Shown here: positions 1 through 64,000 of the stretch, piece by piece
Position numbering within the stretch: the stretch's first letter is position 1
How the letters are laid out: every line of letters begins with the position of its first letter
Assembly: GCA_002011035.2 (NCBI GenBank)
Contig: MTLY02000002.1
Coordinates: forward strand, 128,001 to 192,000
Direction: 5' to 3'
Length of the DNA stretch: 64,000 bases
DNA from: Candidatus Hecatella orcuttiae
GTDB lineage: Archaea; Thermoproteota; Bathyarchaeia; Hecatellales; Hecatellaceae
The notes under the pieces: generated by a model
Database searches by the model: none
What the model saw: only the letters and a program-made list of their open reading frames with translations
What the model was told of the DNA's origin: nothing
Program-made: the position numbers and the translations under genes

Positions 1-98
1 TCGAACTCCAGCGGTTAGAGGGGCTCATGGAGGAATTCACATAGCTACCTAAGCCGGCTCGTCCCTGAAAAACTTAGAACAAAGCCTGCGTCCGACGG

Positions 99-1502
99 TT
101 AAACTTCAGATTTAGCCAAGTCTACGCCTTCTTTTCTAAGGATTCCCTGCGCGGCGATGATTCCGGTGGCGGCGGCTATGACGATTCCGCGGGACAGCCC
201 TGCGCCGTCTCCGGCTACGAAAAGATTTTCCACAGGGGTTTCCAGCTCCTTGTTTGTGTAGATTCGATTGGCTGAAAACTTTACTTCCGGAGCGTAGAGG
301 AGGGTGGACGGAGAAGCTACTCCCGGTATCACCTTGTCAAGTTTCTGAAGACCCTCGATGATGTCCCTCACAATCCTGTGGGGCATGGCCATGCCTATGT
401 CCCCAGGGGTCACCGTTTTCAAGGTGGGCTTAACATGGCTCCGTTCGATCCTGTCCCACGTAGACCTCCGACCGTTTTCCAAGTCGCCCAGCCTTTGGAT
501 GAGCGGCCTCCCGCCTCCCAGCAGAGTGGTTTGGGCTGCTATGGTGCGGCCGAAGGCGGAGGTATCCTCCAAGGGCTGGGTTAGGTTTACCTTCACCAAA
601 AAGGCGAAGTTGGTATTGGAGGACTGGGAGTTCTCCATGGAATGACCGTTCACTCCTACGACTCCTTCCTCGTCGTAGACCTCCAAACAAACGAAGCCTC
701 GGTGGTTTACGCAGAAAGTCCTGAGGAAATCGTCGTATTGCTCAGTGTAGATGTGAAACTTGGGGTCGCGGCTGATGCTGGTCACAGGCTCCATGATGAC
801 CGCCGGAACCTCCACCCTCACCCCTATGTCGATGGGCTCATGGCGGGTGGGAATCTTAAGCCTCTTAGCCTCTTCCGCCAACCAGTTCTGGCCGCTTCGA
901 CCCGGTGCAGCTAGTACGTATTTACTTTCAATGACTCCACCCCCAGCCAGCTCCACCAGTCCCTTCTCCAGTTTTAAGGCCCTTTTTCTGAGGAGAAACT
1001 GAACTCCCTTCCTCATCAAGTCTTCCATGAAGTTTTGAATAACCTTGGGAGCGTTGTCGGTGCCTATTTCCCTCTGGGGTATGGAGAGGAATTTAACTCC
1101 GGCAGCCGCCGCTTTTCTCTCCAATTCCTCCGCCTGTTTCGGGCTTGGGCTGTAGAGCCTGTTGGGGCACCCATAGCGTAAGAAGGTCTTATCCACATGT
1201 TCGATTAGGCTCCAGGCTTCTTTCTCACTCTTCACCAAGGGCGCCAGGTCTCCGCCTACGTCGATTCTCAGATTCAGTCTTCCACTGGAAAGGGTTCCTG
1301 CGCCTCCAACCCCGCAGAGAACATGGCAAGGAACACAGTTGGCGCACCCCTTGTAAACCTGGTCGGGGCAAACCCTCTTCAGAGGTTCGTCCCCTTCGTC
1401 CACCACCAGAACTTTCAGCTTACTTTTTTCAGCGAGCTCCAAGGCTGCGAAGAGGCCGGCAGACCCTGCGCCCACGATGGTGACGTCGGTCTTTAGCTTC
1501 AA
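99..1502 (-). CDS. FAD-dependent oxidoreductase (COG2509-like)
   Basis: GAGSAG Rossmann motif, Cys-rich insert (CANCVPCHVLCG), C-terminal AGDGAG; likely TTG start at 1502. Confidence 0.85.
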   Translation of the reverse strand: MKLKTDVTIVGAGSAGLFAALELAEKSKLKVLVVDEGDEPLKRVCPDQVYKGCANCVPCHVLCGVGGAGTLSSGRLNLRIDVGGDLAPLVKSEKEAWSLIEHVDKTFLRYGCPNRLYSPSPKQAEELERKAAAAGVKFLSIPQREIGTDNAPKVIQNFMEDLMRKGVQFLLRKRALKLEKGLVELAGGGVIESKYVLAAPGRSGQNWLAEEAKRLKIPTRHEPIDIGVRVEVPAVIMEPVTSISRDPKFHIYTEQYDDFLRTFCVNHRGFVCLEVYDEEGVVGVNGHSMENSQSSNTNFAFLVKVNLTQPLEDTSAFGRTIAAQTTLLGGGRPLIQRLGDLENGRRSTWDRIERSHVKPTLKTVTPGDIGMAMPHRIVRDIIEGLQKLDKVIPGVASPSTLLYAPEVKFSANRIYTNKELETPVENLFVAGDGAGLSRGIVIAAATGIIAAQGILRKEGVDLAKSEV

Positions 1503-1578
1503 AGCGTATTTTCCCCTAACATTTAGGGGGAGGAAATTAATATGCTTACCTATCGCATAAATCAATTTAGCCGGGTTT

Positions 1579-2418
1579 TCAGGCGTATTCCCTTAGGCTC
1601 TTTAAAGCTCCGAGGAAAGTTCCGTCTGTGAGGAAAACCTCCGCCTTAGGAACAAGCACTCCTTCAGAGCGCATGATGGGGCCTATCAGCTCCTGGGGGT
1701 CGACTGCGTTAACGGCCAAGCCCCCTAATAAGTCGTTGAAGGCAGGCATGACGATAAGCTTGGTACAGTGAGCTTGAACGCCGAACTTATCCCTGAAAAC
1801 CCTCTCAGGGTTTCCCTTCTCTCCCACTTCTATGTTTCTATGGTGGAGAAAAGATTTAACCAGCTTCCTACGGTTTATGGGCACCTTAATCCACGCAGGC
1901 TTCAAGGTTCTGAAGCCGAAAAGTCCTCTAAACTGAACCGCGGGGTGGTTGTGGCCTATCACCCAATACTCAGCCTCAAAGAGTTTTGGGGAAGGCCAAG
2001 CATGTCCGTGGAAAAGCCCTATCTTCTGTTTTTCCCTCAGAATGAGACCTCTGCTGGAGACCAGTTCCACTCCTGAGCCTAGGAAAGGCTCTATTCCCAC
2101 ATCATGGTTTCCCACGATGAGCTGAAGCCGAGGAACTTTCCTCTTCACTCCCTCAAGGAACTCAGGAATGTCCCTCCACTCTTGGGGTGAAACCTGAGGG
2201 ATGCCGTGTTTGAAGTCGCCCAGAATTATGAGGCGGCGGGGTTTAGCTTTCTCAAGAAGCAGAAGGAGGCTGTCCATCAGCTTCCTACTCTGAGAAGGGA
2301 GGTTTATCCCCAACCCGGCCAGCTCAAATTCAAATCCCAAGTGAAGGTCGCTGACGATCAGCACCCGCTCACGGCCGCCCACCAAGAGAGCAGGCCAAGG
2401 GACATAGGGGCGAATCAA
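1579..2418 (-). CDS. Metallophosphoesterase (calcineurin-like, COG1407-like)
   Basis: SDLHLG, LGDFKH, GNHD, HGH and GHNHP motifs. Confidence 0.85.
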   Translation of the reverse strand: MIRPYVPWPALLVGGRERVLIVSDLHLGFEFELAGLGINLPSQSRKLMDSLLLLLEKAKPRRLIILGDFKHGIPQVSPQEWRDIPEFLEGVKRKVPRLQLIVGNHDVGIEPFLGSGVELVSSRGLILREKQKIGLFHGHAWPSPKLFEAEYWVIGHNHPAVQFRGLFGFRTLKPAWIKVPINRRKLVKSFLHHRNIEVGEKGNPERVFRDKFGVQAHCTKLIVMPAFNDLLGGLAVNAVDPQELIGPIMRSEGVLVPKAEVFLTDGTFLGALKSLREYA

Positions 2419-2591
2419 GTTTCACACCAATCGCGGATGCTAAAGTAAAAGCTACAGTCTTAAAGAGACAAAGCCCATTTTAAGCATAGCGGGGATCGGC
2501 CACGTCAAAGGACGAAGTAAAAGCTCTTCAGACCCTCTGCGAAGAACTCAAAGCGCAAGGAGGCCTTACCAAGAGGCAGAAACAGCTGCTG

Positions 2592-2936
2592 GTGAGAACC
2601 TTCGGCAAGCGGGGTGAAAACGCCTTGAAAGCCTTAGAGGATGGGGCGGTTAAAAAATACATCTTCGAGCCCAGCGGACGCGTGGTCTGGGTGGTGGTGG
2701 GAAAGGAAAGAGACTACCAAGTTCTGCCCTCCGTTAACTATTGCAGCTGTGACGATTTCTATTTCAGGGTTCTAGACGGTGAGACATCTCTGTGCTATCA
2801 CGTCATCGCCCAGAAGATATCGGAACTCTTAGGCAGGTTTGAAGTCATAGTAGATTCCGATGAGATCTATGAGGCTTTAATGGAGGAATGGAGGCAGATA
2901 AAGAAGCATGACTTTCCAAAGGAGGAAAACTCTTAA
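2592..2936 (+). CDS. SWIM zinc-finger protein
   Basis: CSC...CYH (CxCxnCxH) motif; true start may lie upstream. Confidence 0.75.
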   Translation: MRTFGKRGENALKALEDGAVKKYIFEPSGRVVWVVVGKERDYQVLPSVNYCSCDDFYFRVLDGETSLCYHVIAQKISELLGRFEVIVDSDEIYEALMEEWRQIKKHDFPKEENS

Positions 2937-3004
2937 AGATTTAAAAGAAGATAAAACAAAAACGAGTAGCTGCCTCTAGGCGTGGAGAAGGGCGGTGGTG
3001 TTCC

Positions 3005-3682
3005 CTGTCAACAGAAATCATCCCGGGAGTTCATGCCACAAGGTTTGAGCTACTTTTGCTCAGGAGAAGAGTTAAGCTAGCCCGGCGGGGCCATGACCTT
3101 CTCGTCGAAAAGAGGGACGCGCTGCTTCTCCACTTCTTTGACGCCCTGAGGGATATAGCCCCCCTGCGAGGGAAAATGGTGAAACGGCTGGAGGAAGCCT
3201 TCAAAAGCTTCCTAAGCGCCCAGCTGGCCTTAGGCTCAGGTAGGCTGCACGGTCTGTCCTACGGTGTTCCAGACCGCTTCGACGTGGTAGAGAGAAGCCG
3301 AAACATCATAGGAGTCACGCTTCCCTTCTTTGAGCTGAAAGTCAAGGAAAGGCCTCAGGAACGTTGGTGGTATGATATCCCCGAAACCTCCGCCTCCTTG
3401 GATGACGCCCTGAAAGCCATGGAGGAAGCCTTAGGGCTTATGGTCCAGCTGGCTGAAATTGAAACAGCCGTTAAAAGACTGGCGGAAGTCATAACCATGA
3501 CCAAACGGAGAGTCAACGCCCTGGAGAACATCATCATTCCAAAATTTGAAAACACCATCCGATTCATCCAAATGCACCTAGAAGAACGGGCTAGAGAAGA
3601 TTTTTTCAGGCTGAAACGCATTAAAAGAATTCATGCTGCTGAAGAAGCTGAGCGTGCAGCCGCCGCCCCTACTGCTTTCTAG
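3005..3682 (+). CDS. atpD: A/V-type ATP synthase subunit D
   Basis: RGHDLL.EKRDAL and TKRRVNALE..IIP motifs, ERAREDFFRLKRIK; conserved N-terminus extends upstream to a CTG at 3005. Confidence 0.93.
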   Translation: MSTEIIPGVHATRFELLLLRRRVKLARRGHDLLVEKRDALLLHFFDALRDIAPLRGKMVKRLEEAFKSFLSAQLALGSGRLHGLSYGVPDRFDVVERSRNIIGVTLPFFELKVKERPQERWWYDIPETSASLDDALKAMEEALGLMVQLAEIETAVKRLAEVITMTKRRVNALENIIIPKFENTIRFIQMHLEERAREDFFRLKRIKRIHAAEEAERAAAAPTAF

Positions 3683-4040
3683 AGGTTAAAAGAAGTATCG
3701 CCTGAGCTAGGTTGCCTTGGGTTTCCTCCAACGCCCTCCGGGCTTCTTCCAAGCTTACTCCAGCTTGCTGAGCCACCAGCTGAACGTCTTCGTCGGGGAC
3801 CTGAAAAGCCTTGGCGGACTGGGGCTCGCCGGAGGGAAGTGCCCTTTCTTCTAAGCCTTCACCCACGACTTGGAAGAGTTTCTGACCTTGGACTTCTATG
3901 ACAGTCACGGAAGGATTTTGAACCGCCAACTCCTTGTCAGCCGTCCTGAAGATGACCTCCTTCACCTCAGGCATGCTTTGGGTGCTCATTCCCATCCTGT
4001 CCATCATTCGCTTGAGCTCCCGGGGACTGAACCGCCTCAC
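3669..4040 (-). CDS. nac: Nascent polypeptide-associated complex protein
   Basis: NAC domain plus C-terminal UBA (EDVQLVAQQAGVSLEEARRAL..GNLAQAIL). Confidence 0.93.
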   Translation of the reverse strand: MRRFSPRELKRMMDRMGMSTQSMPEVKEVIFRTADKELAVQNPSVTVIEVQGQKLFQVVGEGLEERALPSGEPQSAKAFQVPDEDVQLVAQQAGVSLEEARRALEETQGNLAQAILLLTSRKQ

Positions 4041-4115
4041 ACTTACTCTCCTCTCACATTAGTTTATAGGCGGAAGGGTAAAAATATTTAAATTCAGAGT
4101 GTTGAGGTAGCTTCC

Positions 4116-4589
4116 ATGCCGGAGGATGCCCTTCAAAAGATCAGAAGCATAGCCAACTACCAGTTCAGCCGGGGAGCCGGTAAGGCGCTGTTTCCCGAAG
4201 GAGTAACCATAAGACACTCTAAGAGAACAGGGAAAGTCAGGGAGGTCATCTGGAAGGGTAGGCTTCTTGCCTCTTTGAGGGCGACCTCCGGAACCTTCGC
4301 TCTCACATTGGAGGGCTTCAAAAGACTACTGGAGGCGTTCAAGCCTCCTAGGTTTAGGGTAACTGTGCAAAACGATGTAGCGGAGTTGATAAGGCAAGGT
4401 CGAACCGTCTTCGCCAAGCATGTAAAGGACGCCGACCCAGCTATCAGACCTCAGGATGAAGTTGCTGTGGTCGATGAGGACGGTGAACTCCTCGCCGTGG
4501 GTAAGGCCCTTCTCAGCGGAGTTGAGATGGTGGCTTTCCAATGTGGGAAAGCCGTTCGAGTCCGTCGAGGTCGAGGACAGACGGCGTAG
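4116..4589 (+). CDS. PUA-domain RNA-binding protein (similar to ArcTGT C-terminal part)
   Basis: IANYQF..GAG N-terminus; GRTVFAKHV..AD..IRP.DEV PUA motif. Confidence 0.85.
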   Translation: MPEDALQKIRSIANYQFSRGAGKALFPEGVTIRHSKRTGKVREVIWKGRLLASLRATSGTFALTLEGFKRLLEAFKPPRFRVTVQNDVAELIRQGRTVFAKHVKDADPAIRPQDEVAVVDEDGELLAVGKALLSGVEMVAFQCGKAVRVRRGRGQTA

Positions 4590-4644
4590 GGGCTGGAAGC
4601 TTTAAATTTCTCCCAAACCCTTCATGCATAAGGGTAAATGTATC

Positions 4645-5160
4645 ATGCTCTGTGAGGTTTGCGGTCGAACCATTCGCAGCCAGCCGAGAAGGGCCGTCAT
4701 CGAAGGCGCCTTGTTGCAGGTTTGCGATGACTGCGCCAAGCATGCCTCCTCCACATGGGGGGAAAGAGGGAGACCCAGCCCCAAGACTTTTTCCTCTAAA
4801 CCGGGAAGAGCTGGAAGGGTCAAGATTGAGGAAGAAGACTACGTGATGGTGGAGGATTACGGCCAGAAGATCAAGAGAGCTAGAGAGGCGCGAGGCTGGT
4901 CTCAAGAAGAACTAGCCCGTCGGATTAACGAAAAAGCCTCCTTTATAGGAAAGGTTGAAACCGAGAAAGTGGTCCCAAGCTTGGAGGTTGCGAAAAAGCT
5001 GCAGCACATTTTCGGTTTTCCCCTCCTGACTCAAACGGCTTCCCTCCCATCAAGCCCAGCTCCCCTTCAGTCTAAAACCTTGGAACTTACCTTAGGCGAT
5101 ATAGCTGTCTTTGAGAACAGGGGAAAAAAGAGTGGCAGGTCAGAGGCTCATTCTGGTTGA
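4645..5160 (+). CDS. mbf1: Archaeal multiprotein bridging factor aMBF1
   Basis: N-terminal Zn ribbon CEVCG..VCDDC, XRE HTH (AREARGWSQEELA), LTLGD tail. Confidence 0.92.
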   Translation: MLCEVCGRTIRSQPRRAVIEGALLQVCDDCAKHASSTWGERGRPSPKTFSSKPGRAGRVKIEEEDYVMVEDYGQKIKRAREARGWSQEELARRINEKASFIGKVETEKVVPSLEVAKKLQHIFGFPLLTQTASLPSSPAPLQSKTLELTLGDIAVFENRGKKSGRSEAHSG

Positions 5161-6409
5161 GCGGAGGCTGCACGGGGAGAAAAGCCTTCTTCACGAACTG
5201 GAAAGCCTAGCTGAAGCTGCCGGCCATCAAGTTTTAGGCAGGCTGGAACAGGTTAGGGGGCTGGACTCCCGTTTTCAGATAGGCCGTGGGAAGGCTGAAG
5301 AGCTGGCTAGAATGGTCAAAGAGCTGGGCGCTGAGAGGGTGGTTTTTGAAAACGAACTGAAACCTGTTCAGGCTTATAATTTGGCCAAGCTGACAGGCGT
5401 GGAGGTTGTGAGCAAGTTTCAGCTTATTCTGGAAGTCTTCACCCAGCATGCCTCCACCAGGGAGGCTAATCTCCAAATAGAGCTGGCCCGCCTCCGATAT
5501 GAGTTGGCTAGAGCTAAGGAAAAAGTCAGACTGGCTAAGAAAGGCGAGCAGCCGGGTTTCCACGGCTTGGGAAAGTACGAGGTTAACGTCTATTACGACG
5601 CCATCAGAAGACGGGTTTCCCGCATAGAGGCTGAGCTTAGGAAAATCAGAAAGGAAAGAACCTTCAAAAGACTGCGGAGGGAAGTCTTAGGCTTTCCCAC
5701 CGTCTCCCTCAGCGGCTACACCGCTGCGGGTAAAAGCACCCTGTTTAATGCTCTGGCCGGGGGAAAAGAGAAAGTCACAGGCAGCCTCTTCACAACCCTG
5801 TCCCCGAAGATTTCCTCTGTAAGTTTTAGGGGCAAGAAAGCCATGCTGGTGGACACCGTAGGCTTCATCGACCGCCTGCCTCTGACCCTCATCGAAGCCT
5901 TCAAGTCGACGTTGGAGGAAACTGTGTTCTCCAGCCTCATCATCTTGGTGGTAGACTGCAGTGAAAGCGTTGAGGAGGTGAGAAGGAAGCTGAAATGCTG
6001 CTTGGATACTCTCCGAGAAATCGGCGCAGCCTCCACACCCATGATCGTGGCCCTTAACAAAGCCGACTTGGTCGGGGAAGCTGAGGCTAGAAACATGGTG
6101 GAACATCTCAGGGATTTGGCGCCCAACCCCCTCCTCATAAGCGCCCTCTACGGTTGGAATTTGGAGGAGCTGAAGGAAGCTGTCAGCGATCATCTTAGAA
6201 ACTTTCTCAAAGCATCTTTCGAGCTTCCTCTGAACTCCGCCTCCCTCTCTCTCATATCCAACATCCGAAGATTCTCCACGGTCCTTAACCAAGACTTTCA
6301 GGGGAAAACAATTCTGCTGGAAGTAGAGTCAGCCGATTATTTGATGGACAAGATAAAGGGCCGTGTGGAAAATATCGGAGGCAAGATGCTCGAGGCCGTT
6401 AAGGTCTGA
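5132..6409 (+). CDS. hflX: GTPase HflX
   Basis: GYTAAGKSTLFN, FTTL, DTVGF and NKAD G-motifs; HflX N-domain. Confidence 0.93.
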   Translation: MAGQRLILVERRLHGEKSLLHELESLAEAAGHQVLGRLEQVRGLDSRFQIGRGKAEELARMVKELGAERVVFENELKPVQAYNLAKLTGVEVVSKFQLILEVFTQHASTREANLQIELARLRYELARAKEKVRLAKKGEQPGFHGLGKYEVNVYYDAIRRRVSRIEAELRKIRKERTFKRLRREVLGFPTVSLSGYTAAGKSTLFNALAGGKEKVTGSLFTTLSPKISSVSFRGKKAMLVDTVGFIDRLPLTLIEAFKSTLEETVFSSLIILVVDCSESVEEVRRKLKCCLDTLREIGAASTPMIVALNKADLVGEAEARNMVEHLRDLAPNPLLISALYGWNLEELKEAVSDHLRNFLKASFELPLNSASLSLISNIRRFSTVLNQDFQGKTILLEVESADYLMDKIKGRVENIGGKMLEAVKV

Positions 6410-6968
6410 TTTTAACGATTTTCTTGCCGCGGTGTTGAGGGATTATCCTAAGCTCACCGCCCTCAAATTGTTTCTCCAATTCTTTTCCCTCAAAATACCT
6501 GTCCAAGAACACGGCTAGACTGGAGATTTCTGAGTGGGGCTGATTTCCCACGGCAACGTTGAAATCTGAAATTTTCTCTGAGAAAAAGGAAACTGGAACC
6601 TTCTGAGATCCTACTATGACCATGATAGGCTTTCCGCGGGCTTTTATTTCGCCGAGAACCTCAGGGGTGAGGTTTCTCCCGTAGACGGTCAGATGGACCA
6701 CGAGGCCACCCTGGGCTCTCCAGTCTTCCACAGCCTTCTTCCAAGGAGTTCCCATTTCGATGAAGAAGGGGCCTCCCCACCGTTTGACTATTTTATCCAC
6801 GGACTTTCGAATGTTCTCATCTTGAACGTCGCTTACGATGATTCCTTCAGCGCCTAGGGCTCTCGCTGTCAATGCCACATGGGTTGTAACCCTGTAGTCT
6901 CGAGGTCTGTGCCCCCACCGTAAAACCACTATTTTAGGGGGAGGCTGAGTCTGCGGAGGCTCCATCAC
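6399..6968 (-). CDS. trm56: tRNA (cytidine(56)-2'-O)-methyltransferase aTrm56
   Basis: LRWGHR.RD.RVTTHVALTARALGA and NQPHSE SPOUT motifs. Confidence 0.93.
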   Translation of the reverse strand: MMEPPQTQPPPKIVVLRWGHRPRDYRVTTHVALTARALGAEGIIVSDVQDENIRKSVDKIVKRWGGPFFIEMGTPWKKAVEDWRAQGGLVVHLTVYGRNLTPEVLGEIKARGKPIMVIVGSQKVPVSFFSEKISDFNVAVGNQPHSEISSLAVFLDRYFEGKELEKQFEGGELRIIPQHRGKKIVKIRP

Positions 6969-7158
6969 TTACGGCCTCGCTTGGAGTGTTGTTTTTTGTT
7001 TCTGAGAATTAGTTAGAGTTAAATGTTCTAAAAGTCTATCTTTCTATTGATATTCAGACGCGTGTTTAAGTCTTTGCTTGGAAAAGCCTTGGAGCTGACA
7101 TAGGCTGTGGACGTGTTCGCCTCCATCTCTATTCCCGCCCTTCCGAGCGTGGCATCCT

Positions 7159-7662
7159 ATGAGCGAGTCTAGGCTTTTCGAAGTGATCTTCAAGCTGGGA
7201 GGGGAAGAAGCTGTCAAGATAGCTCGGCAGTTGAAGAAGATGGGGCGGGCGACGGAGGACGACATAACCAAGGCGACGGGGGTCAACCTCAACGAGGTTA
7301 GGAAGATCCTTTTCAAGCTGCGGAGTTTCTCCCTTGTCTCCTCGGAAAGCGTTCAGGACAAGAACAGTGGGTGGCTGATATACTACTGGATGCTTCAACC
7401 TGACCGTCTGGAGAGTCTAATCCGAAGCCAGAAGAAGAGAGTTCTGGAAAAGTTGGAGGAAAAACTCGCCTACGAAAAAAGCCATGACTTTTACCGTTGC
7501 GTTAATGGCCCTTGCGGAAAGATTGCCTTCGAAGAGGCTGTGGAGTCCTTTTTCCGTTGCCCCAAATGCGGGGGACCTCTTGAACATTTCGACAACACAG
7601 CCGTCCTTGAGGTTCTGGAAAGAGAAATCAGGAAGCTGAAAGAGGAGATGGAACGTGAATAA
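7159..7662 (+). CDS. tfe: Transcription factor E (TFE, TFIIE-alpha-like)
   Basis: wHTH with GWLIYYW plus Zn ribbon (C..F.CPKCG). Confidence 0.93.
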   Translation: MSESRLFEVIFKLGGEEAVKIARQLKKMGRATEDDITKATGVNLNEVRKILFKLRSFSLVSSESVQDKNSGWLIYYWMLQPDRLESLIRSQKKRVLEKLEEKLAYEKSHDFYRCVNGPCGKIAFEEAVESFFRCPKCGGPLEHFDNTAVLEVLEREIRKLKEEMERE

Positions 7663-8212
7663 TCTTCCCGGCAGGAAGGAAGCGGAGGCTATTCTGAAAA
7701 AGGTGGGATGCTCTGAAGAGGTCATAAACCATGCAAGGGCAGTGACCAAGTTAGCGCTGAAGCTGGCTGAAACGCTTCGCAGTAGGGGGTTGGAGGTGAA
7801 TTTGAAGCTGGTGGAGGCAGGTGGGCTTCTCCACGACTTGGGAAGATGCAGAACCCACGGTGTGAAACACGGCTTCATAGGAGGGGAGATCTCTCGGACG
7901 CTGGGTCTACCTCAGCCTCTCGTGAACATCGTGGAAAGACACGTGGGCGCAGGCATTCCAGCTGAAGAAGCTGCGGAGCTGGGTCTCCCAGCTCGGGACT
8001 TCATCCCCCAGACTTGGGAGGAGAAAATCATCGCCTACGCTGACAAGTTGGTGATGAGAAATAAGGTCATAGATTTCGAAGAAGCCTTAAAGGAGCTGTC
8101 CCGAAGCCTAGGGGAGAACCATCCCGCCTTGGGGAGGTTTCGAAAACTTCACAGGGAAATCTCTGAAAATTTAAACCAAGCTCTCTCATCTAAAAGAAAG
8201 GAAAAGTCTTGA
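7655..8212 (+). CDS. HD-domain protein (TIGR00295-like)
   Basis: LLHDLGR, ERHVGAG, EEKIIAYADKL; follows tfe as in other archaea. Confidence 0.85.
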   Translation: MNNLPGRKEAEAILKKVGCSEEVINHARAVTKLALKLAETLRSRGLEVNLKLVEAGGLLHDLGRCRTHGVKHGFIGGEISRTLGLPQPLVNIVERHVGAGIPAEEAAELGLPARDFIPQTWEEKIIAYADKLVMRNKVIDFEEALKELSRSLGENHPALGRFRKLHREISENLNQALSSKRKEKS

Positions 8213-8221
8213 GGCTCCCGG

Positions 8222-8297
8222 GGGCCGGTGGTCTAGCGGCTATGATATCGCCTTTACGAGGCGATGGTCGCAGGTTCGAATCCTGCCCGGCCCACCA
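8222..8297 (+). tRNA. tRNA-Val(TAC)
   Basis: GGGCCGG/CCGGCCC acceptor stem, TCGCC-TTTACGA-GGCGA anticodon arm, GGTTCGAATCC T-arm, encoded CCA. Confidence 0.95.
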
Positions 8298-8364
8298 TAA
8301 AATTAACAGGACAACAGGGTGGGAGCCTGAATTCTGCTCGCTGGGCACGCTTCTGGGCTTCAAC

Positions 8365-9048
8365 CTATTTCAGTACCTCGCCGGTTTTCACATACCAGAG
8401 ATAAAGATCCAGCTGCCCCACCGGCATACCTACTCTTTCAGCCACTTTTTTCAGCCTCTTTTCCAGTTCTAGGTAGGTTTTCGCTGTTAGGGTTTTAGGC
8501 GTACCTTCCGTTAGGCCGTATTGCTCCATAAGTCTCCGAATATGTCTGTCCAAGATTGCCAAGTCTAGGTAGCCTAGGTTTCGGAGGAAGTGGCTTGCTT
8601 CCTTGAAGCCTAAGCCTTGAACATTTCTCGCCAGCCACGCCCTAGCCTCAGCTGAGCTGGAAAACCGGGAGAGGATGGCTCCTATGTTCTTGAACCTTCT
8701 GGCTTTTATGATGAACTCCGCTCTTTTATTGTAGTATCTGTGGCCTAGCCTCTTCAGCCTCTCAGCCAAATCCCCCTCAGGAAGCCTTAGAAAGTCTTCG
8801 CCTAACACCTGCTGTATTTTCATCCCCAGCCTCGCTGAGGAGTTAGCGGTGAGTATGCAGAAGCAGAGCTCAGAAAACTTTTCACCGTCGCCGCATTCCT
8901 TCAACCTCTGAAACGTTCTTATCCTCGCATCAACCACGTTTCTGACGGGAAGCTTCTTCAGCCTATCTATCTCAGCCACCAAGTCTTCGACGTTCTGCTT
9001 TTTTAAGGCTGAAGAAGCCAAGGCCTGCAGCCGCTCGCGTATGTTCAT
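8365..9048 (-). CDS. ogg: 8-oxoguanine DNA glycosylase/AP lyase
   Basis: ELCFCILTANSSA, GLGFKEASHFLRN, ILDRHI, K.GEVLK C-terminus. Confidence 0.92.
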   Translation of the reverse strand: MNIRERLQALASSALKKQNVEDLVAEIDRLKKLPVRNVVDARIRTFQRLKECGDGEKFSELCFCILTANSSARLGMKIQQVLGEDFLRLPEGDLAERLKRLGHRYYNKRAEFIIKARRFKNIGAILSRFSSSAEARAWLARNVQGLGFKEASHFLRNLGYLDLAILDRHIRRLMEQYGLTEGTPKTLTAKTYLELEKRLKKVAERVGMPVGQLDLYLWYVKTGEVLK

Positions 9049-10367
9049 GGGGTAAGTCTATCTCGGTCCCGGGGGAAGAGGATGCATTCCCTGACGTTTT
9101 CTTTTCCCGTGAGAACCATCAGCAGCCTGCCAAGCCCCAACCCCCAGCCAGCATGGGGAGGCATGCCGTAGTCGAAGACTTTCAGGTGGTGTTCAAAGCT
9201 TTCAGGGTTTAACCCTTGCTGACGAAGCCGTTCCACCAAGAGGTTTTTATCATGGATCCGAGTGCCGCCTGAGGCCAGCTCAATCCAGCTGTACATGAAG
9301 TCGAAGCCTTCGCAGATTTCAGGCTTGTCATCCCTAGGTTTGATGTAGAAAGCCTTAGCCTCGGTAGGCCAGTCTGTGATGAAGTAGTAGGTGTGCGGGT
9401 TGAGGTCGCCTAACATCCGGAGGGCTGGAGTAGGCAGGTCTTCACCCCAGGAAACGTGGAAGTCTCTTTCCTTCAAAAGCTCCAACACCTCATCGTAGGT
9501 GTACCGGGGGAAGGGAACGCTTGGAATCTGAAGCTGCCTGTTCAACAGCTTCAACTCTTCCCCGCATTTATCCATCACATGCTTGACCACGTAAACCGTA
9601 AGCTCTTCGAGGGTTTTCATGACGTCATCCCCGTTGGCGAAGGCTTGCTCGATGTCGACGGAAATGAACTCCGCGGTATGCCTCACCGTCCGAGATTCTT
9701 CAGCCCTGAAATAGGCGGCTATTTCGTATACCTTCTCCATGACGGAGGTCAGCTGTTCCTTATAGAGCTGGGGGCTTTGAGCTAGGAAGGCTTCCCTGTC
9801 AAAGTAAACCACGGGAAAGAGGGAGGCGCCTCCCTCGGTGGCGGTGGCGATAATCTTCGGAGTCTGAACTTCGATGAAACCTTTTCCATCTAAAAACTCC
9901 CTTATAGCCTTGATGACGTGATGGTTTATCTTGAAGACCGCTAAATTTTCCGCCCTGCGAAGGTCGAGAATTCGGGCGTTAAGCCTCACATCCAAGTCAG
10001 CGGGAACCCTCCCCGTGGGGTCTAAGGCCAGCGGATGCCTAGCCGAGTTGAGTATCTTCAACTCCTCCGGGATGATCTCCACGCCCTGTTGGGCTTTCTC
10101 ACTGGCCCTGACGGTTCCCTTCACTCCGACAACGTACTGTTTCCCAAGCCGCTCTATTTTCTCGGATATTTCAGGCTTCACTTCCTTGAGGGGAACGGTG
10201 ACCTGAACAGTTCCCTCCCTGTCAGTCAGGAGGATAAATTTTATTCCCCCTAAGTTTCTCAGACTCTGAACCCAGCCGAACACCACCACCTTCTGCCCAT
10301 CCAGTTCGGGGGTTATTTCAGATGAGTAGTGAGTTCGACGCCAGTCTCCCAGTTTATCCACGGACAC
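9045..10367 (-). CDS. aspS: Aspartyl-tRNA synthetase (archaeal type)
   Basis: OB anticodon domain, LAQSPQLYK, FRAE, GMPPHAGWGLG, FPRD. Confidence 0.96.
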   Translation of the reverse strand: MSVDKLGDWRRTHYSSEITPELDGQKVVVFGWVQSLRNLGGIKFILLTDREGTVQVTVPLKEVKPEISEKIERLGKQYVVGVKGTVRASEKAQQGVEIIPEELKILNSARHPLALDPTGRVPADLDVRLNARILDLRRAENLAVFKINHHVIKAIREFLDGKGFIEVQTPKIIATATEGGASLFPVVYFDREAFLAQSPQLYKEQLTSVMEKVYEIAAYFRAEESRTVRHTAEFISVDIEQAFANGDDVMKTLEELTVYVVKHVMDKCGEELKLLNRQLQIPSVPFPRYTYDEVLELLKERDFHVSWGEDLPTPALRMLGDLNPHTYYFITDWPTEAKAFYIKPRDDKPEICEGFDFMYSWIELASGGTRIHDKNLLVERLRQQGLNPESFEHHLKVFDYGMPPHAGWGLGLGRLLMVLTGKENVRECILFPRDRDRLTP

Positions 10368-10536
10368 AGCAGTCCGCCCTGCCTCTCACTTAGCTACAGT
10401 TCTCCTCCAATTTATCTTTAGCACTCCCCTAAAAATCGAGCCTCCCTAAAGCTTCCCAGCGGCTGGGGGATAATTTTTAATTGAACGGTGTGGAGGTGAA
10501 TAAGGGCTTCTCCAGGAGGGTGTTGCCGCCATAGAC

Positions 10537-11376
10537 ATGCCGGTTTTGACTGTTGAAGCTGAGACGGTGGGTGAAGCTTGGGAAAAAGCCGTGCTCAGCG
10601 TTTGGAAGCAGGGAATAAAGAAAATGACCCAGTATAAGATGGCCAAGAAAGGCAGAATGGTCAACATGCTCAGCAAAGCAGCCACAGCCCTCATAGTCGT
10701 GGACATCCCCCTCAAGGAGCCTCGACTTCACGCCGGAGACGCTGTGGGGCAGCAAGCTATCATCGGAGGCTACCTGGACGAAATCATAGAAGGAACCAAG
10801 GATTTTTATGTGGAAGAGGGAAAATGGCACTACACCTACCATCAAAGACTGATGAACTACAAGCCGCCTGCGCTTCCGCCTATCGACCAGATGGACAGAA
10901 TTTTGAAAGGCCTCATGGAAGGAGACCTGTTTTCTAGGAGACTTCAGGCTGTCACATGGCAGGCTTGGGTAGATGGAGAATCAGCCAATCCTCCCTGCCT
11001 TCAAAGACTATGGATAACCGTGCCCACAGCAGACTCTGAGAAAAAGCCGGGCAGAAGGTACAGGGTGAACCTTCAAAGTTGCTGGCGTTCTAGAGACCTC
11101 TTTGACGCTTGGTCGGCCAACGTCAACGCCTTGATCGAACTCTGCCGGCGTAAAATCGTGGAGCCCCTTAACGAAGCCTTTCAAAACAGGCGCATAAAAT
11201 TTGAAGTAGGCCGTTATGTGGACTTCTCCAACGACCTACACATTTACGAAAAGGATTTCAAAGAGGTGGAAAAGTTCCTCAAAACCTTGAAGAAAAAGAA
11301 GACTCTGGGGGAAAGGCCTGAAAAAAGGAGGAAAGGCGTTTCCTTCGACGTACTCGTTAGGCTGGGAAAAAGATGA
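10537..11376 (+). CDS. thyA: Archaeal-type thymidylate synthase
   Basis: YTYHQRL, PPCLQ catalytic Cys, RSRD, HIYE motifs. Confidence 0.75.
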   Translation: MPVLTVEAETVGEAWEKAVLSVWKQGIKKMTQYKMAKKGRMVNMLSKAATALIVVDIPLKEPRLHAGDAVGQQAIIGGYLDEIIEGTKDFYVEEGKWHYTYHQRLMNYKPPALPPIDQMDRILKGLMEGDLFSRRLQAVTWQAWVDGESANPPCLQRLWITVPTADSEKKPGRRYRVNLQSCWRSRDLFDAWSANVNALIELCRRKIVEPLNEAFQNRRIKFEVGRYVDFSNDLHIYEKDFKEVEKFLKTLKKKKTLGERPEKRRKGVSFDVLVRLGKR

Positions 11377-11377
11377 C

Positions 11378-11911
11378 CTAACTCGGCCAAGTTAAAACTT
11401 GGCCTTCAACCTCCACTCTCAGGCTTATGTTCATGATTTTCTTGGCCAACTCTTTCAGCAGCTCAACATTAGTAGGCAGCTTTCTGGCGTCCCTTTTCGG
11501 AATGACCACCTTGGTTTCAATGGAGCCGTCGGGAAGCCAAAGAGTGTTGATAGCTAAAACCGTTGCAGGCGCAAAGAGCTCTTCCAAGAAACGCCTAGGC
11601 TCTTCGTTGTAGGGCAAGATCCTCACCCTCTTTTTCCCAGTTCGCTCTGAGAGCTCTTTGAGAAACCTTCCTCCGTAGCTGAGAAGACGGTTTACGTCCT
11701 CCTTTTTAACCAGCACTATCAAGGTATTACCTGCTTCCATAGAGCCGTGAAAATACGTGTCCTGAAGAGCTGGATACTTGGCTTCCATGCCTAGGAGGAT
11801 TTTAGCGACTTTTAAATCTGATTCAGAAATCTCCCCGGATTTCACCTTCTCCTCACATTTAGAGCAGAGTATTCCACTTTTCAGATCCACAGTGCAGATC
11901 TTTGAAAGCAA
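11378..11911 (-). CDS. Archaeal NusA-like KH protein with N-terminal Zn motif
   Basis: IC..D.KSGILC.KC and INTLWLPDGS family motifs. Confidence 0.75.
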   Translation of the reverse strand: MLSKICTVDLKSGILCSKCEEKVKSGEISESDLKVAKILLGMEAKYPALQDTYFHGSMEAGNTLIVLVKKEDVNRLLSYGGRFLKELSERTGKKRVRILPYNEEPRRFLEELFAPATVLAINTLWLPDGSIETKVVIPKRDARKLPTNVELLKELAKKIMNISLRVEVEGQVLTWPS

Positions 11912-12034
11912 ACCTCAGACACATCCCCCGAGGGGACCACGGCAAACCCGGATGAATAATAGTTTTCTCCGACGTATATAAAACTGGGCTTACCGCTGCT
12001 CAGATAATCTGAAAAAGGCTTATTTCGCAGATTT

Positions 12035-12778
12035 TTACAGTTCCAGCTCCTGAAGATCCTGTGCGACAAAAACCTCGCCGCTGAACTCTTTGGCAGCTTG
12101 ACTTACCATTTCACTCTCCCGACCCCGGTTGAAAGGGAAGAGGTGGAAAAGGGCCAGTTTCTTCGCCTCAGCCAACTCAGCGATTCTCCCAGCCTGCCCG
12201 GCTGTGGAATGCTTAGTCATGAGGGCTATGTCCCTTTGCTCGTCGGAGAAGGCTGCATCATGAATTATCAAGTCGCATTTGTAGGCGAATTTTGCCAGAG
12301 GCTCATGGAAAGCCGTGTCCCCCGTGTAACATACGCTTCTGCCGTCCAGCTCCACCCGATACGCTAGGTTGGTAGGTTTGTGGTCGGTTTTGCACACTTT
12401 AACTTCACCCAAGTCCTCCGTTCCCTTCAGCGGCTTATAGACGAGGGGATAGGCGATGAATTCTTCTGGAGTGTTTGTAAGCTTAAGAAAACCTTCAGTC
12501 ATCTCTTTGACCCCTATGTGGCCTAGGACCTCTAAGGCTTTCTTTCTGTCCTCCATCTGCATGGCCCATATCAAAGCGACAAGATCGCAGACGTGGTCAG
12601 CGTGGAAGTGGGTTATCATCACCTTCTCCAGCTGCCCCAAAGTGAAGCCCATCAGCTTAAAGTTCTTCAGAGAGCCGCTTCCGCAGTCCATCAGAATGTT
12701 TCGGTTTAACAAAATACTCGGACAGCTGTTTTCCTTGGTTACGTAAGGGCCTCCGGAGCCTAGAAAGCTTACCTTCAA
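12035..12778 (-). CDS. Metallo-beta-lactamase-fold hydrolase (RNase Z-like)
   Basis: THFHADH, YTGDT, HST and LFHL motifs. Confidence 0.85.
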   Translation of the reverse strand: MKVSFLGSGGPYVTKENSCPSILLNRNILMDCGSGSLKNFKLMGFTLGQLEKVMITHFHADHVCDLVALIWAMQMEDRKKALEVLGHIGVKEMTEGFLKLTNTPEEFIAYPLVYKPLKGTEDLGEVKVCKTDHKPTNLAYRVELDGRSVCYTGDTAFHEPLAKFAYKCDLIIHDAAFSDEQRDIALMTKHSTAGQAGRIAELAEAKKLALFHLFPFNRGRESEMVSQAAKEFSGEVFVAQDLQELEL

Positions 12779-12899
12779 AAAGGCACCCCGATTTTTCTTA
12801 AGTGAAATCCGACACTTATTTATGTGTTTAATGCCTCTTGGGCAGGAAAAAAGGGAGAAGGTGGATTTTTGACTGTTTAACGGCTGAGCATGTCTTCGA

Positions 12900-13175
12900 C
12901 TACTTCACCAGAGATATCTCTATGGTGCTTACGTTGGTCGGAACTCCGCCTTCTTCAGCTGTCAGCTGCTCAGTGCCTATTTTCACGTCTCCGATCTTCA
13001 CGTCGTGGAGAAAACGTCGGCGGACTATTTCAACCACGTCTACAGCTCTGCTTATGGCTCTGCCTCTGGCTTTTATAGAGACTTGGGGCTCTCCTGCTTG
13101 GAGGAGAGTTAGCGCAGCCAACACGTAGCTCATCACAGGTTTTTTGCCTACTAGTACATGGTTGCTCTTTGACAT
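12900..13175 (-). CDS. albA: DNA/RNA-binding protein Alba
   Basis: [30 protein letters not shown]. Confidence 0.96.
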
Positions 13176-13363
13176 TTCCATTTCTCCGTCGCAGCTATCG
13201 ATGTCTTTCACATTTCAAAGAACAGAATAGGGATAAATACGTTACGGTCGGCGAGCTTTCTACGGTTTATTGCTTATAAACCGGGAAGGCGGGCAGCCTT
13301 TGTCGGGAAACCCATAACTTTTTTAATGTAAATCCCGCCAACAGTAATTGAGGGTATTAGGAA

Positions 13364-13831
13364 TTGCCTGAAACAACGGTGCTCACAGGTAAAACCCTGA
13401 AAATTCTTCGACTGCTCTTCGAAAGGGCGAAAATCTCATATTCCTACGTGGCGGAGGTGGACCAAAGCAAGCTCGCGGAAGAATTTAAATTGACCAGGCA
13501 GGCGTTGAACCTGCATCTGAGAAAGCTAAGGTCTCAGGGGCTGATCCGCACAGGCCGGGGCTTTGTGGAGATAACCAGCCGAGGCCTTACAACCTTAGGT
13601 TTGTCCAGCAACATAGCCTTGGTTTTCTTGAAAATATCCCCCCAAAGAAGGAGTGAAGCCTACAAGAAAATTGCATCTCTGCCTGTTTGGCAGGTGTTCA
13701 GGGTGGCTGGAGACATGGACTTGGTTTTTGTGGCGGAGGCCAGCCGTCTCGACGAAATTCTCCAATCAATAGCCCAGATTGAGGGAATTGAAAAAACTCA
13801 CTCTTTCATCACCCTTGAAGCCTTGAAGTAG
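13364..13831 (+). CDS. Lrp/AsnC-family transcriptional regulator
   Basis: N-terminal wHTH and C-terminal RAM-like domain (VAGDMDL). Confidence 0.75.
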   Translation: MPETTVLTGKTLKILRLLFERAKISYSYVAEVDQSKLAEEFKLTRQALNLHLRKLRSQGLIRTGRGFVEITSRGLTTLGLSSNIALVFLKISPQRRSEAYKKIASLPVWQVFRVAGDMDLVFVAEASRLDEILQSIAQIEGIEKTHSFITLEALK

Positions 13832-13933
13832 CAGCCGGGCCCTCCAACCTAGAAAGCCTTAAAGGCAAGGTTTAAGTCGATAATATAGCTTCAACAAACC
13901 CGTCTAGATGGTGTACCCATAGGAGGCTGGCAG

Positions 13934-14101
13934 TTGCCTGTAACAGACTTTTTCAGCCGCACCCTAGCTCAAAGGCACCGTCTCTACTACAAAATCTGCC
14001 GCCGCTGCGGAGTAAAAAACTCTCCCGCAGCTTGGAAGTGCCGAAAATGCCGCAGCACCAACCTCAGATGGAAGAAGAGGGAACTGGGAGCCAAACAGTA
14101 A
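13934..14101 (+). CDS. rpl40e: 50S ribosomal protein L40e (absent from ORF track)
   Basis: TTG start after AGGAGG; translates MPVTD...KICRRCGVKNSPAAWKCRKCRSTNLRWKKRELGAKQ. Confidence 0.93.
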   Translation: MPVTDFFSRTLAQRHRLYYKICRRCGVKNSPAAWKCRKCRSTNLRWKKRELGAKQ

Positions 14102-14124
14102 CCGTGACTTTAGCCTAAGTTTTA

Positions 14125-14201
14125 GGGCCGGTGGTCTAGTTGGCTATGACGGCGCCCTCACGCGGCGCAGGTCGCAGGTTCGAGTCCTGCCCGGCCCACC
14201 A
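14125..14201 (+). tRNA. tRNA-Val(CAC)
   Basis: Cloverleaf with GCGCC-CTCACGC-GGCGC anticodon arm, GGTTCGAGTCC, encoded CCA. Confidence 0.95.
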
Positions 14202-14249
14202 TGGAAATTGTTCCCCGGATGTTTCCCTGTTTCGCCTGGGTGTTAGGGG

Positions 14250-14678
14250 CTATTCTCCCACTATCTGAACTACGAGTTGCCGTGCTCTGCTGTGGATGTC
14301 CAGTTCGATGAAGACTATTTGCTGCCACGTCCCTAACGTCAGCTTTCTTTCGACGAAGGGGACAGCTAAGCTCGGGCCTACGAGCGACGCGCGGACGTGA
14401 GAATGCCCGTTACCGTCATGCCATCTTTTCTCATGTTCATAGGTGAGGTTTTTCGGTGCAATCCTCTCCAGCATGGCTGGGAAATCCTTCAGCAGCCCTG
14501 GTTCGTATTCTATAGTCGTTAGGCCTCCTGTGGAGCCGGGGACGAAGATTGTGGCTACTCCGTTTTCCAGCCTTGAAAGCTTCACAGCTTCAGCGACTTC
14601 GTCGGTTATGTTTATGATGTCCAGTTCGCCTTTGCTGCGGAGGTTGATGAGTTTGGTTACCACGGGCATGGCTGCCAC
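14250..14678 (-). CDS. YjbQ/UPF0047 family protein
   Basis: NGHSHVRASLVGPS and LGTWQQIVFIELD motifs. Confidence 0.9.
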   Translation of the reverse strand: MAAMPVVTKLINLRSKGELDIINITDEVAEAVKLSRLENGVATIFVPGSTGGLTTIEYEPGLLKDFPAMLERIAPKNLTYEHEKRWHDGNGHSHVRASLVGPSLAVPFVERKLTLGTWQQIVFIELDIHSRARQLVVQIVGE

Positions 14679-14834
14679 CTCTCGAGTAAAGGGGTGGAAG
14701 CCTCCTCTTTAATTTTCACCAGGAGAATCTGAAATTATGCCGAAATGGGGTTCGATAATGGAGAATGTTGCAGCCACAGCCGGGGAGCCGTTGATTGAGA
14801 GGGGTAAGAAGCCTGTTTGATTCTTGTTTCTCGT

Positions 14835-15071
14835 CTATTTCCGTATAACTTTCTCGATTTTTCTTTTGATGTCTTCGCAGATCATGATTTCAAGGTCTTT
14901 TACGAGGTTTCCTCCTGCTTTGCTTCCTGTTCCCATGTAAAATCCGCATTTGATGCAAACCCAGTGGGCAAAGGTCTTCGCTGCCACCTGCCCGCCCCAG
15001 GTTCCGAGCGCTGAAAACGGGATGAGAACTCCGTCGCAGTTGGGGCATGGGGGATAAGAGCCTCTTTCCAC
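14835..15071 (-). CDS. Small Zn-ribbon hypothetical protein
   Basis: CPNC...CIKC; GGAGG RBS upstream. Confidence 0.6.
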   Translation of the reverse strand: MERGSYPPCPNCDGVLIPFSALGTWGGQVAAKTFAHWVCIKCGFYMGTGSKAGGNLVKDLEIMICEDIKRKIEKVIRK

Positions 15072-15248
15072 GCATTTTCCTCCTTACTTTGTTTAAGGAT
15101 TTCTGCAGATAAACGTTATATGCAGATCACTGCACTCATCCTTAACTGTTTAACTAAAGCGGTCGACAGTGGTTGACCGGATTCCCCAGTTTGATGCCGG
15201 GCAATGCAAAAACATATCTTCCCCTTCGTTGAAGACTAATTCAGCAAG

Positions 15249-15893
15249 ATGGAAAGGTTCGACGAAGACCTTGAAAGATTGACGGCGAAGCTGAATGAAG
15301 GGGAGCAAAGCGAAGTTAGCGCGGAGTTGAAGAGAGTTAAAGATAAACTGATAGATCTTCGAGAAAAGAACCTTGTGAAGATAAACCATTCCGTGCTGGA
15401 GATGGTCTGCGCTAAACATCTCATCAAGGCGGGATACTGCGTGGAGGTGGAGTACCAGCTTAACGACTGGCTGACATGCGACCTTTACGCTGTCAAGGGG
15501 GAGGGACGGCTTATTCTGGAAATCGAAACAGGCTTCACCCCGCCGGAGCATGCTTTGGACCCGTACACTTACAATAAAGCTCGAACGGCCAGTAAAATTG
15601 CGCGGTACAGCTCCTACGCCGACAAGTTTGTCCTCGGAACCACTCCGACGAATATTTTACCCATCCCCCCAGTTTTCCTGAAGCCGCCCAAATATCGGAG
15701 GGTGAGCGAAGTGAAGGAGGTGAAAACCCTGTGCGACGCTTACTACAGGAATCCCCCTGTCAGCTGCGAGGAGATAAAAAACTCACGCCTCCACGCCATC
15801 TACATCATCGACGTGGATAAAGGAACCGTGAGGGAAATCGACCCGGAAATCTACGTGGAAATCGCCTTCAAACTCCCCCTTATGCGGAAGTAG
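15249..15893 (+). CDS. Conserved archaeal hypothetical protein, possible PD-(D/E)xK fold
   Basis: VEVE...CDLYA...LEIETG pattern. Confidence 0.6.
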   Translation: MERFDEDLERLTAKLNEGEQSEVSAELKRVKDKLIDLREKNLVKINHSVLEMVCAKHLIKAGYCVEVEYQLNDWLTCDLYAVKGEGRLILEIETGFTPPEHALDPYTYNKARTASKIARYSSYADKFVLGTTPTNILPIPPVFLKPPKYRRVSEVKEVKTLCDAYYRNPPVSCEEIKNSRLHAIYIIDVDKGTVREIDPEIYVEIAFKLPLMRK

Positions 15894-15996
15894 AACCGAC
15901 GTCAGCTGAGGAATATACTCGATAGTTTTATATCAACTAACCTAGCTAGTTCCTCATGCTTCTGCAAACAATTCCGCGGGCAAGCTAATGAGCGTC

Positions 15997-16074
15997 GCGG
16001 CCGTGGTCTAGCCTGGACTAGGACAGGGGCCCTCCAAGCCCCTAACCCGGGTTCGAATCCCGGCGGCCGCACCA
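15997..16074 (+). tRNA. tRNA-Gly(TCC)
   Basis: GCGGCCG/CGGCCGC acceptor stem, GGGGC-CCTCCAA-GCCCC anticodon arm, T-arm, encoded CCA. Confidence 0.92.
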
Positions 16075-16179
16075 CTCTGGAGCTGAATATGTACTTTTTA
16101 TTGGTCTGCTAGTATCCCTTTACCTGACTTCTAGCTAACTTGTCTTAGGCGTATGGCTAAACCTGAGCTAACATGGATC

Positions 16180-16262
16180 CAGCGAACTTAAAGCCTAGGC
16201 TTCGGATGTCATGGTGGGTGTGGACCCTATGCCCCATCATGGTCCACATAATCGAAGACAGC
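16180..16262 (-). pseudogene. Possible tyrosine-integrase box II remnant
   Basis: Frameshifted DYVD/MMGHRVHTHHDIRSLG resembles the MMGH...Y catalytic end of tyrosine recombinases; lies next to the att site. Confidence 0.4.
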
Positions 16263-16485
16263 AAGAAGAACCTGTACTCGTTCTTATAGATGCACGCAAA
16301 AGAAGACAGCCTAACCCCTTGAGTATTGTTTCTCTCACTTACCCACCCTCTTGAATTAGACATTTAGCTATGTTTATATCTTGGCTTAGCTATATTTTAA
16401 GAGTTAGCTTTAGGGAAATGGGCGAAGGCTAAACTGCGTGCCCCGCTTTTTACCTCGCTACTATTTCTTAATGTTCTAACTTAAA

Positions 16486-16731
16486 TTGAGCGAGGTGAAA
16501 AGCATCATGAGTTACCAAAGAGATTTTGGAAGTAGGAGTTTCAGAAAACCGGCGCCTGTTGAAGCTGGGAAAGAGTACGAGGTAACGATAACCGAAACGA
16601 GCCGTCGAGGAGACGGCGTAGCTAGGATTCAAGGATTCATAATTTTTGTAGCCAGTGCTAAGCGCGGGGAACAGGTGAAAATCAGAATAACAGATGTGAA
16701 AAGTAGGTTTGCACAGGCAGTAATCGCATAG
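16486..16731 (+). CDS. Single TRAM-domain protein (archaeal RNA chaperone)
   Basis: APVEAGKEYEVTI...GDGVARIQGFIIFV. Confidence 0.92.
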   Translation: MSEVKSIMSYQRDFGSRSFRKPAPVEAGKEYEVTITETSRRGDGVARIQGFIIFVASAKRGEQVKIRITDVKSRFAQAVIA

Positions 16732-16832
16732 TGATACAGTCAAGGCCTATGCAAACCAGTCTCGTATTTACAATTGGATGCAAGCGGTATGAGCTAAATT
16801 CAAAAAGAATACATTCGTAGAAGGTTTCTATC

Positions 16833-18020
16833 ATGAAGATTGCTTATATTTCCACATATCCTCCGACATCCTGCGGGATAGCTGAATATACCAGAAACCT
16901 TGCTGAGGCTACCAGTAGGCTTACCGGCGTTAACGTTACCGTACTTTCAGACAATTTTGGGAATTCTGCGGCTCGAATAGACGAGCTGGGAATACTAGTG
17001 ATCCCGTCGTTTTCTCCAAGTAAGCTGAGCTATGGGAGTCTTCTGAAGGTCGCCAGCGAACATGGACCCTTCGACGTGATTCATGTGCAACATGAATATG
17101 GATTGTTCAGGCCCACGGTTAGGACGTTGGAAGCCTTTAAAGGATTAAAAAAGCACTGTAGGAGGCTCACGGTGACAATGCACACGGTCGTCAGCTCCTT
17201 CAGGAAGAGGATTGCTGAGCATCAGGAGAGACTCTGCAGGACATCAGATACCGTAATAGTTCACAACACTGCTCAGGAGTATGAGCTCCTGTCTCAAGGG
17301 GTAGATCCGGCGAAGGTGCAGAAGATTCCCCATGGAACTTGCATAATAGGTTTTTCAAGGATAGACAAAGGTGAAACCCTTAAAAAGCTGAATCTATCCA
17401 GTTTGAACGGCAAGTTTCTCTTCGTTTGCCCAGGTTTCATTAGACGGGATAAAGGCCAAAATACTCTCATAAAGGCGTTTAGCAGGGTTCATGAAAAGCT
17501 TCCAAACACGGCCTGCATAATAGCAGGTATTCCTCCGAGAGTAAACGGAGCTGAACTTGTTGCCAACGTAGAGTCAAGTCTAACAGCCGACGGCGTGAAC
17601 GGAATGATAACTATGAAGAAATATTTGACAAATGATGAGCTTGACCTTATACTTAAAGCGGCGGATGTCGTCGTTTTTCCCTATAAGGATCAGCGGGGAA
17701 TATGGAGTGTAAGCGGAGCCTTCCATAAAGCTGTGGGATGCTTTAAGCCTGTGATATGTAGCAGGGTTCCAAGACTTGCAGAGTGCTCTATGATGGCGCC
17801 GGACATTACGGTGCCTAAAAACGATGTGAACGCTTTAGCTGAAAAAATGATGACAGCCGCAACTCATTATGAAGGATTTCTGAAGAAATGCAGACCGCTG
17901 ATGGAATTAGCTCTATCAACTTCCTGGCAGAAAATAGCTAAAATGCATTTAAACCTATACCAGCAAGCCCTCACCAAACATGAAAGACTTACGGCTAAGA
18001 CGATGAAAATTACCTTTTAA
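16833..18020 (+). CDS. Glycosyltransferase family 4
   Basis: STYPP..CGIAEY, HVQHEYGLF, GFIR.DKG, ADVVVFPY. Confidence 0.9.
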   Translation: MKIAYISTYPPTSCGIAEYTRNLAEATSRLTGVNVTVLSDNFGNSAARIDELGILVIPSFSPSKLSYGSLLKVASEHGPFDVIHVQHEYGLFRPTVRTLEAFKGLKKHCRRLTVTMHTVVSSFRKRIAEHQERLCRTSDTVIVHNTAQEYELLSQGVDPAKVQKIPHGTCIIGFSRIDKGETLKKLNLSSLNGKFLFVCPGFIRRDKGQNTLIKAFSRVHEKLPNTACIIAGIPPRVNGAELVANVESSLTADGVNGMITMKKYLTNDELDLILKAADVVVFPYKDQRGIWSVSGAFHKAVGCFKPVICSRVPRLAECSMMAPDITVPKNDVNALAEKMMTAATHYEGFLKKCRPLMELALSTSWQKIAKMHLNLYQQALTKHERLTAKTMKITF

Positions 18021-18109
18021 TAGATGAAGAGGCTTAAACTTCTAAAATTACGAATATTTCATTTAAAGGAATAACCATGAAAATTAAACCTATTCAGCAT
18101 TAGCACGGT

Positions 18110-18129
18110 GAATCCTGGCAGCCGCACCA
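18110..18129 (+). repeat. Degenerate att-like copy of the tRNA-Gly 3' end
   Basis: GAATCCTGGCAGCCGCACCA versus tRNA GAATCCCGGCGGCCGCACCA (2 mismatches in 20). Confidence 0.7.
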
Positions 18130-18327
18130 AAAACCATCAGCAGAGATTAGAATGTGCATACTCTAACTTTCATTAGGTTCTAGAGCTTAAGAAACATTTG
18201 GCACTTTCAAGGTTCATTGGAAACAGCGGTAAACTTGCCGTATGTTTTAATCAGTCCTCTGTTTCAGTTGCGTGATCCAATAGTTCTTCGTTTATTCTTT
18301 GTTACTGGTAACTTTTCTTTCGAATCA

Positions 18328-19197
18328 TCATTCAAGATTCAAATTCAATAAATTCAGAATTGCCTCCTCAACGTCTCCTACCGTTGCGCCCCAAGATACG
18401 TAGGTAACGTTCCCTTCACGTTCGTATCCTTTGTCGATAGCGCAGCATCGGCTGATACATTTTTCTCCAACACCTTGCTGGGCGACTATCTTCTTAGGGC
18501 AGATATCAATAAGTGTCGGTTGTTCCCTGTATAGAGTGGTGAATGTTCTCAGTGAGAGTTCACATCCGATCAGCGTGATGTTATTTAAACCTAATTTGGA
18601 TAAGTCTGGTGCCTGGTCAAGATATAAGGTATTTTTTCCACATTTTAAAGTGGGGGTATGGCATGGAAACATTACGTATCTTGTCTTTCTTGCCCGAGCC
18701 AGCTTATTCAAATCCACAAGTCTCGGAACAATTTTTATCGGCTTCCTTATCCTGCCAGTGCCTAAGGCCGATTCTGCCAATTTCACAAGTTTCGGAGGCT
18801 TGGGGGGTATAACATCGAATATTATTAGTGGCGTAGATGTTTCTTTATGGACAAAGGAGATGTGTTCAAATTTGCCTTTCACTATCACTGTCTCTTTTCC
18901 GATTTCTTCTACTATTTTCGCCATTGCACTTGGATTCAAGACGTCCAAGCTTGCATCCTCTACGTATGCTGTGTTGGCTGGCAACGAGATGATTTCTACC
19001 TTTTTTATTCCCAGAAATAACTCTCGGCCTTCCACTTTATTTATTCTCGCAACCGCCCAATCTCTGCCATTGTTTAGTATTACATAATTAGTGACAGTAT
19101 ATACTAACTTCCCAAGAGTCTTTTTCGTGATAGCATTTTCGGTCAGAGGAAAGGAAACTCTTTTTACGCTCACTTCACGGCAATGTTGCGGTATCAT
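18328..19197 (-). CDS. Cys-rich hypothetical protein
   Basis: Long ORF with FPC, IGC, DICP and SRCC motifs; codirectional with nadA. Confidence 0.7.
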   Translation of the reverse strand: MIPQHCREVSVKRVSFPLTENAITKKTLGKLVYTVTNYVILNNGRDWAVARINKVEGRELFLGIKKVEIISLPANTAYVEDASLDVLNPSAMAKIVEEIGKETVIVKGKFEHISFVHKETSTPLIIFDVIPPKPPKLVKLAESALGTGRIRKPIKIVPRLVDLNKLARARKTRYVMFPCHTPTLKCGKNTLYLDQAPDLSKLGLNNITLIGCELSLRTFTTLYREQPTLIDICPKKIVAQQGVGEKCISRCCAIDKGYEREGNVTYVSWGATVGDVEEAILNLLNLNLE

Positions 19198-19211
19198 ATT
19201 TACACCCGCAC

Positions 19212-20147
19212 TTAGTCTCCCCTGCCGAAAGCTAACATCTTCTCTACAGGATGCCTAGCTCTCTCGATCACGTCCTCAGAGAAGCTCACTCTAGGCTCCA
19301 ATATTTCTAACGCATTAAGGATGTTCTCCAATTTTATCTTCTTCTGAGTTCTGCAGAAGGCCTTCTCTACAGGGTAAAATTTTTTACCGGGGTTATCTTC
19401 CATCATTCGATTGATCAGCTCCAGCTCCGTTCCGACTATGAATTCCTTCTCCAAAGAATTTGCCACATATTTTAGCATCCCGTCGGTCGAAAGTACGACG
19501 TGGGCTAGGTCAACTACGTCGGGTGTGCATTCCGGATGTATGAGTATCTTTGCATGTGGATGGGCTTTGGTGAGTTTAAGGATGTCGCTCCTTTGAATCA
19601 TTTGGTGTACGGTGCAGAAACCGGGCCATGCTATTATTTCTTTGTCTGGAACAAACCTTTTCACGTAGGAGGCAAGATTCTGGTCCGGAACAAAGATCAC
19701 CTTTTTTGTATTCAGCGATGTCACGATTTTCACAGCATTTGATGAAGTACAGCATACGTCCATTTCACATTTGCATTCTGCTGATGTATTGAGATAACCG
19801 ACTACTTTAGCGTCCGGATGAATTTCTTTCATAGTTTTTAATTCTTCACGTGTAATCATCGCTGCCATGGGACACTTGGCATTCTCATTAGCGTACAGAA
19901 CAGTTTTATGCGGAGCTAAAATTTTTGCGGTTTCGACCATGAAATCCGGACCGCAAAAAACAATGATATGTTGTTTAACATTTTTTGCAAGCATTGCCAA
20001 GGACAACGTATCACCAACATAATCCGCAACAAACTGAATTTCATGACTCTGATAGTTATGTGCCAAGATAACGGCATCTCTTTCTCTTTTTAATTGGATT
20101 ATCTTCTCCACCAAATCTAGTAAATTATCTGCGGACGCAAAGCTCAA
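19212..20147 (-). CDS. nadA: Quinolinate synthase
   Basis: ILAHNYQ, CPMA, YLNTSA, CCTSSNA, FVPDQNL, C.VH, HPEC. Confidence 0.93.
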   Translation of the reverse strand: MSFASADNLLDLVEKIIQLKRERDAVILAHNYQSHEIQFVADYVGDTLSLAMLAKNVKQHIIVFCGPDFMVETAKILAPHKTVLYANENAKCPMAAMITREELKTMKEIHPDAKVVGYLNTSAECKCEMDVCCTSSNAVKIVTSLNTKKVIFVPDQNLASYVKRFVPDKEIIAWPGFCTVHQMIQRSDILKLTKAHPHAKILIHPECTPDVVDLAHVVLSTDGMLKYVANSLEKEFIVGTELELINRMMEDNPGKKFYPVEKAFCRTQKKIKLENILNALEILEPRVSFSEDVIERARHPVEKMLAFGRGD

Positions 20148-20221
20148 GTGAGTCCACCTATCCTATTACAAGTTCGGTGAGAACCTATGTTTCTTCAGAG
20201 CAAAAGAAGAGAAAACCGGTA

Positions 20222-20620
20222 CTAATGACAACTCGCTCCACTGCGAGAGCTTTTACCTGTTAATGAGGATGGATCAAGTCCCTCTAGTTTCAGCTTCTTC
20301 ATCACAAACCCTTTAACATCCATTAAGAGAGGGTTTCCATTCCTTTTAGCAATGTCGAAAACAGGTTTCGCCATGTAAACTGGAATTCCAACAGGGGTGT
20401 CCACCCTTACGAATGCTTCTCCAGGGTTTCCCCCCTCCACCATTATGGTATTAAGATATGGTACAGAGTGACTGGCATCGCTTCCACCGCATCCTCCGCC
20501 TCCAGATCTAAAACCGAGATTTACAAGAATTGACGGATTGCTTAATCTACTCTTCTTTATGAAGGCTAAAGCCCTTTCTGTGAATTGAATATTTACCCCA
20601 GAACTATCGGACATACTCAC
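20222..20620 (-). CDS. Hypothetical protein, HesB/IscA-like N-terminus
   Basis: IQFTERALAFI...GGGCGG motif; C-terminal CH. Confidence 0.5.
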   Translation of the reverse strand: MSMSDSSGVNIQFTERALAFIKKSRLSNPSILVNLGFRSGGGGCGGSDASHSVPYLNTIMVEGGNPGEAFVRVDTPVGIPVYMAKPVFDIAKRNGNPLLMDVKGFVMKKLKLEGLDPSSLTGKSSRSGASCH

Positions 20621-21009
20621 TTTTCATTCACTATATTTTTAGATAGATTACTTAGCTAAAATACATTTGTATTTCCTTTCACCAAAGGAAAAGCTTGGGT
20701 AGGTTTGTTAAATGAAATCTTTTGGCATATTTTTTTCTCAGAGAAGCAAATTAACAGTCTAACAATTGAAGAAAGGAACATAATAATTCATACTTCGGCC
20801 GGTTCAAGTGAAAGGCTTAAGAGAGAGCTTTCATCGACTACAATTAACTAGAAAGGTACGAAGGAAGAGCCCAGCCTCTAAAATCACATACGCTTCAAAG
20901 CTTCGGTAGAGATTATATTCTTCAGAGCTAAAGAGCTTAATCTCATAAGAGAAGAATGAATCAGTAAGGAGCATGTTCTTTGAAGCCATGAAATAAATAT
21001 CTACACGGT

Positions 21010-21330
21010 TTACCATCTTAATCTACGAAGTCTTCTCACATCAAGGGTATCATAATGCCTATGTACGTTGATGATCAGGAGTAAAGCTATAGTTGCCACT
21101 GCAGCCCCTATAACAATCGATACAATGACTACACTCTGGGCTAAGGCATCGACTGATGCGGATAGAGAAATACTCTGCCCCAAAGCTATGAAGTTTAGAT
21201 TGACGGCTGACGTGATTATCTCTATTCCTATAACTATTACTATCATGTTCCTTTTTACGGCAATAGTGTAAACGCCTATAATAAAAAGAACAGCTGCTGC
21301 GGCAATATACCAAGTTGGATTTACTACCAT
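21010..21330 (-). CDS. NuoK/MnhC-like membrane subunit
   Basis: LFIIGVY...KRNMI..VIGIEII..AVNLNF; three TM helices. Confidence 0.85.
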   Translation of the reverse strand: MVVNPTWYIAAAAVLFIIGVYTIAVKRNMIVIVIGIEIITSAVNLNFIALGQSISLSASVDALAQSVVIVSIVIGAAVATIALLLIINVHRHYDTLDVRRLRRLRW

Positions 21331-21378
21331 GAGTCAACCTTCTTCGATAACTCACAATAATAAAGTTCCCATCTGCCC

Positions 21379-21633
21379 TTACCATTTCTTTACAGTGTGC
21401 AAAGTTACAAGAAATAAGACAACAACAGCGCCAGCATTGATCAGGATCTGAAGACCGGCGACCAAAGGAGCGCCCAAAATGAAAAACATCACACCAACGA
21501 GAATGTTCATGAAAAAGAAGGCGGCGACATTCTTCGGAAGCCTAGATTCGCAACACAATAGAGCCGCTATGATAGTTAAGCCGATTATCATGAGTTGGAG
21601 GATCTCATAAAGAGATATTTCCATTCTTTCCAT
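21379..21633 (-). CDS. NuoJ N-terminal-like membrane subunit (possibly a fragment)
   Basis: LGAPLVAGLQILINAGAVVVLFL. Confidence 0.7.
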   Translation of the reverse strand: MERMEISLYEILQLMIIGLTIIAALLCCESRLPKNVAAFFFMNILVGVMFFILGAPLVAGLQILINAGAVVVLFLVTLHTVKKW

Positions 21634-21737
21634 CTACCGCAAAGACAGACGCAGATACACTTCGTTCTATTTTCACCCTTATAACACCATAAATAAAGAA
21701 AACTTTACCCATAGCATTGGGCAGTTCTGTTCGAGGT

Positions 21738-21890
21738 TTAATGATGCATGCCTACGTACTTCGCCGGGTCCTCGTCGAACTTAGCTTTACAGCCGGCAGC
21801 ACAGAAGTAGTAGGTTTTACCCATATGCTCCGACTTATATTGTGCTGTTTTCTCATCGACCTCCATCCCGCAAATAGGATCTTTCGCCAA
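21738..21890 (-). CDS. YHS/TRASH small metallochaperone (absent from ORF track)
   Basis: MAKDPICGMEVDEKTA...GKTYYFCAAGCKAKFDEDPAKY; GAGGTGA RBS upstream. Confidence 0.9.
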   Translation of the reverse strand: MAKDPICGMEVDEKTAQYKSEHMGKTYYFCAAGCKAKFDEDPAKYVGMHH

Positions 21891-22252
21891 GACATATCAC
21901 CTCTTCCAACTTGTTCATTTTCGGGAAGATATGATGGAATATCATTTAAAATGATTGTTATTTCTATTCGAATAAAATGAAAGAAACCGTGATGGTATTC
22001 TCAATAAACATCGTTCCCGTTTTTTTATGTAAAAAGAAAAATAGACAGTAAATAGTTTAGTGATTCAGGAAAGATATGGTATAAGAGGCGATATATCTCC
22101 ATTTCCAAAAAATGTCAAGAATATTCTGCTGATATCTCTTGAAAACTTTACTGAATATTTATTTGTTAAAGTGCAATTAAGCTGATGTAATTTTGATGAG
22201 AGAAAAAGAATTATTAGTCTATAAGTCGAATAATAGAAAATAGGGAGATAAT

Positions 22253-22858
22253 ATGTCTTCCATAGTAATCGACAAAGTTGATACAGGTATAATTCAGGCA
22301 CTTCAGAAAGACAGCAGAACATCATTGAAAGAGATCTCAAGATTAGTGGGCATCAGTGTACCTACCGCGCGCGCAAGAATTCAGCGACTCGAAGATCTCG
22401 GAGTCATAAAAAGATTCACAGTAGCTATAGACCCACAGAAACTGGTAGGAGGTATAACCGTCTTGCTCCATTTAGATGTAAAACTTCCAAACATCAAGGC
22501 TGTCGGAGAAAGGCTTTCACAAATGGAGGAAGTTACAGAAACCTACTTAACCACTGGAGAATACGATGTCGTTGCTAAGATCTGTGTACCGGACATGCGT
22601 TCTCTCGAAGAGTTCATCGCCCACAAGTTAAGCGAAGTTCCTGGTATAGAACACGCCCACAGTAGCATAATTGTGGAGACTTTAAAAGAGTTATACGGAC
22701 CGGTTCTACGTCCAGGATTCGGCATCAGGCTTTCCTGTTACTATTGTAAGCGAGAGATAGCTAAAGACCCGGTAAGAAAGACTATAAATGAAAGGGAGTA
22801 TTATTTCTGCTGCGATACCTGCGCTTCTACCTACCAGCAAAGGTTCATAAAAAGCTGA
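22253..22858 (+). CDS. Lrp/AsnC regulator with C-terminal TRASH metal-binding domain (CopR-like)
   Basis: HTH + RAM domain + CYYC...YYFCCDTC. Confidence 0.88.
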   Translation: MSSIVIDKVDTGIIQALQKDSRTSLKEISRLVGISVPTARARIQRLEDLGVIKRFTVAIDPQKLVGGITVLLHLDVKLPNIKAVGERLSQMEEVTETYLTTGEYDVVAKICVPDMRSLEEFIAHKLSEVPGIEHAHSSIIVETLKELYGPVLRPGFGIRLSCYYCKREIAKDPVRKTINEREYYFCCDTCASTYQQRFIKS

Positions 22859-23163
22859 ACCTCTGGTTTCTGTTCTTGATCAGTCTGTATGCCCTGATAA
22901 CTCCTACCGGGTCTTTCCACAGATAGGCAGAACACCTGCAATATTAGAGAACTTTTCGGCTATCCCGTAATCTGCGATGACCCTTTTGCACGACTCCAAG
23001 GTTATGGAAATGGAGGAAACCCTTTTTTAGAGTCAGGTGGTAATCGACTCTCCGGTAGCATATTGTGAAAGCTTTTGGCCATCCAGCATGTTTCCATTGC
23101 TTTTTCACTAAAACAACCTTCAAGATATAAGTACTCTAGGTTAAGAAATCAGCTCTAAATTTA

Positions 23164-23841
23164 GTGAAAAGTAAAACGCTTCTCTCTTCATATTTTGGAA
23201 AGAGGAAAAGAAAGGGATATAGAAGGTTGCCAACAGATAACAAGTGGAGGATAATGATGCTTCTAGAGCTTGACAACATTGATATAAACATCCTTAAAAT
23301 ACTTCAGAAAAACAGTAGAATATCTTTGAAAGCTATCTCCAAACTAGTAAAGACCAGTGTACCCACAGTCCGTACAAGAATAGAAAAAATGTTCGAACTA
23401 GGAATCATAAAACGATTCACAATAGCCATCGACAGTCAAAAGCTCCCAAGAGGTACTGAAGCGTTCATTAGCCTTCAAGTTAAGTTGCCAGAAGTTAAGG
23501 AAGTGGTTGAGGTTCTCTCAAAAATGGATGAAGTTACCGCGATTTACCACACCAGCGGAGAATATAACCTCATAATAAGGGTATGGTTGCAGGATATACG
23601 TTCACTTCCAGACTTCATTATCTGCAAGTTAAGCACTATAGAAACTATAAGGAGTTTCCAATGTAGCATACTCGTCGAAAGCTTCAAGGAACATTATGGG
23701 CCCGTGCTAAAGCATGAGTTAGGGTTAAAGCTATTATGCTTCTATTGCAGAAAAGATATCACAGATGATCTCGTTACGAAGACCATAAACGGCGCTGAGC
23801 AATATTTTTGTTGCGAGACGTGCGCCTCGGCTATACGCTAA
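23164..23841 (+). CDS. Second Lrp/AsnC-TRASH regulator (paralog)
   Basis: Same architecture, CFYC...YFCCETC; true start probably near 23254. Confidence 0.85.
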   Translation: MKSKTLLSSYFGKRKRKGYRRLPTDNKWRIMMLLELDNIDINILKILQKNSRISLKAISKLVKTSVPTVRTRIEKMFELGIIKRFTIAIDSQKLPRGTEAFISLQVKLPEVKEVVEVLSKMDEVTAIYHTSGEYNLIIRVWLQDIRSLPDFIICKLSTIETIRSFQCSILVESFKEHYGPVLKHELGLKLLCFYCRKDITDDLVTKTINGAEQYFCCETCASAIR

Positions 23842-24081
23842 GAATGGAGTTATCCTCTGGATCTCTTTTCCCATCGTGGTACTATTATTGCCATCAAAAT
23901 TTACCTATCCGCCAAAAATTTCTGATAAAATTCGATAAAGAAATAATTCAGCTCCATGTTGTTAGATAAACAATAAAGGACAACCAAATTATACCGACGG
24001 TATCCATTTAACTATACACATTAGTGGGAGTGAGTGAAAGAGGGCTGATTAGATACGGAAAAAATTGAACGTAAGAAAACT

Positions 24082-26649
24082 GTGTTAAAGATAGGTGGAA
24101 TGACTTGTGCCTCCTGCGCTCAAACCATAGAGAAAGAACTGTCTAAACTTGAGGGTGTAACAGAGGTTGCAGTCAATTTTGCAGCTGAAAAGGCGACAGT
24201 CGAGTACGATCCAGAAAAGATAGATCGGACAAGATTGGAGAAAGCTGTTTCCGATGTAGGATACAGGGTAATCAAAGATGAGATTACGCTGAATATTCAC
24301 GGTATGACTTGCGCTTCCTGCGCCCAAAACATCGAAAAGGCACTGAGCAAAGTTGAGGGGGTATCCAATGCAAGCGTAAACTTTGCGATGGGGAGGGCTG
24401 TAGTCCAGTATGACTCGTCTCAGGTAAGTGTAGCTGAACTTAAGAAGGTTGTAAAAGACTTAGGTTATGAAGCGGTGGAGAGAGTTGAGGAGACTGCGGA
24501 AGATAGGGAAAGAGCAGCGAGAGAGAAGGAGATAAGAACTCAAAAGCACAACCTTATGATCGCTGTAGCCCTAACTGTTCCCCTTGTGTTATTCAGTTTT
24601 CGCGACACCTTCGCTGGCTTCTATGAAAGTATCGGATTGGGTTTTCTTCCCATGTATACTCTACCGGAGAACAAGTACCTCCTTTATCTCATGTTTATTC
24701 TGACCACCATCATAATGGCTGGGCCTGGAAGACAGTTCTTCACCGGAACTTACAAGGGATTAAGGCACGGCACCACGGATATGAACTTGCTCATAGCCAC
24801 AGGAACAGGTGCCGCTTACGTGGTAAGTGTCGTAGCAACTTTCTTTGCGTTAGGCCCGGGGTATAGAGAGGTCTATTACGATACTGCCGGGCTGCTTGTA
24901 TCGTTCATAGTTCTTGGGAGATACTTGGAGGCAAATGCGAAAGGCAGAACCTCTGAGTCTATCCGAAAACTGATGGGTTTGCGGGCTAAGATAGCGAGAG
25001 TGATTAGGGCTGGTGTGGAAAAGGAAATCCCTGCCGAGGATGTGTTGGTTGGAGACCTTGTCATCGTTAGACCGGGTGAAAAAATACCAGTTGATGGAAT
25101 AGTGAGGGAAGGCCATTCGGCTGTAGATGAGTCCATGATAACTGGTGAAAGCCTCCCCGTTGATAAGAAAGTAGGCGACGAAATTATTGGCGCAACAATC
25201 AACAAAACAGGAGTGTTAAAAGTTGAAGCTACAAAAGTAGGAAAGGACACAGCACTATCGCAGATTATCAAATTAGTGGAGGACGCTCAGACCTCAAAGG
25301 CTCCAATTCAGAGGATCGCCGACTACGTGGCAGGGCACTTCATAGTCGCCGTGCACGTACTGGCTTTGGCAGCCTTCTTCTTCTGGTTCTTCGTAGGATA
25401 TCCAACATTCACACCTGGAACTATATTCGAAACAGCGAGTCCTTTCCTCTTCGCGCTCCTCATAGCCATTACAACCCTCGTAATAGCATGTCCATGCGCT
25501 GTCGGGTTGGCCACACCCACCGCTATCATGGTGGGAACAGGGAAAGGCGCCGAAAACGGTATCCTCATCAAAGGGGGAGAGGCATTAGAGAATGCTCATA
25601 AACTAGACACCATCGTATTCGATAAGACAGGCACTCTGACAAAAGGCGAACCGTCCCTAACAGACATAATCGTTGCCAGGGGATTACTGGCGAATCCGGG
25701 TCCGAGTATAAGTCAAATCCCACCGGAAGAAATAGTTGTTCTGGAAAAGTGGAGTGAAGAGAGTGTGTTAAAGTATGCTGCGGTAGCCGAGAAAATGTCT
25801 GAACACCCTTTAGGAAAGGCGATCGTGGAGGGCGCGAAGGAAAAAGGAATAGAGGTAGACGACCCTGAGGCCTTCAACGCTATTCCCGGCCACGGTGTGG
25901 AAGCGAAATACAATGGCAAACTAATTCTTCTCGGAACACGCAAATTGATGAAAGACAATGGCATAGACATTGAGCACTTGGAGGAAGAAATGAAAACATT
26001 GGAAAACGATGGGAAAACAGCGATGATTCTTGCGGTTGATAAAAGACCTGTTGGCCTAGTCGCTGTTGCAGACACCCTCACAGAGTACGCTAAGGAGGCT
26101 GTGGATGAACTTCACAAGATGGGCTTAGAGGTGTTGATGATTACAGGAGATAATGAGCGAACAGCAAAAGCAATCGCTAGGCAAGTGGGCATAAACAGAG
26201 TTCTCGCAGAAGTGCTTCCTAAAGACAAGGCTAACGAGATTAAAAAGCTTCAAAGCGAGGGCAGGAGAGTCGCCATGGTCGGGGATGGAATCAACGATGC
26301 ACCCGCTTTGACCCAATCTGACATCGGCATTGCCATAGGAAGTGGAACTGATGTTGCCATGGAGTCCGGCAAGATCGTGCTAATCAAAAACGATGTTAGA
26401 GACGTTGTCTCCGCAATCAAACTCAGCAGACAAACTATGAAGAAAATTAAACAGAACCTATTCTGGGCTTTTGTCTACAACGGCACGGGACTACCTGTAG
26501 GAGCGGGGGTTCTGTTTCCCTCACTAGGCTTTTTAGTCAGCCCTGCGTTGGCCGCTGCCTTCATGGCTATGAGTTCCGTATCGGTCACTGCAAACTCATT
26601 GTTATTCAAAAGATACAAGCTTAAGAAGGTGCATCATCCGGCTGCTTAA
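24082..26649 (+). CDS. copA: Cu(I)-translocating P1B-type ATPase
   Basis: Two GMTCASC HMA domains, TGES, CPC, DKTGT, SEHP, GDGIND, YN and MxxSS. Confidence 0.96.
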
Positions 26650-26664
26650 CCTGACAATTAAGAG

Positions 26665-26913
26665 GTGATAAAAATGAGTGAAATAAAGAGAAGAGTTCAA
26701 GGCATAAACATGTTAGTTTGCGTCTTGGTTTCTGTGGTGATAAGCTGGATATTCTATACCCTAGCTTTGCAGATGCCCGGTAGATTCGCGCAGTACACGA
26801 AGATCGACGTACTCGCAGGTGTAGGGTTCGTCTTTATCCTTTCGATGATAATTTCTTTCTCCCTCATACCCGCATTTATGGAGAAACTGTCCGCTACGCT
26901 GAAGATAAAATAG
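26665..26913 (+). CDS. Small two-TM membrane protein
   Basis: Hydrophobic ORF with GAGGTGA RBS directly after copA. Confidence 0.6.
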   Translation: MIKMSEIKRRVQGINMLVCVLVSVVISWIFYTLALQMPGRFAQYTKIDVLAGVGFVFILSMIISFSLIPAFMEKLSATLKIK

Positions 26914-26928
26914 GCATTTATACTTTAG

Positions 26929-27573
26929 TTGGAAGGAAAGAGAATGGTTGAATACGGTTACGGTCACTGGGATGTAGTAATATTAAATATTATGCTTTTC
27001 TCCTTATTTCTGCTGTTCATACCCTTCAGAAGGAAGGTTGCATATCCTCAAAAGAGTATCTACCTAGCTTTCATAACCGCACTGTTTGCGGAGATGTACG
27101 GTTTCCCTCTAACCATCTACATTCTCACTGCCTATTTCGGCTATAGTAACCCGTTAACACATGAAGCTGGACACCTTTTATACCCTGAGCAGGGAATGAT
27201 GTCGCCGTTCCATATCTTATCGAACTTCATGATATTAGGTGGAATAATTCTCATAATAGCCGGCTGGAGAAAAATCCATAACGCTGGGGGTAAGCTTGTA
27301 ACCGAGGGCGTATACCGACACATCCGTCACCCACAATATCTCGGACTGCTCCTACTCGCATCCGGACTGCTTATCCAATGGACCACCCTTCTCACCGCCC
27401 TCATGTGGCCGGTACTGATATACCTCTATGTCAGATTGGCGAAGAGGGAGGAAAAAGAAATGGAGGAGAAATTTGGAGAAGCATACTTAGAATACAAACG
27501 CGGAGTTCCGATGTTTATTCCCTTCCCCAAAATCCACGTAACAGCGTTCAGTGATCGTTTGAAGGGTGAGTAA
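26929..27573 (+). CDS. Isoprenylcysteine carboxyl methyltransferase-family membrane protein
   Basis: ALFAEMYGFPLTIY, LVTEGVYRHIRHPQY, EE...FGEAY.EY. Confidence 0.88.
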   Translation: MEGKRMVEYGYGHWDVVILNIMLFSLFLLFIPFRRKVAYPQKSIYLAFITALFAEMYGFPLTIYILTAYFGYSNPLTHEAGHLLYPEQGMMSPFHILSNFMILGGIILIIAGWRKIHNAGGKLVTEGVYRHIRHPQYLGLLLLASGLLIQWTTLLTALMWPVLIYLYVRLAKREEKEMEEKFGEAYLEYKRGVPMFIPFPKIHVTAFSDRLKGE

Positions 27574-27575
27574 CT

Positions 27576-27893
27576 TTGGCGGAGAAACGTGGAAAAATGA
27601 GTTTAAAAGTAAAAGCCTTCACGTTAAGCATAGGTTTTATGATAATATATATTATTTGTGTTGCATGGGATTTAGCTTTTCCGGAGTATGCGATGTATCA
27701 GGTTTGGGCTCCCTTATTCCCGGGGTTTACATGGCTAAGCTTGTCTAGTTTTCTTCTCGGACTTTTCGAGGCCTTCATATATGGACTGCTTATCGCAGTA
27801 ATATTTGTTCCCCTCAACAATTTTTTCAACAAAAGATTCGAAGAACCAACCAGACCTCCAAAAATGGAAGAAAAGGTGAAAGTTACCAACTGA
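27576..27893 (+). CDS. DUF5676-like membrane protein
   Basis: PGFTWLS..SFLLGLFEAFIYG motif typical of heavy-metal gene clusters. Confidence 0.7.
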   Translation: MAEKRGKMSLKVKAFTLSIGFMIIYIICVAWDLAFPEYAMYQVWAPLFPGFTWLSLSSFLLGLFEAFIYGLLIAVIFVPLNNFFNKRFEEPTRPPKMEEKVKVTN

Positions 27894-28601
27894 TGACATT
27901 TGGGTGAAGATGCGTGCTTCGAGCTGGCGTTAGAGGGCCTAAAAGTGTTAGTCTATGCTTACAATCACCAGAGCGAGATTAAAGACGCAGATAAGATGGT
28001 TAAGAAGCTGTGACTCGCCGAAAACATAACTCTGGAGAGCATCCTTCAGGTCAACTTCATAGACACAGAAGTTTACAGCCTTCTGAGAAGGCTTTATCGG
28101 AAAATCCTAGTTAGCAACTCCTTAAGCAGGTTTAACACTTTTCTGATACTTTCATCTTCCATAAGAATTATCATGCTCGTATTGTAGTGGAAGTAACTCT
28201 CTTTTTTATTTATAGTCTTTCTCATGGAAGTCTTTTATTCATGAATAACAGGCTGTCTGATCGAAAGACGTTTTTGAGTTGCTACATATTTCACCAGCTA
28301 GTTTTTTCTTCTTGTGAAAAAATAGAGCAGATGATTTTTTTGAAAAATCCGTCAACATATCTCTAAATTTCTCCCAAAAGAAACGACAATTCTTATAAAA
28401 ATCTCAGAACTTCAAAAGCATAATTACGAAGTGATAGGTATTGAAGGAAGCACCAGAAAATGCTTGAGCCTGTACCTATAATGACTGTAGCTATATGTAA
28501 ATGAGCTTTTCAGGAGCGAGATTACAGATGAAAGAAAAGCAATAGTCTATCGCTATTTGGAAATGGATTATCTTTCAATCATATGAAGGTTGACAGCATC
28601 A

Positions 28602-28750
28602 TGATGCTTTCTAAAAGCAAAGCTTGGAGAGAACCAGCAGCGTCTGGTTTTGTGAGCAGCCTCGCGTTACTATTTGCATATTTTGGAATTTTAACTGTTG
28701 GCGATTCGTTCAGCCATGCCATTGAAGAATTTGCTGAAGTGTGATACTAA
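28602..28750 (+). pseudogene. Decayed membrane-protein fragment
   Basis: LALLFAYFGILTVGDSFSHAIEEFAEV ends in TGA-TAC-TAA, with no continuation. Confidence 0.35.
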
Positions 28751-28940
28751 ACTTTCCAGTAAGCTTGCGCAAAAAAGTCTGACACCGCTTGAATTTCTTC
28801 ATCTGTAAAAGTTACACCTATCTCAATAAGTCCCTGTTCATATCATCATTGTGATAGTATGACTTTACATCTATTGATCCGTCTTCAAAGACATCCCTAA
28901 CAAAACTAATCGCTCTAAAAACATTGATCTTCCCAGAGCC

Positions 28941-29147
28941 TTTAGGATAAGGGGCGACATCACCAAGGGGAAATACCAAGACTATGACACCCCAGGCGTC
29001 AACCCGGGGGAGGTTCTCACCAGAGAAGCCCTATTCCAACCAGCCAGAGTATACATAGCCCCTCAAGAACTGGAAGACCGCCAGCTGAAAGTTCTCAGCC
29101 AAGCCCTAAAGGAGACATTGAAACAGGAGCTGCTGGCAGATCGATGA
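28941..29147 (+). pseudogene. Internally deleted site-specific integrase remnant
   Basis: RIRGDITKGKYQDYDT joined to GVNPGEVLTREAL...QLKVLSQALKETLKQELL; from memory both resemble segments of archaeal tRNA-targeting tyrosine integrases; ends about 30 bp before the att repeat. Confidence 0.5.
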
Positions 29148-29178
29148 AAAAGTACCCATTCAGGTCTGGAACAGTAAG

Positions 29179-29195
29179 TCCCGGCGGCCGCACCA
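29179..29195 (+). repeat. attR-like direct repeat of the tRNA-Gly 3' end
   Basis: Exact TCCCGGCGGCCGCACCA copy. Confidence 0.85.
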
Positions 29196-29366
29196 AAACC
29201 AGCCGCTGATTCGCTGGGTTTTTTCCGCGTTCCCCGTTCTTATTTTTAAATTTCTCCTCCCTGCTTTCATCCTCGCCGAACTACGGGCCGGCTGCCTCTT
29301 ATGTTATATATGTACATATATGGCCTAGGGTAGTGAGTCTCTCTTTTCCCCGGCCCGGGGAGGACT

Positions 29367-29909
29367 TCAAGAAGTTTTTGCTTCCAGTTCTTCTAAGATT
29401 TTTTCGAGGTCTTTCTTCCAACGGTCCTCAGTGGCCGTCTGGAAGGAGAAGGTGGCGTTAGGCTGGTAGAACCTGTCTAGGGAGAGAGTTTTCAAATGGG
29501 AGGCGAAATGTTTTAGGGTTGAAAGAAGCTGGGATTGGAAGAAGTATATTCCTCCAAGAAAGACCACTAGGTCGTGGTTTCCCTCCCCCCTCAGCCCCTG
29601 CCAGTTTTCATCCCTCATCCGGTTGACCAAATCCTCTAAGCCCATGCAGGTGAGGGGGACGTCTCCAATTCTTTCCCTGAAAACCCTGAAACATCCGGGG
29701 GAAACCACAACAGGAGAACCCGTCAGCTCAGCCAGCCGGTGCACGAACTTCACCACGTCGACGTCTTCCCCCTTTGCTCCGAGCACGTTGCCTCCCACTA
29801 CTATCAGCGGCCTTTTCGCGTTTCGCAGTAGCTTAGCGGCCATCTCCGGTTTGAGGGTTAAAGCCTGCTCTAAGCCTGGAACCTCAGCCAACTGCCAAGG
29901 AGCCGCCAA
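29367..29909 (-). CDS. cdhB: CO dehydrogenase/ACS complex epsilon subunit
   Basis: AKRPLIVVG, WQGLRGEGNHDLV, LKHFA, DRFYQPNA. Confidence 0.92.
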   Translation of the reverse strand: MAAPWQLAEVPGLEQALTLKPEMAAKLLRNAKRPLIVVGGNVLGAKGEDVDVVKFVHRLAELTGSPVVVSPGCFRVFRERIGDVPLTCMGLEDLVNRMRDENWQGLRGEGNHDLVVFLGGIYFFQSQLLSTLKHFASHLKTLSLDRFYQPNATFSFQTATEDRWKKDLEKILEELEAKTS

Positions 29910-29911
29910 GT

Positions 29912-32242
29912 TTACCGCCTCCTTAACACCAGCCTATCGAGAAGGGTGGTTCCCAGCTCCGGAACAGTCTTAGGCTTCCAGCCTTGACTCCTCAAAACTG
30001 GCAGCAGCTCATCCTTCTCCAACACCGGCAGGTCGGACTCAGTTCTCACGAATAGGTGAAGGTCCTCAGGCAGGGTTCCGTAGAGTTTTCGGTATAAATC
30101 TAGGTAGTTTCTCAGCTTGATGGAGCGGCCTTTGAGGGTGTCGTTGGGCCTCATAACCAGCCGGGCGGCCAGCACGAGGGCTTCCTCCTTCGTCTCAGCC
30201 ACATACCACAGGTGCTCAGGAGCAGGGCCGGTGTACTCTTTTTCCCCGCTTCTGACGTTGTAGGGCATCCATTTTTCATCCACGTCCGGCCGGCCTAGGT
30301 AGGCCCTCCGATGGGCTACACCCTTGGGTCCGAGGATCACGGGGATTCCCAGCCTCGTCGCTCCGGTGGCAATAGCCTCCGCCTTCTGGTTCTGAGTCCC
30401 CCAGACAATGGCCACAGCGCCGATGCGGTTTAGGATGTAGTCGGCTATCTCCTCAAAATTGGCCCTAAGCTTCCGACGTGCGAAGATGTTGGCGATTTTG
30501 ACAGCTGCCCCTAAGATGTGGGCGTTGGAAACGCAGGAGCCGGTGTTGACGATGCCTCCCGCGTCGAAGCTGCCGGGGTATTTCTCGTACAGAGTCCGGC
30601 CTTCCTCGTCCTTGTAGCGGGCGATATCCATGGCGGCGCACCCCGAGGTGACAACGATGTACCGTCTTCGGGCGAATTCCTCCGCCATCTGAGCAACCTC
30701 AATGTGGCCGCGGGGGTAGTTGGAGCACCCGGCAAAGGCAACCACCCCGGGGATTTCACCCATGACAATAGGCCTGCCCACGTTTCTGATTTCCGTGTCC
30801 AGAATCGGCCCCCTTCCAGCCCTGATCTTGTACTTGGATTTTCTGATTTTTTCCATACCAGCCTCTCCGATGAGGGTGAGAACAGGGATCTTCCTCGGGC
30901 ATACGCTGTCACAGCGTCCACATCCCACGCAGAGGTCGTACACTTCGGACAGCTTGGTGAGGTTGCCCTTGGCCGCCGCCAAGACGGCTTCATCCACGGG
31001 AAGGTCGGGAACACAGACCCTCCTGCAAAGGCCGCATCCGGTGCACCGGGAGGCCTCTGCCAAGGCTGCGAGAGGCTTAAGTTCCCTCCTCCTAAGGGGG
31101 GCGATTTTGACAGCGGTGCGGACGGCAACCTCAGCAGCCTTGGAAGGGTCCAGTATGAGGACCCCCATGTTTCTGCCTGAAGCCAAGTCCTCCACAACCG
31201 CGTCCACCGGGTCCTCTGTCCGGTTGGGCAGGCCGCCGCAGACTTGGTCGATGGTGGCGATGACCCGCGTACCAGCCTTGAAGGCTTCTTCTACAATGTC
31301 GACGCGAATACATTCTTGGTCGAGGACTAGAACGTCGGCCATCCCCGTCCTGGCGATGAGCTGCTGTCTTGAAAGGTTTCCGACGATTTTGACCCCCCTG
31401 TTAAACCGGGTTAGGTCGTGGGCTGAACAGCAAACACCGCCCACTTCCACCTTATCTGAGAGGCCGGACCTAGCTAGGTATTCCACCGTCTCCACACCTG
31501 GCGCGGCGTTGTGGCCGACGAAGATGATGACGGGCTTATTCCGGTCCAGCACTCCTAGGCCTATTTCTACGTAAGGTGTTTCAGCGTCGCCTTTCGGATA
31601 TCCTAAGCCGGATATTTGAGCTATGTCCGCAACTTCCAAAGCAAGGTTATCCAGCATGCCGGCGTGGAGGGCTTTAGATTCGAAGTCTAGGTAATTCTGC
31701 TCCTGCCCTGTGAGGACGGAGGAGAGAAGCTGGGTGATCTGGTCGCCTATGTAGTCCAGCACCCCCTCCAAGTCGCCCAGCGTCTTAGGCTTTACTCCGG
31801 TGATAAGCCTCGTCAAGGGAGCCTCAATATCTATCTCCGAACCCAAATCTATGGGGTGGCTTCTCCCCAGCTTCTTGACCAAGTAGTCCACCAGATGTTT
31901 GGCGTGGGTTGTGTGGGCTGATGCGCCTACCACGCACTCGAGGAGAATGTGTCTTCCCTGCTGGGTTCGGATGTCGATGCCGCAGGCTCCTTTCCGCCCT
32001 TTGGCGAGGTCGCATTTACCGTAGCCGCAGAGGCAGCATCGGTCGCAGAGAGGCGAATAGAAGGGCTGATATTTTTTCAGCAGCTTCCAATCCCACTCCC
32101 GGAGGGAGGTTAGGGTGGGGAAGGGCGTCGGCCCTGGGGGTTCCTCCCAGTCCTCAGTAATCTGCCCGACTAGGATTTCCAATCCCTTTATTTTGGCGAG
32201 GGCTGAGTTCAGCTCTTTAACCACTATCTTGGAGTTTTTCAC
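29912..32242 (-). CDS. cdhA: Archaeal Ni-CO dehydrogenase alpha subunit
   Basis: CCLCGYGKCDL..GACG, GHN, CCS, two 4Fe-4S ferredoxin motifs, GCSN, SGCA, GSCVSN, QKA, RPND. Confidence 0.95.
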   Translation of the reverse strand: MKNSKIVVKELNSALAKIKGLEILVGQITEDWEEPPGPTPFPTLTSLREWDWKLLKKYQPFYSPLCDRCCLCGYGKCDLAKGRKGACGIDIRTQQGRHILLECVVGASAHTTHAKHLVDYLVKKLGRSHPIDLGSEIDIEAPLTRLITGVKPKTLGDLEGVLDYIGDQITQLLSSVLTGQEQNYLDFESKALHAGMLDNLALEVADIAQISGLGYPKGDAETPYVEIGLGVLDRNKPVIIFVGHNAAPGVETVEYLARSGLSDKVEVGGVCCSAHDLTRFNRGVKIVGNLSRQQLIARTGMADVLVLDQECIRVDIVEEAFKAGTRVIATIDQVCGGLPNRTEDPVDAVVEDLASGRNMGVLILDPSKAAEVAVRTAVKIAPLRRRELKPLAALAEASRCTGCGLCRRVCVPDLPVDEAVLAAAKGNLTKLSEVYDLCVGCGRCDSVCPRKIPVLTLIGEAGMEKIRKSKYKIRAGRGPILDTEIRNVGRPIVMGEIPGVVAFAGCSNYPRGHIEVAQMAEEFARRRYIVVTSGCAAMDIARYKDEEGRTLYEKYPGSFDAGGIVNTGSCVSNAHILGAAVKIANIFARRKLRANFEEIADYILNRIGAVAIVWGTQNQKAEAIATGATRLGIPVILGPKGVAHRRAYLGRPDVDEKWMPYNVRSGEKEYTGPAPEHLWYVAETKEEALVLAARLVMRPNDTLKGRSIKLRNYLDLYRKLYGTLPEDLHLFVRTESDLPVLEKDELLPVLRSQGWKPKTVPELGTTLLDRLVLRRR

Positions 32243-32311
32243 CGACCATCACCTACAATTTTTAGGGGGGTATCGAATTCCGCGGGGATTTTCTCATGAG
32301 CATTCTCTCCC

Positions 32312-32527
32312 TTACTTTGCGGCTTCCTTCAATTCTTCCACGAATTTTTGCACGTCCAACCCAAACCTTACGCAGGCTTGTTCTATGGTAGTGGAGCCGG
32401 CCATGGTTTTCCTCATCACCGGGTCCTTCAGGGGCGTGAAGCCCTTTTTCACGAAGACATCCAGAAGCTTCGGATATTTCTCCAAAACCTCTAACACCGT
32501 CATGTCTTTGCTTATTTCTATTTCCAT
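32312..32527 (-). CDS. DUF1858-domain protein
   Basis: ISKDMTVLEVLEKYP...F...TIEQAC..G.D..KFVEEL. Confidence 0.8.
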   Translation of the reverse strand: MEIEISKDMTVLEVLEKYPKLLDVFVKKGFTPLKDPVMRKTMAGSTTIEQACVRFGLDVQKFVEELKEAAK

Positions 32528-32545
32528 GCTAAACTTTCACCTCCA

Positions 32546-32869
32546 TCAACCCCTAGACGGCTTCCTAGGGGAACATTTTTTGGGGCAGTAGGTTTGAACA
32601 TGGCAGTCGACAAGCTTGAAGAGAGGCTCTAAGGTCTCCCTGTTCAGGAAGTAGACCCGTTCCTTCCACCTTCGTTCCGGAAGGACGAAGCGACATCGAA
32701 CAAGGGCTTGGAGGTTATGGGAGATCATGCTCTGACTCTGCCCCAAAGCCTTCGAGATCTGGGTGACGTTTCTGGGGCCCTCCCTCAAAAGCTCCACCAC
32801 CGCCAGCCTAGTGGGGTTGGAGAGGGCTGCGAAGAAGAAAGGACATGCCTCGCTGAGGCCGTACTTCAT
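32546..32869 (-). CDS. ArsR/SmtB-family regulator
   Basis: FFAALSNPTRL, QSMISHNL; C-terminal Cys/His residues. Confidence 0.88.
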   Translation of the reverse strand: MKYGLSEACPFFFAALSNPTRLAVVELLREGPRNVTQISKALGQSQSMISHNLQALVRCRFVLPERRWKERVYFLNRETLEPLFKLVDCHVQTYCPKKCSPRKPSRG

Positions 32870-32978
32870 TCAGCTTCCCCGACGGAGAATATTGGTATGA
32901 AAAATGTTTCATATCATATTATTTAAACATATCACAACTATCTAAAACTCAGCCTCGTCCAAGACAGCCCCTCACGGG

Positions 32979-33674
32979 TCAACTCTTTTCCTTCACATGC
33001 CTTTCCTCGGACTCCATAAACTTTTCCAGCAGAGAAGCCACGCTGGAATAATAGCCCAAAGAAGATTCTTTGCGAAGTTTACTGCAAAACTTCGGAATCC
33101 ACCAAGCCAAGTGGTCTTTGAAAAACTTCAACCCAGCCTCCCGGCATACAGCCGCCTGGTCCTTCCACCTCTTATCCAGTGCGTAGACTTCTTTGAGCAG
33201 AAGCAACCCCATGAATTCTAGCTCCGTGCAGATGAAGTCAGGCCGCTCTTTCACGGAAAGCTCAACTTTAAAGGCTCGGTAAAACCCTGAAACATCCGCC
33301 AGTTCTTTAGCTTTTATGAAGGAATGCTGACAGTAATCCGTCTCGTAGAAAGAACATTTGAGGGGAACCAAGCAGAGCCTGTTGTAGGCTGCTTCCATCT
33401 CTGCGACGGAAGACTCATCCATCTGCTCCATGAAAACCTCTAGGGCCCGGCTGAGCTCCTCCGACCCAAGCAACCCAGCGGCCTCCGAAGCCCTCCTGCG
33501 GACCTCTTCACCGCAGAGCTCTCGAATTTCACGGCGGGGGTAGGCTAAGGCCTGCGAAATCAACCTGTACAGATAGCTCCGAGCGTAGAGAACCTCTCTC
33601 TCCTCTTGCTCGGGCAGGGCGGAGGGTTGACGGCTCTCAGGGTTCGTTGAATCGGTGGATTTTGTATTTTTCAT
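32979..33674 (-). CDS. TorD/DmsD-family molybdoenzyme maturation chaperone
   Basis: LADVSGFYRAF, ERPDFICTELEFM, FFKDHL.WW. Confidence 0.9.
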   Translation of the reverse strand: MKNTKSTDSTNPESRQPSALPEQEEREVLYARSYLYRLISQALAYPRREIRELCGEEVRRRASEAAGLLGSEELSRALEVFMEQMDESSVAEMEAAYNRLCLVPLKCSFYETDYCQHSFIKAKELADVSGFYRAFKVELSVKERPDFICTELEFMGLLLLKEVYALDKRWKDQAAVCREAGLKFFKDHLAWWIPKFCSKLRKESSLGYYSSVASLLEKFMESEERHVKEKS

Positions 33675-34752
33675 CGTAAAACGGCCTTATGTAGGTTGGT
33701 TCTTCCAAGGAAACCCTTATGACCTCGTTTCCCCCGGAATCATAGGCTACAACTTCCTTGGAGGTAGGTTTAAACTTGGAAATTATTCTCTGCGTCGTCC
33801 CGAAAAGACGAAGCACGGCGAAGAGGGTTGAGTCTAGGTTGGTCCGTTTCCTTATAGCCGCCTCAACCCCCGGGCCGAACATTTGGGTTAGGAAGTCCCT
33901 AGGAACCCAGCGGGGCGGTATATAGTAGACGTTAGGCTCCAGTCCGAACTGCGGATAGAGGGGAAGCGCCACCTTCTCCACATGCACCAGGTAGTCGATG
34001 GGGTTGCTGGGGTCAACCTTTTCCGGGGGGTTCAGAAAGCCTTGAAGCCTGATCTTCCCTACGCAAGTGGCAACGCAGCGGGGGATGGTTCCCTCCTCCA
34101 CCCTCGGATAGCAGGCTATGCATTTTTCACTCCGCCCCGTGTACTCCCTGTATAGAGATTTTTTGTAGGGACAGGCTTCAACGCATTTTTTGAAGCCCCC
34201 GCATCGGTTTTGATCTATGAGGACGATGCCGTCTTCCTCCCGCTTGTAGATGGCCTTCCGAGGACAGGAAGCCAAACAGGCGGGGTAGGTGCAGTGGTTG
34301 CAGATTCTTTGGAGGTAGAACATCCAGTTTTGATGGACGGGAAGCTCAACGGTGGAAGACCAGCCGGTGGGAGTGTCCTCGTAAATGTTAGGAAACCTCC
34401 ACTCAGGCTCCGAGGGCATGAAGCCTAAGGCAATAGCACCCTCCGGCCTCGCTTCAAAGATGGTCTTACCGGTGTACACGCCGTTCTCCCAGCTCTGGGT
34501 TCCCAGCATCTCCAAGATCCGGTGGTCCCAGAACTGGGGGTAGCCGCCGTAGGGTTTTGTTTCCACGTTGTTCCACCACATGTACTCCTGCCCTTTGTCG
34601 AAGGTCCATGTGGACTTGCAGGACATGGTGCACGTCTGGCAGCCGATGCAGCGGTTGATGTCGAAGACTGCGGCGAACTGCTTTTTAGGCCTTTTACCTT
34701 CGTAGAGGTATTCCATCTCCCTTCCAATCTGCCAGTTGTAGACTTTAGCCAC
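33637..34752 (-). CDS. NXR/periplasmic NAR-type beta (Fe-S) subunit, NxrB/NarH-like
   Basis: VYNWQIGR start, CIGCQTC..SC, GQEYMWWNNVETKPYGGYP, CNHCTYPACLASCP, CVEACPY, CIACYPR. Confidence 0.92.
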   Translation of the reverse strand: MAKVYNWQIGREMEYLYEGKRPKKQFAAVFDINRCIGCQTCTMSCKSTWTFDKGQEYMWWNNVETKPYGGYPQFWDHRILEMLGTQSWENGVYTGKTIFEARPEGAIALGFMPSEPEWRFPNIYEDTPTGWSSTVELPVHQNWMFYLQRICNHCTYPACLASCPRKAIYKREEDGIVLIDQNRCGGFKKCVEACPYKKSLYREYTGRSEKCIACYPRVEEGTIPRCVATCVGKIRLQGFLNPPEKVDPSNPIDYLVHVEKVALPLYPQFGLEPNVYYIPPRWVPRDFLTQMFGPGVEAAIRKRTNLDSTLFAVLRLFGTTQRIISKFKPTSKEVVAYDSGGNEVIRVSLEEPTYIRPFYDEKYKIHRFNEP

Positions 34753-37700
34753 GGATGAATCCTCCTCGCAGATACTTCTTCATCGCCTCGCTTTCATTAC
34801 CGGGAGTGAAGCCTGTTTGAGCAGGCTCCCATGTGTCCGCTCCGTCTAGGCTGCCGTTCTCGGCGAAGGAAATCTTCACCAAGGACTCTTTCGGAGCGCC
34901 GGTGACGGAGCAGACGTCGACCAGATAGCCTTTGCCTATTTTATGGGTGAAGTAGTCCTTCCGCACTAGGCTGTCGGTCATCTGGGTGGGGTTCAGCCAT
35001 GCGCGGACAACACTCTGCTGGGAGCCGTATCGGAGGCTGGGAGGATAACCTGTGTCCGTGACAGCCAACCCGTCGGCTTTCGTCTCATGAGCCTCCACAG
35101 ACCTGTGGGTGGCTCCGTAGATTCCGTGGTAGATGATGGTGAAACCCCGAGGGAGGGAGGGATTGTATCGGGCTCTGATTTTCAGCCGGGAAACCTTGTA
35201 GAAGGGGTCCCCTTTGTTCCAGCCTCGGTAGGGACGGTCTCGGGGGTTGCCGTCCACGTAGACGTAGTCGCCGTCTTTGATGCCCCGCTCCTTAGCGTCC
35301 TCAGGGTTGATGTCTAGTTCTTCCTCCCCCACCCAAGGGGTGCGCTTGTCCATGCGGTAGGGGTCGCCGAAGTTGCTGGCCCAGATGACGTTCCAGTCCA
35401 CGGTGCTCCAAGAAGAGTGAACCCTATGCCTAGGCTTGGGGGTTATGCAGATGAGGTCTAAGCCGTCTTTGTCCAGCAGCGGATTCCTCGTCTTAAGCAT
35501 CTCCTCCGTGGTCAGCTTAACATGCCTGACGGTCATTTCCTCCACATTCAGCGACTCCCAGTCGACTCCGTGGTCTTTCGGCTCGATGGCCCTGAAGCCC
35601 TTCGGGGCGACGATGGCGCTGGGCAGGTAGGGGGTTGACTCCATGGGCTCCCGGTGGACTATGAGGTTTTCCCCTTGGTCTAAGAACTCGTCTTCCTCCC
35701 GGTAGAACTCCAAGCGGCCTGTCCTGGTGTAGAAGGGTTTACTTTCTTGAACTTGCTCCCATCCGGGAATCCGAGGGTAGGTTCTAAAGAGGGCGAGGAA
35801 TCCCTTTTCCGCAGAGAGCATTTCGTAGATGTTGTAACCTCGGGTGGTGGTGCCGCAGTCCAGAATTCTTTGGAGGTATACCTCTACTTTCCCTTCTTTC
35901 ACAAATTTCCAGTGGAGAACAAACCGCTCATCGCCGGTTATTTTGGCGAGGGCGGAGGCCACGCCTGCGTAGACTTCTATATCATGCTTGGTGTCATGAA
36001 CAGAGTTCATCCCTTTGGGGAACAGTTGGATGAAGGGGTTGGTGCAGGAAGCTGTCATGTCCGGGTAGGATAATTCCGTCCAAGCCTCAACAGGGAACAC
36101 CACATCCGCATACTCGCAGTTCATGTTCCATTCGAAATCCTGCGCTATGTAGAGCTCCTGCTTTGGCAGAACGTTTTTGATGGTGTCGTAGTGCCATTTG
36201 CACACACCCAGCAGGTTAGCGTTGACAGCCCAAACCAGCTTGGTGGGGCTGGGCATGTGCGTCTTGCCTGTCAGGACAACCCTGCCAAACTTCGGGCTGT
36301 TTACTATCAGAGGACTGTCTCCGTAGTTCCAGTAGTGGATGGATTCGAATTTTATGTAGGCCTTCTTCTTAACGTCGCGGCCGTCGACGTCGGGGGATAA
36401 TGTCTGATTGAAGGGGTCCTCCACCACGTAGCAGGGGAGATTCAGGATGGGGGCCTTGTAGTTTCCCGCGTAGCTTCCCACGTTTCCCCCAGGTTTACCG
36501 ATGTTCCCCGTTAAGCTGGCGACGAGGAAGTAGGCGCGGTTGATGAGATCGTTGTGGAAATACATGTTCATACCCATGCCGCAGAGGAAACCCACCGACC
36601 CCGCTGAGGCTATGTCCCGAGCCAACCGGATGAGCATATCCTTGGGGACGTTGGTGATCTTTTCCACGTTCTCCGGTGTGTACTCCTCCGTCAGCTCCTT
36701 GTAAAGGCGGAAAATGGTCTTCACGCCGACGGTTTCTCCGCCCTTCACCGTCACCGTGCCTTTCCAGTCTAATTCTAGGTCGTCGACGCTCAGCCCTAAG
36801 GCCTGAAGCTGCTGGGCGAGATGCTCCCCCACAGCCGTGCGGCTGACCCCCACAAGCCGGCCGTCTTTGCTTCTCATCACCGCGTAGGTTTTCAGCTCCT
36901 CAGGCATTTCTTGGACAGGCTTGCCGTCGGCGTAGACGAAGGTTTCTCCGGGGTCCAAGGAGAGAGGCTTAGGGTGAGGCTCATCCTGCCGGAGTAGTTT
37001 CTTGGTGTCCTCCCTGACCAGAAGAGGCATATCGGTGAATTTTTTCACGAAGTCCTCCTTGTAGAGGGCTTCCCGGATTATCACGTGAGCTAGGCCGAGC
37101 ATGAGGGCTGTGTCGGTGCCGGGGCGGATGCCAATCCAGTAGTCGGCTTTTGTGGCGGTGGGGCTGTATTCGGGAGCTATGACCACTATCTTTTTCTTCT
37201 TATCGATGCGGGACTGCCACCAAGAGGCATCGGCCATCTTGTTTTGGATCAGGTTCAACCCTGAGATGACGAGCATGTCAGAGTTCCAGAAGTCGTTGAA
37301 CTCCTGGTCGAAGGTCTGAACCCCGTGAACCATGGGGTGCCCCGGAGGCAGGTCGGTGTGCCAGGCGTAGTTGTCCCAAGTCCTAGCTCCCACCGATCCC
37401 TCAGGGCCTTTACCCCTGAGGTAGTTGTCCAGCAGAGCCAGCATGTTGGCAAACCGGTACATGCCAGCCAGCCTAGTGGCTCCTAAGAAGGCCATTCCAC
37501 CTCGGAGCTTAAACGTCCTAACTCCCGCCATCTCGCCTGAAGGGTCTAGGGAAGCTTCAATCATCTCCTCCGGGTAACCCTGCCTCCTGAGGAGCTCTGC
37601 TCCCGAGGGGCCGCTGTAGGTTTGGGCGATGTTCACCATGGCTTTAGCCACCAATTCAAAGGCTTCATCCCAAGAGACCCTCACCCAGTCGTCGACGCCT

Positions 37701-38209
37701 CTTCGGAAATATTCCTTCGGAGGCCTGCCATTCTCATCCCGGGGGAAGCCTGCGTTAACCCAGTTCAGCCAGCCCTTTCTGACTAGGGGGTATTTCACTC
37801 TAAAAGGGCTGTAAACTCGCTTCATGAAGGTCAGCCCCTTTAGGCAGCCTCTCGGATGCCATGTAGGCGTAGCCTTGTTGCCGTAGATGTCCTGATACTC
37901 GGCGACATCGTAGGCTTGCTCGATCCTGACTATCACCCCGTTTCGGACGAAGGCTCTCAGCCGGCAGTTGTGAGTGTCGTTGGGCGCGCAGACGAAGGTG
38001 AAGGATGAGTCATACCGGTATTGGTCCCTGTAGAGTTTTTCCCAGTCTCTCTCCGGGTAGGCGGCTAGAGGGTTGTCTACCTTTACTGGTTTTAGGAAGC
38101 GGAACATCAAATCCGCGGTGGTGAGTTGGGAGGCGACGTAGAAGCTGCCTACAGCCGCAGCGGTCACAGCCGCCATTTTCATGAAATCTCTTCTACTGGA
38201 ATTTTTCAT
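34745..38209 (-). CDS. Tat-exported type II DMSO-reductase-family molybdoenzyme, NxrA/NarG-like alpha subunit
   Basis: SRRDFMK Tat signal, VDNPL..YP.R.WE..YRDQY.YD, FS0 motif CAPNDTHNC...PRGCLKG, WHTDLPPGHP Mo-ligand Asp region. Confidence 0.93.
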   Translation of the reverse strand: MKNSSRRDFMKMAAVTAAAVGSFYVASQLTTADLMFRFLKPVKVDNPLAAYPERDWEKLYRDQYRYDSSFTFVCAPNDTHNCRLRAFVRNGVIVRIEQAYDVAEYQDIYGNKATPTWHPRGCLKGLTFMKRVYSPFRVKYPLVRKGWLNWVNAGFPRDENGRPPKEYFRRGVDDWVRVSWDEAFELVAKAMVNIAQTYSGPSGAELLRRQGYPEEMIEASLDPSGEMAGVRTFKLRGGMAFLGATRLAGMYRFANMLALLDNYLRGKGPEGSVGARTWDNYAWHTDLPPGHPMVHGVQTFDQEFNDFWNSDMLVISGLNLIQNKMADASWWQSRIDKKKKIVVIAPEYSPTATKADYWIGIRPGTDTALMLGLAHVIIREALYKEDFVKKFTDMPLLVREDTKKLLRQDEPHPKPLSLDPGETFVYADGKPVQEMPEELKTYAVMRSKDGRLVGVSRTAVGEHLAQQLQALGLSVDDLELDWKGTVTVKGGETVGVKTIFRLYKELTEEYTPENVEKITNVPKDMLIRLARDIASAGSVGFLCGMGMNMYFHNDLINRAYFLVASLTGNIGKPGGNVGSYAGNYKAPILNLPCYVVEDPFNQTLSPDVDGRDVKKKAYIKFESIHYWNYGDSPLIVNSPKFGRVVLTGKTHMPSPTKLVWAVNANLLGVCKWHYDTIKNVLPKQELYIAQDFEWNMNCEYADVVFPVEAWTELSYPDMTASCTNPFIQLFPKGMNSVHDTKHDIEVYAGVASALAKITGDERFVLHWKFVKEGKVEVYLQRILDCGTTTRGYNIYEMLSAEKGFLALFRTYPRIPGWEQVQESKPFYTRTGRLEFYREEDEFLDQGENLIVHREPMESTPYLPSAIVAPKGFRAIEPKDHGVDWESLNVEEMTVRHVKLTTEEMLKTRNPLLDKDGLDLICITPKPRHRVHSSWSTVDWNVIWASNFGDPYRMDKRTPWVGEEELDINPEDAKERGIKDGDYVYVDGNPRDRPYRGWNKGDPFYKVSRLKIRARYNPSLPRGFTIIYHGIYGATHRSVEAHETKADGLAVTDTGYPPSLRYGSQQSVVRAWLNPTQMTDSLVRKDYFTHKIGKGYLVDVCSVTGAPKESLVKISFAENGSLDGADTWEPAQTGFTPGNESEAMKKYLRGGFIRG

Positions 38210-38688
38210 GACATTTCACTCTCCATTCTGATGTATTCTGTTTCCTTCGCAGGGAAACCTTGGGTGGTTTTGTCGCTCATATGCTCCTTACTGCAAGCAA
38301 ACCAGCAGCCTTCTTCAGGAGGCTTGTCCACGTAAAACAGGGCATCTTTTCTGCACCCGGGGTGGAAGCATTTCACCCTAGATCGAGCCGCCCTTTTCCT
38401 CCGAGCGATTTCCACCATCTCGTCGGCTATTCGCCTTTTCTCCCCGAACAGGAACATGGTGAAAATCGAATGCTCATCTGGGAGACTGACAACTCGAAGG
38501 GAAAGAGGCTCCTTAAACTTCAGAGGCTCTTCCGCAGGTTTTAGGATGAAACTGTATCCTCCGGAACGGTAAAGAGGCTCCGTTTCCCCCCGGGGGATGA
38601 GGAAGTCGGGAAACGCGTAGAGGAGGTACTTTTTCTCCTTCAGCATTATTTCTCTCCTGTAGAGCTTGCCCTCCACCACTCCCTTCAC
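38206..38688 (-). CDS. Hypothetical protein with C-terminal Cys/His metal-binding motif
   Basis: CFHPGC...CWFACSKEH; overlaps the alpha-subunit start (translational coupling). Confidence 0.6.
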   Translation of the reverse strand: MKGVVEGKLYRREIMLKEKKYLLYAFPDFLIPRGETEPLYRSGGYSFILKPAEEPLKFKEPLSLRVVSLPDEHSIFTMFLFGEKRRIADEMVEIARRKRAARSRVKCFHPGCRKDALFYVDKPPEEGCWFACSKEHMSDKTTQGFPAKETEYIRMESEMS

Positions 38689-39090
38689 CTACTCCACGAC
38701 AGTTATTTTCCCCACCATGGACTGATGGCCTTCGCTGCAGAAGACACTGCAACGGAAGGTGAAAGTGCCTGTTTCCTCTGGGACAAATTCTATGACTGCC
38801 TTATGCCCGGGGGCAATGGGCCCGCTGTCTAACCCTAAATCTGGAACATGAAATCCGTGGGTTACGTCGGCGCTTGTGATGATCAGCTTCGCCGGCACAC
38901 CTTTCCGGAGGGTTATCTCACTCGGAGACCAGCCGCCGTTTTCCGCCGCCCAGCCTGTAATCCAGACGACTTGAACCTCTTCATCCAATTTTTGGGCATC
39001 AAGCCAGAGGTCATAGCCGTAGATCGACGCAGAGGGCACCAGCAAAACGGCTACGAGAAGTGCTAAGGCTGCCCATTCTGTCTGGTTCAC
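38689..39090 (-). CDS. Membrane-anchored CuA cupredoxin (COX subunit II-like domain)
   Basis: N-terminal TM helix; DVTHGF...CSVFCSEGHQSM CuA ligand set. Confidence 0.88.
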   Translation of the reverse strand: MNQTEWAALALLVAVLLVPSASIYGYDLWLDAQKLDEEVQVVWITGWAAENGGWSPSEITLRKGVPAKLIITSADVTHGFHVPDLGLDSGPIAPGHKAVIEFVPEETGTFTFRCSVFCSEGHQSMVGKITVVE

Positions 39091-39097
39091 CGTTTTT

Positions 39098-40558
39098 TCA
39101 CCCCATGAAAAGCCATAGGAAGATCATGCTGACGAAGGTCAGAAATACTACTTGAGGGAGAAAGGCCTTCAACGCTGCCTTGCCTTCTGGAAAGTTCTGC
39201 TTGGCGAGGCGGTAGGAGTATTTTATGGAGTAGGCAAGACCCACGGCTAAGACTATGCTTTGCAGGTAGGGAATAACCGCGGGAATCAAGGGGGTCCAAG
39301 GAACATAGAGACCGCTGAAAACATTCCAACCCAAACCAACCGGGTCTAGGAGGGCGTTGACTATATAGGACCAGTTGACCAGCAGAAGGGGGATGCTGAA
39401 GGCTATCCAAGCCATGAGGGCTAGGGGAATCAGCTCGTAGGAGAAGTCTATGAACAGCTTTTTAAGGGGCACAGACCTGACCCCGGAAGCCAGCTTAGAA
39501 GCGCCTGTAAACAGGAAGAAAACGGAGGGTGTGACCGCCAACGATAGGCCCCAAAAGATTCCCACGTAGGGAAGGAACCCTCCGACGCCTGTCAGCGCCC
39601 AACCGTAGGGGGGTGCCCAGAAAACATTGGACCAGTCTTTCAACACACCCCAAGGACCTTGCATTACCAGGATGTAGAGCCCAGCCAACGTCAGCATGAT
39701 GAAAGATTTCCAAGCCTCATCTAAGGCTCTGCCCGTTTTCGCCAGAATATCCCCTCCAAACGAGCGTAGGTTGAGGGCTAGGTTGTTGTAGGGGCAGGTC
39801 TTGATGCATTCGAAGCAGAGGCCGCAGTAGTTGTTCCTCTCCAAGCCTCCTGGGTAGATTATCCAAGGACATCCGTAGCCGTTGTCGTTTCCCCTCACGC
39901 ATTCCTTGGTCATGTGGTTGCGGCAGAGGGTTTTGTCCTTAGGCCTCAGCTCTAAGGCGGAGAACATGGAAAACAACCCCAAGAAGCCGCCCACAGGGCA
40001 GATGAACCTACAGAAAACCCTCCTCGAATATATCAACACCAGAAAAACGGGTACTACAAAAAGAATTAGCAACACTATGGCTGTCACAACTGGCCTGGTT
40101 ACCAAGAGGGCGCTGAAGGTGGCGATGGCTAGGAAGCCTAGGTTCTGAAGCCAGATGTTGTTCAACTTGGAAGGCCAAGGCTTCCTGAGGCTTAGGTACT
40201 TGAACGCGCTACGCTTTTTCACCAGCGCCCGTCTTTCCAGCCACTCTCCGAAGGCGGGGAGGGGGCACATGGTGCACCAGATCCGGGAGAGGAGGGGAAC
40301 CATGAGGACGATGAGGGCGAACCACCAGAGGATCCAGACGAAGACGATGGAGATGTTCCTGTTCCCCACGGGGGAACCGAAGAATCCTGAAAGGATGATA
40401 ACCCAGAAAACGAAAAGGTTAACCATCATGGCAGCGTACTGGAAGGCTCTGTGCTTCAGCAGCCTGTTGATGATGCCTATTTGGAGAAGGTCAAACTTGC
40501 CTCTGTGGAGGATGAGGCTGGAGAAGAAATCTCTAACATGCCACCGAGTTGCCGCCAA
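39098..40558 (-). CDS. Polytopic 4Fe-4S membrane protein (NapH/NosR-like)
   Basis: Two CxxxCP motifs (WCTMCP variant, FCRFICP), C..C..GCP and CGLCFECIKTCP; many TM helices. Confidence 0.88.
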   Translation of the reverse strand: MAATRWHVRDFFSSLILHRGKFDLLQIGIINRLLKHRAFQYAAMMVNLFVFWVIILSGFFGSPVGNRNISIVFVWILWWFALIVLMVPLLSRIWCTMCPLPAFGEWLERRALVKKRSAFKYLSLRKPWPSKLNNIWLQNLGFLAIATFSALLVTRPVVTAIVLLILFVVPVFLVLIYSRRVFCRFICPVGGFLGLFSMFSALELRPKDKTLCRNHMTKECVRGNDNGYGCPWIIYPGGLERNNYCGLCFECIKTCPYNNLALNLRSFGGDILAKTGRALDEAWKSFIMLTLAGLYILVMQGPWGVLKDWSNVFWAPPYGWALTGVGGFLPYVGIFWGLSLAVTPSVFFLFTGASKLASGVRSVPLKKLFIDFSYELIPLALMAWIAFSIPLLLVNWSYIVNALLDPVGLGWNVFSGLYVPWTPLIPAVIPYLQSIVLAVGLAYSIKYSYRLAKQNFPEGKAALKAFLPQVVFLTFVSMIFLWLFMG

Positions 40559-40560
40559 TC

Positions 40561-41019
40561 TCAGTCGCCCCTACGCCAAACGTAGGCCGTCGCAGCTAGA
40601 ACAACCCCCACCAAGCCGAAGGCCGCTCCTAGGAAGGCGATGTTCACTCCGCTGCGCAACACTATGAACTCACCTACCATGAAAGGGTGGAGGGCCCCGC
40701 AAGTTTCGCTGCACCTGATCTTGAACTTTCCAGGGGTATCAGCCACAACAGTCACAGTCTGAGTCTCCCCCGGAATTATCCGCACATCCACATCGTAGCC
40801 GTCGATGTAGAAACCGTGAGTCACATCCACGGTTTCAAGCACAAAGACCACCGTGTCGCCCTGGTTTACCACCACCCTACCGGGCTCGTAGGCAAACTGG
40901 CGGGCGGTGATGTGAACGGTTACTACTTCCCCTCCTGAAGCCGAAGGCGCGTAGAATAAGGCGGCGAAAACGATGAGTAGAGTGAACCATGCTCCGGCGA
41001 GAAGCTGGCGTTTCAACAA
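40561..41019 (-). CDS. Second membrane-anchored CuA cupredoxin
   Basis: DVTHGF...CSETCGALHPFM; N- and C-terminal TM helices; TTG start after GGAGGT. Confidence 0.88.
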   Translation of the reverse strand: MLKRQLLAGAWFTLLIVFAALFYAPSASGGEVVTVHITARQFAYEPGRVVVNQGDTVVFVLETVDVTHGFYIDGYDVDVRIIPGETQTVTVVADTPGKFKIRCSETCGALHPFMVGEFIVLRSGVNIAFLGAAFGLVGVVLAATAYVWRRGD

Positions 41020-41070
41020 GGGAACCTCCCGACATAGACTGACTGCAGGTCTTTTTACGGTGGGAGATTT

Positions 41071-41199
41071 ATAACAATTGTGATATAAATAATTTACGAT
41101 GTATATAGACAGATTTACACCCAATTCATAACAGCAACATCCAACAATCCTTTCGAAAAAAAGCCAAGAATTATATAGCAAAACCATAACAATAGTGAT
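41071..41199. promoter_or_regulatory. Two imperfect palindromic operator-like sites in a divergent promoter
   Basis: ATAACAATTGTGAT (41071-41084) and ATAACAATAGTGAT (41186-41199) next to TATA-like tracts. Confidence 0.5.
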
Positions 41200-41237
41200 G
41201 TTGATCAACCCCAGCCGGTTAAAACGGTGGGAAAAAC

Positions 41238-41639
41238 ATGATTCCCGTCTGCGAACTTTCCATGAGATACGTCATCCCTACCATAAGGGCAGCTCTCACG
41301 GGAAGACTGAGGGAGAAATACCGTCTGAAGCAGGAGGACATATCTAGGCTACTGCGAATAAGACAATCGGCGGTAAGCCAGTATCTCACTGGAAAAAGAG
41401 GCGTTCGGCTGAGGATCCAACGCGACCGGGAGGTCCAAGTCCTCCTAGACAGCATAGCCGGGAGGCTGAAGAGGAGAAATCTCAGTAGCTCTGAGCTGAT
41501 GAGAGAGCTCTGCCGAGCTTGCACGCTCATCCGTTCGAAAAAAATGGTATGCGGGCTACATAAAAGCCTAGATGAAGATGTCCCACCTGACTGCGCTCTT
41601 TGCCTAAGCGGCAAGAGCCTTTGCAACGTGAAAATCTAA
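41238..41639 (+). CDS. HTH transcriptional regulator (COG2522-like) with Cys-rich tail
   Basis: PVCE...VIPTIRA, Q..I...L...QSAVSQYL.GKRG, C..C...C.LH...C..C. Confidence 0.85.
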   Translation: MIPVCELSMRYVIPTIRAALTGRLREKYRLKQEDISRLLRIRQSAVSQYLTGKRGVRLRIQRDREVQVLLDSIAGRLKRRNLSSSELMRELCRACTLIRSKKMVCGLHKSLDEDVPPDCALCLSGKSLCNVKI

Positions 41640-41728
41640 AAGGGCGCCATTTTCTCGGGGAAAGGGAGAGAAGATTACTCTGGTTGTTGATAAGCCATCA
41701 GGGCTGAGGGTTTGGGATTCTTCGAAAG

Positions 41729-41813
41729 TGCGGGGGGAGGGATTTGAACCCTCGAACCCCTTCGGGACAGGATCCTGAATCCTGCGCCTTTGACCATGCT
41801 TGGCGACCCCCGC
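41729..41813 (-). tRNA. tRNA-Leu(CAG)
   Basis: GCGGGGG acceptor stem, CAGGA-TTCAGGA-TCCTG anticodon arm, long variable arm; CCA not encoded. Confidence 0.93.
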
Positions 41814-41857
41814 GACTGTTTTAGGCGGATCAAAAATGTCTTTGAAGGTATTTAGTC

Positions 41858-42178
41858 CTATTCCCAGAGGTCTTCGGGGACTCCGGTTTTTTCGTTCCAG
41901 ACCTTCCTTTCCTTCTCCTCCTTTTCTGCCTCCACCATCAGAAATTTTTTCTCCCCTTTGAGGGGGATGATGAAGTATTCTCGGAGGGTTCCATGTTCGT
42001 CCATCAGGCTGAGCTTCTTTTTCCGGTCGGCTGGCTTCAAGGTTTTCGGATCTAAGTATTTGCAGAGGATGTATCTTCCCTTGGAGTCTAGGCTTCGGAC
42101 CTCCAGCTTCCCCGTTCGGCTTCGGGTTAGAACCGAGGGGGGAAACTCTGACCCAGGTTCCTCAGGCAAAAAAGCCAC
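41858..42178 (-). CDS. Hypothetical protein
   Basis: ORF with normal codon usage, codirectional with its neighbours. Confidence 0.6.
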   Translation of the reverse strand: MAFLPEEPGSEFPPSVLTRSRTGKLEVRSLDSKGRYILCKYLDPKTLKPADRKKKLSLMDEHGTLREYFIIPLKGEKKFLMVEAEKEEKERKVWNEKTGVPEDLWE

Positions 42179-42214
42179 CTTCTGTCTCTCTAGAAGAGAG
42201 GACAGGGGATAAGA

Positions 42215-43144
42215 CTAATAATCTTTCGGGCTGTGGGTGAGTGTTTTTCGGGGAGACCGGAAAAGCCTCTTCACCTTATTTAGGGTTGCTTTCCCCGTTT
42301 TCTCCGGGTTTTCAGGGTTCCACAGCTCCACGATCACCTGCCCGCTGTAGCCTATTGCCTTCAAGGCTTGGATGATGGGCTGGAAGTTTATGCTACCCTG
42401 CCCCGGAGGCTTGTGGCTGTCCCGAAGGCCGTCGTTGTCGTGGAGGTGAACATGGGCCACCAGTCCTTTCAGGTAGGCTTCAATCTGCTGGGAGATGGTT
42501 TCCTCAGGTCTGTCGTCCCCTAGGCTTCGCTGAAAGAGGTAGGCGTGGCCTATGTCCAAGGTTATCTTCATCTCTTCCACCTCCTCCACCAGATGGGCTG
42601 CGTTGGGTAGGCTGTGGAAAAAGAAGTAGCGTACGTGAAGGTTCTCCAAGCATAGGGTTACACCTCTATCTCCAGTGTAGCGGCAGCATTTCTTCAGGTC
42701 TTCCACAAACCGGGCCTCAGCCCTTTTCATGCTGGCCTCCATCTCCGGGACGGGGAAGTATCCGGGGTGCACCGTCAACACCGAGGAGCCGAGGCCTTCG
42801 CATATAGATGCGCATTTCTTCACCAGTTTCAGGGTCAGCCTTCTCAGCTCTTCGTGGCTGCTCCCCATGTTAAGCCCGTAAAAACTGGAATGAACAGAAA
42901 GGGCCGGGAAAGAGCTGAGTGTCCTCTTCAGCTGGGGAAGACTGATCTTCCGCAGGCTTTCGGGGTTGAAATGGGGAGTGTCCAGCACAAGCTCCATACA
43001 CTCAGGCTTGACCTCTGCCAAAAGGCGGAGGGATTCCTCCAGTCTTTCTCTGAGAAACATGTTGGAAGGCAGCCCTATTCGAACGGGCGAAGGCCACGGC
43101 TTCCCGCAGCGCCTCTGAGCAGGGATTGACACCGCTAATTCCAC
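42215..43144 (-). CDS. Sugar phosphate isomerase/epimerase (AP endonuclease 2 TIM barrel)
   Basis: TVHPG, LENL, LDIGHA, HVHLHDN.G..DSH..PG.G.I. Confidence 0.88.
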   Translation of the reverse strand: MELAVSIPAQRRCGKPWPSPVRIGLPSNMFLRERLEESLRLLAEVKPECMELVLDTPHFNPESLRKISLPQLKRTLSSFPALSVHSSFYGLNMGSSHEELRRLTLKLVKKCASICEGLGSSVLTVHPGYFPVPEMEASMKRAEARFVEDLKKCCRYTGDRGVTLCLENLHVRYFFFHSLPNAAHLVEEVEEMKITLDIGHAYLFQRSLGDDRPEETISQQIEAYLKGLVAHVHLHDNDGLRDSHKPPGQGSINFQPIIQALKAIGYSGQVIVELWNPENPEKTGKATLNKVKRLFRSPRKTLTHSPKDY

Positions 43145-44784
43145 ACCATGAAGGTTAGTTCTTTTTTCTCCCCCAGAGGATAGGGGTCATCCCAGCTTGA
43201 CCAGACGAAGGCTTGGACAGTGTAGGTTCCCGGCTTCTCAGGGGTCCATGAGGCTGTGAAGACGCCGGTTTCTCCCGGGGGCAGAAACCCTGCAACCGAG
43301 TTGAGGTGCACAACTCTTCCCCGAGCATCTTTAACCTGAACGATGTAGGTTAACGGCAGACCTCCTGGGGCTAGATTCTTCAATTCTAGGGAGAGGACCA
43401 CCTCGCCGCCCGTCTTTCCGTAGGCTGCCGGAATGCCTTGGGCGGTGGAGGACGTGAAACCTAACGTCTCCGCATGCGGGATTCCCGCTGCTCTGTAAAT
43501 TTCCTTAAGCTCCCCGAAGCTGGGAGCGTTGACTATGGTAACCGCTGAACCCTCCCGGAAAATTTTAACATAGTCTCCTCCCTCCACCCGCCATAAACCC
43601 TCGGACAGTTCTGAGGCTTCCATCAAGCTCAGCATCGTCCGGTAGCCTGCCTGGAACTCTACGGCGTCCTCCTCCGTGTCCCAGAGGAGTTTCCAAACAT
43701 AGCCGTAGCGGTCGCCTTTCTTGTAGACCGCCATCCAGTCTCCACCCCAACCTTCAGAGTATTTTGAAGAATAGGTTACGCTGCCTCCTTTCTCACCCAG
43801 CCTCACCAATCCAACGTTCCAGAACATGACGAAGATAACCGCTTCCCCCAGCTCGTCTTCCCCCAGCAGAACCCACTCCCCATAACCCTCACCCAAGCCG
43901 CCTACTGGAAGAGGCTCCTCCCCGGCTGAGAACTTTTCCGGATGGATCACCTGCTCAGTGGAGGAGGGAGGCCTCTCATAGGCCCGGTTAACCGCCTCCC
44001 AACCTCCCTCCTCTAGGAGGGCTGCGACGAAGTTTATTCCTTCCCAGTAGGGGAAGATTTGGATGAGGATGAAACCCCAAGGCACCCCCGCGCTTCCTCC
44101 TCCACTGGACCCGCCAACGTAGAGGCGGCACTCGCCGTAGAGGCCTTCCTCGCATCTTCTTCCATACTCTGCTTCCACGTATTCCGCATCACCCTCGATG
44201 AGGGCGCTGAGGGCTAGGTTGTCGTCGGTGAGGTTGAATTGAAGCTCAAAAATCTCAGGGAAATACTGGTCGACCAGGCCGTGGGTTAGTTCGTGGGCTA
44301 ACAGCGCCTCCCCAACCTCTGCCCCTGAGTCCACGATGACTATTTCGTCTTTTTCCACATCGTAGAAGCCTAGGACGGCTGAAGTGTAGAAGGAATGGTA
44401 GATTTCCCCCGCGTCCGCTGTCTCGTCCAAGATGTAGAGGGCCACCAACTCTTGGTGAGCCAGCTCTAGGTCTTCTCCGGCTGAAAAGTTGCCCAAATAC
44501 TCTTCAGCCAACTGCGCCCGGTCGATGGTCTTCAAGGGGAGCGCCTGTTTAAACTCAAGTTCTCTGATGTCCTCAACCCGGCTCATAACCTTCTCCACCA
44601 ACTCCTCCAGCTCAGGCTTTGAAGCCTCTGAGGCAGGGCTGCTTTTCCCAGCAGTAGTCTCAGGGGTGGATGCGGACAGATAGCCGTGAGGCGGGGAAAA
44701 AGGAAGCCCTGGGGAGACGAGGAGAAAGGAGATGAATAAAAGGGGGAGGAAAGAAAACCTTCTAACGGTGTCTCCACCGGCCAT
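43135..44784 (-). CDS. Secreted surface protein with zincin HExxH motif (Hvo_1808-like) and C-terminal Ig-like domain
   Basis: Signal peptide, LAHELTHGLVDQ, ALIEGDA, PP.STEQVIHPE. Confidence 0.8.
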   Translation of the reverse strand: MAGGDTVRRFSFLPLLFISFLLVSPGLPFSPPHGYLSASTPETTAGKSSPASEASKPELEELVEKVMSRVEDIRELEFKQALPLKTIDRAQLAEEYLGNFSAGEDLELAHQELVALYILDETADAGEIYHSFYTSAVLGFYDVEKDEIVIVDSGAEVGEALLAHELTHGLVDQYFPEIFELQFNLTDDNLALSALIEGDAEYVEAEYGRRCEEGLYGECRLYVGGSSGGGSAGVPWGFILIQIFPYWEGINFVAALLEEGGWEAVNRAYERPPSSTEQVIHPEKFSAGEEPLPVGGLGEGYGEWVLLGEDELGEAVIFVMFWNVGLVRLGEKGGSVTYSSKYSEGWGGDWMAVYKKGDRYGYVWKLLWDTEEDAVEFQAGYRTMLSLMEASELSEGLWRVEGGDYVKIFREGSAVTIVNAPSFGELKEIYRAAGIPHAETLGFTSSTAQGIPAAYGKTGGEVVLSLELKNLAPGGLPLTYIVQVKDARGRVVHLNSVAGFLPPGETGVFTASWTPEKPGTYTVQAFVWSSWDDPYPLGEKKELTFMVWN

Positions 44785-44791
44785 TTTAAAC

Positions 44792-45958
44792 TTACTCTTT
44801 CCTAGGGCCAGCTGGGCTTTCAGGGGCCACTTCGTCGAAGGTAAGCAGCCTCACATGGCTGGGCTTCTTAACCAACTCCGAAATTCGGTCCCCTATGAGG
44901 CAGGTTACTCCCTTCTCAGCAGCCACGTCGACCAGTCGCTGGGTTATGATGCCGTCGAAGACCACCGTGGTCACGCCGTCGGTTTGAGGAAGCCTCTCCG
45001 CCAGTTCGCTGACGGGCATCTGAGCTACGACCTCCAAGTTTCCGTTGAAAAGACTTGCCTCCAGCGTGCCTTTGAGGTTGTTGATGGCCTCGATGAGCTT
45101 CGGGGAAACGGAAACCCGAGCGTGCTTCAATCTAACCTCTGAAGCCGGAACCTTCTCCTTCAAGGCGGCCAAGATATCTCTGCAGGTAAGCTCTTCCACC
45201 TCCTTTCCCGGGGGGGCTCTGGCCACGTATTTGACGTGGATGGTTTCCAAAAGCTCGCGGAGGATGAGGTCTCCAGCCCTATCCCCGTCGAGGAAGAGGG
45301 TGATTTCCTTTTCGCGGCCGAGCTTGAGGATGGTTTCCGAAACTCTTGCACCCTGAATGGCTACAACGTTCTTTATTCCGCATCTCAGGAGATTGTGGAC
45401 GTCGGCTCTTCCCTCCACGAGGATGATGGACGGAGACTTGTCGATGTCAGGCCCCGCGGGCAGCTGCTCAGGCCCGTAGGTTGTGATCTCCGAAGGCTTC
45501 ATGGCTTCGCCTATTTCCTTCATCAGTTCCTCGGTTTCAGGCATGGCTTCAAAGGCCCATTTTTTCAGCAGGTCTTTGGCCCTTTTTATGATCCGCTTCC
45601 TTTTGAGCTCCCTGACGTCCTCGATTTTCTCAATCCAAACTTTAGCTTCCCGGGGGCCGATCCTGTCCACGCTTTCAATCACAGCTGCCAAGAGGGAGGT
45701 GGAGGCCATGCTGAGGCTGGAGCTCACGGTGATCACGCCGTGGGTTTTGTTGTGCTCGGTCTTCATCTCCACTTCAATCCTTCCAATTCGATTGTTTTTC
45801 TGAAGCTCCCGAAGGTCCAGCTCAGGGCCGAAAAGCCCCTCTGTTTGGCCGAATAGAGCTCCTATGACGTCAGGTTTCTCCACAAGGCCGTTGACTTCAA
45901 ACCTCGCGGTGATGACGTATTTTGCTGTGGGTGCGGCTGACTGACTGGTCATAAACAT
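44792..45958 (-). CDS. dnaG: Archaeal DnaG (TOPRIM, exosome-associated)
   Basis: VEKPDVIGALFGQTEGL, VEGRADV, DGDRAG. Confidence 0.95.
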   Translation of the reverse strand: MFMTSQSAAPTAKYVITARFEVNGLVEKPDVIGALFGQTEGLFGPELDLRELQKNNRIGRIEVEMKTEHNKTHGVITVSSSLSMASTSLLAAVIESVDRIGPREAKVWIEKIEDVRELKRKRIIKRAKDLLKKWAFEAMPETEELMKEIGEAMKPSEITTYGPEQLPAGPDIDKSPSIILVEGRADVHNLLRCGIKNVVAIQGARVSETILKLGREKEITLFLDGDRAGDLILRELLETIHVKYVARAPPGKEVEELTCRDILAALKEKVPASEVRLKHARVSVSPKLIEAINNLKGTLEASLFNGNLEVVAQMPVSELAERLPQTDGVTTVVFDGIITQRLVDVAAEKGVTCLIGDRISELVKKPSHVRLLTFDEVAPESPAGPRKE

Positions 45959-46018
45959 TCATCTCCTATCCCTATTAGGCTGGTTTTCCACCCGCATCGC
46001 GTAGACCAAGGAAAAAGT

Positions 46019-47035
46019 CTATTTCAGCATTTTTAAGGTCGAGTCGGTTGTCTTCATCGATTTTTCCACATCCGCCGACTTCAAAGCCGCTCTGATGGCG
46101 TCGATGTTCTCCGGTATTACGTCGGCCTCTTGGTGGACGGCTTGAAGATAGTGAACTTCGCCGTCGACCACCATTACAGACTCTCTCCAAACGCAGATTT
46201 CATAGATGTCCTGCCTAGGCCGGCCTAGGTCTCTGGCGAAATCGAAGAGGTGGGCGGTGGATATGAGACCCTCGTCCTTGCCTACGAGGAGAACGCGGGG
46301 AGCCCTTTGAAAGGCTTCGATCACGTCTTCACTTTTGACCGGCTGACGGAGGTCTGCGGAAACAGAGTGAACATGCATGTAGGTGTTGGGCACTTTCAAG
46401 GCGACTGTGGTGATGGGCAAGGTGGGCAGAACCGTGTTCACGTCAGGGCCGTGGTGGGAAGGCAGGGTTGTGGGGTCGGGGACGATGGCGTCTATGGGCC
46501 CCCTTTTTATGTCCTCAGGGTCAGCGGCTCTCCGTATGAGGGTTGCCCTGGCTTTCTTAACTCCGAAAACACTGTCCAGAGTATGGAGGGTTCTGCAGAG
46601 TCCTGTGGTGTTGCAGGATACAACCCTGATGGTGTCAGCTCCGTAGGCTTTGTCGTAGTTGCATTGAGCTACAAAGGAGACAGCGGCCACCCGGGCTTTC
46701 TCCCCTCCTTCAAAGACAGCCTTCACCCTCGCCTTCTCGTAGGCAGGCTTGTTTTTCTCGCCAACTCCTCCAGGTGTCGCGTCTACGATGATGTCCACTG
46801 TCTTCAGAAGGTCCTCCACCGTGCCTTCCACCTTGAGGCCGGCTTTTTCAAACTCGCCCACCCCCGCCTCACCCGAGGCATAGAGCGGGTAGCCTTTCTT
46901 CAAGGCCAGCTGGGCTTTGTAGTCGGGTTTGGTTTTGGCAACGCCGACGAGTTTCATATCCGGCTGGAGGGCTACGGCGTCGGCTACCCTCCGCCCTATG
47001 GTTCCGAATCCGTTAACTCCAACTTTTATAACCAT
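46019..47035 (-). CDS. gap: Type II glyceraldehyde-3-phosphate dehydrogenase
   Basis: GFGTIGRRVADAV, VVSCNTTGL, SHHGPDV, PENIDAIRA. Confidence 0.96.
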   Translation of the reverse strand: MVIKVGVNGFGTIGRRVADAVALQPDMKLVGVAKTKPDYKAQLALKKGYPLYASGEAGVGEFEKAGLKVEGTVEDLLKTVDIIVDATPGGVGEKNKPAYEKARVKAVFEGGEKARVAAVSFVAQCNYDKAYGADTIRVVSCNTTGLCRTLHTLDSVFGVKKARATLIRRAADPEDIKRGPIDAIVPDPTTLPSHHGPDVNTVLPTLPITTVALKVPNTYMHVHSVSADLRQPVKSEDVIEAFQRAPRVLLVGKDEGLISTAHLFDFARDLGRPRQDIYEICVWRESVMVVDGEVHYLQAVHQEADVIPENIDAIRAALKSADVEKSMKTTDSTLKMLK

Positions 47036-47061
47036 GAAACATTCAACCTCCTAAATTCTTA

Positions 47062-47514
47062 CTATATATTTACAGTCGCCCTTTTAATGTTTTCAACGTA
47101 GGCAGCCAGACCTTCTACGTCCTTGACATCCCCTGAAAGGAGGCCTTTCAGCTTCAGCCAAAAGGTGAGGTTGGGGGCTTTACCGTGATGTTCAAGGTAG
47201 TGGGTCATTTTCCCAGCCAGCTGAGTGCCTCTCCTGTCGAAGTCGGTGAGGATGATGAGCTCCCTTTCCATCTTCAAAAGTTCATGGAACACGTCGTAGA
47301 GGGGGATCCTCCGGGTTTTCACGGAGAAGATCTCCCCCTTCACCCCCAAACTTCGGAGGGCATGGACGTCCTTGGAGCCCTCAACCACGATGACGGCTCC
47401 CTCCCGGCTTTTATCCACTATTTTCTCCACTAAGACGGCTAATTTTTCGGCTTTTTCCTGAAGGGAGCTGCTTAAAGGCCTTTTTCCACTGTTTTTCCTG
47501 TCCAAGAGAACCAA
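47062..47514 (-). CDS. Small TOPRIM-domain protein
   Basis: VVEG.KD..AL and ILTDFDRRG. Confidence 0.88.
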   Translation of the reverse strand: MVLLDRKNSGKRPLSSSLQEKAEKLAVLVEKIVDKSREGAVIVVEGSKDVHALRSLGVKGEIFSVKTRRIPLYDVFHELLKMERELIILTDFDRRGTQLAGKMTHYLEHHGKAPNLTFWLKLKGLLSGDVKDVEGLAAYVENIKRATVNI

Positions 47515-47554
47515 CCTAGGCGGACGGGTGGGAGGATAGTCCCTCCCCTTGCTG

Positions 47555-48675
47555 TTATCTGAAGGCTTTCTCCAACTCCACCATTCTTTGAAGGAGGTCC
47601 TCCTTTCCTTTAAAATGTCTTCTGACAGGCTCTAGGATTTTGATGAGGGCTTCTGCAACCCCGTTCTTGAGGTCAAGGGGGTGAATCTTTCCCGCGGCGT
47701 AGAGGGCCTCCAGCTGAGGGTAGCCTTCCACGTCCACGGGGCCTCCGAATTTTTCCTTCCTTTCTAGGCGAAGAACCTTCTGCTTGGCAAAGACCACATA
47801 CCGGGCTATTTCCATGACAGGGTTACCGGCAGCCTGCTTGGGGGGGCAGTAGGCTTCCATGAGCTTGGCCCTTATGTCCTCCGGGGAGTCGTGGATGTAG
47901 ATGCAGCTTCTGGGGATGCTTTTCGACATCTTGGAGCTGATCTGGAGGTTTAACGCCTCATCCTCATCGTACACGCCGCCCATTCTGCTGGAGGGCCCGG
48001 CTAAGCTGGGAAGCAGATGGGTGTGAAGGCACACAGGCTTTTTCAAGTGCAGCTTCTCAGCCACATCCCTCGCCAGCATGTGGGCTTTCCGCTGGTCCAG
48101 TCCAGCGCAGGCGCAGTCCACACCTAGCTCGAAGATGTCAGCCACCTGCATGGAAGGATAGATCAAAGAAGCCGCGTCCACGTCCGCAGGGTTCAACGCT
48201 CTGCCCATGATGGGAAGACAGCGGATCACCCTAGAAAGAGTGGCTTTCTTGGCTACGCGGAGAACGTTCTCCCAGTAGCGTTCCCTAGCCACCAGCTCTG
48301 AAGCCCAGAGGAACCTAACCCGGCTGGGAGTTAGCCCCAAGGCTGCGAATCCTTCTTTCAAGTAGGCGCCGCAGAGGCGGATGTTCTCCATGACCCCTCC
48401 GAGTTTGTTGTTGATCCAAGCATGCCAGTCGGCTAGGAAGATGGTGAAGTCGAAGCCGGCCTCCACCATGTCCGCTATCTTCGCCCCGCAGAGGAAGCCT
48501 GTGCCCAAATGCATTAATCCGGGCGGGGCTGTCGCAGCCGCCGCTGTCCGGAAGGCTCGAACCCCCAGTAGGCTTTGGGATGCTTTTCAGCCTCCAGCAA
48601 CTGGCGGAGTTCGCTGCGGGTGACGATTTCCTCGAGGTCCTTTTCCACAAGCATCAGCTTTTCTTCAATATCCAC
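47555..48675 (-). CDS. tyrS: Tyrosyl-tRNA synthetase, interrupted (exon 1 about 48675-48546, exon 2 48516-47555)
   Basis: AYWGFEPSG | LMHLG HIGH region split across frames; YPSMQVADI, GLDQRKAH, KMSKS, HPLDLK. Confidence 0.93.
48517..48545 (-). other. Putative 29-nt bulge-helix-bulge mRNA intron in tyrS
   Basis: TT-CCGG-ACA-[GCGGCGGCTGCGACAGCCCCGC hairpin]-CCGG-ATT-AA; cutting after the second nt of each bulge gives TCC GGA CTA ATG CAT (SGLMH) in frame. Confidence 0.8.
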
Positions 48676-48884
48676 GGATCTCTCTCCCGGGTTCCTCTCA
48701 TCTCCATACTTCATGAAGAAGCCTAAAAATTAAGTTTATGGAGCCGCCGATAGGGATAGGCTTTAGATGAGGAAAACATTTCCGGTGGAAGTGCCGCGAA
48801 CGAGAATGATTGGAGAGCGATTGTGGGTAAGGTTAATAGGATCATGAGAAGATTTATGATGAAACACACTGGAGTTGAGAGCTA

Positions 48885-50048
48885 TTGAAAGCTCAAGTCG
48901 CAATAGTAGGAGCCGGCATGACCCAGTTCGGTAAATTGAAGGGAGAGATGAGGGAAATCCACGCGGAAGCGGTTAGGCTTACCTTAGAGGATACAAGCAT
49001 ATCAGCCAAGGACATAGACGCCATGTACGTGGGAACATGGACCCCTGACTTGTTTCTAAACCAGCTTTTCCCCGCACCGATGCTGGCGGACTCCTTAGGG
49101 CTGAACAACATACCGGTGAGCCGAGTGGAGGATGCATGCGCAACCGGCAGCGTAGCTTTCCGGCAGGCTGCGATGGCAGTGATGTCCGGTCTCCACCGCC
49201 TAGTGCTGGTAACCGGGGTTGAAGTCATGACCCAGCGTCCCACCCGGGAATGCGTCAAAACAATAGCCTACGCCTCCGACCGCCTCTGGGAGCAGCCTTT
49301 CGGGATAACTTTCCCCAGCAGCTACGCCCTCCTAGCTTCTAGGCATATGCACAAGTACGGCACAACCCCCGAGCAGCTGGCCGCTGTGTCGGTTAAAAAC
49401 CATCGATACTCTGCGAAGAATCCCAAAGCCCAGTATGGAGAGGTTACCTTAGAGCAGGTTCTCAGCTCCAAGATGGTAAGCTGGCCCCTCCGCCTTCTGG
49501 ACTGCTGCCCCATCTCCGACGGCGCCGCCGCCTTGGTGATAGCTAGGGCTGAGGAAGCGAAAAAGTATACAGACACGCCGGTGTATGTGCTGGGGAGCGG
49601 CCAGGCGAGGGCTTCGCTTTCCCTCCATGACAGGCCCAGCCTTACGTCGATACCCAGCACCAAGCAGGCTGCCGAAACAGCCTACCGCATGGCCGGAGTG
49701 GAAGCCGGGGATGTGGATGTGGCGGAAGTTCACGACTGCTTCACCATAGCGGAAATTCTGGCTGTGGAAGATTTGGGGTTCTTCAAGAAGGGCGAAGGGG
49801 GAAAGGCTGTGGAAGAAGGCTCAACGGAGATAGGGGGGAAGATACCTGTCAACGTGAGCGGAGGCCTCCTGGGCAAGGGCCACCCCATCGGCGCCACGGG
49901 GGTCGCTCAGATGGTGGAAATATTCGAACAGTTGAGGGGGGAAAGCGGAAGCAGACAGGTCCCCGGCGCGGAGATAGGGCTGACCCACAACGTGGGAGGA
50001 ACAGGGGGGGTGGTGACGGTTCACATCTTCAGCGTCAAGGGAGGCTAG
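48885..50048 (+). CDS. Archaeal thiolase (acetyl-CoA acetyltransferase)
   Basis: EDACATG, EVHDCF, KGHPIGATG, HNVGG. Confidence 0.92.
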   Translation: MKAQVAIVGAGMTQFGKLKGEMREIHAEAVRLTLEDTSISAKDIDAMYVGTWTPDLFLNQLFPAPMLADSLGLNNIPVSRVEDACATGSVAFRQAAMAVMSGLHRLVLVTGVEVMTQRPTRECVKTIAYASDRLWEQPFGITFPSSYALLASRHMHKYGTTPEQLAAVSVKNHRYSAKNPKAQYGEVTLEQVLSSKMVSWPLRLLDCCPISDGAAALVIARAEEAKKYTDTPVYVLGSGQARASLSLHDRPSLTSIPSTKQAAETAYRMAGVEAGDVDVAEVHDCFTIAEILAVEDLGFFKKGEGGKAVEEGSTEIGGKIPVNVSGGLLGKGHPIGATGVAQMVEIFEQLRGESGSRQVPGAEIGLTHNVGGTGGVVTVHIFSVKGG

Positions 50049-50052
50049 AACC

Positions 50053-50460
50053 ATGGGGGCGGTATCAGAGTTTTGGGATAAGTTGAAAGGGGAGAAAAAA
50101 CTTTTCGCTTTGAAATGCAGATGCGGGGCCGTGGTGTTCCCTCCTCAGCCCTCCTGCCCCACCTGTAACGGGTGGGAGATGGAATGGGTTGAGCTCAGCG
50201 GTAGGGGCGAAATATATGCCTACACGGTTTCAAACATCGCCCCTCCCTCGTTCACAGGCAAGCTTCCCTTCTGCGTGTCCATCATCAAGCTGGAGGAAGG
50301 CCCTATGGTGATGTCCATCGTTGAAACGGACCGGCCTGAGATTGGGATGAAAGTCCAGATGGTTCTAGAAGAAAAGAGAAACCTTGACATACCCGACGAA
50401 AACTGGAGGGAAAGACCTCTCTACAAATTTAAGCCCATACCCGCAGGCGATTCAGCCTAA
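50053..50460 (+). CDS. DUF35 Zn-ribbon/OB-fold thiolase partner
   Basis: C.CG..FPP...CP.C and G.IY.YTV; directly after the thiolase. Confidence 0.9.
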   Translation: MGAVSEFWDKLKGEKKLFALKCRCGAVVFPPQPSCPTCNGWEMEWVELSGRGEIYAYTVSNIAPPSFTGKLPFCVSIIKLEEGPMVMSIVETDRPEIGMKVQMVLEEKRNLDIPDENWRERPLYKFKPIPAGDSA

Positions 50461-50514
50461 CCCTCGAATACCCTCTCTCCCCAAGGTTGGATTTCGCTGA
50501 AAAATTTAAGCTCC

Positions 50515-51369
50515 ATGCCATTGAAGAATTTAAATAGCCTTTTTTCTTTAATAACTTGTATGGGAGGAAATTTAAAGGAAGAACTGAGAAAAGAGGCTTT
50601 TAACCAAGAGTTCAGCTTCTTCGGTGTGCCGAAATTAGAGGAACTGGAGAAAGTGCCCTTCCCCCCTCACAGGGGGCTTTCGAAACCCTCCGAGGTTATG
50701 CCTGAAGTAAAGTCCGTCGCGGTACTCGGCTTCCATGCTTGGGATATAGCCATGAACACGGTGGTAGCTTCAGCCATACCACCGGATAAAATTCCCTTCG
50801 ACATCGTGGAGGGAGCCGTATATTACAACATGTACTACGAGATAGTGGAGGCCAGAGCGTGGAGGGTGTGCAAGTTTCTCTGGGACAGGGGATACAAGGC
50901 GATTCCCAGCCAGGGAATCCACCTCAAGGCCGCAGCCGCCCTGGCGGGTTTGGGCTTCATCGGTAAAATGACGCTGGTGCTAACCCCCCAATACGGGCCG
51001 CGGCAGCGCTGGGTGGGCATCCTCACGGACGCTGAGCTGGAGCCGGACGAGCCTTGGAGGTTCGTCCCCGGGGGAGAAGGCGACCTGTGCAAGGACTGCG
51101 AAATCTGCATAAAAACATGCCCGGTGCAGGCTATAATACCGGGGTATTCTCAGGGAGTCGAGCCGGGAAAGAAGGTGGACATGAACAGGTGCATCATCCC
51201 CCAAGAGCTGTTCGACAAACCTTCTCCCGAGGCCAAGGCTTACTTCAAGATACTGAGCCCTCGAGGCCTCTTCGAGTGCACCATATGCCACGACTCCTGC
51301 CCTGTGGGGAGGGAGAACAGCATGAAAAAGGCCGCTGAATGGAGGCCGACGCCCTTCACCGAAACCTAA
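50515..51369 (+). CDS. QueG/reductive-dehalogenase-like cobalamin-Fe-S protein
   Basis: KAAAALAGLGFIGK..LV.TP.YGPRQR, CKDCEICIKTCP, C...CTICHDSCP; start probably at the ATG near 50560. Confidence 0.8.
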   Translation: MPLKNLNSLFSLITCMGGNLKEELRKEAFNQEFSFFGVPKLEELEKVPFPPHRGLSKPSEVMPEVKSVAVLGFHAWDIAMNTVVASAIPPDKIPFDIVEGAVYYNMYYEIVEARAWRVCKFLWDRGYKAIPSQGIHLKAAAALAGLGFIGKMTLVLTPQYGPRQRWVGILTDAELEPDEPWRFVPGGEGDLCKDCEICIKTCPVQAIIPGYSQGVEPGKKVDMNRCIIPQELFDKPSPEAKAYFKILSPRGLFECTICHDSCPVGRENSMKKAAEWRPTPFTET

Positions 51370-51439
51370 GGAAGTCCCAGCGTTTTCAGAAATGAAACCT
51401 ACCTGAACTTCCGCGGAAAAGCGAGCATCTTCAGAAGGA

Positions 51440-51517
<78 letters not shown>

Positions 51518-51814
51518 CTTTACGAGTCTTGTAGAAGAGAACTCTAAATTAAGCTTTCATGAAACCCCGAAAAACAGTATGCAAAAGTAGGAGGATAGCA
51601 CACTAGGCATATTGAAGCGGTGCATCCTCTTCCTCAAAAAACCGCACTATATGCCACATTTGCTACAGCTTTTCAAGCTGCCCCAGCTGAGATTTTAAGC
51701 CGCCCCTTCCCCGGTGCAGCGTCAACGCTCTTTTAAGGCATGTTTCGCTGTGAAAACCGGGGGCTTTTGCCCCTTTTTGCCTTTTGCAGAGGTTTCCTGA
51801 AAATAGAGGGGAAG

Positions 51815-52354
51815 TTAGGGTTTTTGGATGTAGCCTATGATGTAGCCTATTCCACCCAGCAGGACGCCTAGCCCGCCTAGGATGATGAAGTATCCTATGG
51901 GTTCAACGTATCCGCCGATGAGTTGATGAACCTCCCCGGGGCTTAATCCCCCGCCGCCTACCGCCGTGGGCAGCAAAGCCGTTCCACCTATGTAGCCTGC
52001 CACCATGAGCAGCCATGTAGCTCCCGCGGCTCCCACGTTCATGAGGATGAAGTGCAACCAAGCTAGAACGTTCCTGAAACCTGAATAGGTCCTCCGCAGG
52101 TGAACTTCGAGATGCTGGTAGAAAAGGGCGGTTACAGCCACAGCGATGACTCCGACTATGATATAGGAAATGTAGCCGACGAAAAACCATGTTCCCGCGC
52201 TGCCTGAAGCTATCACCCTCGAGGGGCTGGGAGTCAGAAAAGGCAACACGATCAACATGGTAATGACAAAGGCGATGCCGCCTTGAATTATCGCCGCCCA
52301 AATAAACCTGTTCGCCCATTTGCTGGTTAATATCGTTTCCACCATAGTTTTCAC
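51815..52354 (-). CDS. Four-TM membrane protein of unknown function
   Basis: Hydrophobic helices with LAWLHFILMNVG; own AT-rich promoter. Confidence 0.7.
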   Translation of the reverse strand: MKTMVETILTSKWANRFIWAAIIQGGIAFVITMLIVLPFLTPSPSRVIASGSAGTWFFVGYISYIIVGVIAVAVTALFYQHLEVHLRRTYSGFRNVLAWLHFILMNVGAAGATWLLMVAGYIGGTALLPTAVGGGGLSPGEVHQLIGGYVEPIGYFIILGGLGVLLGGIGYIIGYIQKP

Positions 52355-52433
52355 CGTTTATCTATAAGGGAAAAGTTATATATAAATTTATCATTAATAT
52401 TATATTAATTATATTGAAATCTAAAAATAAATA

Positions 52434-53477
52434 TTATTTATACCAATCCAAGCTTCCAACCACAAACTTGATCAAACCCTGAAGAGAAGCCTTCGCCTCC
52501 TCACTCATCGCCGTTGCGCGAATCAACCTGACAGCCTCTCGAGCATAACTTCTCGCCGTCTGCTTAGCCTTGTCAAGGGCGCCGCTTCTTCGGATTATTT
52601 CTTTTATGCGCATCACATCCCCTTGGTCTAAACTCCCCCCTCGAAGTAAGCTCTTTAAAAGACTTAGCCGCCGGCCTCGGAGCATCTGGTAGGCGTAAAC
52701 CATGTGCAGCGGCTTCTTTCGAAGCATGATATCTCCTCCGGTAGGACGTCCATACTGGTCTTCCGTGGCGAAGGTGCCTATAATGTCGTCTTGGATGTCG
52801 AAGGAGTAGCCCATGCAGGTGCCCGCCTGCTCTAGGATTCGAAGGTCGGAGGACGGGGCGCCGCCTAGGATAGCACCTATGCCCAGAGTCGCTCTGAAAA
52901 GGGAAGCCGCCCTCTTTGAAGCCATGACCTTCCATTCCTCTACATCAGGCTCCTTGTGCTCAAAGAGGAGATCCAGTATCTGGCTTTCGTTCACCGCGCA
53001 GTAATCTTTGATGAGGAGTTTAACTGCTTCTTGGAGAGTCCTCCTATCGAAGCCTGCGTTGAGCAGGGTTGTCAAAGCTAAGGCTAGGAGGATGTTTCCG
53101 GTGAAAACAGCTAAACCCTCTCCAAACCTGTCATTGAACTCTGCAAAAAGCTTGTGGAAAGATTTTCCACCCCTCCTCATCTCATCGCGGTCGATAAGGT
53201 CGTCGTGGACGAGGATGGAATGTCTGTAAAACTCCACAGCCACGCAGACTGTGAGGATTTCCTCGTTCACCATACCCTTGTAGCCTTTGTAGGTCAAGAG
53301 GGTGCTGTAGGAGGCTATTCTTTTCCCCTTCCGGAGGAGAAACTCCGCTGCGTGGGCGTAGACCCTTCCTATGAAGGAATGGTATTTCTCAGCATCCCAA
53401 ACCAATTCCCTGAAACAGGCTTCCAGCCGGCTGTCTACGAGGTTCCCGTAGTTGGAAAGCGCCTCCTCAAACCTCAT
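52434..53477 (-). CDS. Polyprenyl diphosphate synthase (GGPP synthase-like)
   Basis: GKR, HDDLIDRDEMRRG (FARM), QILDL, QDDII (SARM). Confidence 0.92.
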   Translation of the reverse strand: MRFEEALSNYGNLVDSRLEACFRELVWDAEKYHSFIGRVYAHAAEFLLRKGKRIASYSTLLTYKGYKGMVNEEILTVCVAVEFYRHSILVHDDLIDRDEMRRGGKSFHKLFAEFNDRFGEGLAVFTGNILLALALTTLLNAGFDRRTLQEAVKLLIKDYCAVNESQILDLLFEHKEPDVEEWKVMASKRAASLFRATLGIGAILGGAPSSDLRILEQAGTCMGYSFDIQDDIIGTFATEDQYGRPTGGDIMLRKKPLHMVYAYQMLRGRRLSLLKSLLRGGSLDQGDVMRIKEIIRRSGALDKAKQTARSYAREAVRLIRATAMSEEAKASLQGLIKFVVGSLDWYK

Positions 53478-53683
53478 ACTCTTCCACCATCCAAGCCCTT
53501 TTAGGGGTTGCTTTTCCCTTTACCTTTAAAGTTGATATATCTTCAACTCTTAGGGTTTCAAAAATTGATAGGGGGCTGAAAACTGAAGGCAATGGTTCAG
53601 GTCAACCGGGTTATTAGGTTCATTCTTCCCCTATAATTTTTATCTATCAGGTCGGTAACAGTATTTAACAGGAGACCCCTCCT

Positions 53684-54904
53684 TTGAGCGGAAAATCTTT
53701 TGTGGAGAAAGAGCTCTCCGCCCCCTCCGTCTTCAAGGATGAAAGTAAACTCTCCCCCGACTACGTTCCCCCAAGCCTTCTCCATAGGGAGGAGGAGCTC
53801 AGAATTTTGGCGAGGACTTTCCGCTCACTGGCAGAAGCTCCGGGAGAAGCCTCCTACCGCCTAATCCTCCGCGGCCCAATTGGCAGCGGTAAAACCGCCT
53901 TAGCTAAACGTTTTGGAAGCGACTTCGAAGCCTATGTTAGGAAGAAGAAAATTAACTTCAAATACGTCCATGTGAACTGCAGGGAAGAGGGCAGCTTCTA
54001 CGGCGTCCTGAAAAACATCATCCGGAGAAATTTTGAAAGAGGCTTTCCAAGCCGAGGCTATTCTTCCCAAGAACTCCTCAGTATCTTCATTGAAATTTTG
54101 GACAAAAACAACCTCCACGTTCTCTTAGCCTTAGACGAGCTGGAAGCCCTCATCAGGAAGGAGGGGGGAGACCCCCTTTTCAGCCTAACCCGCCTCTATG
54201 AAGGCAGGCCTCCCGGCTCCCCCCAGAGGCTTTCCCTCATCTGCATTTTCCGGGAGCCAGAATGCGAAGAAGCCTTCAAACTGTTGGACGCCAGCACCCT
54301 CAGCACGCTGGGCCACAACACCGTGAAACTGGAGGGGTATACCTCCGGCCAGTTGAAGGAGATCCTAGAATACCGAGTCCACGAAGCCTTTCAAGAAAAC
54401 GCTGTAGAGCCGGAAGCCTTGGAGTTGGCTGCGGACCTAGCGGGAGAAACAGGGGACGCCCGGTTTGCCATTGAACTTCTCTGGCTGGGCGGTAAATTTG
54501 CCGATACAGCCAGATCTCCCAGACTGCTTCCCGAACACATCAGGGCGGCCCAAATGAACATTCATCCCTCCCTTCGAAGGGAGGACCTCAAACTGCTGAG
54601 CCTCCATGAAAAACTGCTTTTGCTGGCTGTGGCAAGAGCCCTCAGACTCAGCCAAACAGCCTACTTGCCCATAGGCGATGTGGAAAAAGAATACAGTGCA
54701 GTGTGCGAGGAATACAGAGAAAAGCCTCGGGCTCACACTCAGACTTGGAAATACGTGAAGACCCTGGGCATGTCAGGGATGATGTCCACCAAAATTTCCG
54801 GAAAAGGCCAGCGGGGGAAAACAACTCTCCTCGGCCTCTACGTTTCCTCAGAAAGACTGGAAGAGGAACTTCGCAGAATGCTGGAGTCCAAGAAACATGG
54901 GTGA
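53684..54904 (+). CDS. cdc6: Orc1/Cdc6 replication initiator
   Basis: L.PDYVP..L.HRE, GPIGSGKT Walker A, LDE Walker B, GDAR.AI sensor, C-terminal wHTH. Confidence 0.94.
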   Translation: MSGKSFVEKELSAPSVFKDESKLSPDYVPPSLLHREEELRILARTFRSLAEAPGEASYRLILRGPIGSGKTALAKRFGSDFEAYVRKKKINFKYVHVNCREEGSFYGVLKNIIRRNFERGFPSRGYSSQELLSIFIEILDKNNLHVLLALDELEALIRKEGGDPLFSLTRLYEGRPPGSPQRLSLICIFREPECEEAFKLLDASTLSTLGHNTVKLEGYTSGQLKEILEYRVHEAFQENAVEPEALELAADLAGETGDARFAIELLWLGGKFADTARSPRLLPEHIRAAQMNIHPSLRREDLKLLSLHEKLLLLAVARALRLSQTAYLPIGDVEKEYSAVCEEYREKPRAHTQTWKYVKTLGMSGMMSTKISGKGQRGKTTLLGLYVSSERLEEELRRMLESKKHG

Positions 54905-54910
54905 ATTTTT

Positions 54911-55186
54911 CTGCTGGAAAACATCTTAGCTTCCAAGGGAAGACTGAAGATACTGAGGCTACTCCTCCAGTTTAAGGAGATGAACATATCGGAGATCGCC
55001 AGAAGAACAGGGCTCTCCTACACCTCAACCAGACGCCACCTACAAATGTTAGAGCAGTCAAGGCTTGTTGAGGAAAAAAACTATGGGCGGATAAGAATTT
55101 TCAGCGTGAGAGAAGGAGACGAGAAATGCCAAGCGGTGGCAAGACTTTTCGAAGCCTGGCCTCCTGACAAGCCTAGGAGAAAATGA
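54911..55186 (+). CDS. Small winged-helix (ArsR-like) DNA-binding protein
   Basis: SKGRLKILRLL..KEMNISEIARRTGL.Y..TRRHL..LE; helix 1 lies upstream of the ORF-track ATG at 54980. Confidence 0.8.
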   Translation: MLENILASKGRLKILRLLLQFKEMNISEIARRTGLSYTSTRRHLQMLEQSRLVEEKNYGRIRIFSVREGDEKCQAVARLFEAWPPDKPRRK

Positions 55187-55189
55187 AGC

Positions 55190-56014
55190 CTAACTTCCAA
55201 ATCTTCTCTGACGGTTCTGATAGACGCTTATAGCCCTGTAAAGGTCGAGTTTTCTGAAATTAGGCCAGTAGACGTCGAGGAAGCAAAGCTCACTGTAGGC
55301 GCCTTGCCAAAGGAGAAAATTGCTCAACCTTTCCTCTCCCGAGGTGCGGATGATGAGGTCCGGATGGGGGTTGGGGAGAAAATGGGTGTAGAGGTTTTTT
55401 TCAAAAATCTCCTCAGTAAGGTCGCTGGGAGAGAGAACACCCTCCTTCACATCGAGGGCTATCCTTTTCACAGCGTCAAGGATTTCCATTCTTCCACCGT
55501 AGGCTATGGCTAGGTTGAGATAGTATCTATCATAGTCTTCAGTCGCCTTTTCAAGCCTTCCAATGCTCTCTTGAATTTTCGGCGGAAGCATCTCTCTTCT
55601 CCCAAGAACCTTCACCCTAACCTCGTTTTCATGTATACGATCATCTCGGGCGAGACGATTCAGATAGTCGTTTATCAAGCCCATAAGCTCCTCCACCTCC
55701 TGCCTAGGCCGACGGAAGTTTTCTGTGGAAAAAATGAAGAGGGTTGTAGTTTTGATCTTGCCGGTTTCCCAGCACCACTCCACGAAGTTTTCAGCCTTCT
55801 TCGCTCCTTCTAGGTGGCCGTTGAGAGGCCACATCCTCCTGCTTTGAGCCCATCTCCTGTTACCGTCTAGGATCACAGCCACATGCTCAGGGAACTTTCC
55901 GTTTTTTAGTTTATTCCACAAAAACCATTCGTAGATCTCCACGGTGAAACGGTTTGTTACTACTCCCCAAAACAATTTTTGAAAGACGTAGATTATTTTT
56001 TCTTTCAGAGACAT
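55190..56014 (-). CDS. uppS: cis-prenyltransferase (undecaprenyl diphosphate synthase family)
   Basis: HVAVILDGNRRWA, FSTENF.R, YGGR.EI, IRTSGEERLSNFLLWQ. Confidence 0.95.
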   Translation of the reverse strand: MSLKEKIIYVFQKLFWGVVTNRFTVEIYEWFLWNKLKNGKFPEHVAVILDGNRRWAQSRRMWPLNGHLEGAKKAENFVEWCWETGKIKTTTLFIFSTENFRRPRQEVEELMGLINDYLNRLARDDRIHENEVRVKVLGRREMLPPKIQESIGRLEKATEDYDRYYLNLAIAYGGRMEILDAVKRIALDVKEGVLSPSDLTEEIFEKNLYTHFLPNPHPDLIIRTSGEERLSNFLLWQGAYSELCFLDVYWPNFRKLDLYRAISVYQNRQRRFGS

Positions 56015-56135
56015 AGCCAGCGCCCTTGAAAAGAAAGACCTAGAATTAAAAGATAGGTCGATCCTTTAATTCTTTTACTCTCTTTTTGGAAGTTCTCATC
56101 CCCGAAACTAACCATTTGGGAAGAGCTGAGTTAGC

Positions 56136-57014
56136 CTAGGGAGAAGCGTCCTTCTGGTTCAGATTTCCTTTCGACAAGAGAATTTGGAACTCTTCGAAGG
56201 TGATTTTTTCTCCTCGCTTCAGCTTTTCCTCTGCCAGCCGCCCTTTATCCTCCCTTGCTTCTAAAGCCTTTTTCAGCCTCTGAGCTGAATAGTTCTCGTT
56301 AAGCCGCCTCAGATTGTTTTCCAACTCTTTCCTCTTAGCCAAGACTTCAAGAAGCCTACCGTGGAGTTCGTCTGCTTTCCCTTTGGCTTCTAAGAATTTC
56401 TGCTGCGCCTCCGACGCCTTCTCCACGAGTTCATCGACAGCCTTGAGGGCTTTCATCATTTTCTCATGGTGAACTTGGCTTTCTCTTGCTTTTTCGACGA
56501 GTTCAGTTCTAATCCGTTTACCTTCACATTTCAGGTCTTCGGCTTTCCTCAATATTTCTTTAAGCCTTTTGACCTTTTCTCCCCTTCGATTATGGACGGC
56601 GATCTGAGCTTCTAGCTCCCTGATTTTCTCCACCAGCATCTTTTCTTCTTCATGGCTGAAGGGAGTTGTTTGAATTTTCCATTCCAAATCCTCGAAAACT
56701 TTTCTGGCCTTCCTCTCCGAAGTGGGAACCGTTAACCTAAGCTTCTCAGCTTCTTGTTTGATTTCTGCATAAAGCTTCCACTCTTTCGCAGCTTCAGCCC
56801 TCAAGCCTTCAAGTTTCTGCTTCAGCTCTTTTACCAACCTGTTAACTTCATCCCTGCAGCCTCTATGACTTTGGGCTTCCCGCCTTAACTCTCCTATCTG
56901 CCGCAGAAGCTCTCTCTTCTTCTCCAGCCAACGTTTAGCCTTTTGGTTGAGAGAATCTCTTTCCTCCCGCAGAGAGTTTATCTCTGAAGTGAGTGTGCTG
57001 ATTTCTTCAACCAA
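56136..57014 (-). CDS. Archaeal coiled-coil protein (COG1340-like)
   Basis: Heptad-rich, LEWKIQT..EE..LV, KLKRGEKITFEEF tail. Confidence 0.82.
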   Translation of the reverse strand: MVEEISTLTSEINSLREERDSLNQKAKRWLEKKRELLRQIGELRREAQSHRGCRDEVNRLVKELKQKLEGLRAEAAKEWKLYAEIKQEAEKLRLTVPTSERKARKVFEDLEWKIQTTPFSHEEEKMLVEKIRELEAQIAVHNRRGEKVKRLKEILRKAEDLKCEGKRIRTELVEKARESQVHHEKMMKALKAVDELVEKASEAQQKFLEAKGKADELHGRLLEVLAKRKELENNLRRLNENYSAQRLKKALEAREDKGRLAEEKLKRGEKITFEEFQILLSKGNLNQKDASP

Positions 57015-57114
57015 ACTTTCAGTATCCGAAGCTGAGGCCTCCGTTAGGCTGTTTAACCACCGACGCCTTCCAGCCTTAAAACCCTATGTCCAAATTTTTC
57101 TGATAAAGGTTTCT

Positions 57115-57912
57115 TTATTCTTTTTCACCGCGGGTTAGGGTTCTTTCTATCGCCGCGACTAGGTTGACGAAATTGGTGAAGTATCGAGCTGAGGAGGCTA
57201 TCATGGAAAAGTCAAATCGAAGACGGGAGATGGCGGCTAGAAGGTCTCGGGCCAGAAGAGGAACGCTGCCGCCGGCCTGCGATAAAAGAGTGGCCTCCAG
57301 CATACCTGGAACTGTTGACCACTGGAGAATGGTCTTGATTGTCTGCTCGGAGAGGAGGTCCATCTTGGTGAGGACGTTTACTTGGGGAAGTGTGAACCTC
57401 AGATGCACGGCGACGGAGAGGAAGAGGTTTGAAACATAGTTGAAGGGGTCTGAGCAGAAGGGAGCGTCGAACAGGTACAGTACCATTTTCTGGTCGAGGC
57501 TTAGTTCCCTCGCCAAGTAGGGGCCGCTGACCCTGAAGGCGAACAGCTCCATCTGGCCGGGGGTGTCGATGATGGCGTATTCAGGGTTTAAGGCTGCTAT
57601 TTCCTCACTTAGCCTAGGAGCCTGATCCGCCAAGAGGTCTGCGGCCATTATCAGAGCTCCGTTGGGTCCGAGGCCGTATTTCTCCATAAGCTCCTGGAGG
57701 GATATGTACTTTCTAACATCCACTTGAGGGAAATAAGGCAGTCGGAGGGCTCCGGGATCTAGGTTGACGATGACCACTGATTTACTTTCTCTGCCAAGCC
57801 ACTCTGCCAGGGAGGAGGCGAGAAGGGACTTACCGCACCCCGCAGTGCCTAAGATGAAAATCCCATACACATCCACTACCCTCCACTTGTGAAGGCTGAG
57901 GAAACACGGCAC
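57115..57912 (-). CDS. GPN-loop GTPase
   Basis: GTAGCGKS, NLDPG, GLGPNGA, DTPGQMELF, TKMDL. Confidence 0.93.
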   Translation of the reverse strand: MPCFLSLHKWRVVDVYGIFILGTAGCGKSLLASSLAEWLGRESKSVVIVNLDPGALRLPYFPQVDVRKYISLQELMEKYGLGPNGALIMAADLLADQAPRLSEEIAALNPEYAIIDTPGQMELFAFRVSGPYLARELSLDQKMVLYLFDAPFCSDPFNYVSNLFLSVAVHLRFTLPQVNVLTKMDLLSEQTIKTILQWSTVPGMLEATLLSQAGGSVPLLARDLLAAISRLRFDFSMIASSARYFTNFVNLVAAIERTLTRGEKE

Positions 57913-57982
57913 AGGAAAGCTGCTGAGACTTCGAAAGGGCAGCCATGAAAACTACATTTCAGAGGAGACCATTCGTATCTCC

Positions 57983-58798
57983 TCAGCCTTCACTACGCTG
58001 GATCTCGCCGCCTGATTTTTTAACCAACTCCGTAACCATCTCTTCAGCCTTGCGAATACGCTCCAAGGCTTCGCCGCCGGTTTTGGCGGAAGTTGAGAAG
58101 TGAAGTTCAATGTGGTAATGCCCCTCCTCCCCATAGGGATGAGATTTAATGTAAACTTGCGGGTAAACTCGCATGACTTCGTCTATGATGGGGGAAAGCT
58201 CAGGCTCCAGCACTTTCTTAACTATGAGGCTTTCCTCCCTAAACTGGACTTGAGCTTTTTCTGTGATCAATCCAGCTACAGCCTCGTCGAAGATGGCCTT
58301 CATTTCGCTGGGCACACCCGGCAGGCAGAGAATGAGAGTGTTTTCCTCCCTGAGCATCACGCCGGGAGCCGTGCCTACGGGGTTGGACAGAGGCTCTGCT
58401 CCTTGAGGCAGCCGTGCCATCTTCTCTCTTTCTGATGTCAACTCCCTTTGGAGGGTTAGGCCTTTTTCCAGCAGTTCACGATGCTTTTCTCTGACCATTT
58501 CCAAGGCTTGGGAATTCACCTTCAAAGGCCGGGACAGAGCCTCAGCTACGCCTTGGAGGGTTTTGTCGTCGTGGGTAGGCCCTAAGCCGCCTACCATCAT
58601 CAGCAGCCACGGCTTTCTTCGCAAAGCCTCTCTGATGGAGGAGGCTATTTCTTCCACGTCGTCGGGGACGGTGGTTATCCTACGGAGGCTTCCGCCTAGG
58701 GCGGTTACCCGCTTGGCAATCCAGTGAGCGTTGGTGTTTAGAGTCTTTCCGATGAGTAATTCATTACCTACGGTGATCAGCTCAACAGCAGCCTGCAC
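57983..58798 (-). CDS. CinA-like molybdopterin-binding-domain protein
   Basis: VGNELLIG...NTN, GGLGPTHDDKT, NPVGTAPG, LPGVPSEM, YIKSHP. Confidence 0.9.
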   Translation of the reverse strand: MQAAVELITVGNELLIGKTLNTNAHWIAKRVTALGGSLRRITTVPDDVEEIASSIREALRRKPWLLMMVGGLGPTHDDKTLQGVAEALSRPLKVNSQALEMVREKHRELLEKGLTLQRELTSEREKMARLPQGAEPLSNPVGTAPGVMLREENTLILCLPGVPSEMKAIFDEAVAGLITEKAQVQFREESLIVKKVLEPELSPIIDEVMRVYPQVYIKSHPYGEEGHYHIELHFSTSAKTGGEALERIRKAEEMVTELVKKSGGEIQRSEG

Positions 58799-58849
58799 TT
58801 AAACCGCCTCATTCCGTTTTTCCAGTGGAGGATGGCCCTCTATCCGAGG

Positions 58850-59053
58850 TCATTTTTCCTTCTTAGAAAGCCACCATTTTAAGTATTCTCGGCGTTCCTG
58901 CCTTTTTTCCTCTTCTTCTCGAGGAGGTATGTTCCTCCTTTTAGCTTCTAGGATTTCGTGGTACTTCAATGTTAGCCCGCAGCTTCGACAGGAGTAGAGT
59001 TTCATGTTGAGGTCGTAGGCCATTTCTCCTCCACATTCAGGGCAATACTCCAT
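58850..59053 (-). CDS. Small Zn-ribbon protein
   Basis: CPECGG...CRSCG and EYLKWWL tail. Confidence 0.75.
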   Translation of the reverse strand: MEYCPECGGEMAYDLNMKLYSCRSCGLTLKYHEILEAKRRNIPPREEEEKRQERREYLKWWLSKKEK

Positions 59054-59193
59054 ATTCGCTCACTCAACCAATATTCAAACTCCGTTATTAGGGTTTAAGA
59101 CCCCCGGCGGCATGCCGTGCTGTTTAAGGGTCGGAACCCCTATTTATTATATGAAAAGAAAACCTAGCCGCCGAAGAGGGAGAAAGGCTGCCG

Positions 59194-60231
59194 GTGGAAG
59201 CAAGGCTTTACCAGAAAATTCGGGAAGACGGCCTTGTAAAGTGCATCGTCTGCGGTCGAAGATGCTACATTGCAGATGGGAAAAGGGGCTTCTGCAGGGT
59301 CAGGGAAAATCGGGGGGGAACCCTCTACGTCCTCAACTACGCCAAACTCACTGCCATGAACGTGGACCCCATTGAGAAAAAGCCCCTCTTCAACTTTTGG
59401 CCGGGAAGTCTCTCCTTTTCCATCTCCTCCATCTCCTGCTCCCTCACCTGCGAATGGTGTCAGAATTATTCTCTCTCGCAGGTGGAGCCCGGGGAGATAC
59501 CTGTTCGGGAGGTCTCTCCGGAAGAGGTGGTGGAGATGGCTAAGAGATATGGCTGCAAAACCATAGCTTACACCTACAATGAACCTATCATCTGGTTGGA
59601 GTACGTCGTGGACACGGCTAAGGCGGCTAGGAAACAGAATATACTGAATGTTCTAGTGACAAACGGCTACGCCACCGAAGAGTCCATTCGAGAGTTCTCC
59701 CCCTATATCGACGCAGCCAACGTGGACATCAAAGCCTTCCATCCTGAATTCTACAGCAAACACTGCCAAGGGAGGCTGGAAGACGTCCTCAACAGCGTCA
59801 AGCTGATGGTGAAGGAGGGCTGGCATGTAGAAACCACCTACCTCCTTATCCCCGGGTTAAACGACCGCGTGGATGAAATTAGAAAAATGAGCCGGTGGGT
59901 GGTGGAGGAATTGGGCGCTGATACCCCTCTTCATTTCAGCCAATTTTATCCCATGTACAAGATGACTCACCTGCCGCCTACCCCCGTGGGCACCCTCGTC
60001 AAGGCTAGAGAAATCGCCTTGAAGGAAGGCCTCCACTACGTTTACGTAGGCAATGTCCCCGGTCATGAGGGGGAAAACACCTACTGCCCCGGCTGCGGCT
60101 CAGTCCTAGTTCAACGGTGGGGATTCGACGTGCAGAAATGGAGACTCACGGAAAAGATGACATGTTCCTACTGCGGTACCAGAATAGCCATAAAAGGAAA
60201 ATTTGAACCCAGAAAGAAAAGGTTCCTCTAG
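59194..60231 (+). CDS. AmmeMemoRadiSam-system radical SAM enzyme
   Basis: C..C.R.C...GFCRVR, DPIEKKPL, CSLTCEWCQN, YTYNEP, ENTYCP.CG. Confidence 0.92.
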   Translation: MEARLYQKIREDGLVKCIVCGRRCYIADGKRGFCRVRENRGGTLYVLNYAKLTAMNVDPIEKKPLFNFWPGSLSFSISSISCSLTCEWCQNYSLSQVEPGEIPVREVSPEEVVEMAKRYGCKTIAYTYNEPIIWLEYVVDTAKAARKQNILNVLVTNGYATEESIREFSPYIDAANVDIKAFHPEFYSKHCQGRLEDVLNSVKLMVKEGWHVETTYLLIPGLNDRVDEIRKMSRWVVEELGADTPLHFSQFYPMYKMTHLPPTPVGTLVKAREIALKEGLHYVYVGNVPGHEGENTYCPGCGSVLVQRWGFDVQKWRLTEKMTCSYCGTRIAIKGKFEPRKKRFL

Positions 60232-60374
60232 ACCACGCACGCGGCGACAATATTCGCAGCGTCTGTGGAGGTCTAGGGGGCTATAAAACCGCTTTACATG
60301 CTTCGCTCAATTGCCAAGAAACCGCCGGGGGAGAGACATTTTGCCGCTGGACTTAAACCGAAGTATATAATTCT

Positions 60375-61574
60375 TTGATGATTAAACAGAGATGTATCCG
60401 CCGCGAAGCTGGAGTGGAATGCCTATTGTCCGTGCCTCATGGGGGAAGACTCGTAGACCGAGTGTTGAAGGGGAAGCCGAGGGAAAAAGCCCAAAAGGAT
60501 GCCGCGCTTATGCCGGCTGTAAGTTTAGATGAAGAAGTGGCAAAGGACGCTCAAAACATTGCTCAAGGAATCTACAGTCCCCTGGAAGGTTTTCTTCTCC
60601 AAGAGGACTACGAGCGTGTGCTTCATGAGAGACGACTCTCATTCAAGGACGTTTACTGGACGATTCCCATCGTTCTCGACGTTACGAAAGACAGGGCGGC
60701 TCAGCTGAAAGAGGGGGAGGATATAGCTTTAACCTGCAACAATAGAACGGTTGCTGTGCTTCACCTAGAAGAGAAGTACCCTTATGACAAGAAAGAGTTT
60801 GCTCGGAGGGTCTTTAAAACCGTTGACCCATCCCACCCGGGAGTAGCTTCCCTCTACAGTAAAAAGGAAATCCTCCTCGGGGGGAAAATTGACCTACTGG
60901 AGGAGGTTGAAAGCGCCTATAAAAGATACGCATTGACTCCCAGACAGACTAGGGCCATCTTCAAGGAAAGAGGATGGAAAACAGTAGTCGGTTTTCAGAC
61001 GCGGAACGTACCTCATCTCAACCACGAATTCCTTCAAAAAACCGCCCTCTCTTTTCTAGATGGACTCTTCATCAATCCCGTCATCGGTAAAAAGAAGAAA
61101 GGCGACTTCAGAGACGAGATTATCTTGGAGTCATACAGGGTGCTGATAGACAGATACTATCCCAAAGAGAGCGTGGTCTTGGCCATCCTGCCTTGGGAAA
61201 TGAGGTACGCCGGCCCTATGGAGGCAATACACCACGCAATAATACGGAAGAATTTCGGCTGCACACATCACATCTTCGGAAGAGACCACGCAGGAGTCGG
61301 CAGCTTTTACCGCCCCTATGAGGCTCAAGAAGTTTTCGACCAGTTCCCGGACTTGGGCATCACCCCTATCTTCTTCCGAGAATTCTTCTACTGCAAAAAA
61401 TGTCAAGGCGTAATGAATGAAAAAATATGCCCCCATGGAGCGCAGGACAGAATTGTCTTCAGCGGAACAAAGGTGAGAAGCATCTTTACCCGCGGAGAAA
61501 CTCCTCCAAAAGAATTAATGAGGCCTGAGGTTGTTGAGGTCATAAAAAAATACCCGAATCCCTTCGTGGAATAG
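60375..61574 (+). CDS. sat: Sulfate adenylyltransferase
   Basis: PHGGRL, YSPLEGF, FQTRNVPH..HE, MRYAGP.EA, GRDHAG; start probably at TTG 60426. Confidence 0.95.
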   Translation: MMIKQRCIRREAGVECLLSVPHGGRLVDRVLKGKPREKAQKDAALMPAVSLDEEVAKDAQNIAQGIYSPLEGFLLQEDYERVLHERRLSFKDVYWTIPIVLDVTKDRAAQLKEGEDIALTCNNRTVAVLHLEEKYPYDKKEFARRVFKTVDPSHPGVASLYSKKEILLGGKIDLLEEVESAYKRYALTPRQTRAIFKERGWKTVVGFQTRNVPHLNHEFLQKTALSFLDGLFINPVIGKKKKGDFRDEIILESYRVLIDRYYPKESVVLAILPWEMRYAGPMEAIHHAIIRKNFGCTHHIFGRDHAGVGSFYRPYEAQEVFDQFPDLGITPIFFREFFYCKKCQGVMNEKICPHGAQDRIVFSGTKVRSIFTRGETPPKELMRPEVVEVIKKYPNPFVE

Positions 61575-61603
61575 CTTAAGAATGTTTTATCGTGAGGTAT
61601 TTG

Positions 61604-62227
61604 TTATGTTTTGGAAAGGGATCTCAATCTGTGTTGGTACTTTTCCTTATAGGAGGCTCGACAGGTTTTGCAGCAGAAGGAGTGTTCTCGGTCTCCTATT
61701 TTATGGGTTTCAGGTTTACCTTTTATCTCTCTGCCGCAGAAATTGCATGTCAACCGTAATCCCAGTCCAGGTCTGAGAATAATCCCCGGTTGCTCTTTGA
61801 CTATCTTGGCGATTATGTTGCTGGAGACCACTGTAACTCCTTCAAGTTTCGCTATGGTTTTCGCCAAGAAATCTTGGAGAGCTTTCAGGTCTTGGGCGAA
61901 CACTTTGATGAGAAGGTTGCCTTAGCCCGCTGTCAAGTAGATAGACCTGACCTCCTCGATTTTGTCCAAGACATTGAGGGTTTCTTCAAGCTTGGAGAAG
62001 TCAACTTTCAACATGACGTTTGAAACTACTCCCTGCTCTATTTTATCCGTGTCCAGCAGAGGGATTATCTTTTTTATGAGCCCTGAATCAAACATCCTCC
62101 GCATGCAACTTTCCACAGTTGGCGTGCTGACCAAGGCTTGCTTGGCTATTTGGCGCAGGGGCTTTCTTCCATCCTCCAGCAGAGCTCGGAGTATGGCTAT
62201 ATCTGTTTCATCCAACTTGATGGACAA
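61604..62227 (-). pseudogene. Lrp/AsnC-TRASH regulator with an in-frame TAA
   Basis: YLTAG-TAA-GNLLIKV read in one frame; C-terminal CNFC...FCCKTC. Confidence 0.75.
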
Positions 62228-62363
62228 GGGGTCTCAACGGGAAACCTCCTCCGCGATTAATTAACGTTTACAATTGAAAAATGAGCGACTCATTCTCTTC
62301 GCCTTTTTAAAGGTATACGCTTTAATACCCTCCGGGACCAAGTCTAGATAGGGGAGTAGAAGC

Positions 62364-62777
62364 GTGAACGGGGAGAAGCCAACCGCAGCCTTCGTTTTAT
62401 CCCTCGTCGCAGGGGTTTTAATAGCGCTGGGCGGAGCTGTGAGCTCCGTTTTCATGGGAATGATGGGTCTGTACAGCGGCGGCTGGCGTGGGATGATGGG
62501 CGGATACGGCATGATGGGTTGGCCTGTTTGGGGCTTCGGTGTAGCCTTCGGCATAACAGGCCTAGTCGTAGGTGTCATCGTGATCATCGGCGCGATAATG
62601 CTGGATTCAAGACCTCAGGAACATAGGACATGGGGCGTTATAATACTGGTCTTCTCAATCCTGAGCATCCTAGGCGGAATGGGCGGCTTCGGCCTAGGGT
62701 TGATTCTAGGAATAATCGGAGGAGCATTAGCCATAGGCTGGACACCGCCGGCGCAGGCGACAGAACGTGTAAAATAG
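62364..62777 (+). CDS. Gly/Met-rich membrane protein; zinc ribbon follows in frame after the TAG
   Basis: KPTAAFVLSLVAGVLI, GMMGG repeats, four TM helices. Confidence 0.75.
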   Translation: MNGEKPTAAFVLSLVAGVLIALGGAVSSVFMGMMGLYSGGWRGMMGGYGMMGWPVWGFGVAFGITGLVVGVIVIIGAIMLDSRPQEHRTWGVIILVFSILSILGGMGGFGLGLILGIIGGALAIGWTPPAQATERVK

Positions 62778-62879
62778 CCCACTAAAACCTGTGTCCACTG
62801 CGGTCGGGCGATTGTTTCAAACGCCAAGTATTGCCCTCAATGCGGAAAAGAGCAGCCTGAATAGAGACGGTGCGGCGAC

Positions 62880-63608
62880 ATGTCTTATAACTGGAAGGTA
62901 AGCGCGCTGGTAATAGCTACAGCTTTGGCTGTGGCAGTAGTTGCGTTGTTTTTCTATTCTTACACCTACGTTCCCGGCATGAGGCCTCAACCTCTGGCGC
63001 CAACTCCGTCCACTGCCATGCCTCCCAGCATGATGGGCGAAGGACCAAGTGTAGGAGAGCCTTCTGCGGCTCAGGAGTTGCTGACGATGGAAGGGGCGCT
63101 GGCGGCCTCCCAAGATTACCTCCGAAAAGTAGGCGATCTGGATCTGGCTGTGGCTGAGATAATGGAGTTCAGCAACCATTATTATGTGGATGTTTATGAG
63201 CAGAGCACAGGTATTCACGCCTTCGAGCTTATCATAGAAAGGGATGGAGACATCTACCCGGAGCATGGACCGAACATGATGTGGAACACCAAGTACGGTC
63301 ACCATGGAGGCGGAATGATGGGTGTGGGAGGAATGATGGGGGCTTACTCCATGTCGGCAGAAATGCCCATCGACGAGCGGGAGGCATTGGTCTATGCTCA
63401 AAATTATCTGAATACATACATGCCGGGAGCCGTTGCTGTGGAGCCCCATAGATTCTACGGATACTATACGCTTCACGTGGAAATAGACGGCGGCATCGTC
63501 GGCATGCTCAGCGTAAACGGCTACAGTGGAGATGTCTGGTATCACAACTGGCATGGGGAATTCATCCGAATCATGGAGCTGCAAGAGCACCATGAACATG
63601 AGGATTGA
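62880..63608 (+). CDS. Membrane-anchored Met/His-rich protein (PepSY-like repeats)
   Basis: N-terminal TM helix, PE.GPNMMWNTKYG, FYGYYT, GMLSVNGYSG.VWYH.WHG.F, His-rich tail. Confidence 0.8.
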   Translation: MSYNWKVSALVIATALAVAVVALFFYSYTYVPGMRPQPLAPTPSTAMPPSMMGEGPSVGEPSAAQELLTMEGALAASQDYLRKVGDLDLAVAEIMEFSNHYYVDVYEQSTGIHAFELIIERDGDIYPEHGPNMMWNTKYGHHGGGMMGVGGMMGAYSMSAEMPIDEREALVYAQNYLNTYMPGAVAVEPHRFYGYYTLHVEIDGGIVGMLSVNGYSGDVWYHNWHGEFIRIMELQEHHEHED

Positions 63609-63632
63609 AAACGCCTCCTAGGGGGAGCCTCC

Positions 63633-64000
63633 ATGACGTGGGAGTTCTGGAATAGGTGGGACCTAGTCTTGGCGAATGTGGCATTGTTCTCCCTATTCCT
63701 CCTCCTCATGCCCTTCAAAAGGCGAAGCGCATGGGGTTCCCGCGGGGCCTTCATAGGTTTCTTGGTAGCCTTATTCACCGAAATGTACGGCCTACCTTTG
63801 ACGGTTTACGTCATCGCTCCTTTTCTTCTACCGTTTTCCGGCTCCAGCCAGTGGCTGTGGAGTGGACACCTATTCGGATGGGTGGGCATAGCCGTTGGAA
63901 CACCCATCCTCATCCTAGGCGGAGCCTTAATCGTGGCCGGATGGAGGGCGGTTCATAGAGCGGTGTCAAGCGATGGGGGACTTGTGACTGATGGAGTCTA
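63633..64000 (+). CDS. ICMT-family membrane protein, truncated by the window end (paralog of 26929..27573)
   Basis: MTWEFWNRWDLVLANVALFSLFLLLMPF...ALFTEMYGLPLTVY...LVTDGV. Confidence 0.8.
   Translation, partial: MTWEFWNRWDLVLANVALFSLFLLLMPFKRRSAWGSRGAFIGFLVALFTEMYGLPLTVYVIAPFLLPFSGSSQWLWSGHLFGWVGIAVGTPILILGGALIVAGWRAVHRAVSSDGGLVTDGV

Follow-up and report, generated by a model that had tools for sequence, protein, structure and literature searches.

An NXR-type molybdoenzyme operon with an upstream cupredoxin and NapH-like module in a Bathyarchaeon

Introduction

Bathyarchaeia are usually regarded as fermenters. A 64,000-nucleotide stretch of the genome of Candidatus Hecatella orcuttiae (hereafter, the window) carries genes for a molybdoenzyme resembling the nitrite oxidoreductases (NXR) of Nitrospira and anammox bacteria. 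What would such an enzyme do in an archaeon of this kind, and do its genes belong to the archaeon at all?

Organization of the operon

The original prediction placed the enzyme at 32979–38209 of the window. The genes in this interval are real and lie on the minus strand, but they are only three of seven; four more lie at 38206–41208. The seven minus-strand genes are tightly packed, neighbours abutting or overlapping all the way from 41208 to 32979, and form one operon (32979–41208). Listed from 41208 downwards, they encode a CuA-type cupredoxin (type 1), a NapH/NosR-like membrane polyferredoxin, a second CuA-type cupredoxin (type 2), a small conserved protein that belongs to no known family (orf160), the NxrA-like catalytic subunit, the NxrB-like iron-sulfur subunit, and an assembly chaperone. 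The cupredoxin-NapH-cupredoxin-orf160 genes, together with a missing gamma subunit, are the unusual features of this locus and had been overlooked before.

The upstream boundary is a tRNA-Leu(CAG) gene (41728–41813, minus strand), at which independent assemblies break. Directly downstream, on the same strand, is a gene for an ArsR/SmtB-family regulator (P0005, 32546–32869; NF033788, 65 bits against a cut-off of 55 bits), whose tie to the operon is positional. It is followed, again on the minus strand, by a divergent second CdhA (29912–32242) and a CdhB (29367–29909), recognized by the Pfam domains Prismane and CO_dh. That this adjoining CdhAB is linked to the operon as an electron donor is speculation.

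Host and integrity of the locus

The closest homologues of NxrA are bacterial (Chloroflexi) and two distinct 16S sequences occur in the genome bin, as might be expected if the locus were bacterial DNA that had been joined to, or binned with, an archaeal genome by mistake. The surroundings of the operon make this explanation scarcely credible. The host is a Bathyarchaeia archaeon; the contig is 481 kb long with an archaeal 16S, and the genes that border the operon to left and right are archaeal: those for CdhAB, the primase DnaG, archaeal GAPDH, and a surface protein of the Hvo_1808 family. DnaG, encoded 4 kb from the locus, is 65–73% identical to its counterparts in the same family (13 of 13 genomes), and tetranucleotide composition over the operon falls between the 26th and 51st percentile of the genome. 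At the level of assembly, an 11,141-nt contig from an independent run spans window positions 29936–41075 with no differences, two sequencing runs from separate studies gave contigs that reach from CdhA across the operon, and read depth is equal across the tRNA break (305.8 versus 306, and 17.1 versus 14). On the strength of the DnaG identity, the genome-typical composition, and the bridging contigs, the contig is not a bacterial chimera, and the earlier description of the host as archaeal and CdhAB-bearing is correct. The window CdhA is 53–56% identical to the CdhA of the family and 56% to the other copy in the genome, on contig C3; its nearest named homologues are from MAGs labelled 'Nitrososphaerales archaeon' (61–66%).

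Identity of the NxrAB enzyme and its chaperone

The catalytic subunit (P0001, 34745–38209, 1154 aa) begins with MKNSSRRDFMKMAAV and carries the twin-arginine motif SRRDFMK at residues 5–11. NCBIfam TIGR01409 gives this signal 23.0 bits, over its cut-off of 16.7, and Pfam TAT_signal gives it 21.8 bits, slightly under the cut-off of 22.7; TatC is encoded in the genome, in agreement with the Tat signal originally proposed. Residues 6–1153 align with Kuenenia NxrA (7b04_B) at 1133 bits (E=0), far above the other PDB comparators: PcrA gives 200 bits, NarG 149–154, and EbdA 144. The predicted C-x3-D-x3-C motif of cluster FS0, in place of the H-x3-C-x3-C of NarG, is found as CAPNDTHNC at residues 74–82. 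The FS0 ligands are thus three cysteines and an aspartate (C74, D78, C82, and C122), with Asn77 as the substrate residue and Asp286 as the molybdenum ligand. Of the 127 aligned sequences, 126 have Cys74, E. coli NarG alone having His there, and 115 have Asp78; Asn77, Cys82, Cys122, and Asp286 are invariant across the alignment, E. coli NarG included. FS0 of the Kuenenia stuttgartiensis enzyme (KsNXR) is likewise described as bound by three Cys and one Asp, one Cys taking the place of the His found in NarG and EBDH, and Asp286 and Asn77 correspond to Asp275 and Asn70 of KsNXR-A (PMC8387239).

The beta subunit (P0002, 33637–34752, 371 aa) matches Kuenenia 7b04_A at 443 bits. It reads VAKVYNWQIGR and includes GQEYMWWNNVETKPYGGYP, both signatures having been noted before, and its 15 cysteines fall into four groups (4+4+3+4). 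The third gene (P0003, 32979–33674, 231 aa) encodes a NarJ/TorD-family assembly chaperone (Pfam Nitrate_red_del, 1.7e-16). The best NCBIfam models for NxrA, NxrB, and the chaperone are those of the type II subfamily, all scoring far under their cut-offs: TIGR03479 at 345.1 bits against 984.75, TIGR03478 at 266.8 (2.1e-79) against 480.7, and TIGR03482 at 76.5 (2.7e-21) against 152.3. Judged from sequence, the three proteins fall outside the subfamilies on which these models were trained.

A NarG of the NarGHI type was considered and rejected: TIGR01580 gives 185.3 bits against a cut-off of 1084.15, Cys replaces the FS0 His, and the protein is Tat-exported. E. coli NarGHI belongs to the same superfamily as the window enzyme and is likewise organised as alpha, beta, and chaperone; the two have in common the substrate Asn, the Asp that binds Mo, and Cys at three FS0 positions. 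It differs in that NarG faces the cytoplasm without outward Tat export, has His for Cys74 and Cys for Asp78 at FS0, and is anchored by NarI, a dihaem quinol-oxidising subunit. The periplasmic type II enzymes PcrAB (4YDD) and EbdABC (2IVF) are similar to the window enzyme in having a Tat-exported alpha subunit, a four-cluster beta subunit, and a dedicated chaperone.

Among the closest known systems is NXR-ABC of K. stuttgartiensis (7B04; Chicano et al. 2021, PMC8387239). Besides full-length homology of both subunits, the features shared with this enzyme are Tat export, the 3 Cys + Asp ligation of FS0, the substrate Asn, the Mo-ligand Asp, and a TorD/NarJ-like chaperone. The Bathyarchaeon differs in lacking the haem-b subunit NXR-C as well as NXR-T, in having cupredoxins, a NapH-like protein, and orf160 as neighbours, and in being an archaeon with no anammoxosome; the direction of the reaction is likely the opposite.

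Phylogeny and distribution of NxrA

FastTree LG+G trees of 126 and 127 sequences were rooted on the cytoplasmic NarG of E. coli; they cover NXR- and NAR-type sequences, with PcrA, ClrA, SerA, and EbdA set apart through PDB bit scores. Both the NXR-type group of 98 leaves and, nested in it, the subclade of 43 sequences that contains the window NxrA have a support of 1.0. The original assignment to the periplasmic NXR-type clade therefore stands, on this rooted tree, the similarity to Kuenenia NXR, and the FS0 signature alike, and the alpha subunit lies inside, not outside, the NXR-type group. Its proposed likeness to the enzymes of Nitrospira, Nitrospina, and anammox bacteria holds at the level of this clade but not of their lineages. 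The subclade of the window NxrA is rich in Chloroflexi and SAR202 and separate from anammox, Nitrospira, Nitrospina, and Methanoperedens; the loci of Brocadia/Brocadiaceae, Nitrospiraceae/Nitrospirota, and Nitrospinota (L025) are in other subclades, at patristic distances of 1.46–1.50 versus 0.58 to the nearest relatives. Identity is 46–47% to anammox loci and 47% to Methanoperedens NarG, beside which the protein does not fall. The nearest relatives (61–68% identical) come from Chloroflexi, Anaerolineae, and SAR202 MAGs and are themselves uncharacterised.

Enzymes of the type II DMSO-reductase family switch substrates between close branches. NxrAB could, then, be a reductase of some other oxyanion, for example chlorate, perchlorate, or selenate, or act on a non-nitrogen substrate; the subclade has no characterised member, and the best NCBIfam match is a type II subfamily model (TIGR03479). 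We consider this quite unlikely in view of the low scores to perchlorate reductase and ethylbenzene dehydrogenase relative to NXR, the invariance of the nitrate-coordinating Asn77 and of Asp286, and the downstream nitrogen-oxide enzymes in the genome described below. Chlorate, which the original prediction also allowed, is neither favoured nor contradicted by these data.

The cupredoxin/NapH-like/orf160 module

The type-1 cupredoxin (P0128, 40561–41208, minus strand) has an N-terminal signal or transmembrane segment and a C-terminal transmembrane anchor by hydropathy; its start codon is probably downstream of the start of the longest open reading frame. It matches Pfam COX2 and Cupredoxin_1 and the NosZ CuA domain TIGR04246 (5.3e-18), and it keeps the ligand pattern VTHGF...C-x3-C-x3-H-x2-M, as do six orthologues beside NxrA homologues. 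The type-2 cupredoxin (P0126, 38689–39090, minus strand, 133 aa) has an N-terminal transmembrane anchor, matches Pfam Cupredoxin_1 and COX2 and CoxB TIGR02866 (4.2e-15), and also keeps the CuA ligand pattern. The CuA ligands are conserved in every cupredoxin of the trio that was aligned. The domains of the two proteins thus most resemble the CuA domains of NosZ and CoxB.

Between them lies P0127 (39098–40558, minus strand, 486 aa), with about nine transmembrane segments (nine hydrophobic stretches), the motif CxxCP twice, and a ferredoxin motif of the form C-x2-C-x2-C-x3-CP. These CxxCP and 4Fe-4S motifs are of the NapH/NosR kind (Pfam Fer4_5), as in NapGH and in the input to the CuA centre by NosR/NosZ, but P0127 has about five extra transmembrane helices, and its match to the NCBIfam NapH/MauN subfamily is far below the cut-off (3.9e-7, 29.9 bits versus 213). 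NapG, NapAB, and NosZ are absent; the only matches are of the size of a CuA domain. P0127 is 62, 54, and 55% identical to the copies in loci L106, L108, and L109, respectively, and 43% to the Methanoperedens copy. The cupredoxin-NapH-cupredoxin trio adjoins NxrA homologues in 6 of 80 genome loci, Methanoperedens among them, and a paralogue on contig C3 has a type-1 cupredoxin fused to a NapH-like protein.

The fourth gene is orf160 (P0004, 38206–38688, minus strand). Its product, a rare protein of 160 aa, has neither a signal peptide nor a transmembrane segment and carries a C-terminal Cys3-His motif (C107, C112, C132, and H136). It gave no match in Pfam or NCBIfam, and its AF2 model (pLDDT 86.8) gave no fold match; 12 relatives, with conserved motifs, were found among 1.84 billion representatives. 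In the metagenome loci with an orf160 relative, the order cupredoxin-NapH-cupredoxin-orf160 is kept in four of four, with NxrA next in three. A predicted complex of orf160 with the NapH-like protein reaches an ipSAE of 0.54, versus 0.11 for the best of three controls, with at least 87% of contacts shared between runs and a partner pLDDT of at least 74. Of 80 solved complexes, 58 reach the ipSAE mark used, as do 2 of 110 mismatches; with values of 0.60 or below, it is reached by only 7 of the 80 complexes and by the two mismatches. The model weakly suggests that the two proteins may associate.

A close precedent is the NarG-NarH-NarJ-Orf7-HCOII-NapH-HCOII operon of 'Candidatus Methanoperedens', which showed high transcription in a culture that reduced nitrate (Arshad et al. 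2015, PMC4683180). Both hosts are archaea, and both operons combine a Tat-signalled NXR-type NarG, NarH, and NarJ with two HCO-II-like CuA cupredoxins flanking a NapH-like protein with extra C-terminal transmembrane helices; all six components are present and adjacent in the window. The NarG proteins belong to different subclades, the trio is downstream in Methanoperedens and upstream here, Orf7 (a haem-b gamma subunit) is absent here, and orf160 was not found in the Methanoperedens locus. The operon looks as if it was built from two sources, NxrAB from the Chloroflexi/SAR202-rich lineage and the cupredoxin-NapH-cupredoxin-orf160 module from an archaeal lineage.

The missing gamma subunit

A profile of Orf7/NxrC (Methanoperedens Orf7 and relatives) matches 66 of 80 related loci. 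In the Hecatella genome, which is 97.1% complete, its best match has E=0.18, and the EbdC/EB_dh family (PF09459) gives no match, so that an EbdC-like gamma subunit is missing in comparison with EbdABC as well. Because the subunit is missing, NxrAB might be incomplete or might be wired to another partner such as multihaem cytochromes.

Taken further, the cluster could be a decaying or non-functional acquisition, NxrAB without gamma being unable to connect to the respiratory chain. The rarity of the gene would fit, since an NxrA homologue occurs in only 1 of 300 other Bathyarchaeia sampled and in 0 of 13 same-family genomes. This is nevertheless very improbable: all seven open reading frames are intact, with every cofactor ligand conserved, the composition is fully ameliorated, and contigs from several independent runs show no differences in the locus. 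Moreover, the order cupredoxin-NapH-cupredoxin-orf160-NxrA recurs in three other contigs that carry a different NxrA lineage.

Nitrogen-oxide metabolism and direction of the reaction

The original prediction held that direction cannot be read from the sequence, and indeed none of the sequence features examined separates oxidisers from reducers; KsNXR itself catalyses both reactions (PMC8387239). We infer the direction from the genomic context, which points the same way as the earlier ranking of nitrate reduction above nitrite oxidation.

CuA centres have a high potential and are suited to take electrons from NXR. NxrAB could accordingly be a nitrite oxidoreductase that oxidises nitrite externally and passes electrons through the CuA cupredoxins to a terminal acceptor or, as anammox bacteria do, uses them to fix CO2 by reverse electron flow. 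The clade and the FS0 signature are common to proven nitrite oxidisers, and a haem-copper enzyme, the sole COX1-family member of the genome, is encoded on the same contig (C2: 54.5–56.5 kb). In the PDB this enzyme is best matched by Thermus ba3; where the latter has its CuB ligand His233 and its Tyr237, Asp occurs in both cases, so that one CuB His and the catalytic Tyr are lacking. Searches of the 97%-complete genome turned up neither an O2 reductase whose catalytic site is complete nor a cytochrome bd. The carbon metabolism of the host is anaerobic, with the Wood-Ljungdahl enzyme CdhAB, NxrA lies outside the anammox, Nitrospira, and Nitrospina lineages, and Methanoperedens, the only characterised organism with the same trio, reduces nitrate. 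Nitrite oxidation is, on this evidence, unlikely.

Subunit II of the haem-copper enzyme reads ...IRSTEYSGPYHPHM and contains no Cys, hence no CuA Cys ligands. Kinship to the B family, Asp in place of a CuB His, and a subunit II cupredoxin devoid of CuA ligands are features of gNOR (PMC11214002), and on these three sequence features the enzyme is provisionally a candidate gNOR-like NO reductase. The genome further encodes NrfA-like 7-haem and 17-haem cytochromes, a cytochrome b, and the Ccm system; an NrfA-like multihaem cytochrome is on the same contig as the operon and has no CXXCK motif. The NO-forming nitrite reductases NirK and NirS gave no match in the genome.

We therefore favour, with somewhat better than even confidence, a respiratory nitrate reductase as the role of this NXR-type, outward-facing molybdoenzyme in an anaerobic Bathyarchaeon. 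Tat-exported NxrAB would interconvert nitrate and nitrite outside the cell, mainly reducing nitrate in respiration. As the sequences show, NxrA holds the Mo-bisPGD site (Asp286, Asn77) and the 3Cys/1Asp FS0 cluster and NxrB four further FeS clusters, the cofactor being assembled by the NarJ-like protein ahead of export. With no haem-b gamma subunit, electrons would reach NxrB from the upstream membrane module, formed by the nine-TM NapH-like polyferredoxin and the two membrane-anchored CuA cupredoxins, to which the small cytoplasmic orf160 is possibly attached. The ultimate electron donor could be a quinol or a low-potential carrier of the cytoplasm. MqnA/D gave no match and MenA reached 52 bits against a cut-off of 102 bits; as no clear pathway of quinone biosynthesis was found, a quinol donor for the NapH-like protein is unsupported. 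Nitrite would then pass to the NrfA-like multihaem cytochrome and NO to the gNOR-like enzyme.

The nitrate/nitrite enzyme of this archaeon, from a group usually presumed to ferment, is thus intact, faces outwards, belongs to the Nitrospira/anammox type, and lacks the usual haem subunit; it is likely that the copper proteins encoded beside NxrAB feed it electrons.

Organization of the operon and identity of the enzyme

Seven minus-strand open reading frames, each abutting or overlapping its neighbour, make up the operon at 32979–41208. From the upstream end, they encode a type-1 CuA cupredoxin (P0128, 40561–41208, 215 aa as the longest ORF), a NapH-like protein (P0127, 39098–40558, 486 aa), a type-2 CuA cupredoxin (P0126, 38689–39090, 133 aa), a 160-aa protein referred to here as orf160 (38206–38688), an NxrA-like alpha subunit (34745–38209, 1154 aa), an NxrB-like beta subunit (33637–34752, 371 aa), and a chaperone of 231 aa (32979–33674) assigned to the NarJ/TorD family by Pfam/NCBIfam profile search. 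The original prediction, that of a periplasmic molybdoenzyme like the NXR of Nitrospira and anammox bacteria in an archaeon, covered the last three of these genes. No RNA datasets are listed as containing the locus. A tRNA-Leu gene (41728–41813) lies upstream of the operon, and downstream on the minus strand are genes for an ArsR-family regulator (32546–32869), CdhA (29912–32242), and CdhB (29367–29909). The CdhAB pair is a divergent extra copy: its CdhA is 53–56% identical to the CdhA of the family and 56% identical to the host's copy on contig C3, and its nearest named homologues are from 'Nitrososphaerales archaeon' MAGs (61–66%).

By every sequence feature tested, the locus belongs to the NXR-type clade. 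The Tat signal and CAPNDTHNC motif expected in the alpha subunit are both present: the N-terminus reads MKNSSRRDFMKMAAV, the Tat motif scores 23.0 bits in the NCBIfam domain model, above its cut-off of 16.7 (and just below it in Pfam, 21.8 vs 22.7), and CAPNDTHNC occupies residues 74–82. The beta subunit also reads as anticipated, with VAKVYNWQIGR... and GQEYMWWNNVETKPYGGYP, and its 15 cysteines fall into four groups (4+4+3+4). Among all PDB sequences, the best match of the alpha subunit is NxrA of Kuenenia stuttgartiensis (7b04_B), which aligns end to end over residues 6–1153 with 1133 bits, followed by PcrA (200 bits), E. coli NarG (149–154 bits), and ethylbenzene dehydrogenase (144 bits). 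For the beta subunit, the scores are 443 bits against NxrB and 226 bits against PcrB. The best family matches are NCBIfam models of type II DMSO-reductase subfamilies, all of them scoring well short of their cut-offs (345 vs 985 for alpha, for instance), and the two proteins therefore lie outside the Ebd/Ser/Clr/Pcr set that those models describe.

In the K. stuttgartiensis enzyme (KsNXR), according to excerpts of PMC8387239, the FS0 cluster is held by three cysteines and Asp71, with Cys67 replacing the histidine of NAR and EBDH, while Asn70 faces the substrate and Asp275 is a Mo ligand. The equivalent positions in the window NxrA, in an alignment of 127 sequences, are Cys74, Asn77, Asp78, and Asp286. 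Cys74 is common to 126 of the 127 sequences, with histidine in E. coli NarG only; Asp78 is found in 115, and Asn77, Cys82, Cys122, and Asp286 in all 127. The match to 7b04_B, the FS0 residues, and the tree discussed below support the proposed placement in the periplasmic NXR clade, and the original prediction stands as a whole, both as observation and as interpretation.

Host genome and integrity of the contig

The host genome is 1.75 Mb in three contigs (97.1% complete, 4.25% contamination), with the window at C2:128001–192000 of a contig that carries an archaeal 16S gene. The assignment of the host to Bathyarchaeia is upheld by EF-2 on C3, which is 77–80% identical to proteins named Candidatus Bathyarchaeia, Bathyarchaeota, and Candidatus Hecatellaceae, and by the DnaG primase of the window, 3 kb upstream of tRNA-Leu, which is 65–73% identical to DnaG of all 13 same-family genomes.

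A chimera with a bacterial fragment had been named as an outcome that would overturn the prediction, and it is ruled out by the archaeal, family-like DnaG, by composition typical of the genome (tetranucleotide composition of the operon is at the 26th–51st percentile of all 5-kb windows), and by independent contigs that bridge the locus. One of these, 11,141 nt long and from a run that carries no flag as a possible source, spans 29936–41075 with 0 differences, and a 25.7-kb contig from a second run spans 27500–41757. Both end at tRNA-Leu, where there is a tenfold jump in depth; the two sides have equal depth. A recent island inserted at tRNA-Leu is likewise rejected, as the composition is typical and no direct repeat of that tRNA's end was found within 13500–42000.

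The repeats that were found are copies of a tRNA-Gly 3' end, and they bound a separate low-GC island at 16058–29195 (GC 0.40–0.45; atypical tetranucleotide composition, 87th–97th percentile). The boundary copies, 16058–16074 and 29179–29195, are identical over 17/17 nt, and a third copy is found at 18113–18129; the region looks like one or two elements inserted at tRNA-Gly. Its cargo includes a CopA-type copper ATPase (24082–26649), two Lrp/AsnC-TRASH regulators, NadA, DUF7714, and a glycosyltransferase; a scan of seven ORFs revealed no integrase. A caveat to the soundness of the assembly is that the bin holds two differing archaeal 16S sequences: a fragment at C3:4–640 is 87–91% identical to the full gene at C2:464353–466521, which carries about 665 nt of inserted sequence. 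The discrepancy points either to an artefact at the contig end or to a mixed bin.

Phylogenetic position and rarity of NxrA

The NxrA tree (FastTree, LG+G) was built from 79 of 80 related genome loci (one was excluded by a filter requiring 1000 residues and the absence of X), 37 close and 7 named database proteins, and the homologue from G060, the other Bathyarchaeial genome with an NxrA. It was rooted on E. coli NarG, with columns of at least 30% gaps trimmed, and a second run added one metagenome sequence; PcrA, ClrA, SerA, and EbdA are absent from it. The sister of the window NxrA is a metagenome protein, P0008 (support 0.99), and both fall within a subclade of 43 sequences (support 1.0) whose named MAGs are Chloroflexi, Anaerolineae, Dehalococcoidia, SAR202, Phycisphaerae, Planctomycetaceae, 'Nitrospinae', and one labelled Brocadiaceae. 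Loci labelled Brocadia/Brocadiaceae, Nitrospiraceae/Nitrospirota, Nitrospinota (L025), and Methanoperedens lie outside this subclade, at patristic distances of 1.45–1.50 from the window NxrA compared to 0.58 for its nearest relatives.

Archaeal NxrA occupies at least seven places in the tree: the window; G060 with the metagenome locus L108; Methanoperedens; Halobacteriales; Hydrothermarchaeaceae; Geothermarchaeales; and Thermoplasmata. As this locus shows, 'nxrA/narG' calls in archaeal MAGs conceal several independent acquisitions. Within the class such genes are rare: with the window NxrA as the query (E ≤ 1e-100), one homologue-bearing genome was found among 300 others sampled across the class, and none among the 13 of the family. 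The NxrA of G060, which is of another family, is 48% identical to that of the window (45% by blastp) and sits in the ordinary order NxrA-NxrB-gamma-chaperone; in the 28 kb covered there, neither cupredoxins nor a NapH-like gene nor orf160 are present.

Absence of the gamma subunit

A profile of the Methanoperedens Orf7 and its relatives, the haem-b gamma subunit, matches 66 of the 80 related loci. Among six-frame ORFs of the host's own genome the best match to this profile has an E-value of 0.18, and Pfam EB_dh has no match. The locus is thus not that of a gamma-subunit holoenzyme; by its place in the tree, it is not a member of the nitrite-oxidiser lineages. NxrB is not shortened: measured from the YNWQ motif it has 368 residues, against 372 and 379 in gamma-bearing relatives. 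One explanation, that gamma was lost as the host makes no haem, is ruled out by the presence of CcmF, CcmC, and CcmE, HemA, and cytochrome b, and a haem-free host is also excluded by its 17-haem and 7-haem cytochromes c and its haem-copper enzyme.

The cupredoxin-NapH-cupredoxin module

P0128 and P0126 are membrane-anchored cupredoxins in which the CuA pattern H...C-x3-C-x3-H-x2-M is present and which have matches to CoxB and to the CuA domain of NosZ. The NapH-like protein (Fer4_5) has two CxxCP motifs, one ferredoxin motif, and about nine hydrophobic segments. By BLAST, a NapH-like protein flanked by both cupredoxin types occurs in six of the 80 related loci (L012, L021, L030, L031, L062, and L084). 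One of them, L062, is Methanoperedens, with the order NarG-NarH-NarJ-Orf7-cupredoxin-NapH-cupredoxin, in exact agreement with Table 1 of Arshad et al. 2015 (PMC4683180). That work found high transcription of all seven operon genes in a nitrate-reducing culture and noted that the NapH-like protein is extended at its C-terminus by five helices; it left the function of the gene set open (PMC4683180). By analogy, the window enzyme would function most like the Methanoperedens nitrate reductase, with which it shares the trio, although the two differ in lineage and gene order, and the window locus is without Orf7 and has orf160.

The host has a second input module at C3:472200–476000 (10235–13993 of locus L105), where a 657-aa protein, consisting of a NapH-like body that has a CuA cupredoxin fused at its N-terminus, is followed by a CuA cupredoxin and then a His/Glu-rich repeat protein, among housekeeping genes and with no adjoining molybdoenzyme. 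The fusion argues that cupredoxin and NapH-like protein act as one complex.

orf160, a conserved putative partner of the module

orf160 has no Pfam or NCBIfam family match, and a search of 400 other genomes sampled across the phylum yielded no homologue. A HMMER search of 1.84 billion representatives gave 12 relatives, 29–47% identical, with the common motifs LPDEQS, GEKR, and CF-x2-GC...W-x-ACS-x2-H. The Cys3-His residues of the protein are Cys107, Cys112, Cys132, and His136. Judged from these relatives, orf160 is a real protein despite having no family. Its AF2 model is confident (pLDDT 86.8, pTM 0.71) and has no Foldseek match in the PDB with E ≤ 0.001 (best 0.47); the best Z of a wide VIA-align search is 4.3, and in the protein atlas no entry scores above 0.82 and none offers a useful structure.

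A scan of metagenome contigs identified four orf160 loci, all four with cupredoxin-NapH-cupredoxin-orf160 in the order of the window. NxrA follows the module directly in three of them (L107, L108, and L109). In the fourth, L106, a contig of 1.68 Mb that carries two orf160 paralogues, no NxrA adjoins the module, and therefore the module may serve non-NXR partners. Flanking genes of L106 and L108 are 26–59% identical to genes of the host genome, five L108 genes are in the same order as window genes, and one orf160 relative is attributed by its name to a Nitrososphaerales MAG. Because of these resemblances, the orf160 loci look archaeal. The NxrA of L108 is 48.5% identical to that of the window and is the sister of the G060 protein (support 1.0).

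The window NapH-like protein is 62%, 54%, and 55% identical to those of L106, L108, and L109, respectively, and 41–47% identical to bacterial and Methanoperedens copies. Since its nearest relatives are in these loci while the NxrA lineage differs, we infer that the window cluster is probably an archaeal input module joined to NxrAB of a Chloroflexi-rich lineage.

The predicted complex of the NapH-like protein and orf160 has an ipSAE of 0.54, compared to 0.11 for the best of three controls; at least 87% of contacts agree between runs, and partner pLDDT is at least 74. Of 80 solved complexes, 58 reach the mark set for ipSAE, as do 2 of 110 mismatches; with a value of 0.60 or under, it is reached by only seven of the solved complexes and by both mismatches. 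The modelling thus hints, weakly, that the two proteins form a complex.

Direction of catalysis and respiratory context

The direction of catalysis is unreadable from the protein since KsNXR catalyses both reactions, as stated in excerpts of PMC8387239; genomic context favours nitrate reduction over nitrite oxidation. The sole COX1-family protein of the host (C2:55013–56476), which is nearest to Thermus ba3, has Asp at CuB His233 and at Tyr237, and its subunit II is without the CuA cysteines (C2:54500–56500, locus L098). These features are like those of gNOR, a putative quinol-dependent NO reductase family (PMC11214002). About 30 kb before the window, one block (C2:88001–98200, locus L101) encodes CcmF, CcmC-like, CcmE-like, and cytochrome b561-like proteins, HemA, a 17-haem cytochrome c, and a 7-haem cytochrome c with an NrfA-like domain (Pfam Cytochrom_C552, 1.2e-33; best PDB match 6i5b, 3e-35). 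In the host genome, cytochrome bd was not found, NirK and NirS have no match, and NosZ has matches of CuA-domain size only. COX1, COX2, Cytochrom_C552, and CcmF_C were found in 0 of 13 family relatives, and compared with these relatives the respiratory set is confined to this lineage.

Elsewhere in the genome, C3:19700–23000 (locus L005) encodes a Tat-signalled, Psr/Phs-like molybdopterin enzyme of 864 aa (PhsA model 2.2e-73, below the cut-off) and then a 4Fe-4S subunit, a candidate second periplasmic respiratory reductase. A sulfate adenylyltransferase is encoded at 60375–61574 of the window (NF003166, 532 bits, above the cut-off).

A possible haem-independent wiring and its significance

A speculative model, which we consider rather unlikely to hold in full, is that the NXR-type enzyme is wired without haem. 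A membrane complex of the NapH-like polyferredoxin, the two CuA cupredoxins, and the Cys3-His protein orf160 would stand in for the gamma cytochrome, and NxrB would receive electrons directly from it. The donor of the complex could perhaps be a cytoplasmic low-potential carrier instead of quinol. A non-quinol donor is suggested because no quinone pathway was found: in the host genome MqnA/D have no match and MenA has sub-threshold matches only, which is no proof of absence. The divergent CdhAB, adjoining the operon on the same strand, could let the Bathyarchaeon couple oxidation of CO or acetyl-CoA to nitrate respiration.

Bathyarchaeia rank among the most abundant archaea of the subsurface, and the window sequence is present in subsurface and marine samples. 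The group is modelled as fermenters or acetogens in PMC7565565 and PMC9635834. NXR/Nar-type genes were noted earlier in Halobacteria, Nitrososphaerales, and Caldarchaeales (excerpts of PMC12806544 and PMC10547907), and no report of an NXR-type or NarG enzyme in Bathyarchaeia was found in the portions of PMC9635834, PMC12806544, PMC7565565, and PMC10547907 examined, the first of which cites the NXR structure paper in its reference list only.

The main interest lies in the gamma-less, copper-based wiring and in the respiratory equipment of the host. In bioenergetic terms, a locus without gamma presents the cupredoxin-NapH-cupredoxin module in isolation, with orf160 as an additional conserved partner. 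The genome combines parts of anaerobic respiration that are not in the 13 family relatives, namely an NXR-type nitrate reductase, CuA cupredoxins, a gNOR-like enzyme, multihaem cytochromes, and a Ccm system. With this set, respiratory nitrogen cycling becomes a concrete hypothesis for a Bathyarchaeon.

Follow-up and report, generated by a model that had tools for sequence, protein, structure and literature searches.

Within a 64,000-nucleotide stretch of the genome of Candidatus Hecatella orcuttiae (GCA_002011035.2, MTLY02000002.1:128001-192000; hereafter the window), seven abutting or overlapping genes form one tight operon on the minus strand (32979-41019; Table 1), in which an outward-facing molybdoenzyme of the NxrAB/NarGH type without a gamma subunit is joined to a four-gene module encoding two predicted CuA cupredoxins, a NapH-like Fe-S membrane protein and a small Cys/His protein. 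We consider the chances about even that this module, which appears to pre-exist in archaea, serves to anchor the enzyme to the membrane and to admit electrons to it. The genes follow one another, 5' to 3', in the order CuA-1, NapH-like protein, CuA-2, Cys/His protein, alpha, beta and delta, and the successive junctions of +2, +7, 0, -4, -8 and -38 nt leave no room for separate promoters. The last module gene and alpha thus share a 4-nt overlap, and delta begins 38 nt before beta ends, in the position that the gamma gene has in relatives. A preliminary description of this DNA had placed abutting genes for a CuA protein, a polytopic 4Fe-4S protein, another CuA protein and a small Cys/His protein directly upstream of alpha, which the gene calls and junctions bear out. 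It had also noted that the operon has no oxidase subunit I, NarI, haem-b gamma subunit or CxxCH cytochrome, and family and motif searches of the operon likewise gave no match to COX1, NarI or EB_dh and no protein with CxxCH; a Pfam search detected no NapG-like or NapA-like gene within it either.

Table 1. Genes of the operon and its flanks; positions are counted from the first nucleotide of the window.
Gene	Position	Strand	Features
CuA-1	40561-41019	-	152 aa from TTG at 41019; COX2 PF00116, Cupredoxin_1
NapH-like polytopic Fe-S protein	39098-40558	-	486 aa; Fer4_5 PF12801
CuA-2	38689-39090	-	133 aa; COX2 32.3 bits
Small Cys/His protein	38206-38688	-	160 aa; no Pfam/NCBIfam family
Alpha, NxrA/NarG type	34745-38209	-	1154 aa; TAT signal, molybdopterin domains
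Beta, NxrB/NarH type	33637-34752	-	Fer4_11, type II DMSOR beta model
Delta, NarJ/TorD-type assembly chaperone	32979-33674	-	Nitrate_red_del 60.9 bits
ArsR-family regulator	32546-32869	-	HTH_5 48.7 bits; 109 nt downstream of operon
Small HTH protein, Cys-rich C-terminus	41238-41639	+	Divergent; HTH_3/HTH_31 weak, below cut-off

The alpha subunit matches nitrite oxidoreductase subunit A (PDB 7b04_B) over its full length (1133 bits, residues 6-1153) and is 60-68% identical to its nearest database relatives, while its score against the generic NCBIfam subfamily model (345 bits) stays below the cut-off of 985. It is predicted to belong to the periplasmic NxrA/NarG clade and to be a Mo-bisPGD enzyme exported by TAT; in this clade the direction, nitrate or nitrite, is not readable from sequence. 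As its 15 unique departures from near-invariant columns fall within the range of 1-36 found in 21 homologues, alpha is not degenerate. The beta subunit, which scores 266.8 bits with the type II DMSOR beta model and is 59-69% identical to its homologues, has 3 such departures compared to 0-8 in 21 homologues. Both subunits look intact and under normal constraint.

The haem-b gamma subunit, by contrast, is missing from more than the operon. Pfam searches of the whole genome, which is 97.1% complete, yielded no EB_dh or NarI gene, and the best hit of a custom HMM built from 13 gamma subunits had an E value of only 2.6. Among the closest alpha relatives (60-63% identical), all 13 informative metagenomic loci, that is, those reaching past beta, have the order alpha-beta-EB_dh gamma-delta. 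Gamma is similarly kept between beta and delta in a second genome of the same class, and in three module-bearing archaea it lies beside alpha-beta. The loss is thus particular to this operon, and an enzyme whose relatives keep gamma, but for which neither operon nor genome provides one, needs another redox partner. Compared to NxrABC (PDB 7b04) and the type II DMSO reductase enzymes whose gamma is a soluble haem-b subunit of the EbdC, NxrC or Orf7 type, the alpha, beta and delta types and the TAT export are the same, and gamma is missing.

Both cupredoxins passed the COX2 (PF00116) cut-off of 22, CuA-1 with 39.5 and CuA-2 with 32.3 bits; CuA-1 also exceeded that for Cupredoxin_1, and among NCBIfam models it matches the NosZ CuA domains best. 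The maximal open reading frame of CuA-1 (215 aa, to 41208, with the CuA motif at residue 166) is probably too long, and the TTG start chosen here is preceded at 5 nt by an RBS-like GGAGG. Hydrophobic segments at both ends, an N-terminal signal or TM helix and a C-terminal TM helix, suggest that CuA-1 is anchored in the membrane with its cupredoxin domain facing outward between the two; CuA-2 has one N-terminal TM helix. A scan for ligand motifs located C-x3-C-x3-H-x2-M together with the upstream His in both proteins, so that the full ligand sets already described for them proved complete. The motif is not a chance occurrence, since of the 2031 filtered ORFs of the genome only four have it, all of them from the two copies of the module, and in CuA-2 the residues H78, C114, C118, H122 and M125 are invariant in all 7 aligned homologues. 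Both are predicted to be of the CuA type known from subunit II of haem-copper oxidases and the C-terminal domain of NosZ. A bacterial CuA-2 homologue (locus L072) carries a C-terminal cytochrome c domain (Cytochrom_C in addition to COX2), which marks CuA-2 as the outward-facing electron-transfer end.

The third membrane component scores 37.9 bits with Fer4_5 (PF12801; cut-off 22), and remains far below the cut-offs of the NapH/MauN models (TIGR02163, 29.9 vs 213.05 bits; NF007013, 26.5 vs 234). It might thus work as a relative of NapH while lying outside the NapH/MauN family as defined. About nine TM helices are predicted, the last five of which form a conserved C-terminal extension. A ferredoxin-type domain with a Cys cluster lies between helices 4 and 5, and there are two Cys-x2/3-Cys-Pro motifs. 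Invariant in 15 sequences are C95, C98, P99, C183, C187 and P188 as well as C212, C220, C230, C245, C248, C251 and C255, the last seven being the only invariant cysteines of the ferredoxin domain. NapH itself, according to Brondijk et al., reportedly spans the membrane with four helices and carries two Cys-x(2-3)-Cys-Pro motifs along with a pair of cytoplasmic ferredoxin-type clusters. With the membrane Fe-S quinol dehydrogenase modules NapGH, NosGH and NosR, the present protein would have in common four N-terminal helices, two Cys-x-x(-x)-Cys-Pro motifs, a ferredoxin-type domain predicted to be cytoplasmic and an association with periplasmic reductases of N-oxides; NosH and NosR act for NosZ, itself a CuA enzyme. 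In contrast to these, the present protein has five extra helices, the module comprises neither a NapG-like periplasmic ferredoxin nor an FMN domain, and the partners at the outer face are CuA cupredoxins. An AF2 model (pLDDT 71.6, pTM 0.76) displays nine long helices; Foldseek returned no solved relative at E<=0.001, and the best VIA match (Z 8.1) is a generic helical one. In the second genomic copy, and in 5 of 77 loci where a NapH-like ORF was called, a CuA-1 homologue forms the N-terminal part of the NapH-like protein, and from this fusion the Fe-S domain is predicted to be cytoplasmic and CuA to lie outside. No membrane-spanning cofactor is evident, and the membrane part has no invariant His among the 15 sequences.

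The small Cys/His protein has neither a TM helix nor a signal peptide, and is predicted to be cytoplasmic. It contains a C-x4-C ... C-x3-H site, at which C107, C112 and H136 are invariant and C132 nearly so among its homologues. It matched no Pfam or NCBIfam family, has only 13 representatives among 1.84 billion proteins, and its AF2 model (pLDDT 87) had no fold match. In four archaeal loci (L006, L007, L008 and L009) homologues come after CuA-2 with no molybdoenzyme adjoining, indicating that the gene belongs to the module rather than to the molybdoenzyme; it appears to be the fourth gene of the archaeal form.

The module is a self-contained unit, present in 473 species genomes, and is widespread yet uncharacterised. 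Eighty related loci were kept for neighbourhood analysis, and in 79 of them a CuA cupredoxin adjoins the NapH-like gene. Within the flanks examined, an NxrA-type alpha gene lies beside the module in none of the 80, and neither does COX1; conversely, no NapH-like gene was found near the closest alpha relatives (0 of 20 loci). A second copy in the same genome is far from any molybdoenzyme. The initial proposal of a conduit in place of NxrC/NarI is partly supported: these subunits were not found in the genome, but the module, being autonomous, is not dedicated to the molybdoenzyme. NosZ, a CuA-dependent terminal reductase, adjoins it in 2 of the 80 loci (L032 and L021), which fits an electron-supply unit recruited by different reductases, and of five archaeal genomes with the module that were searched, four encode an NxrA-type alpha. 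The module of Chloroflexota and other bacteria is of the same family (46-51% identity over the full length, same order CuA - NapH-like - CuA), adding a cytochrome c to CuA-2 and having DUF1573, PCYCGC and two-component genes as neighbours, where the archaeal form adds the Cys/His protein; literature searches on the module turned up no printed description of this orphan bacterial CuA-polyferredoxin form.

Among the cases compared, the module is joined to NxrAB/NarGH only here and in Methanoperedens, whose similar NapH and subunit II genes beside narGH had been correctly named as a partial precedent. Table 1 of PMC4683180 lists NarG, NarH, NarJ, Orf7, HCO II, NapH (9 TM) and HCO II for that cluster, all genes of the nar operon are given as transcribed (RPKM 630-1396; PMC4683180, PMC5690323), and the same authors call the triad proteins potential membrane anchors of NarGH; the non-canonical Nar is also treated in PMC13079737. 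As far as these accounts go, and with homology of the triads judged from published descriptions rather than by sequence comparison, the NarG, NarH, NarJ, HCO II, 9-TM NapH and HCO II kinds are likewise all in one cluster here, alpha is TAT-exported in both, and CO dehydrogenase genes are close by (cooS there, cdhAB here). The module lies upstream of alpha here and downstream there, the Cys/His protein is an additional fourth gene here, the host belongs to a different archaeal class, and Methanoperedens is listed with the haem subunit Orf7, whereas neither Orf7 nor EB_dh occurs in the present genome. The operon is thus a new, gamma-less variant of a Methanoperedens-type kind that is known but uncharacterised.

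In the proposed path, electrons from a carrier in the membrane, or from a donor in the cytoplasm by way of the cytoplasmic Fe-S domain, would enter the NapH-like protein and move on to the two CuA centres tethered to the membrane at its outer face; from CuA-2 they would reach the Fe-S chain of beta and finally the molybdenum site, where nitrate would be reduced. We infer the mutual binding of the proteins, the contact between CuA and beta, the source of the electrons and the direction in which they flow, and with quinol as donor the route would run from the NapH-like protein through CuA to beta. The joint unit is favoured by the tight packing, the absence of gamma, the intact alpha and beta, the conserved CuA ligands, the Methanoperedens triad, the NosZ neighbours, the NxrA-type alpha in four of five archaeal genomes and the fusion of CuA-2 to cytochrome c. 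Against it stands that the module mostly occurs without the enzyme, both in the loci of its own kind and in those of the alpha relatives, with the second copy lying apart. Methanoperedens, as tabulated, keeps Orf7, so the module need not replace the haem subunit. Moreover, the Fe-S domain is predicted to be cytoplasmic and CuA to lie outside, with no evident cofactor between them, and no known quinone pathway was found. That the CuA centres dock directly on beta and replace haem b, which would make this the first copper-wired molybdenum (bis-PGD) enzyme, is a tentative and rather doubtful extension. If this extension is true, CuA - NapH-like - CuA would be a new kind of haem-free membrane oxidoreductase, a complex-III-like feeder that supplies different terminal reductases in archaea and Chloroflexota, NxrAB in the present case and NosZ in others.

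The organism is not haem-poor. Its genome encodes a full Ccm system (CcmABCEFH), a cytochrome b and three multihaem cytochromes c (10, 17 and 7 haems), so that the contrast once drawn with a cytochrome-rich Methanoperedens has to be abandoned, and the cytochromes c could serve beta instead. These cytochromes lend some weight to a reading in which the two gene sets are merely co-regulated neighbours, the module carrying out its own general transfer between membrane or cytoplasm and carriers at the outer face and NxrAB being fed by c-type cytochromes or another carrier. The freedom of the module from NxrA in all 80 kept loci and the second copy point the same way, but the 4-nt overlap ties the last module gene to alpha, the loss of gamma, kept in 13 of 13 relatives, coincides with the module's arrival, and the same adjacency recurs independently in Methanoperedens as published. 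We regard this reading as improbable, though with an appreciable chance of being right. A role in copper handling, with the NapH-like protein as CcoG-type cupric reductase or maturation factor and the cupredoxins as its substrates or as copper stores, is unlikely. The Fer4_5 family also includes CcoG, a Cu-ATPase is encoded within the window (24082-26649), and bacterial loci contain PCYCGC (29 loci), DUF305 (10 loci; a second DUF305-matching cluster in 4), Met-rich, rhodanese and DsbD_TM neighbours; in L008 the module is adjoined by a Penicillinase_R-type repressor together with an M48/M56 peptidase, and a peptidase of this kind is also present in L078. However, the fusion to cytochrome c and the binuclear CuA ligand sets, which are complete and conserved, are marks of electron transfer, those neighbours can equally be read as CuA assembly factors, and archaeal loci have none of these copper genes beside the module except extra blue-copper proteins.

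A gNOR-like oxidase subunit I, accompanied by a subunit II of its own, is also encoded in the genome, 110 kb away, and bears on two further readings. Electrons could flow in reverse, nitrite being oxidised and the CuA proteins carrying electrons from beta to a terminal reductase such as this oxidase. Among solved structures alpha is closest to nitrite oxidoreductase, and the CuA potential of about +0.25 V, although below that of the nitrate/nitrite couple (+0.42 V), is in keeping with the potentials of donors to oxidases. A genome that looks anaerobic and has two CODH (CdhAB) copies speaks against this direction, as do a non-His residue at one CuB ligand position of the oxidase and its copper-free subunit II; gNOR-type enzymes have been described with such a subunit and are proposed to use quinol. 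We give the reverse direction little credence. It is still far less probable that the CuA proteins are the detached subunit II of the distant oxidase, as might be supposed from the lack of every CuA ligand in its own. Since the oxidase fits the gNOR description, in which the copper-free subunit is by design, it seems not to account for the CuA proteins, and the module occurs with NosZ or alone, with COX1 in none of its 80 loci; a subunit I elsewhere in the genome, raised earlier as a possible explanation, thus exists without providing one. Regarding quinone synthesis, which the preliminary description had put forward for checking, no recognised pathway was found in the genome: MqnA/D were not detected, MenA was not found over cut-off, and a MenA-like prenyltransferase stayed under all cut-offs.

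At the flanks of the operon, the ArsR-family gene on the same strand is possibly part of the unit, and the divergent HTH protein is a candidate regulator. The 218-nt intergenic region before CuA-1 contains AT-rich, TATA-like stretches at about 41050-41100.

On the minus strand, positions 41019 to 32979 of the window are taken up by seven consecutive reading frames in head-to-tail order. A CuA-type cupredoxin (CuA-1), a polytopic NapH-like Fe-S protein, a second cupredoxin (CuA-2) and a small Cys/His protein, here called the module, are followed by the alpha and beta subunits and the delta chaperone of an NxrA/NarG-type molybdoenzyme (NxrABD), with successive intergenic distances of +2, +7, 0, -4, -8 and -38 nt. 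Reading frames, junctions and Pfam/NCBIfam assignments bear out the gene order, the abutting or overlapping genes and the families given in the preliminary description. Its claim of a full CuA ligand set in both cupredoxins also holds, as both pass the COX2 cut-off, the signature C-x3-C-x3-H-x2-M is found in only 4 of 2031 open reading frames genome-wide, all of them within the module and its paralogue, and the CuA ligands are invariant in seven of seven CuA-2 homologues. The NapH-like protein scores far below the NapH family cut-off (29.9 vs 213 bits). The TTG start of CuA-1 at 41019 is preceded by GGAGG and, farther upstream, by an AT-rich stretch ahead of a divergent gene, whose 133-aa product has a weak HTH_3-type match and seven C-terminal cysteines and is a candidate for regulating the operon in response to redox state or metals. 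A promoter and terminator scan of 32300-41700 gave the same counts as shuffled sequences, its consensus being bacterial and so uninformative for an archaeon.

Positions of the features discussed (window positions unless a contig, C, or an examined locus, L, is named; G003 is another genome of the same class)
Feature	Position	Strand	Remark
CuA-1	40561-41019	-	over COX2 cut-off (Pfam)
Polytopic Fe-S (NapH-like) protein, 486 aa	39098-40558	-	Fer4_5 domain model only
CuA-2	38689-39090	-	over COX2 cut-off (Pfam)
Cys/His protein, 160 aa	38206-38688	-	no Pfam/NCBIfam match
Molybdopterin alpha subunit, 1154 aa	34745-38209	-	twin-arginine signal; Pfam/NCBIfam
Fe-S beta subunit, 371 aa	33637-34752	-	Pfam/NCBIfam
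Delta, NarJ/TorD-type chaperone	32979-33674	-	Pfam/NCBIfam
Divergent HTH_3-type gene	41238-41639	+	
cdhA-cdhB	29367-32242	-	stand-alone pair
P1B-type ATPase (CopA-like)	24082-26649	+	two HMA domains
Oxidase subunit I	C2:54998-56587		
Oxidase subunits I and II	C2:54521-56587 = L098:4521-6584		
Respiratory island	C2:84001-99000 (L097)		
Second cdhAB pair	C3:372350-375190		
Second module copy	C3:473086-475463		
Second module copy region	C3:473086-475993 = L096:3086-5990		
Atypical module	G003:C8:12088-16467 (L100)		
Region with DUF7347/RDD regulator	L006:4376-8378; L007:7967-9500; L010:570-2088		
Additional cupredoxins	L006; L008:8939-9493		
Peptidase and repressor	L008:7509-8875		
M48/M56-kind peptidase	L078:5880-6800		
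Module with EB_dh protein	L078:7565-13238		

The alpha subunit aligns over its full length (1133 bits) with subunit A of the nitrite oxidoreductase in PDB entry 7b04, which we take to be the Kuenenia enzyme, and its nearest database relatives (60-68% identity), like those of beta, are named from Chloroflexota, Phycisphaerae and Nitrospinota. On this sequence evidence the enzyme is assigned to the outward-facing NxrAB/NarGH clade, an assignment from which the direction of the reaction is not readable. In the prevailing view, type II molybdoenzymes (Nar, Nxr, Ebd, Ser, Clr, Pcr) pass electrons via a haem-b subunit, the gamma subunit. The closest alpha relatives (60-63% identity) come from 20 metagenomic loci, none of which has a NapH-like gene; 13 of these loci extend past beta, and all 13 show the order alpha, beta, EB_dh-type gamma, delta. 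Of 400 further genomes sampled from this class, only one (G060) has an alpha orthologue, followed there by beta, a gamma of the EB_dh type, with PKD domains and a membrane anchor, and delta; the module is absent from that genome. A gamma-like gene also follows alpha and beta in three module-bearing archaeal genomes. In the window, the 38-nt overlap of beta and delta lies exactly at the place which gamma occupies in the relatives.

Throughout the source genome, which is 97.1% complete in 3 contigs, neither Pfam EB_dh nor NarI gave a match, and the best hits to gamma were at E 2.6 with a custom profile of 13 gammas and at E 0.24 with tblastn. The custom profile is narrow, because it detected nothing at 1e-3 in the best 80 module loci, even though L078 has a 407-aa protein that matches Pfam EB_dh. 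A remnant enzyme, pseudogenised after the loss of gamma, was considered and rejected, since alpha and beta diverge no more than their homologues do: unique departures from near-invariant columns number 15 in alpha (range 1-36) and 3 in beta (range 0-8), with 21 homologues each. As gamma is absent from the genome and kept by the relatives, and as alpha and beta are not decaying, the earlier wording that the module stands 'in place of NxrC' is fair as a description of gene content.

The CuA proteins might instead belong to another enzyme of the genome. NosZ was rejected in this role, as the genome's matches to the NosZ model are confined to its CuA part, the catalytic propeller being absent. A haem-copper oxidase subunit I, the other owner named in the preliminary description, does exist 110 kb from the operon, but it has its own subunit II, which is devoid of any CuA ligand, so that the CuA proteins are not accounted for. 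This subunit I is only distantly related to those of ba3-type oxidases and has Leu-Asp at what we presume to be the position of the first CuB histidine. The putative nitric oxide reductase gNOR is described as having aspartate where an active-site histidine would be, as lacking copper in its subunit II and, by proposal, as depending on quinol (PMC11214002); judged by its sequence the oxidase fits this description. A gNOR-like oxidase is unusual for this archaeal class.

The host is not poor in haem, against the contrast with Methanoperedens drawn in the preliminary description. The region C2:84-98 kb holds a full set for cytochrome c maturation (CcmA, B, C, E, F and H), together with one cytochrome b and three cytochromes c, of 10, 17 and 7 CxxCH motifs. 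It forms a respiratory island some 30-45 kb ahead of the window, in which the cytochrome b, of the b561 type, lies beside the 17-haem cytochrome, the 7-haem protein has cytochrome c552/NrfA-like parts and the 10-haem protein a weakly NrfH-like start. Searches of the genome for the quinone pathway (PF02621, TIGR00751) did not find MqnA/D, its sole MenA-like prenyltransferase scores under all cut-offs, and NirK was not found. Within the window, the CopA-like copper-exporting ATPase, which lies where G+C is lower (0.39-0.47 over 18-30 kb), might provide the CuA proteins with copper.

The NapH-like protein is, by sequence similarity, a member of a large and well conserved family, with 889 proteins at E<=0.001 among 8000 scored and 46-64% identity over nearly full length among the 120 matches listed. 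Scanning a single genome for each species yielded 473 module loci. Among the best 80 of these, 79 have a CuA-type cupredoxin, and in all 77 with a called NapH-like reading frame the CuA motif is present in a flanking frame or, in five cases, fused; none of the 80 has an NxrA-type alpha or COX1. The gene for nosZ adjoins the module in two, L032 (Caldarchaeum, with nosL and nosD) and L021, and at L008 an unrelated Psr/NrfD-type enzyme lies 5 kb away. Bacterial modules typically have, on the downstream side, a CuA protein of about 310-380 aa, which in the single case checked (L072) is a CuA-cytochrome c fusion; their neighbours include a HisKA_3 kinase (46 loci), a LuxR regulator (38 loci) and DUF1573, PCYCGC, DUF305, rhodanese and DsbD_TM proteins. 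A quick maximum-likelihood tree places the NapH-like copy of the window with those of L006-L010 in a six-sequence archaeal clade (SH-aLRT 99). In L006-L009 a Cys/His homologue directly follows CuA-2 with no molybdoenzyme next to it, while L010 ends too early to judge. The Cys/His family comprises 13 representatives among 1.84 billion proteins and shares an invariant C-x4-C ... (C)-x3-H site.

The source genome contains the module a second time, with 42% identity in the NapH-like part and no molybdoenzyme nearby. This copy consists of a 657-aa CuA-1/NapH-like fusion, a 135-aa CuA-2 paralogue and a final 197-aa membrane-anchored protein with repeated His/Glu-rich stretches that belongs to no family; it has an ArsR-type gene and a 284-aa unknown on its upstream side and, downstream, an H+-pyrophosphatase on the opposite strand. 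Given this copy and a spread mostly without molybdoenzymes, the module is an autonomous unit, and the operon is therefore a mosaic of an archaeal-type module and an NxrABD set with bacterial nearest relatives. The NapH-like protein recurs in just one of 400 other genomes of the class, G003, in an atypical form (L100): downstream lies a 174-aa protein that has a linker rich in proline and glutamate but lacks the canonical CuA motif, and upstream no CuA gene was seen.

Fusions and hydrophobic segments suggest a topology in which the cupredoxin domains face outward on single anchors, whereas the ferredoxin-type domain and two Cys-Cys-Pro motifs of the NapH-like protein would lie on the cytoplasmic side; its conserved loops G-x-P-x-G-N and D-P-x-G-x-G-W ... 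W-x-P are placed on the outer face. By analogy with NapGH and NosGH/NosR, the NapH-like protein would draw electrons from a carrier in the membrane and reduce an outer-face partner, NapG in Nap and here CuA-1 and then CuA-2, which would in turn reduce the Fe-S chain of beta. Alternatively, the NapH-like protein might receive electrons from cytoplasmic reduced ferredoxin. The cdhAB pair, coding for CO dehydrogenase alpha and epsilon, lies 0.7 kb away from the operon on its downstream side; its two proteins are 55% and 40% identical to their paralogues in a second pair. With CuA at about +0.25 V and nitrate/nitrite at +0.42 V, nitrate reduction would be downhill. In the model as a whole, that the module feeds NxrAB, binding, donor and direction are inferred, and we consider it about equally likely to hold or to fail. 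The interpretation first offered, a copper-based wiring of the enzyme, is supported in part: the replacement of gamma stands in gene content, but the module is autonomous and the host not poor in haem, and the path from CuA to beta stays a model. Foldseek retrieved no PDB match to the NapH-like model at E<=0.001, the top VIA-wide Z of 8.1 being a generic helical match, and none to the Cys/His model, and an Atlas search gave nothing beyond a 0.80 hit; these results provide no leads and are not evidence for new folds.

A comparable arrangement, mentioned in the preliminary description, is indeed on record for Methanoperedens. Table 1 of PMC4683180 lists a triad HCO II - NapH (9 TM) - HCO II with transcript levels in the nar operon, and PMC5690323 terms the triad "potential membrane anchors" of a non-canonical NarGH. 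Two cooS genes also accompany the nar cluster, an association that the authors regard as functional coupling (PMC13079737); CO dehydrogenase genes are thus close by in both systems, cooS there and cdhAB here. In contrast to Methanoperedens Nar, which has Orf7, the present operon is without it, has the module upstream, carries the Cys/His gene and comes from another archaeal class. No biochemical study of the triad was found in the literature searched. The operon is a gamma-less version of a known, uncharacterised arrangement. A natural enzyme minus the haem-b subunit and plus two CuA proteins would offer a clean test of whether HCO II/NapH feed the Methanoperedens-type Nar, a question since 2015, and the cleanest natural case for testing CuA feed to a molybdoenzyme. 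It also provides a functional handle on a module of hundreds of species to which no role is assigned, and would bring nitrate respiration, with partners of the gNOR-like and multihaem kinds, to an archaeal class usually read as fermenters and acetogens.

Some further neighbours were observed at the archaeal module loci. A membrane-bound regulator (DUF7347 winged helix plus RDD domain) precedes the module in L006, L007 and L010, additional plastocyanin/azurin-type or cupredoxin proteins lie ahead of it in L006 and L008, and a preceding 199-aa protein of L010 matches no family yet has the CuA motif. At L078 (Thermoplasmatota) the module is followed by proteins of the EB_dh and PKD kinds as well as an ArsR regulator, an Fe-S protein and a membrane protein of the NrfD type, with no alpha subunit in the examined DNA. 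At L008 the module adjoins a BlaR1-like peptidase (M48/M56) and a repressor of the Penicillinase_R (BlaI/CopY) type, and a peptidase of the M48/M56 kind lies beside it at L078; these neighbours may represent a copper-responsive switch.

What the first reader, a model, noticed from the sequence alone, without database searches (positions are those of the whole stretch)
48505..48560. Candidate bulge-helix-bulge mRNA intron splitting the HIGH-motif region of tyrosyl-tRNA synthetase
Seen in sequence: tyrS is broken into two frames between EPSG and LMHLG. The sense strand reads GCCTT-CCGG-ACA-GCGGCGGCTGCGACAGCCCCGC-CCGG-ATT-AATGC. This gives a 4-bp central helix (CCGG/CCGG), two 3-nt bulges (ACA and ATT), a GC-rich inner hairpin and a short imperfect outer helix. 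Established: the archaeal splicing endonuclease EndA cuts after the second nucleotide of each bulge. Applying that rule removes 29 nt (48545-48517) and gives TCC GGA CTA ATG CAT = SGLMH, restoring both the frame and the catalytic motif. Unspliced mRNA terminates about 10 codons after EPSG. The well-known archaeal protein-coding intron is in crenarchaeal cbf5; I know of no tyrS example. Inference: TyrRS production depends on the tRNA splicing machinery, which could couple aminoacylation capacity to tRNA processing.
Basis: partly seen in the sequence, partly recalled or inferred. Interest (0 to 1): 0.93.

Follow-up and report, generated by a model that had tools for sequence, protein, structure and literature searches.

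The report
tRNA-type intron inside archaeal tyrS gene
The only tyrosyl-tRNA synthetase gene of this Bathyarchaeia archaeon is interrupted, in its catalytic-motif region, by a 29-base intron of the kind normally found in tRNAs, and related genomes carry the same kind of intron at the same spot, which would add a second protein-coding host gene to the single one known so far.

Summary
tyrS (minus strand) is split between EPSG and LMHLG by 29 nt (48517-48545). These fold as a bulge-helix-bulge (BHB): a 4-bp helix CCGG/CCGG, bulges ACA and AUU, and a 22-nt inner hairpin. Cutting after the second base of each bulge restores EPSG-L-MHLG.

It is not chance, an artefact or gene decay:
- Three contigs from three studies hold the insert unchanged.
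- It is the genome's only tyrS.
- 29 distinct genomes (26 Bathyarchaeia, 3 Aenigmatarchaeota) have 20-53-nt inserts at the same codon boundary. All fit the same geometry, all block read-through with a stop, and all restore the frame by the same rule.
- The central helix is paired in 100% of cells and the inner helix in 97.8%, both with compensatory changes.
- Both exons are under purifying selection.
- The genome encodes two EndA paralogs and RtcB.
- Its cbf5 carries a 20-nt BHB intron at the codon position published for Crenarchaeota.

Caveats: no RNA data could be found, the exonic outer helix is weak (a relaxed BHB), and the BHB is rarely the predicted minimum-energy fold. The regulatory 'coupling' idea is untested, and repeated losses argue that the intron is dispensable. 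Seven literature searches found no earlier tyrS case. Verdict: a new member of a known kind.

The parts
48546..48714 (-). tyrS exon 1. It runs from ATG at 48714 to the first base (C, 48546) of the junction Leu codon and encodes M...YWGFEPSG.
   Evidence: ORF. tblastn of its first 56 aa hits the N-termini of intact TyrRS genes, in frame with their C-parts. dN/dS is 0.12-0.22 between carriers.
48517..48545 (-). 29-nt BHB intron: third base of bulge 1, the 22-nt inner hairpin, the central-helix 3' strand CCGG, and the first two bases of bulge 2.
   Evidence: Sequence. Geometry and in-silico splice. Covariation. Same-site homologues. Present unchanged in 3 contigs from 3 studies.
47555..48516 (-). 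tyrS exon 2. TA (48516-48515) completes the Leu codon; then MHLGTGF... follows to the stop codon.
   Evidence: ORF. NCBIfam NF006330 tyrosine--tRNA ligase, 374.9 bits (cut-off 220), model positions 45-338 of 342. Pfam tRNA-synt_1b, E 2.7e-34. dN/dS is 0.06-0.12 between carriers.
48552..48556 (-). Outer (exonic) helix h, 5' strand GCCUU.
   Evidence: Pairs with AAUGC (48511-48515) at 4 of 5 positions with one C.U mismatch. Across 27 sequences this helix is paired in 71.1% of cells, with no compensatory change.
48548..48551 (-). Central 4-bp helix, 5' strand CCGG (last two bases of the Ser codon plus the first two of the Gly codon).
   Evidence: Paired in 100% of cells across the 27 sequences. 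2 of 4 pairs show changes on both sides.
48545..48547 (-). Bulge 1, ACA. The predicted 5' cut lies between 48546 and 48545.
   Evidence: Bulge 1 is A-N-A in 29 of 29 carriers. The Gly codon is GGA in 27 of 27 carriers against 13 of 87 non-carriers.
48523..48544 (-). Inner (intronic) hairpin h': 9 bp with one bulged C and a 3-nt loop.
   Evidence: RNAfold gives -14.1 kcal/mol. The first 5 pairs of this helix are paired in 97.8% of cells, and 5 of 5 pairs show changes on both sides.
48519..48522 (-). Central 4-bp helix, 3' strand CCGG.
   Evidence: as for the 5' strand.
48516..48518 (-). Bulge 2, AUU. The predicted 3' cut lies between 48517 and 48516.
   Evidence: The third base is U in 29 of 29 carriers.
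48511..48515 (-). Outer (exonic) helix h, 3' strand AAUGC.

Best explanation
The 29 nt at 48517-48545 are a genuine archaeal bulge-helix-bulge intron inside the coding sequence of the organism's only tyrosyl-tRNA synthetase gene.

Proposed mechanism:
1. The gene is transcribed as one pre-mRNA.
2. The Ser-Gly codons (CCGG) pair with the 3' end of the insert (CCGG) to form the 4-bp central helix.
3. This helix is flanked by two 3-nt bulges. A stable intronic hairpin closes the inside, and a weak exonic helix closes the outside.
4. The tRNA-splicing endonuclease cuts between the 2nd and 3rd base of each bulge. In this genome it is probably a two-subunit, crenarchaeal-type (alpha-beta)2 enzyme.
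5. RtcB joins the exons. The product reads ...GGA C|UA AUG..., i.e. EPSG-L-MHLG.
6. Unspliced mRNA yields only a 66-aa truncated peptide.

Shown here: the motif, its conservation with compensatory changes, the restored frame, the single gene copy, purifying selection on both exons, and the presence of the enzymes.

Inferred: the actual cleavage and ligation, the subunit composition of the enzyme, and any biological role.

Most likely the intron is an old, vertically inherited and repeatedly lost passenger that merely has to stay spliceable. It is probably not a regulator.
For: Motif and frame
- The motif and frame restoration sit at the stated coordinates.

The insert is real DNA in a working gene
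- One contig from each of 3 runs (3 studies; depths 309x, 74x, 13x) covers 48300-48760 with 0 differences and 0 gaps. A fourth run laid nothing.
- There is only one tyrS in the 97%-complete genome. The second hit (E 3.2e-4, 33% identity) is a class-I paralog.
- dN/dS in unsaturated carrier pairs is 0.06-0.12 for exon 2 and 0.12-0.22 for exon 1. All 29 exon-2 frames are intact at 314-319 codons.

Same-site inserts elsewhere
- 12 of 30 loci from relatives carry an insert.
- 18 of 110 loci do after the genome-contig scan; these make 14 distinct sequences.
- 14 of 16 further short-frame candidates do.
- 2 of 3 further Aenigmatarchaeota candidates do.
- The total is 29 distinct carriers, with inserts of 20-53 nt.
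- In 29 of 29 the central 4 pairs form, both bulges are 3 nt, and the same cut rule gives EPSG-(L or M)-x-H.
- Insert lengths are 2, 0 and 1 mod 3 in 14, 11 and 4 carriers. Read-through meets a stop in 29 of 29, and within two codons in 27.

Covariation on 27 sequences
- Central helix: 100% of cells paired; 2 of 4 pairs changed on both sides.
- Inner helix: 97.8% paired; 5 of 5 pairs changed on both sides.
- Covariation score 0.405 against a shuffled mean of 0.216 (0 of 500 shuffles as high). Slid registers score 0.06-0.16.
- Synonymous constraint: the Gly codon is GGA in 27 of 27 carriers against 13 of 87 non-carriers.

Machinery
- Two tRNA_int_endo proteins of 184 and 189 aa.
- The first matches 180-186-aa endonuclease chains 3p1z_B, 3ajv_B, 2cv8_A and 2zyz_B at E 1e-46 to 5e-34.
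- The second aligns to the other half of the fused model and weakly to beta-subunit models and Sen54.
- There is one RtcB, E 1.6e-177.

Precedent in the same genome
- cbf5 has a 20-nt BHB intron that is exactly its MFE fold.
- It lies between the 1st and 2nd letter of the catalytic Asp codon. Passages of Yokobori 2009 give this same place for the crenarchaeal intron.
- It is present in 21 of 30 loci from relatives.

Internal control
- The same cut rule, applied blindly across the genome, produced ARAGORN-recognisable mature tRNAs at several loci.

Genome-wide ranking
- tyrS ranks first in the BHB/ORF-fusion scan.
Against: - No RNA evidence. No spliced junction or circular intron could be looked for.
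- The full BHB is not the predicted MFE. In the window's RNA it is 3.3 kcal/mol worse on the 46-nt core and 5-8 kcal/mol worse with flanks, with ensemble probability at or below 0.003.
- Across carriers the MFE contains the central helix with both bulges in only 1 of 27 cores; ddG is 2.3-11.7 kcal/mol. The 76-nt fold is also a different structure.
- In the window's copy the difference is confined to the outer helix. The MFE keeps bulge 1, the central helix and the inner hairpin.
- The exonic helix is paired in only 71% of cells, with no compensatory change. So the motif is 'relaxed'.
- Whether this lineage's enzyme cuts relaxed motifs was not tested. The specificity loop described for crenarchaeal enzymes was not examined.
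- Carriers are relatives of one another. Counts of cells and genomes therefore overstate the number of independent events.
Confidence: 0.88

Rival explanations
1. Split protein. The two ORFs are translated separately. One is a 66-aa N-fragment ending in off-frame residues. The other is a 319-aa C-fragment starting at the ATG of MHLG. The two pieces assemble into an active TyrRS without any RNA splicing.
For: An ATG or GTG stands at the first codon of exon 2 in all 26 bathyarchaeal carriers. In the 3 Aenigmatarchaeota carriers an ATG lies just upstream, across bulge 2 and exon 2. Both parts are under purifying selection, which this model also predicts.
Against: - That Met (or Val) is also present in intronless homologues, so it is not a dedicated start codon.
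- The model does not explain the invariant 4-bp/3-nt geometry, the compensatory changes in the two helices, or the fixed GGA codon.
- It does not explain why a single cut rule restores a homologue-length junction in 29 of 29.
- The break would fall between EPSG and the HIGH-type motif of one nucleotide-binding fold.
Confidence: 0.04
2. Translational bypass (hopping) of the T4 gene 60 kind. The ribosome takes off at the Gly codon GGA, skips the hairpin-containing gap, and lands downstream to continue with L-M-H.
For: GGA is followed directly by UAG in 16 of 29 carriers, and a hairpin begins right there. In the window's copy a second GGA lies just before UUA AUG, so a hop would give the same protein. 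The gene 60 features are recalled from memory, not taken from a call.
Against: - The would-be landing codon equals the take-off codon in only 1 of 29 carriers. The others are AGA in 23, GCA in 2, and AGU, AUA and GUA in 1 each.
- Gap lengths vary from 20 to 53 nt.
- The covarying central helix and the second bulge have no role in hopping.
- No archaeal example is known to me.
Confidence: 0.03
3. Decaying gene or assembly artefact. The insert is a disruptive insertion in a pseudogene, or it does not exist in the DNA.
For: Taken alone, the window shows a frame-shifted essential gene. The BHB is not the MFE fold.
Against: - Three independent contigs hold the insert unchanged.
- There is no second tyrS.
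- 29 genomes from two phyla keep both exons open. dN/dS is 0.06-0.22.
- Inserts always sit at the same codon boundary.
Confidence: 0.02
4. A regulatory intron. The intron is spliced as in the best explanation, but it is kept because it gates TyrRS synthesis by EndA/RtcB activity, coupling aminoacylation capacity to tRNA processing.
For: - In this genome both mRNA introns found (tyrS and cbf5) lie in genes for RNA-acting enzymes and fall in or beside catalytic-motif codons.
- Unspliced mRNA is terminated early in 27 of 29 carriers.
- The intron persists in seven family-level groups.
Against: - At least 8 state changes are needed on the TyrRS tree, and a single carrier clade is rejected (p-AU 4e-7). 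Close relatives of the window's genome (5 genomes of one genus) do without the intron, so it is dispensable.
- The early stops follow largely from the bulge and stem sequence itself.
- tRNA-Tyr could not be located, so no link to its own splicing could be examined.
Confidence: 0.1

Closest known systems
cbf5 pre-mRNA BHB intron of Crenarchaeota (Watanabe 2002 and Yokobori 2009; I saw passages of the latter, PMC2738675; the former is known to me only as a citation)
   Same: - A short intron inside a protein-coding sequence.
- Exon-intron borders form a BHB.
- The predicted cut lies between the 2nd and 3rd bulge residue.
- The hosts have a hetero-oligomeric endonuclease.
- The internal intron sequence is variable, and the paper reports lineage-specific loss.
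- The intron interrupts catalytic-motif codons of an RNA-acting enzyme.
- The window's own genome has this cbf5 intron at the same codon position.
   Different: - The host gene is tyrS, an aminoacyl-tRNA synthetase.
- The host lineages are Bathyarchaeia and Aenigmatarchaeota, not Desulfurococcales and Sulfolobales.
- The exonic helix is much weaker than in the bathyarchaeal cbf5 motif, which is exactly its MFE fold.
- Splicing of cbf5 has experimental support. Splicing of tyrS has none.
Archaeal pre-tRNA and pre-rRNA BHB introns (definition in Hirata 2019, PMC6379350; passages seen)
   Same: - Two 3-nt bulges separated by a 4-bp helix.
- Presumably the same enzymes.
- The size lies within the 11-175 nt quoted for tRNA introns.
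- The genome is rich in intron-bearing tRNA genes: 24 of 43 ARAGORN calls carry an intron, though some of those calls are implausibly long.
   Different: - It lies in an mRNA with no tRNA body to help recognition.
- One strand of the central helix and both strands of the outer helix must also encode protein.
- Only the synonymous positions of those strands are free to vary.
HVO_1309 5'-UTR BHB of Haloferax volcanii (Schwarz 2020, PMC7714728, passages; review PMC10485636, passages)
   Same: It is an mRNA substrate of the tRNA-splicing endonuclease outside the tRNA and rRNA classes.
   Different: - It lies in an untranslated leader, not in the reading frame.
- The host has an alpha2-type enzyme.
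- No frame restoration is involved.
HAC1/XBP1 unconventional mRNA splicing in eukaryotes (mentioned; the details are recalled)
   Same: Spliceosome-independent excision of a short mRNA intron, with joining by a tRNA ligase of the RtcB type. The frame change decides which protein is made.
   Different: - The nuclease is IRE1, not the tRNA endonuclease.
- The recognition structure is different.
- It has an established regulatory role, which is not shown here.

Membership tests
Archaeal BHB intron (EndA substrate) | Two 3-nt bulges on opposite strands, separated by a 4-bp helix. | tested here: met
   The window copy has CCGG/CCGG with bulges ACA and AUU. The central helix is paired in 100% of cells across 27 sequences. 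The geometry holds in 29 of 29 carriers.
Archaeal BHB intron (EndA substrate) | Intronic closing helix h' of at least 2 bp next to the bulge. | tested here: met
   The inner hairpin has 9 bp at -14.1 kcal/mol. This helix is 97.8% paired, with compensatory changes at 5 of 5 pairs.
Archaeal BHB intron (EndA substrate) | Exonic closing helix h of at least 2 Watson-Crick pairs (the strict hBHBh' of the footnote). | tested here: inconclusive
   The window copy has U-A and U-A next to the bulge, then a C.U mismatch, then 2 more pairs. Across carriers, 71% of cells are paired with no compensatory change. Many ECSG-type copies have only 1 pair before a mismatch. The MFE does not form this helix. It is best called a relaxed BHB.
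Archaeal BHB intron (EndA substrate) | Cutting between the 2nd and 3rd bulge residues gives a functional product. | tested here: met
   In silico only. The frame and a homologue-length EPSG-(L/M)-xH junction are restored in 29 of 29. The rule is stated. The same rule yields mature tRNAs in this genome.
Archaeal BHB intron (EndA substrate) | The host encodes the splicing endonuclease and an RNA ligase. | tested here: met
   Two tRNA_int_endo proteins and RtcB.
Archaeal BHB intron (EndA substrate) | The intron is actually excised and the exons ligated in RNA. | not testable with these tools
   No RNA run is listed for the locus. The single search and the single lay were used.
cbf5-type pre-mRNA intron | The host has a hetero-oligomeric (alpha-beta)2 endonuclease with broad specificity. 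| tested here: inconclusive
   Two paralogs are present. One resembles catalytic chains, and one resembles the structural half. Complex formation, the catalytic residues and the specificity loop were not tested.
Translational bypass (gene 60 type) | Matched take-off and landing codons. | tested here: not met
   The landing codon equals GGA in 1 of 29 carriers.
Pseudogene | Relaxed selection, or an intact second copy. | tested here: not met
   dN/dS is 0.06-0.22. There is a single copy.
In-frame insertion or intein | Length is a multiple of 3 and the insert is open through its whole length. | tested here: not met
   18 of 29 lengths are not multiples of 3. All 11 that are multiples of 3 carry an in-frame stop.

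The most novel reading that the evidence does not exclude
Bathyarchaeia, and some Aenigmatarchaeota, may run a small mRNA-splicing programme on the tRNA-splicing machinery. Introns sit in or beside catalytic-motif codons of enzymes that act on tRNA and rRNA (TyrRS and Cbf5). The output of these enzymes would then be gated by EndA/RtcB capacity, an archaeal counterpart of HAC1/XBP1-type control. In addition, the intron occupies the same tyrS codon boundary in two phyla. This would reflect a site-directed way of gaining introns, such as reverse splicing at a BHB-prone mRNA site followed by copying back into DNA, rather than shared ancestry.
Probability: 0.1. Interest if true: 0.85.

Novelty: new member of a known kind. 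Interest (0 to 1): 0.74.

Why it matters
For over twenty years cbf5 has been the only archaeal coding sequence known to carry a tRNA-type intron. A 2020 paper and a 2023 review still list only cbf5 plus one 5'-UTR, and the review says more probably remain to be found.

- **New host gene.** A conserved intron in an essential aminoacyl-tRNA synthetase doubles the set of host genes. Its carriers span two phyla and at least seven family-level groups of Bathyarchaeia.
- **Older cbf5 intron.** Bathyarchaeia carry the cbf5 intron at the same codon position as Crenarchaeota. This pushes its origin back, or shows recurrent gain. The published view places the gain in the ancestor of Desulfurococcales and Sulfolobales.
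- **A test case for recognition.** The tyrS motif is a natural case of how weak an exonic helix the endonuclease tolerates in an mRNA.
- **Annotation.** Gene callers will report such genes as truncated or broken. That distorts annotation and marker-based completeness estimates for uncultured archaea. A BHB-aware pass over split essential genes would probably find more cases.

Tried and rejected
- **RNA evidence.** The look-up of sequencing runs listed no RNA holder for the locus. Expression and splicing could therefore not be examined. Run X6 laid nothing.
- **Thermodynamics as support.** I rejected this. The BHB is not the MFE.
- **First genome scan.** One search gave 4,934 candidates and was far too loose. 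Its filter on read-through length also missed cbf5. One search timed out. The rewritten scan still has a high background: 17 hits against 8-11 in controls. Only tyrS and cbf5 gave a recognisable conserved protein motif across the junction. The other 15 hits were judged by eye from their translations and not tested further. Introns with inner parts of 70 nt or more, or with relaxed motifs, would be missed.
- **tRNA-Tyr.** ARAGORN did not find it, with or without in-silico splicing of 104,107 BHB candidates. The coupling idea was left untested.
- **Class survey.** One search printed only 150 of 379 matches. The other 229 were not examined. Representatives of the more distant families seen were all intronless.
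- **Regex misses.** In one search, 3 of 110 loci (L055, L058, L094) gave no EPSG match to my pattern. By eye they are uninterrupted.
- **cbf5 loci.** In one search, 6 of 30 loci stayed unresolved under my 3-bp inner-stem rule.
- **Rfam.** No match within 47400-48900 at E up to 1.
- **Not done.** Supplements of papers were not opened. The supplementary tables of Yokobori 2009 (intron sizes) might bear on the cbf5 comparison. The organisms behind the PDB codes are recalled, not shown by the call. Structure prediction, complex prediction, the protein-database searches and the metagenome scan were not used, because the question did not need them.
Full report
**What is there**

On the minus strand of the window, tyrS is in two frames. 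ORF 48514..48714 (66 aa) ends in ...KAYWGFEPSG, followed by ten off-frame codons and TAA. ORF 47555..48514 (319 aa) begins MHLGTGF.

Exon 2 is archaeal-type tyrosine--tRNA ligase. NCBIfam NF006330 scores 374.9 bits against a cut-off of 220 and matches model positions 45-338 of 342. Pfam tRNA-synt_1b gives E 2.7e-34. Exon 1 is homologous to the N-termini of uninterrupted TyrRS genes of relatives. There it lies in the same frame as the C-part, only one codon away.

Removing 48545-48517 (29 nt) gives TCC GGA CTA ATG CAT, i.e. S G L M H. The spacing then matches intronless homologues, which read EPSG-x-MHLG.

**Not an artefact and not a dead gene**

One contig from each of three sequencing runs (three studies; depths 309x, 74x, 13x) covers 48300-48760 with no difference and no gap. 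A fourth run laid nothing. These runs may include the source of the assembly, so they show that the insert is real DNA, not that separate populations share it.

The genome has 1.75 Mb in 3 contigs and is 97% complete. It holds one tyrS only. The second hit (E 3.2e-4) is a paralogous class-I synthetase.

**Comparative evidence**

Record titles of related contigs place the organism in Bathyarchaeia, next to MAGs labelled Candidatus Hecatellales.

Inserts between EPSG (or ECSG) and the following (L/M)-x-H motif were found as follows:
- in 12 of 30 loci of relatives;
- in 18 of 110 loci after the genome-contig scan, which make 14 distinct sequences;
- in 14 of 16 further candidates picked by their short open frame from a survey of the class, in which 373 of 401 genomes had tyrS but only the best 150 rows were listed;
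- in 2 of 3 further candidates among 41 relatives of the one Aenigmatarchaeota carrier.

That makes 29 distinct carriers: 26 Bathyarchaeia and 3 Aenigmatarchaeota. Inserts are 20-53 nt long.

In all 29 the layout is the same. Four exon bases from the Ser-Gly codons pair with four bases near the 3' end of the insert. Both bulges are 3 nt. A hairpin fills the inside. Cutting after the second base of each bulge yields EPSG-L-(M/V)H in Bathyarchaeia and EPSG-M-AH in Aenigmatarchaeota, which is what their intronless kin encode.

Insert lengths are 2, 0 and 1 mod 3 in 14, 11 and 4 carriers. Read-through meets a stop in 29 of 29, and within two codons in 27.

**Covariation**

On a MAFFT alignment of 27 distinct sequences, the named structure scored as follows:

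| Helix | Cells paired | Pairs changed on both sides |
|---|---|---|
| Central | 100% | 2 of 4 |
| Inner | 97.8% | 5 of 5 |
| Outer (exonic) | 71.1% | 0 of 5 |

The central helix occurs as CCGG/CCGG, CUGG/CCAG, GCGG/CCGC and GUGG/CCAU. The GCGG form comes with a switch of the Ser codon from TCN to AGC.

The covariation score is 0.405 against a shuffled mean of 0.216 (0 of 500 shuffles as high). It falls to 0.06-0.16 when the 3' partners are slid by 1-3 columns. Cells paired fall from 88.9% to 28-49% in the slid registers.

The Gly codon, whose third base is the first bulge base, is GGA in 27 of 27 carriers and in 13 of 87 non-carriers. Carriers are relatives of one another, so these counts overstate the number of independent events.

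**Selection**

Between carriers whose synonymous sites are not saturated, dN/dS is 0.06-0.12 for exon 2 and 0.12-0.22 for the last 45 codons of exon 1. All 29 exon-2 frames are open for 314-319 codons.

**Machinery and precedent in the same genome**

The genome has two tRNA_int_endo proteins of 184 and 189 aa, and one RtcB.
- The first matches full-length endonuclease chains of 180-186 aa (3p1z_B, 3ajv_B, 2cv8_A, 2zyz_B; E 1e-46 to 5e-34). From memory these are crenarchaeal catalytic subunits.
- The second aligns to the other half of the fused-type model, weakly to beta-subunit models, and weakly to Sen54.

This fits a two-subunit enzyme. A review says that this type, together with the epsilon2 type, efficiently cuts relaxed motifs. 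It is also the type that has been linked with cbf5 splicing. The subunit assignment is an inference.

A whole-genome scan looked for strict BHB motifs whose excision fuses two long open frames. It gave 125 hits against 87, 109 and 114 in controls with wrong bulge sizes. With a compact-hairpin criterion it gave 17 against 9, 8 and 11. tyrS ranked first and cbf5 second.

cbf5 (outside the window, locus L115) has a 20-nt intron with a textbook hBHBh' that is exactly its MFE fold. Its borders lie between the first and second letter of the catalytic Asp codon. Passages of Yokobori 2009 give this same place for the crenarchaeal cbf5 intron. Those passages also state cleavage between the second and third bulge residue.

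The same-site cbf5 intron (17-30 nt) is present in 21 of 30 loci of relatives. Three loci are intact and six were unresolved by my filter.

**Caveats**

No RNA run holds the locus, so splicing is inferred.

The full BHB is not the predicted MFE. In the window's RNA it is 3.3 kcal/mol worse on the 46-nt core and 5-8 kcal/mol worse with flanks. The MFE there keeps bulge 1, the central helix and the inner hairpin, and drops only the exonic helix. Across carriers the MFE holds the central helix with both bulges in 1 of 27 cores. The motif is therefore best described as a BHB with a strong intronic half and a weak exonic helix.

**Evolution**

On a TyrRS tree of 117 rows with 27 carriers, the carrier label needs at least 8 changes. 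Shuffled labels need 24.6 on average, and 0 of 500 shuffles were as low.

The bathyarchaeal carriers fall in one 65-row clade as seven coherent groups, interleaved with intronless lineages. Holding the 26 together is rejected (delta lnL 140, p-AU 4e-7). Five genomes of the genus nearest to the window's genome lack the intron.

The Aenigmatarchaeota carriers are nested among intronless Aenigmatarchaeota. 3 of the 37 genomes with a match are carriers.

The simplest reading is an old intron with repeated precise losses in Bathyarchaeia and a separate event in Aenigmatarchaeota. Gain cannot be told from loss on an unrooted count.

**Rivals**

| Rival | Main evidence against | Weight |
|---|---|---|
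| Split protein | Leaves the geometry, covariation and codon constraint unexplained | 0.04 |
| Gene 60-type bypass | Landing codon matches the take-off codon in 1 of 29 | 0.03 |
| Pseudogene or artefact | Contradicted | 0.02 |

A regulatory role (weight 0.10) is a refinement of the best explanation, not an alternative to it. It is neither supported nor excluded. The repeated losses argue that the intron is dispensable. tRNA-Tyr could not be located.

**Novelty**

Seven full-text searches found no report of a BHB intron in tyrS or in any aminoacyl-tRNA synthetase gene.

Passages of a 2020 paper say that cbf5 is the only additional BHB intron reported besides their 5'-UTR case. Passages of a 2023 review count two archaeal genes and expect more. 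Subscription journals are outside the library searched.

I file this as a new member of a known kind. It is a second protein-coding host gene for archaeal BHB introns, in new lineages. The side result is that the cbf5 intron extends to Bathyarchaeia at the crenarchaeal position.

Noticed in passing
Own genome, outside the window: L115 about 1466-1512 (G000:C3, about 211066-211112, + strand): cbf5 is split by a 20-nt textbook hBHBh' intron between the 1st and 2nd letter of the catalytic Asp codon (GTL-D-PGV). This is the position published for Crenarchaeota. The published survey found that intron only in Desulfurococcales and Sulfolobales. Same-site introns of 17-30 nt occur in 21 of 30 loci of bathyarchaeal relatives.
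   Followed up: partly
G020:C11:292020-294353 (a relative; not fetched): The cbf5 match is in two pieces (query 1-96 and 96-246) about 1.6 kb apart, inside one 797-aa open frame. This looks like an in-frame insertion such as an intein.
   Followed up: no
Own genome, all contigs: ARAGORN finds 43 tRNA genes, 24 of them with a predicted intron, and some of those introns are implausibly long (206-1558 nt). It finds no tRNA for Tyr, Trp or Lys. tRNA-Asp appeared only after in-silico BHB splicing. This suggests many non-canonical or multiple introns. One 'tRNA-Pyl (cta)' call at C1:349861-349931 is probably spurious.
   Followed up: partly
L081, L132, L133 (Aenigmatarchaeota MAGs; genomes G401, G402, G417): Three related DPANN genomes carry 20-21-nt BHB introns at the same tyrS codon boundary as Bathyarchaeia. 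Equally close relatives (G408, G421) have full-length open frames. G401 shows one endonuclease hit in a genome of about 0.5 Mb.
   Followed up: partly
window 48517-48551 (- strand): In this genome alone the central helix is the palindrome CCGG. As a result CCGGA is directly repeated at both intron borders. Excision anywhere within the repeat gives the same protein but TTA instead of CTA for the junction Leu. cDNA could therefore tell the exact cut site.
   Followed up: no
window 8222-8297, 14125-14201, 15997-16074, 41728-41813, 51440-51517: The window holds five intron-less tRNA genes: Val-TAC, Val-CAC, Gly-TCC, Leu-CAG and Ala-CGC. tyrS is flanked by a Toprim-like small ORF and an archaeal-type GAPDH downstream, and by a thiolase-like gene upstream on the other strand. 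I judged these from the translations only.
   Followed up: no
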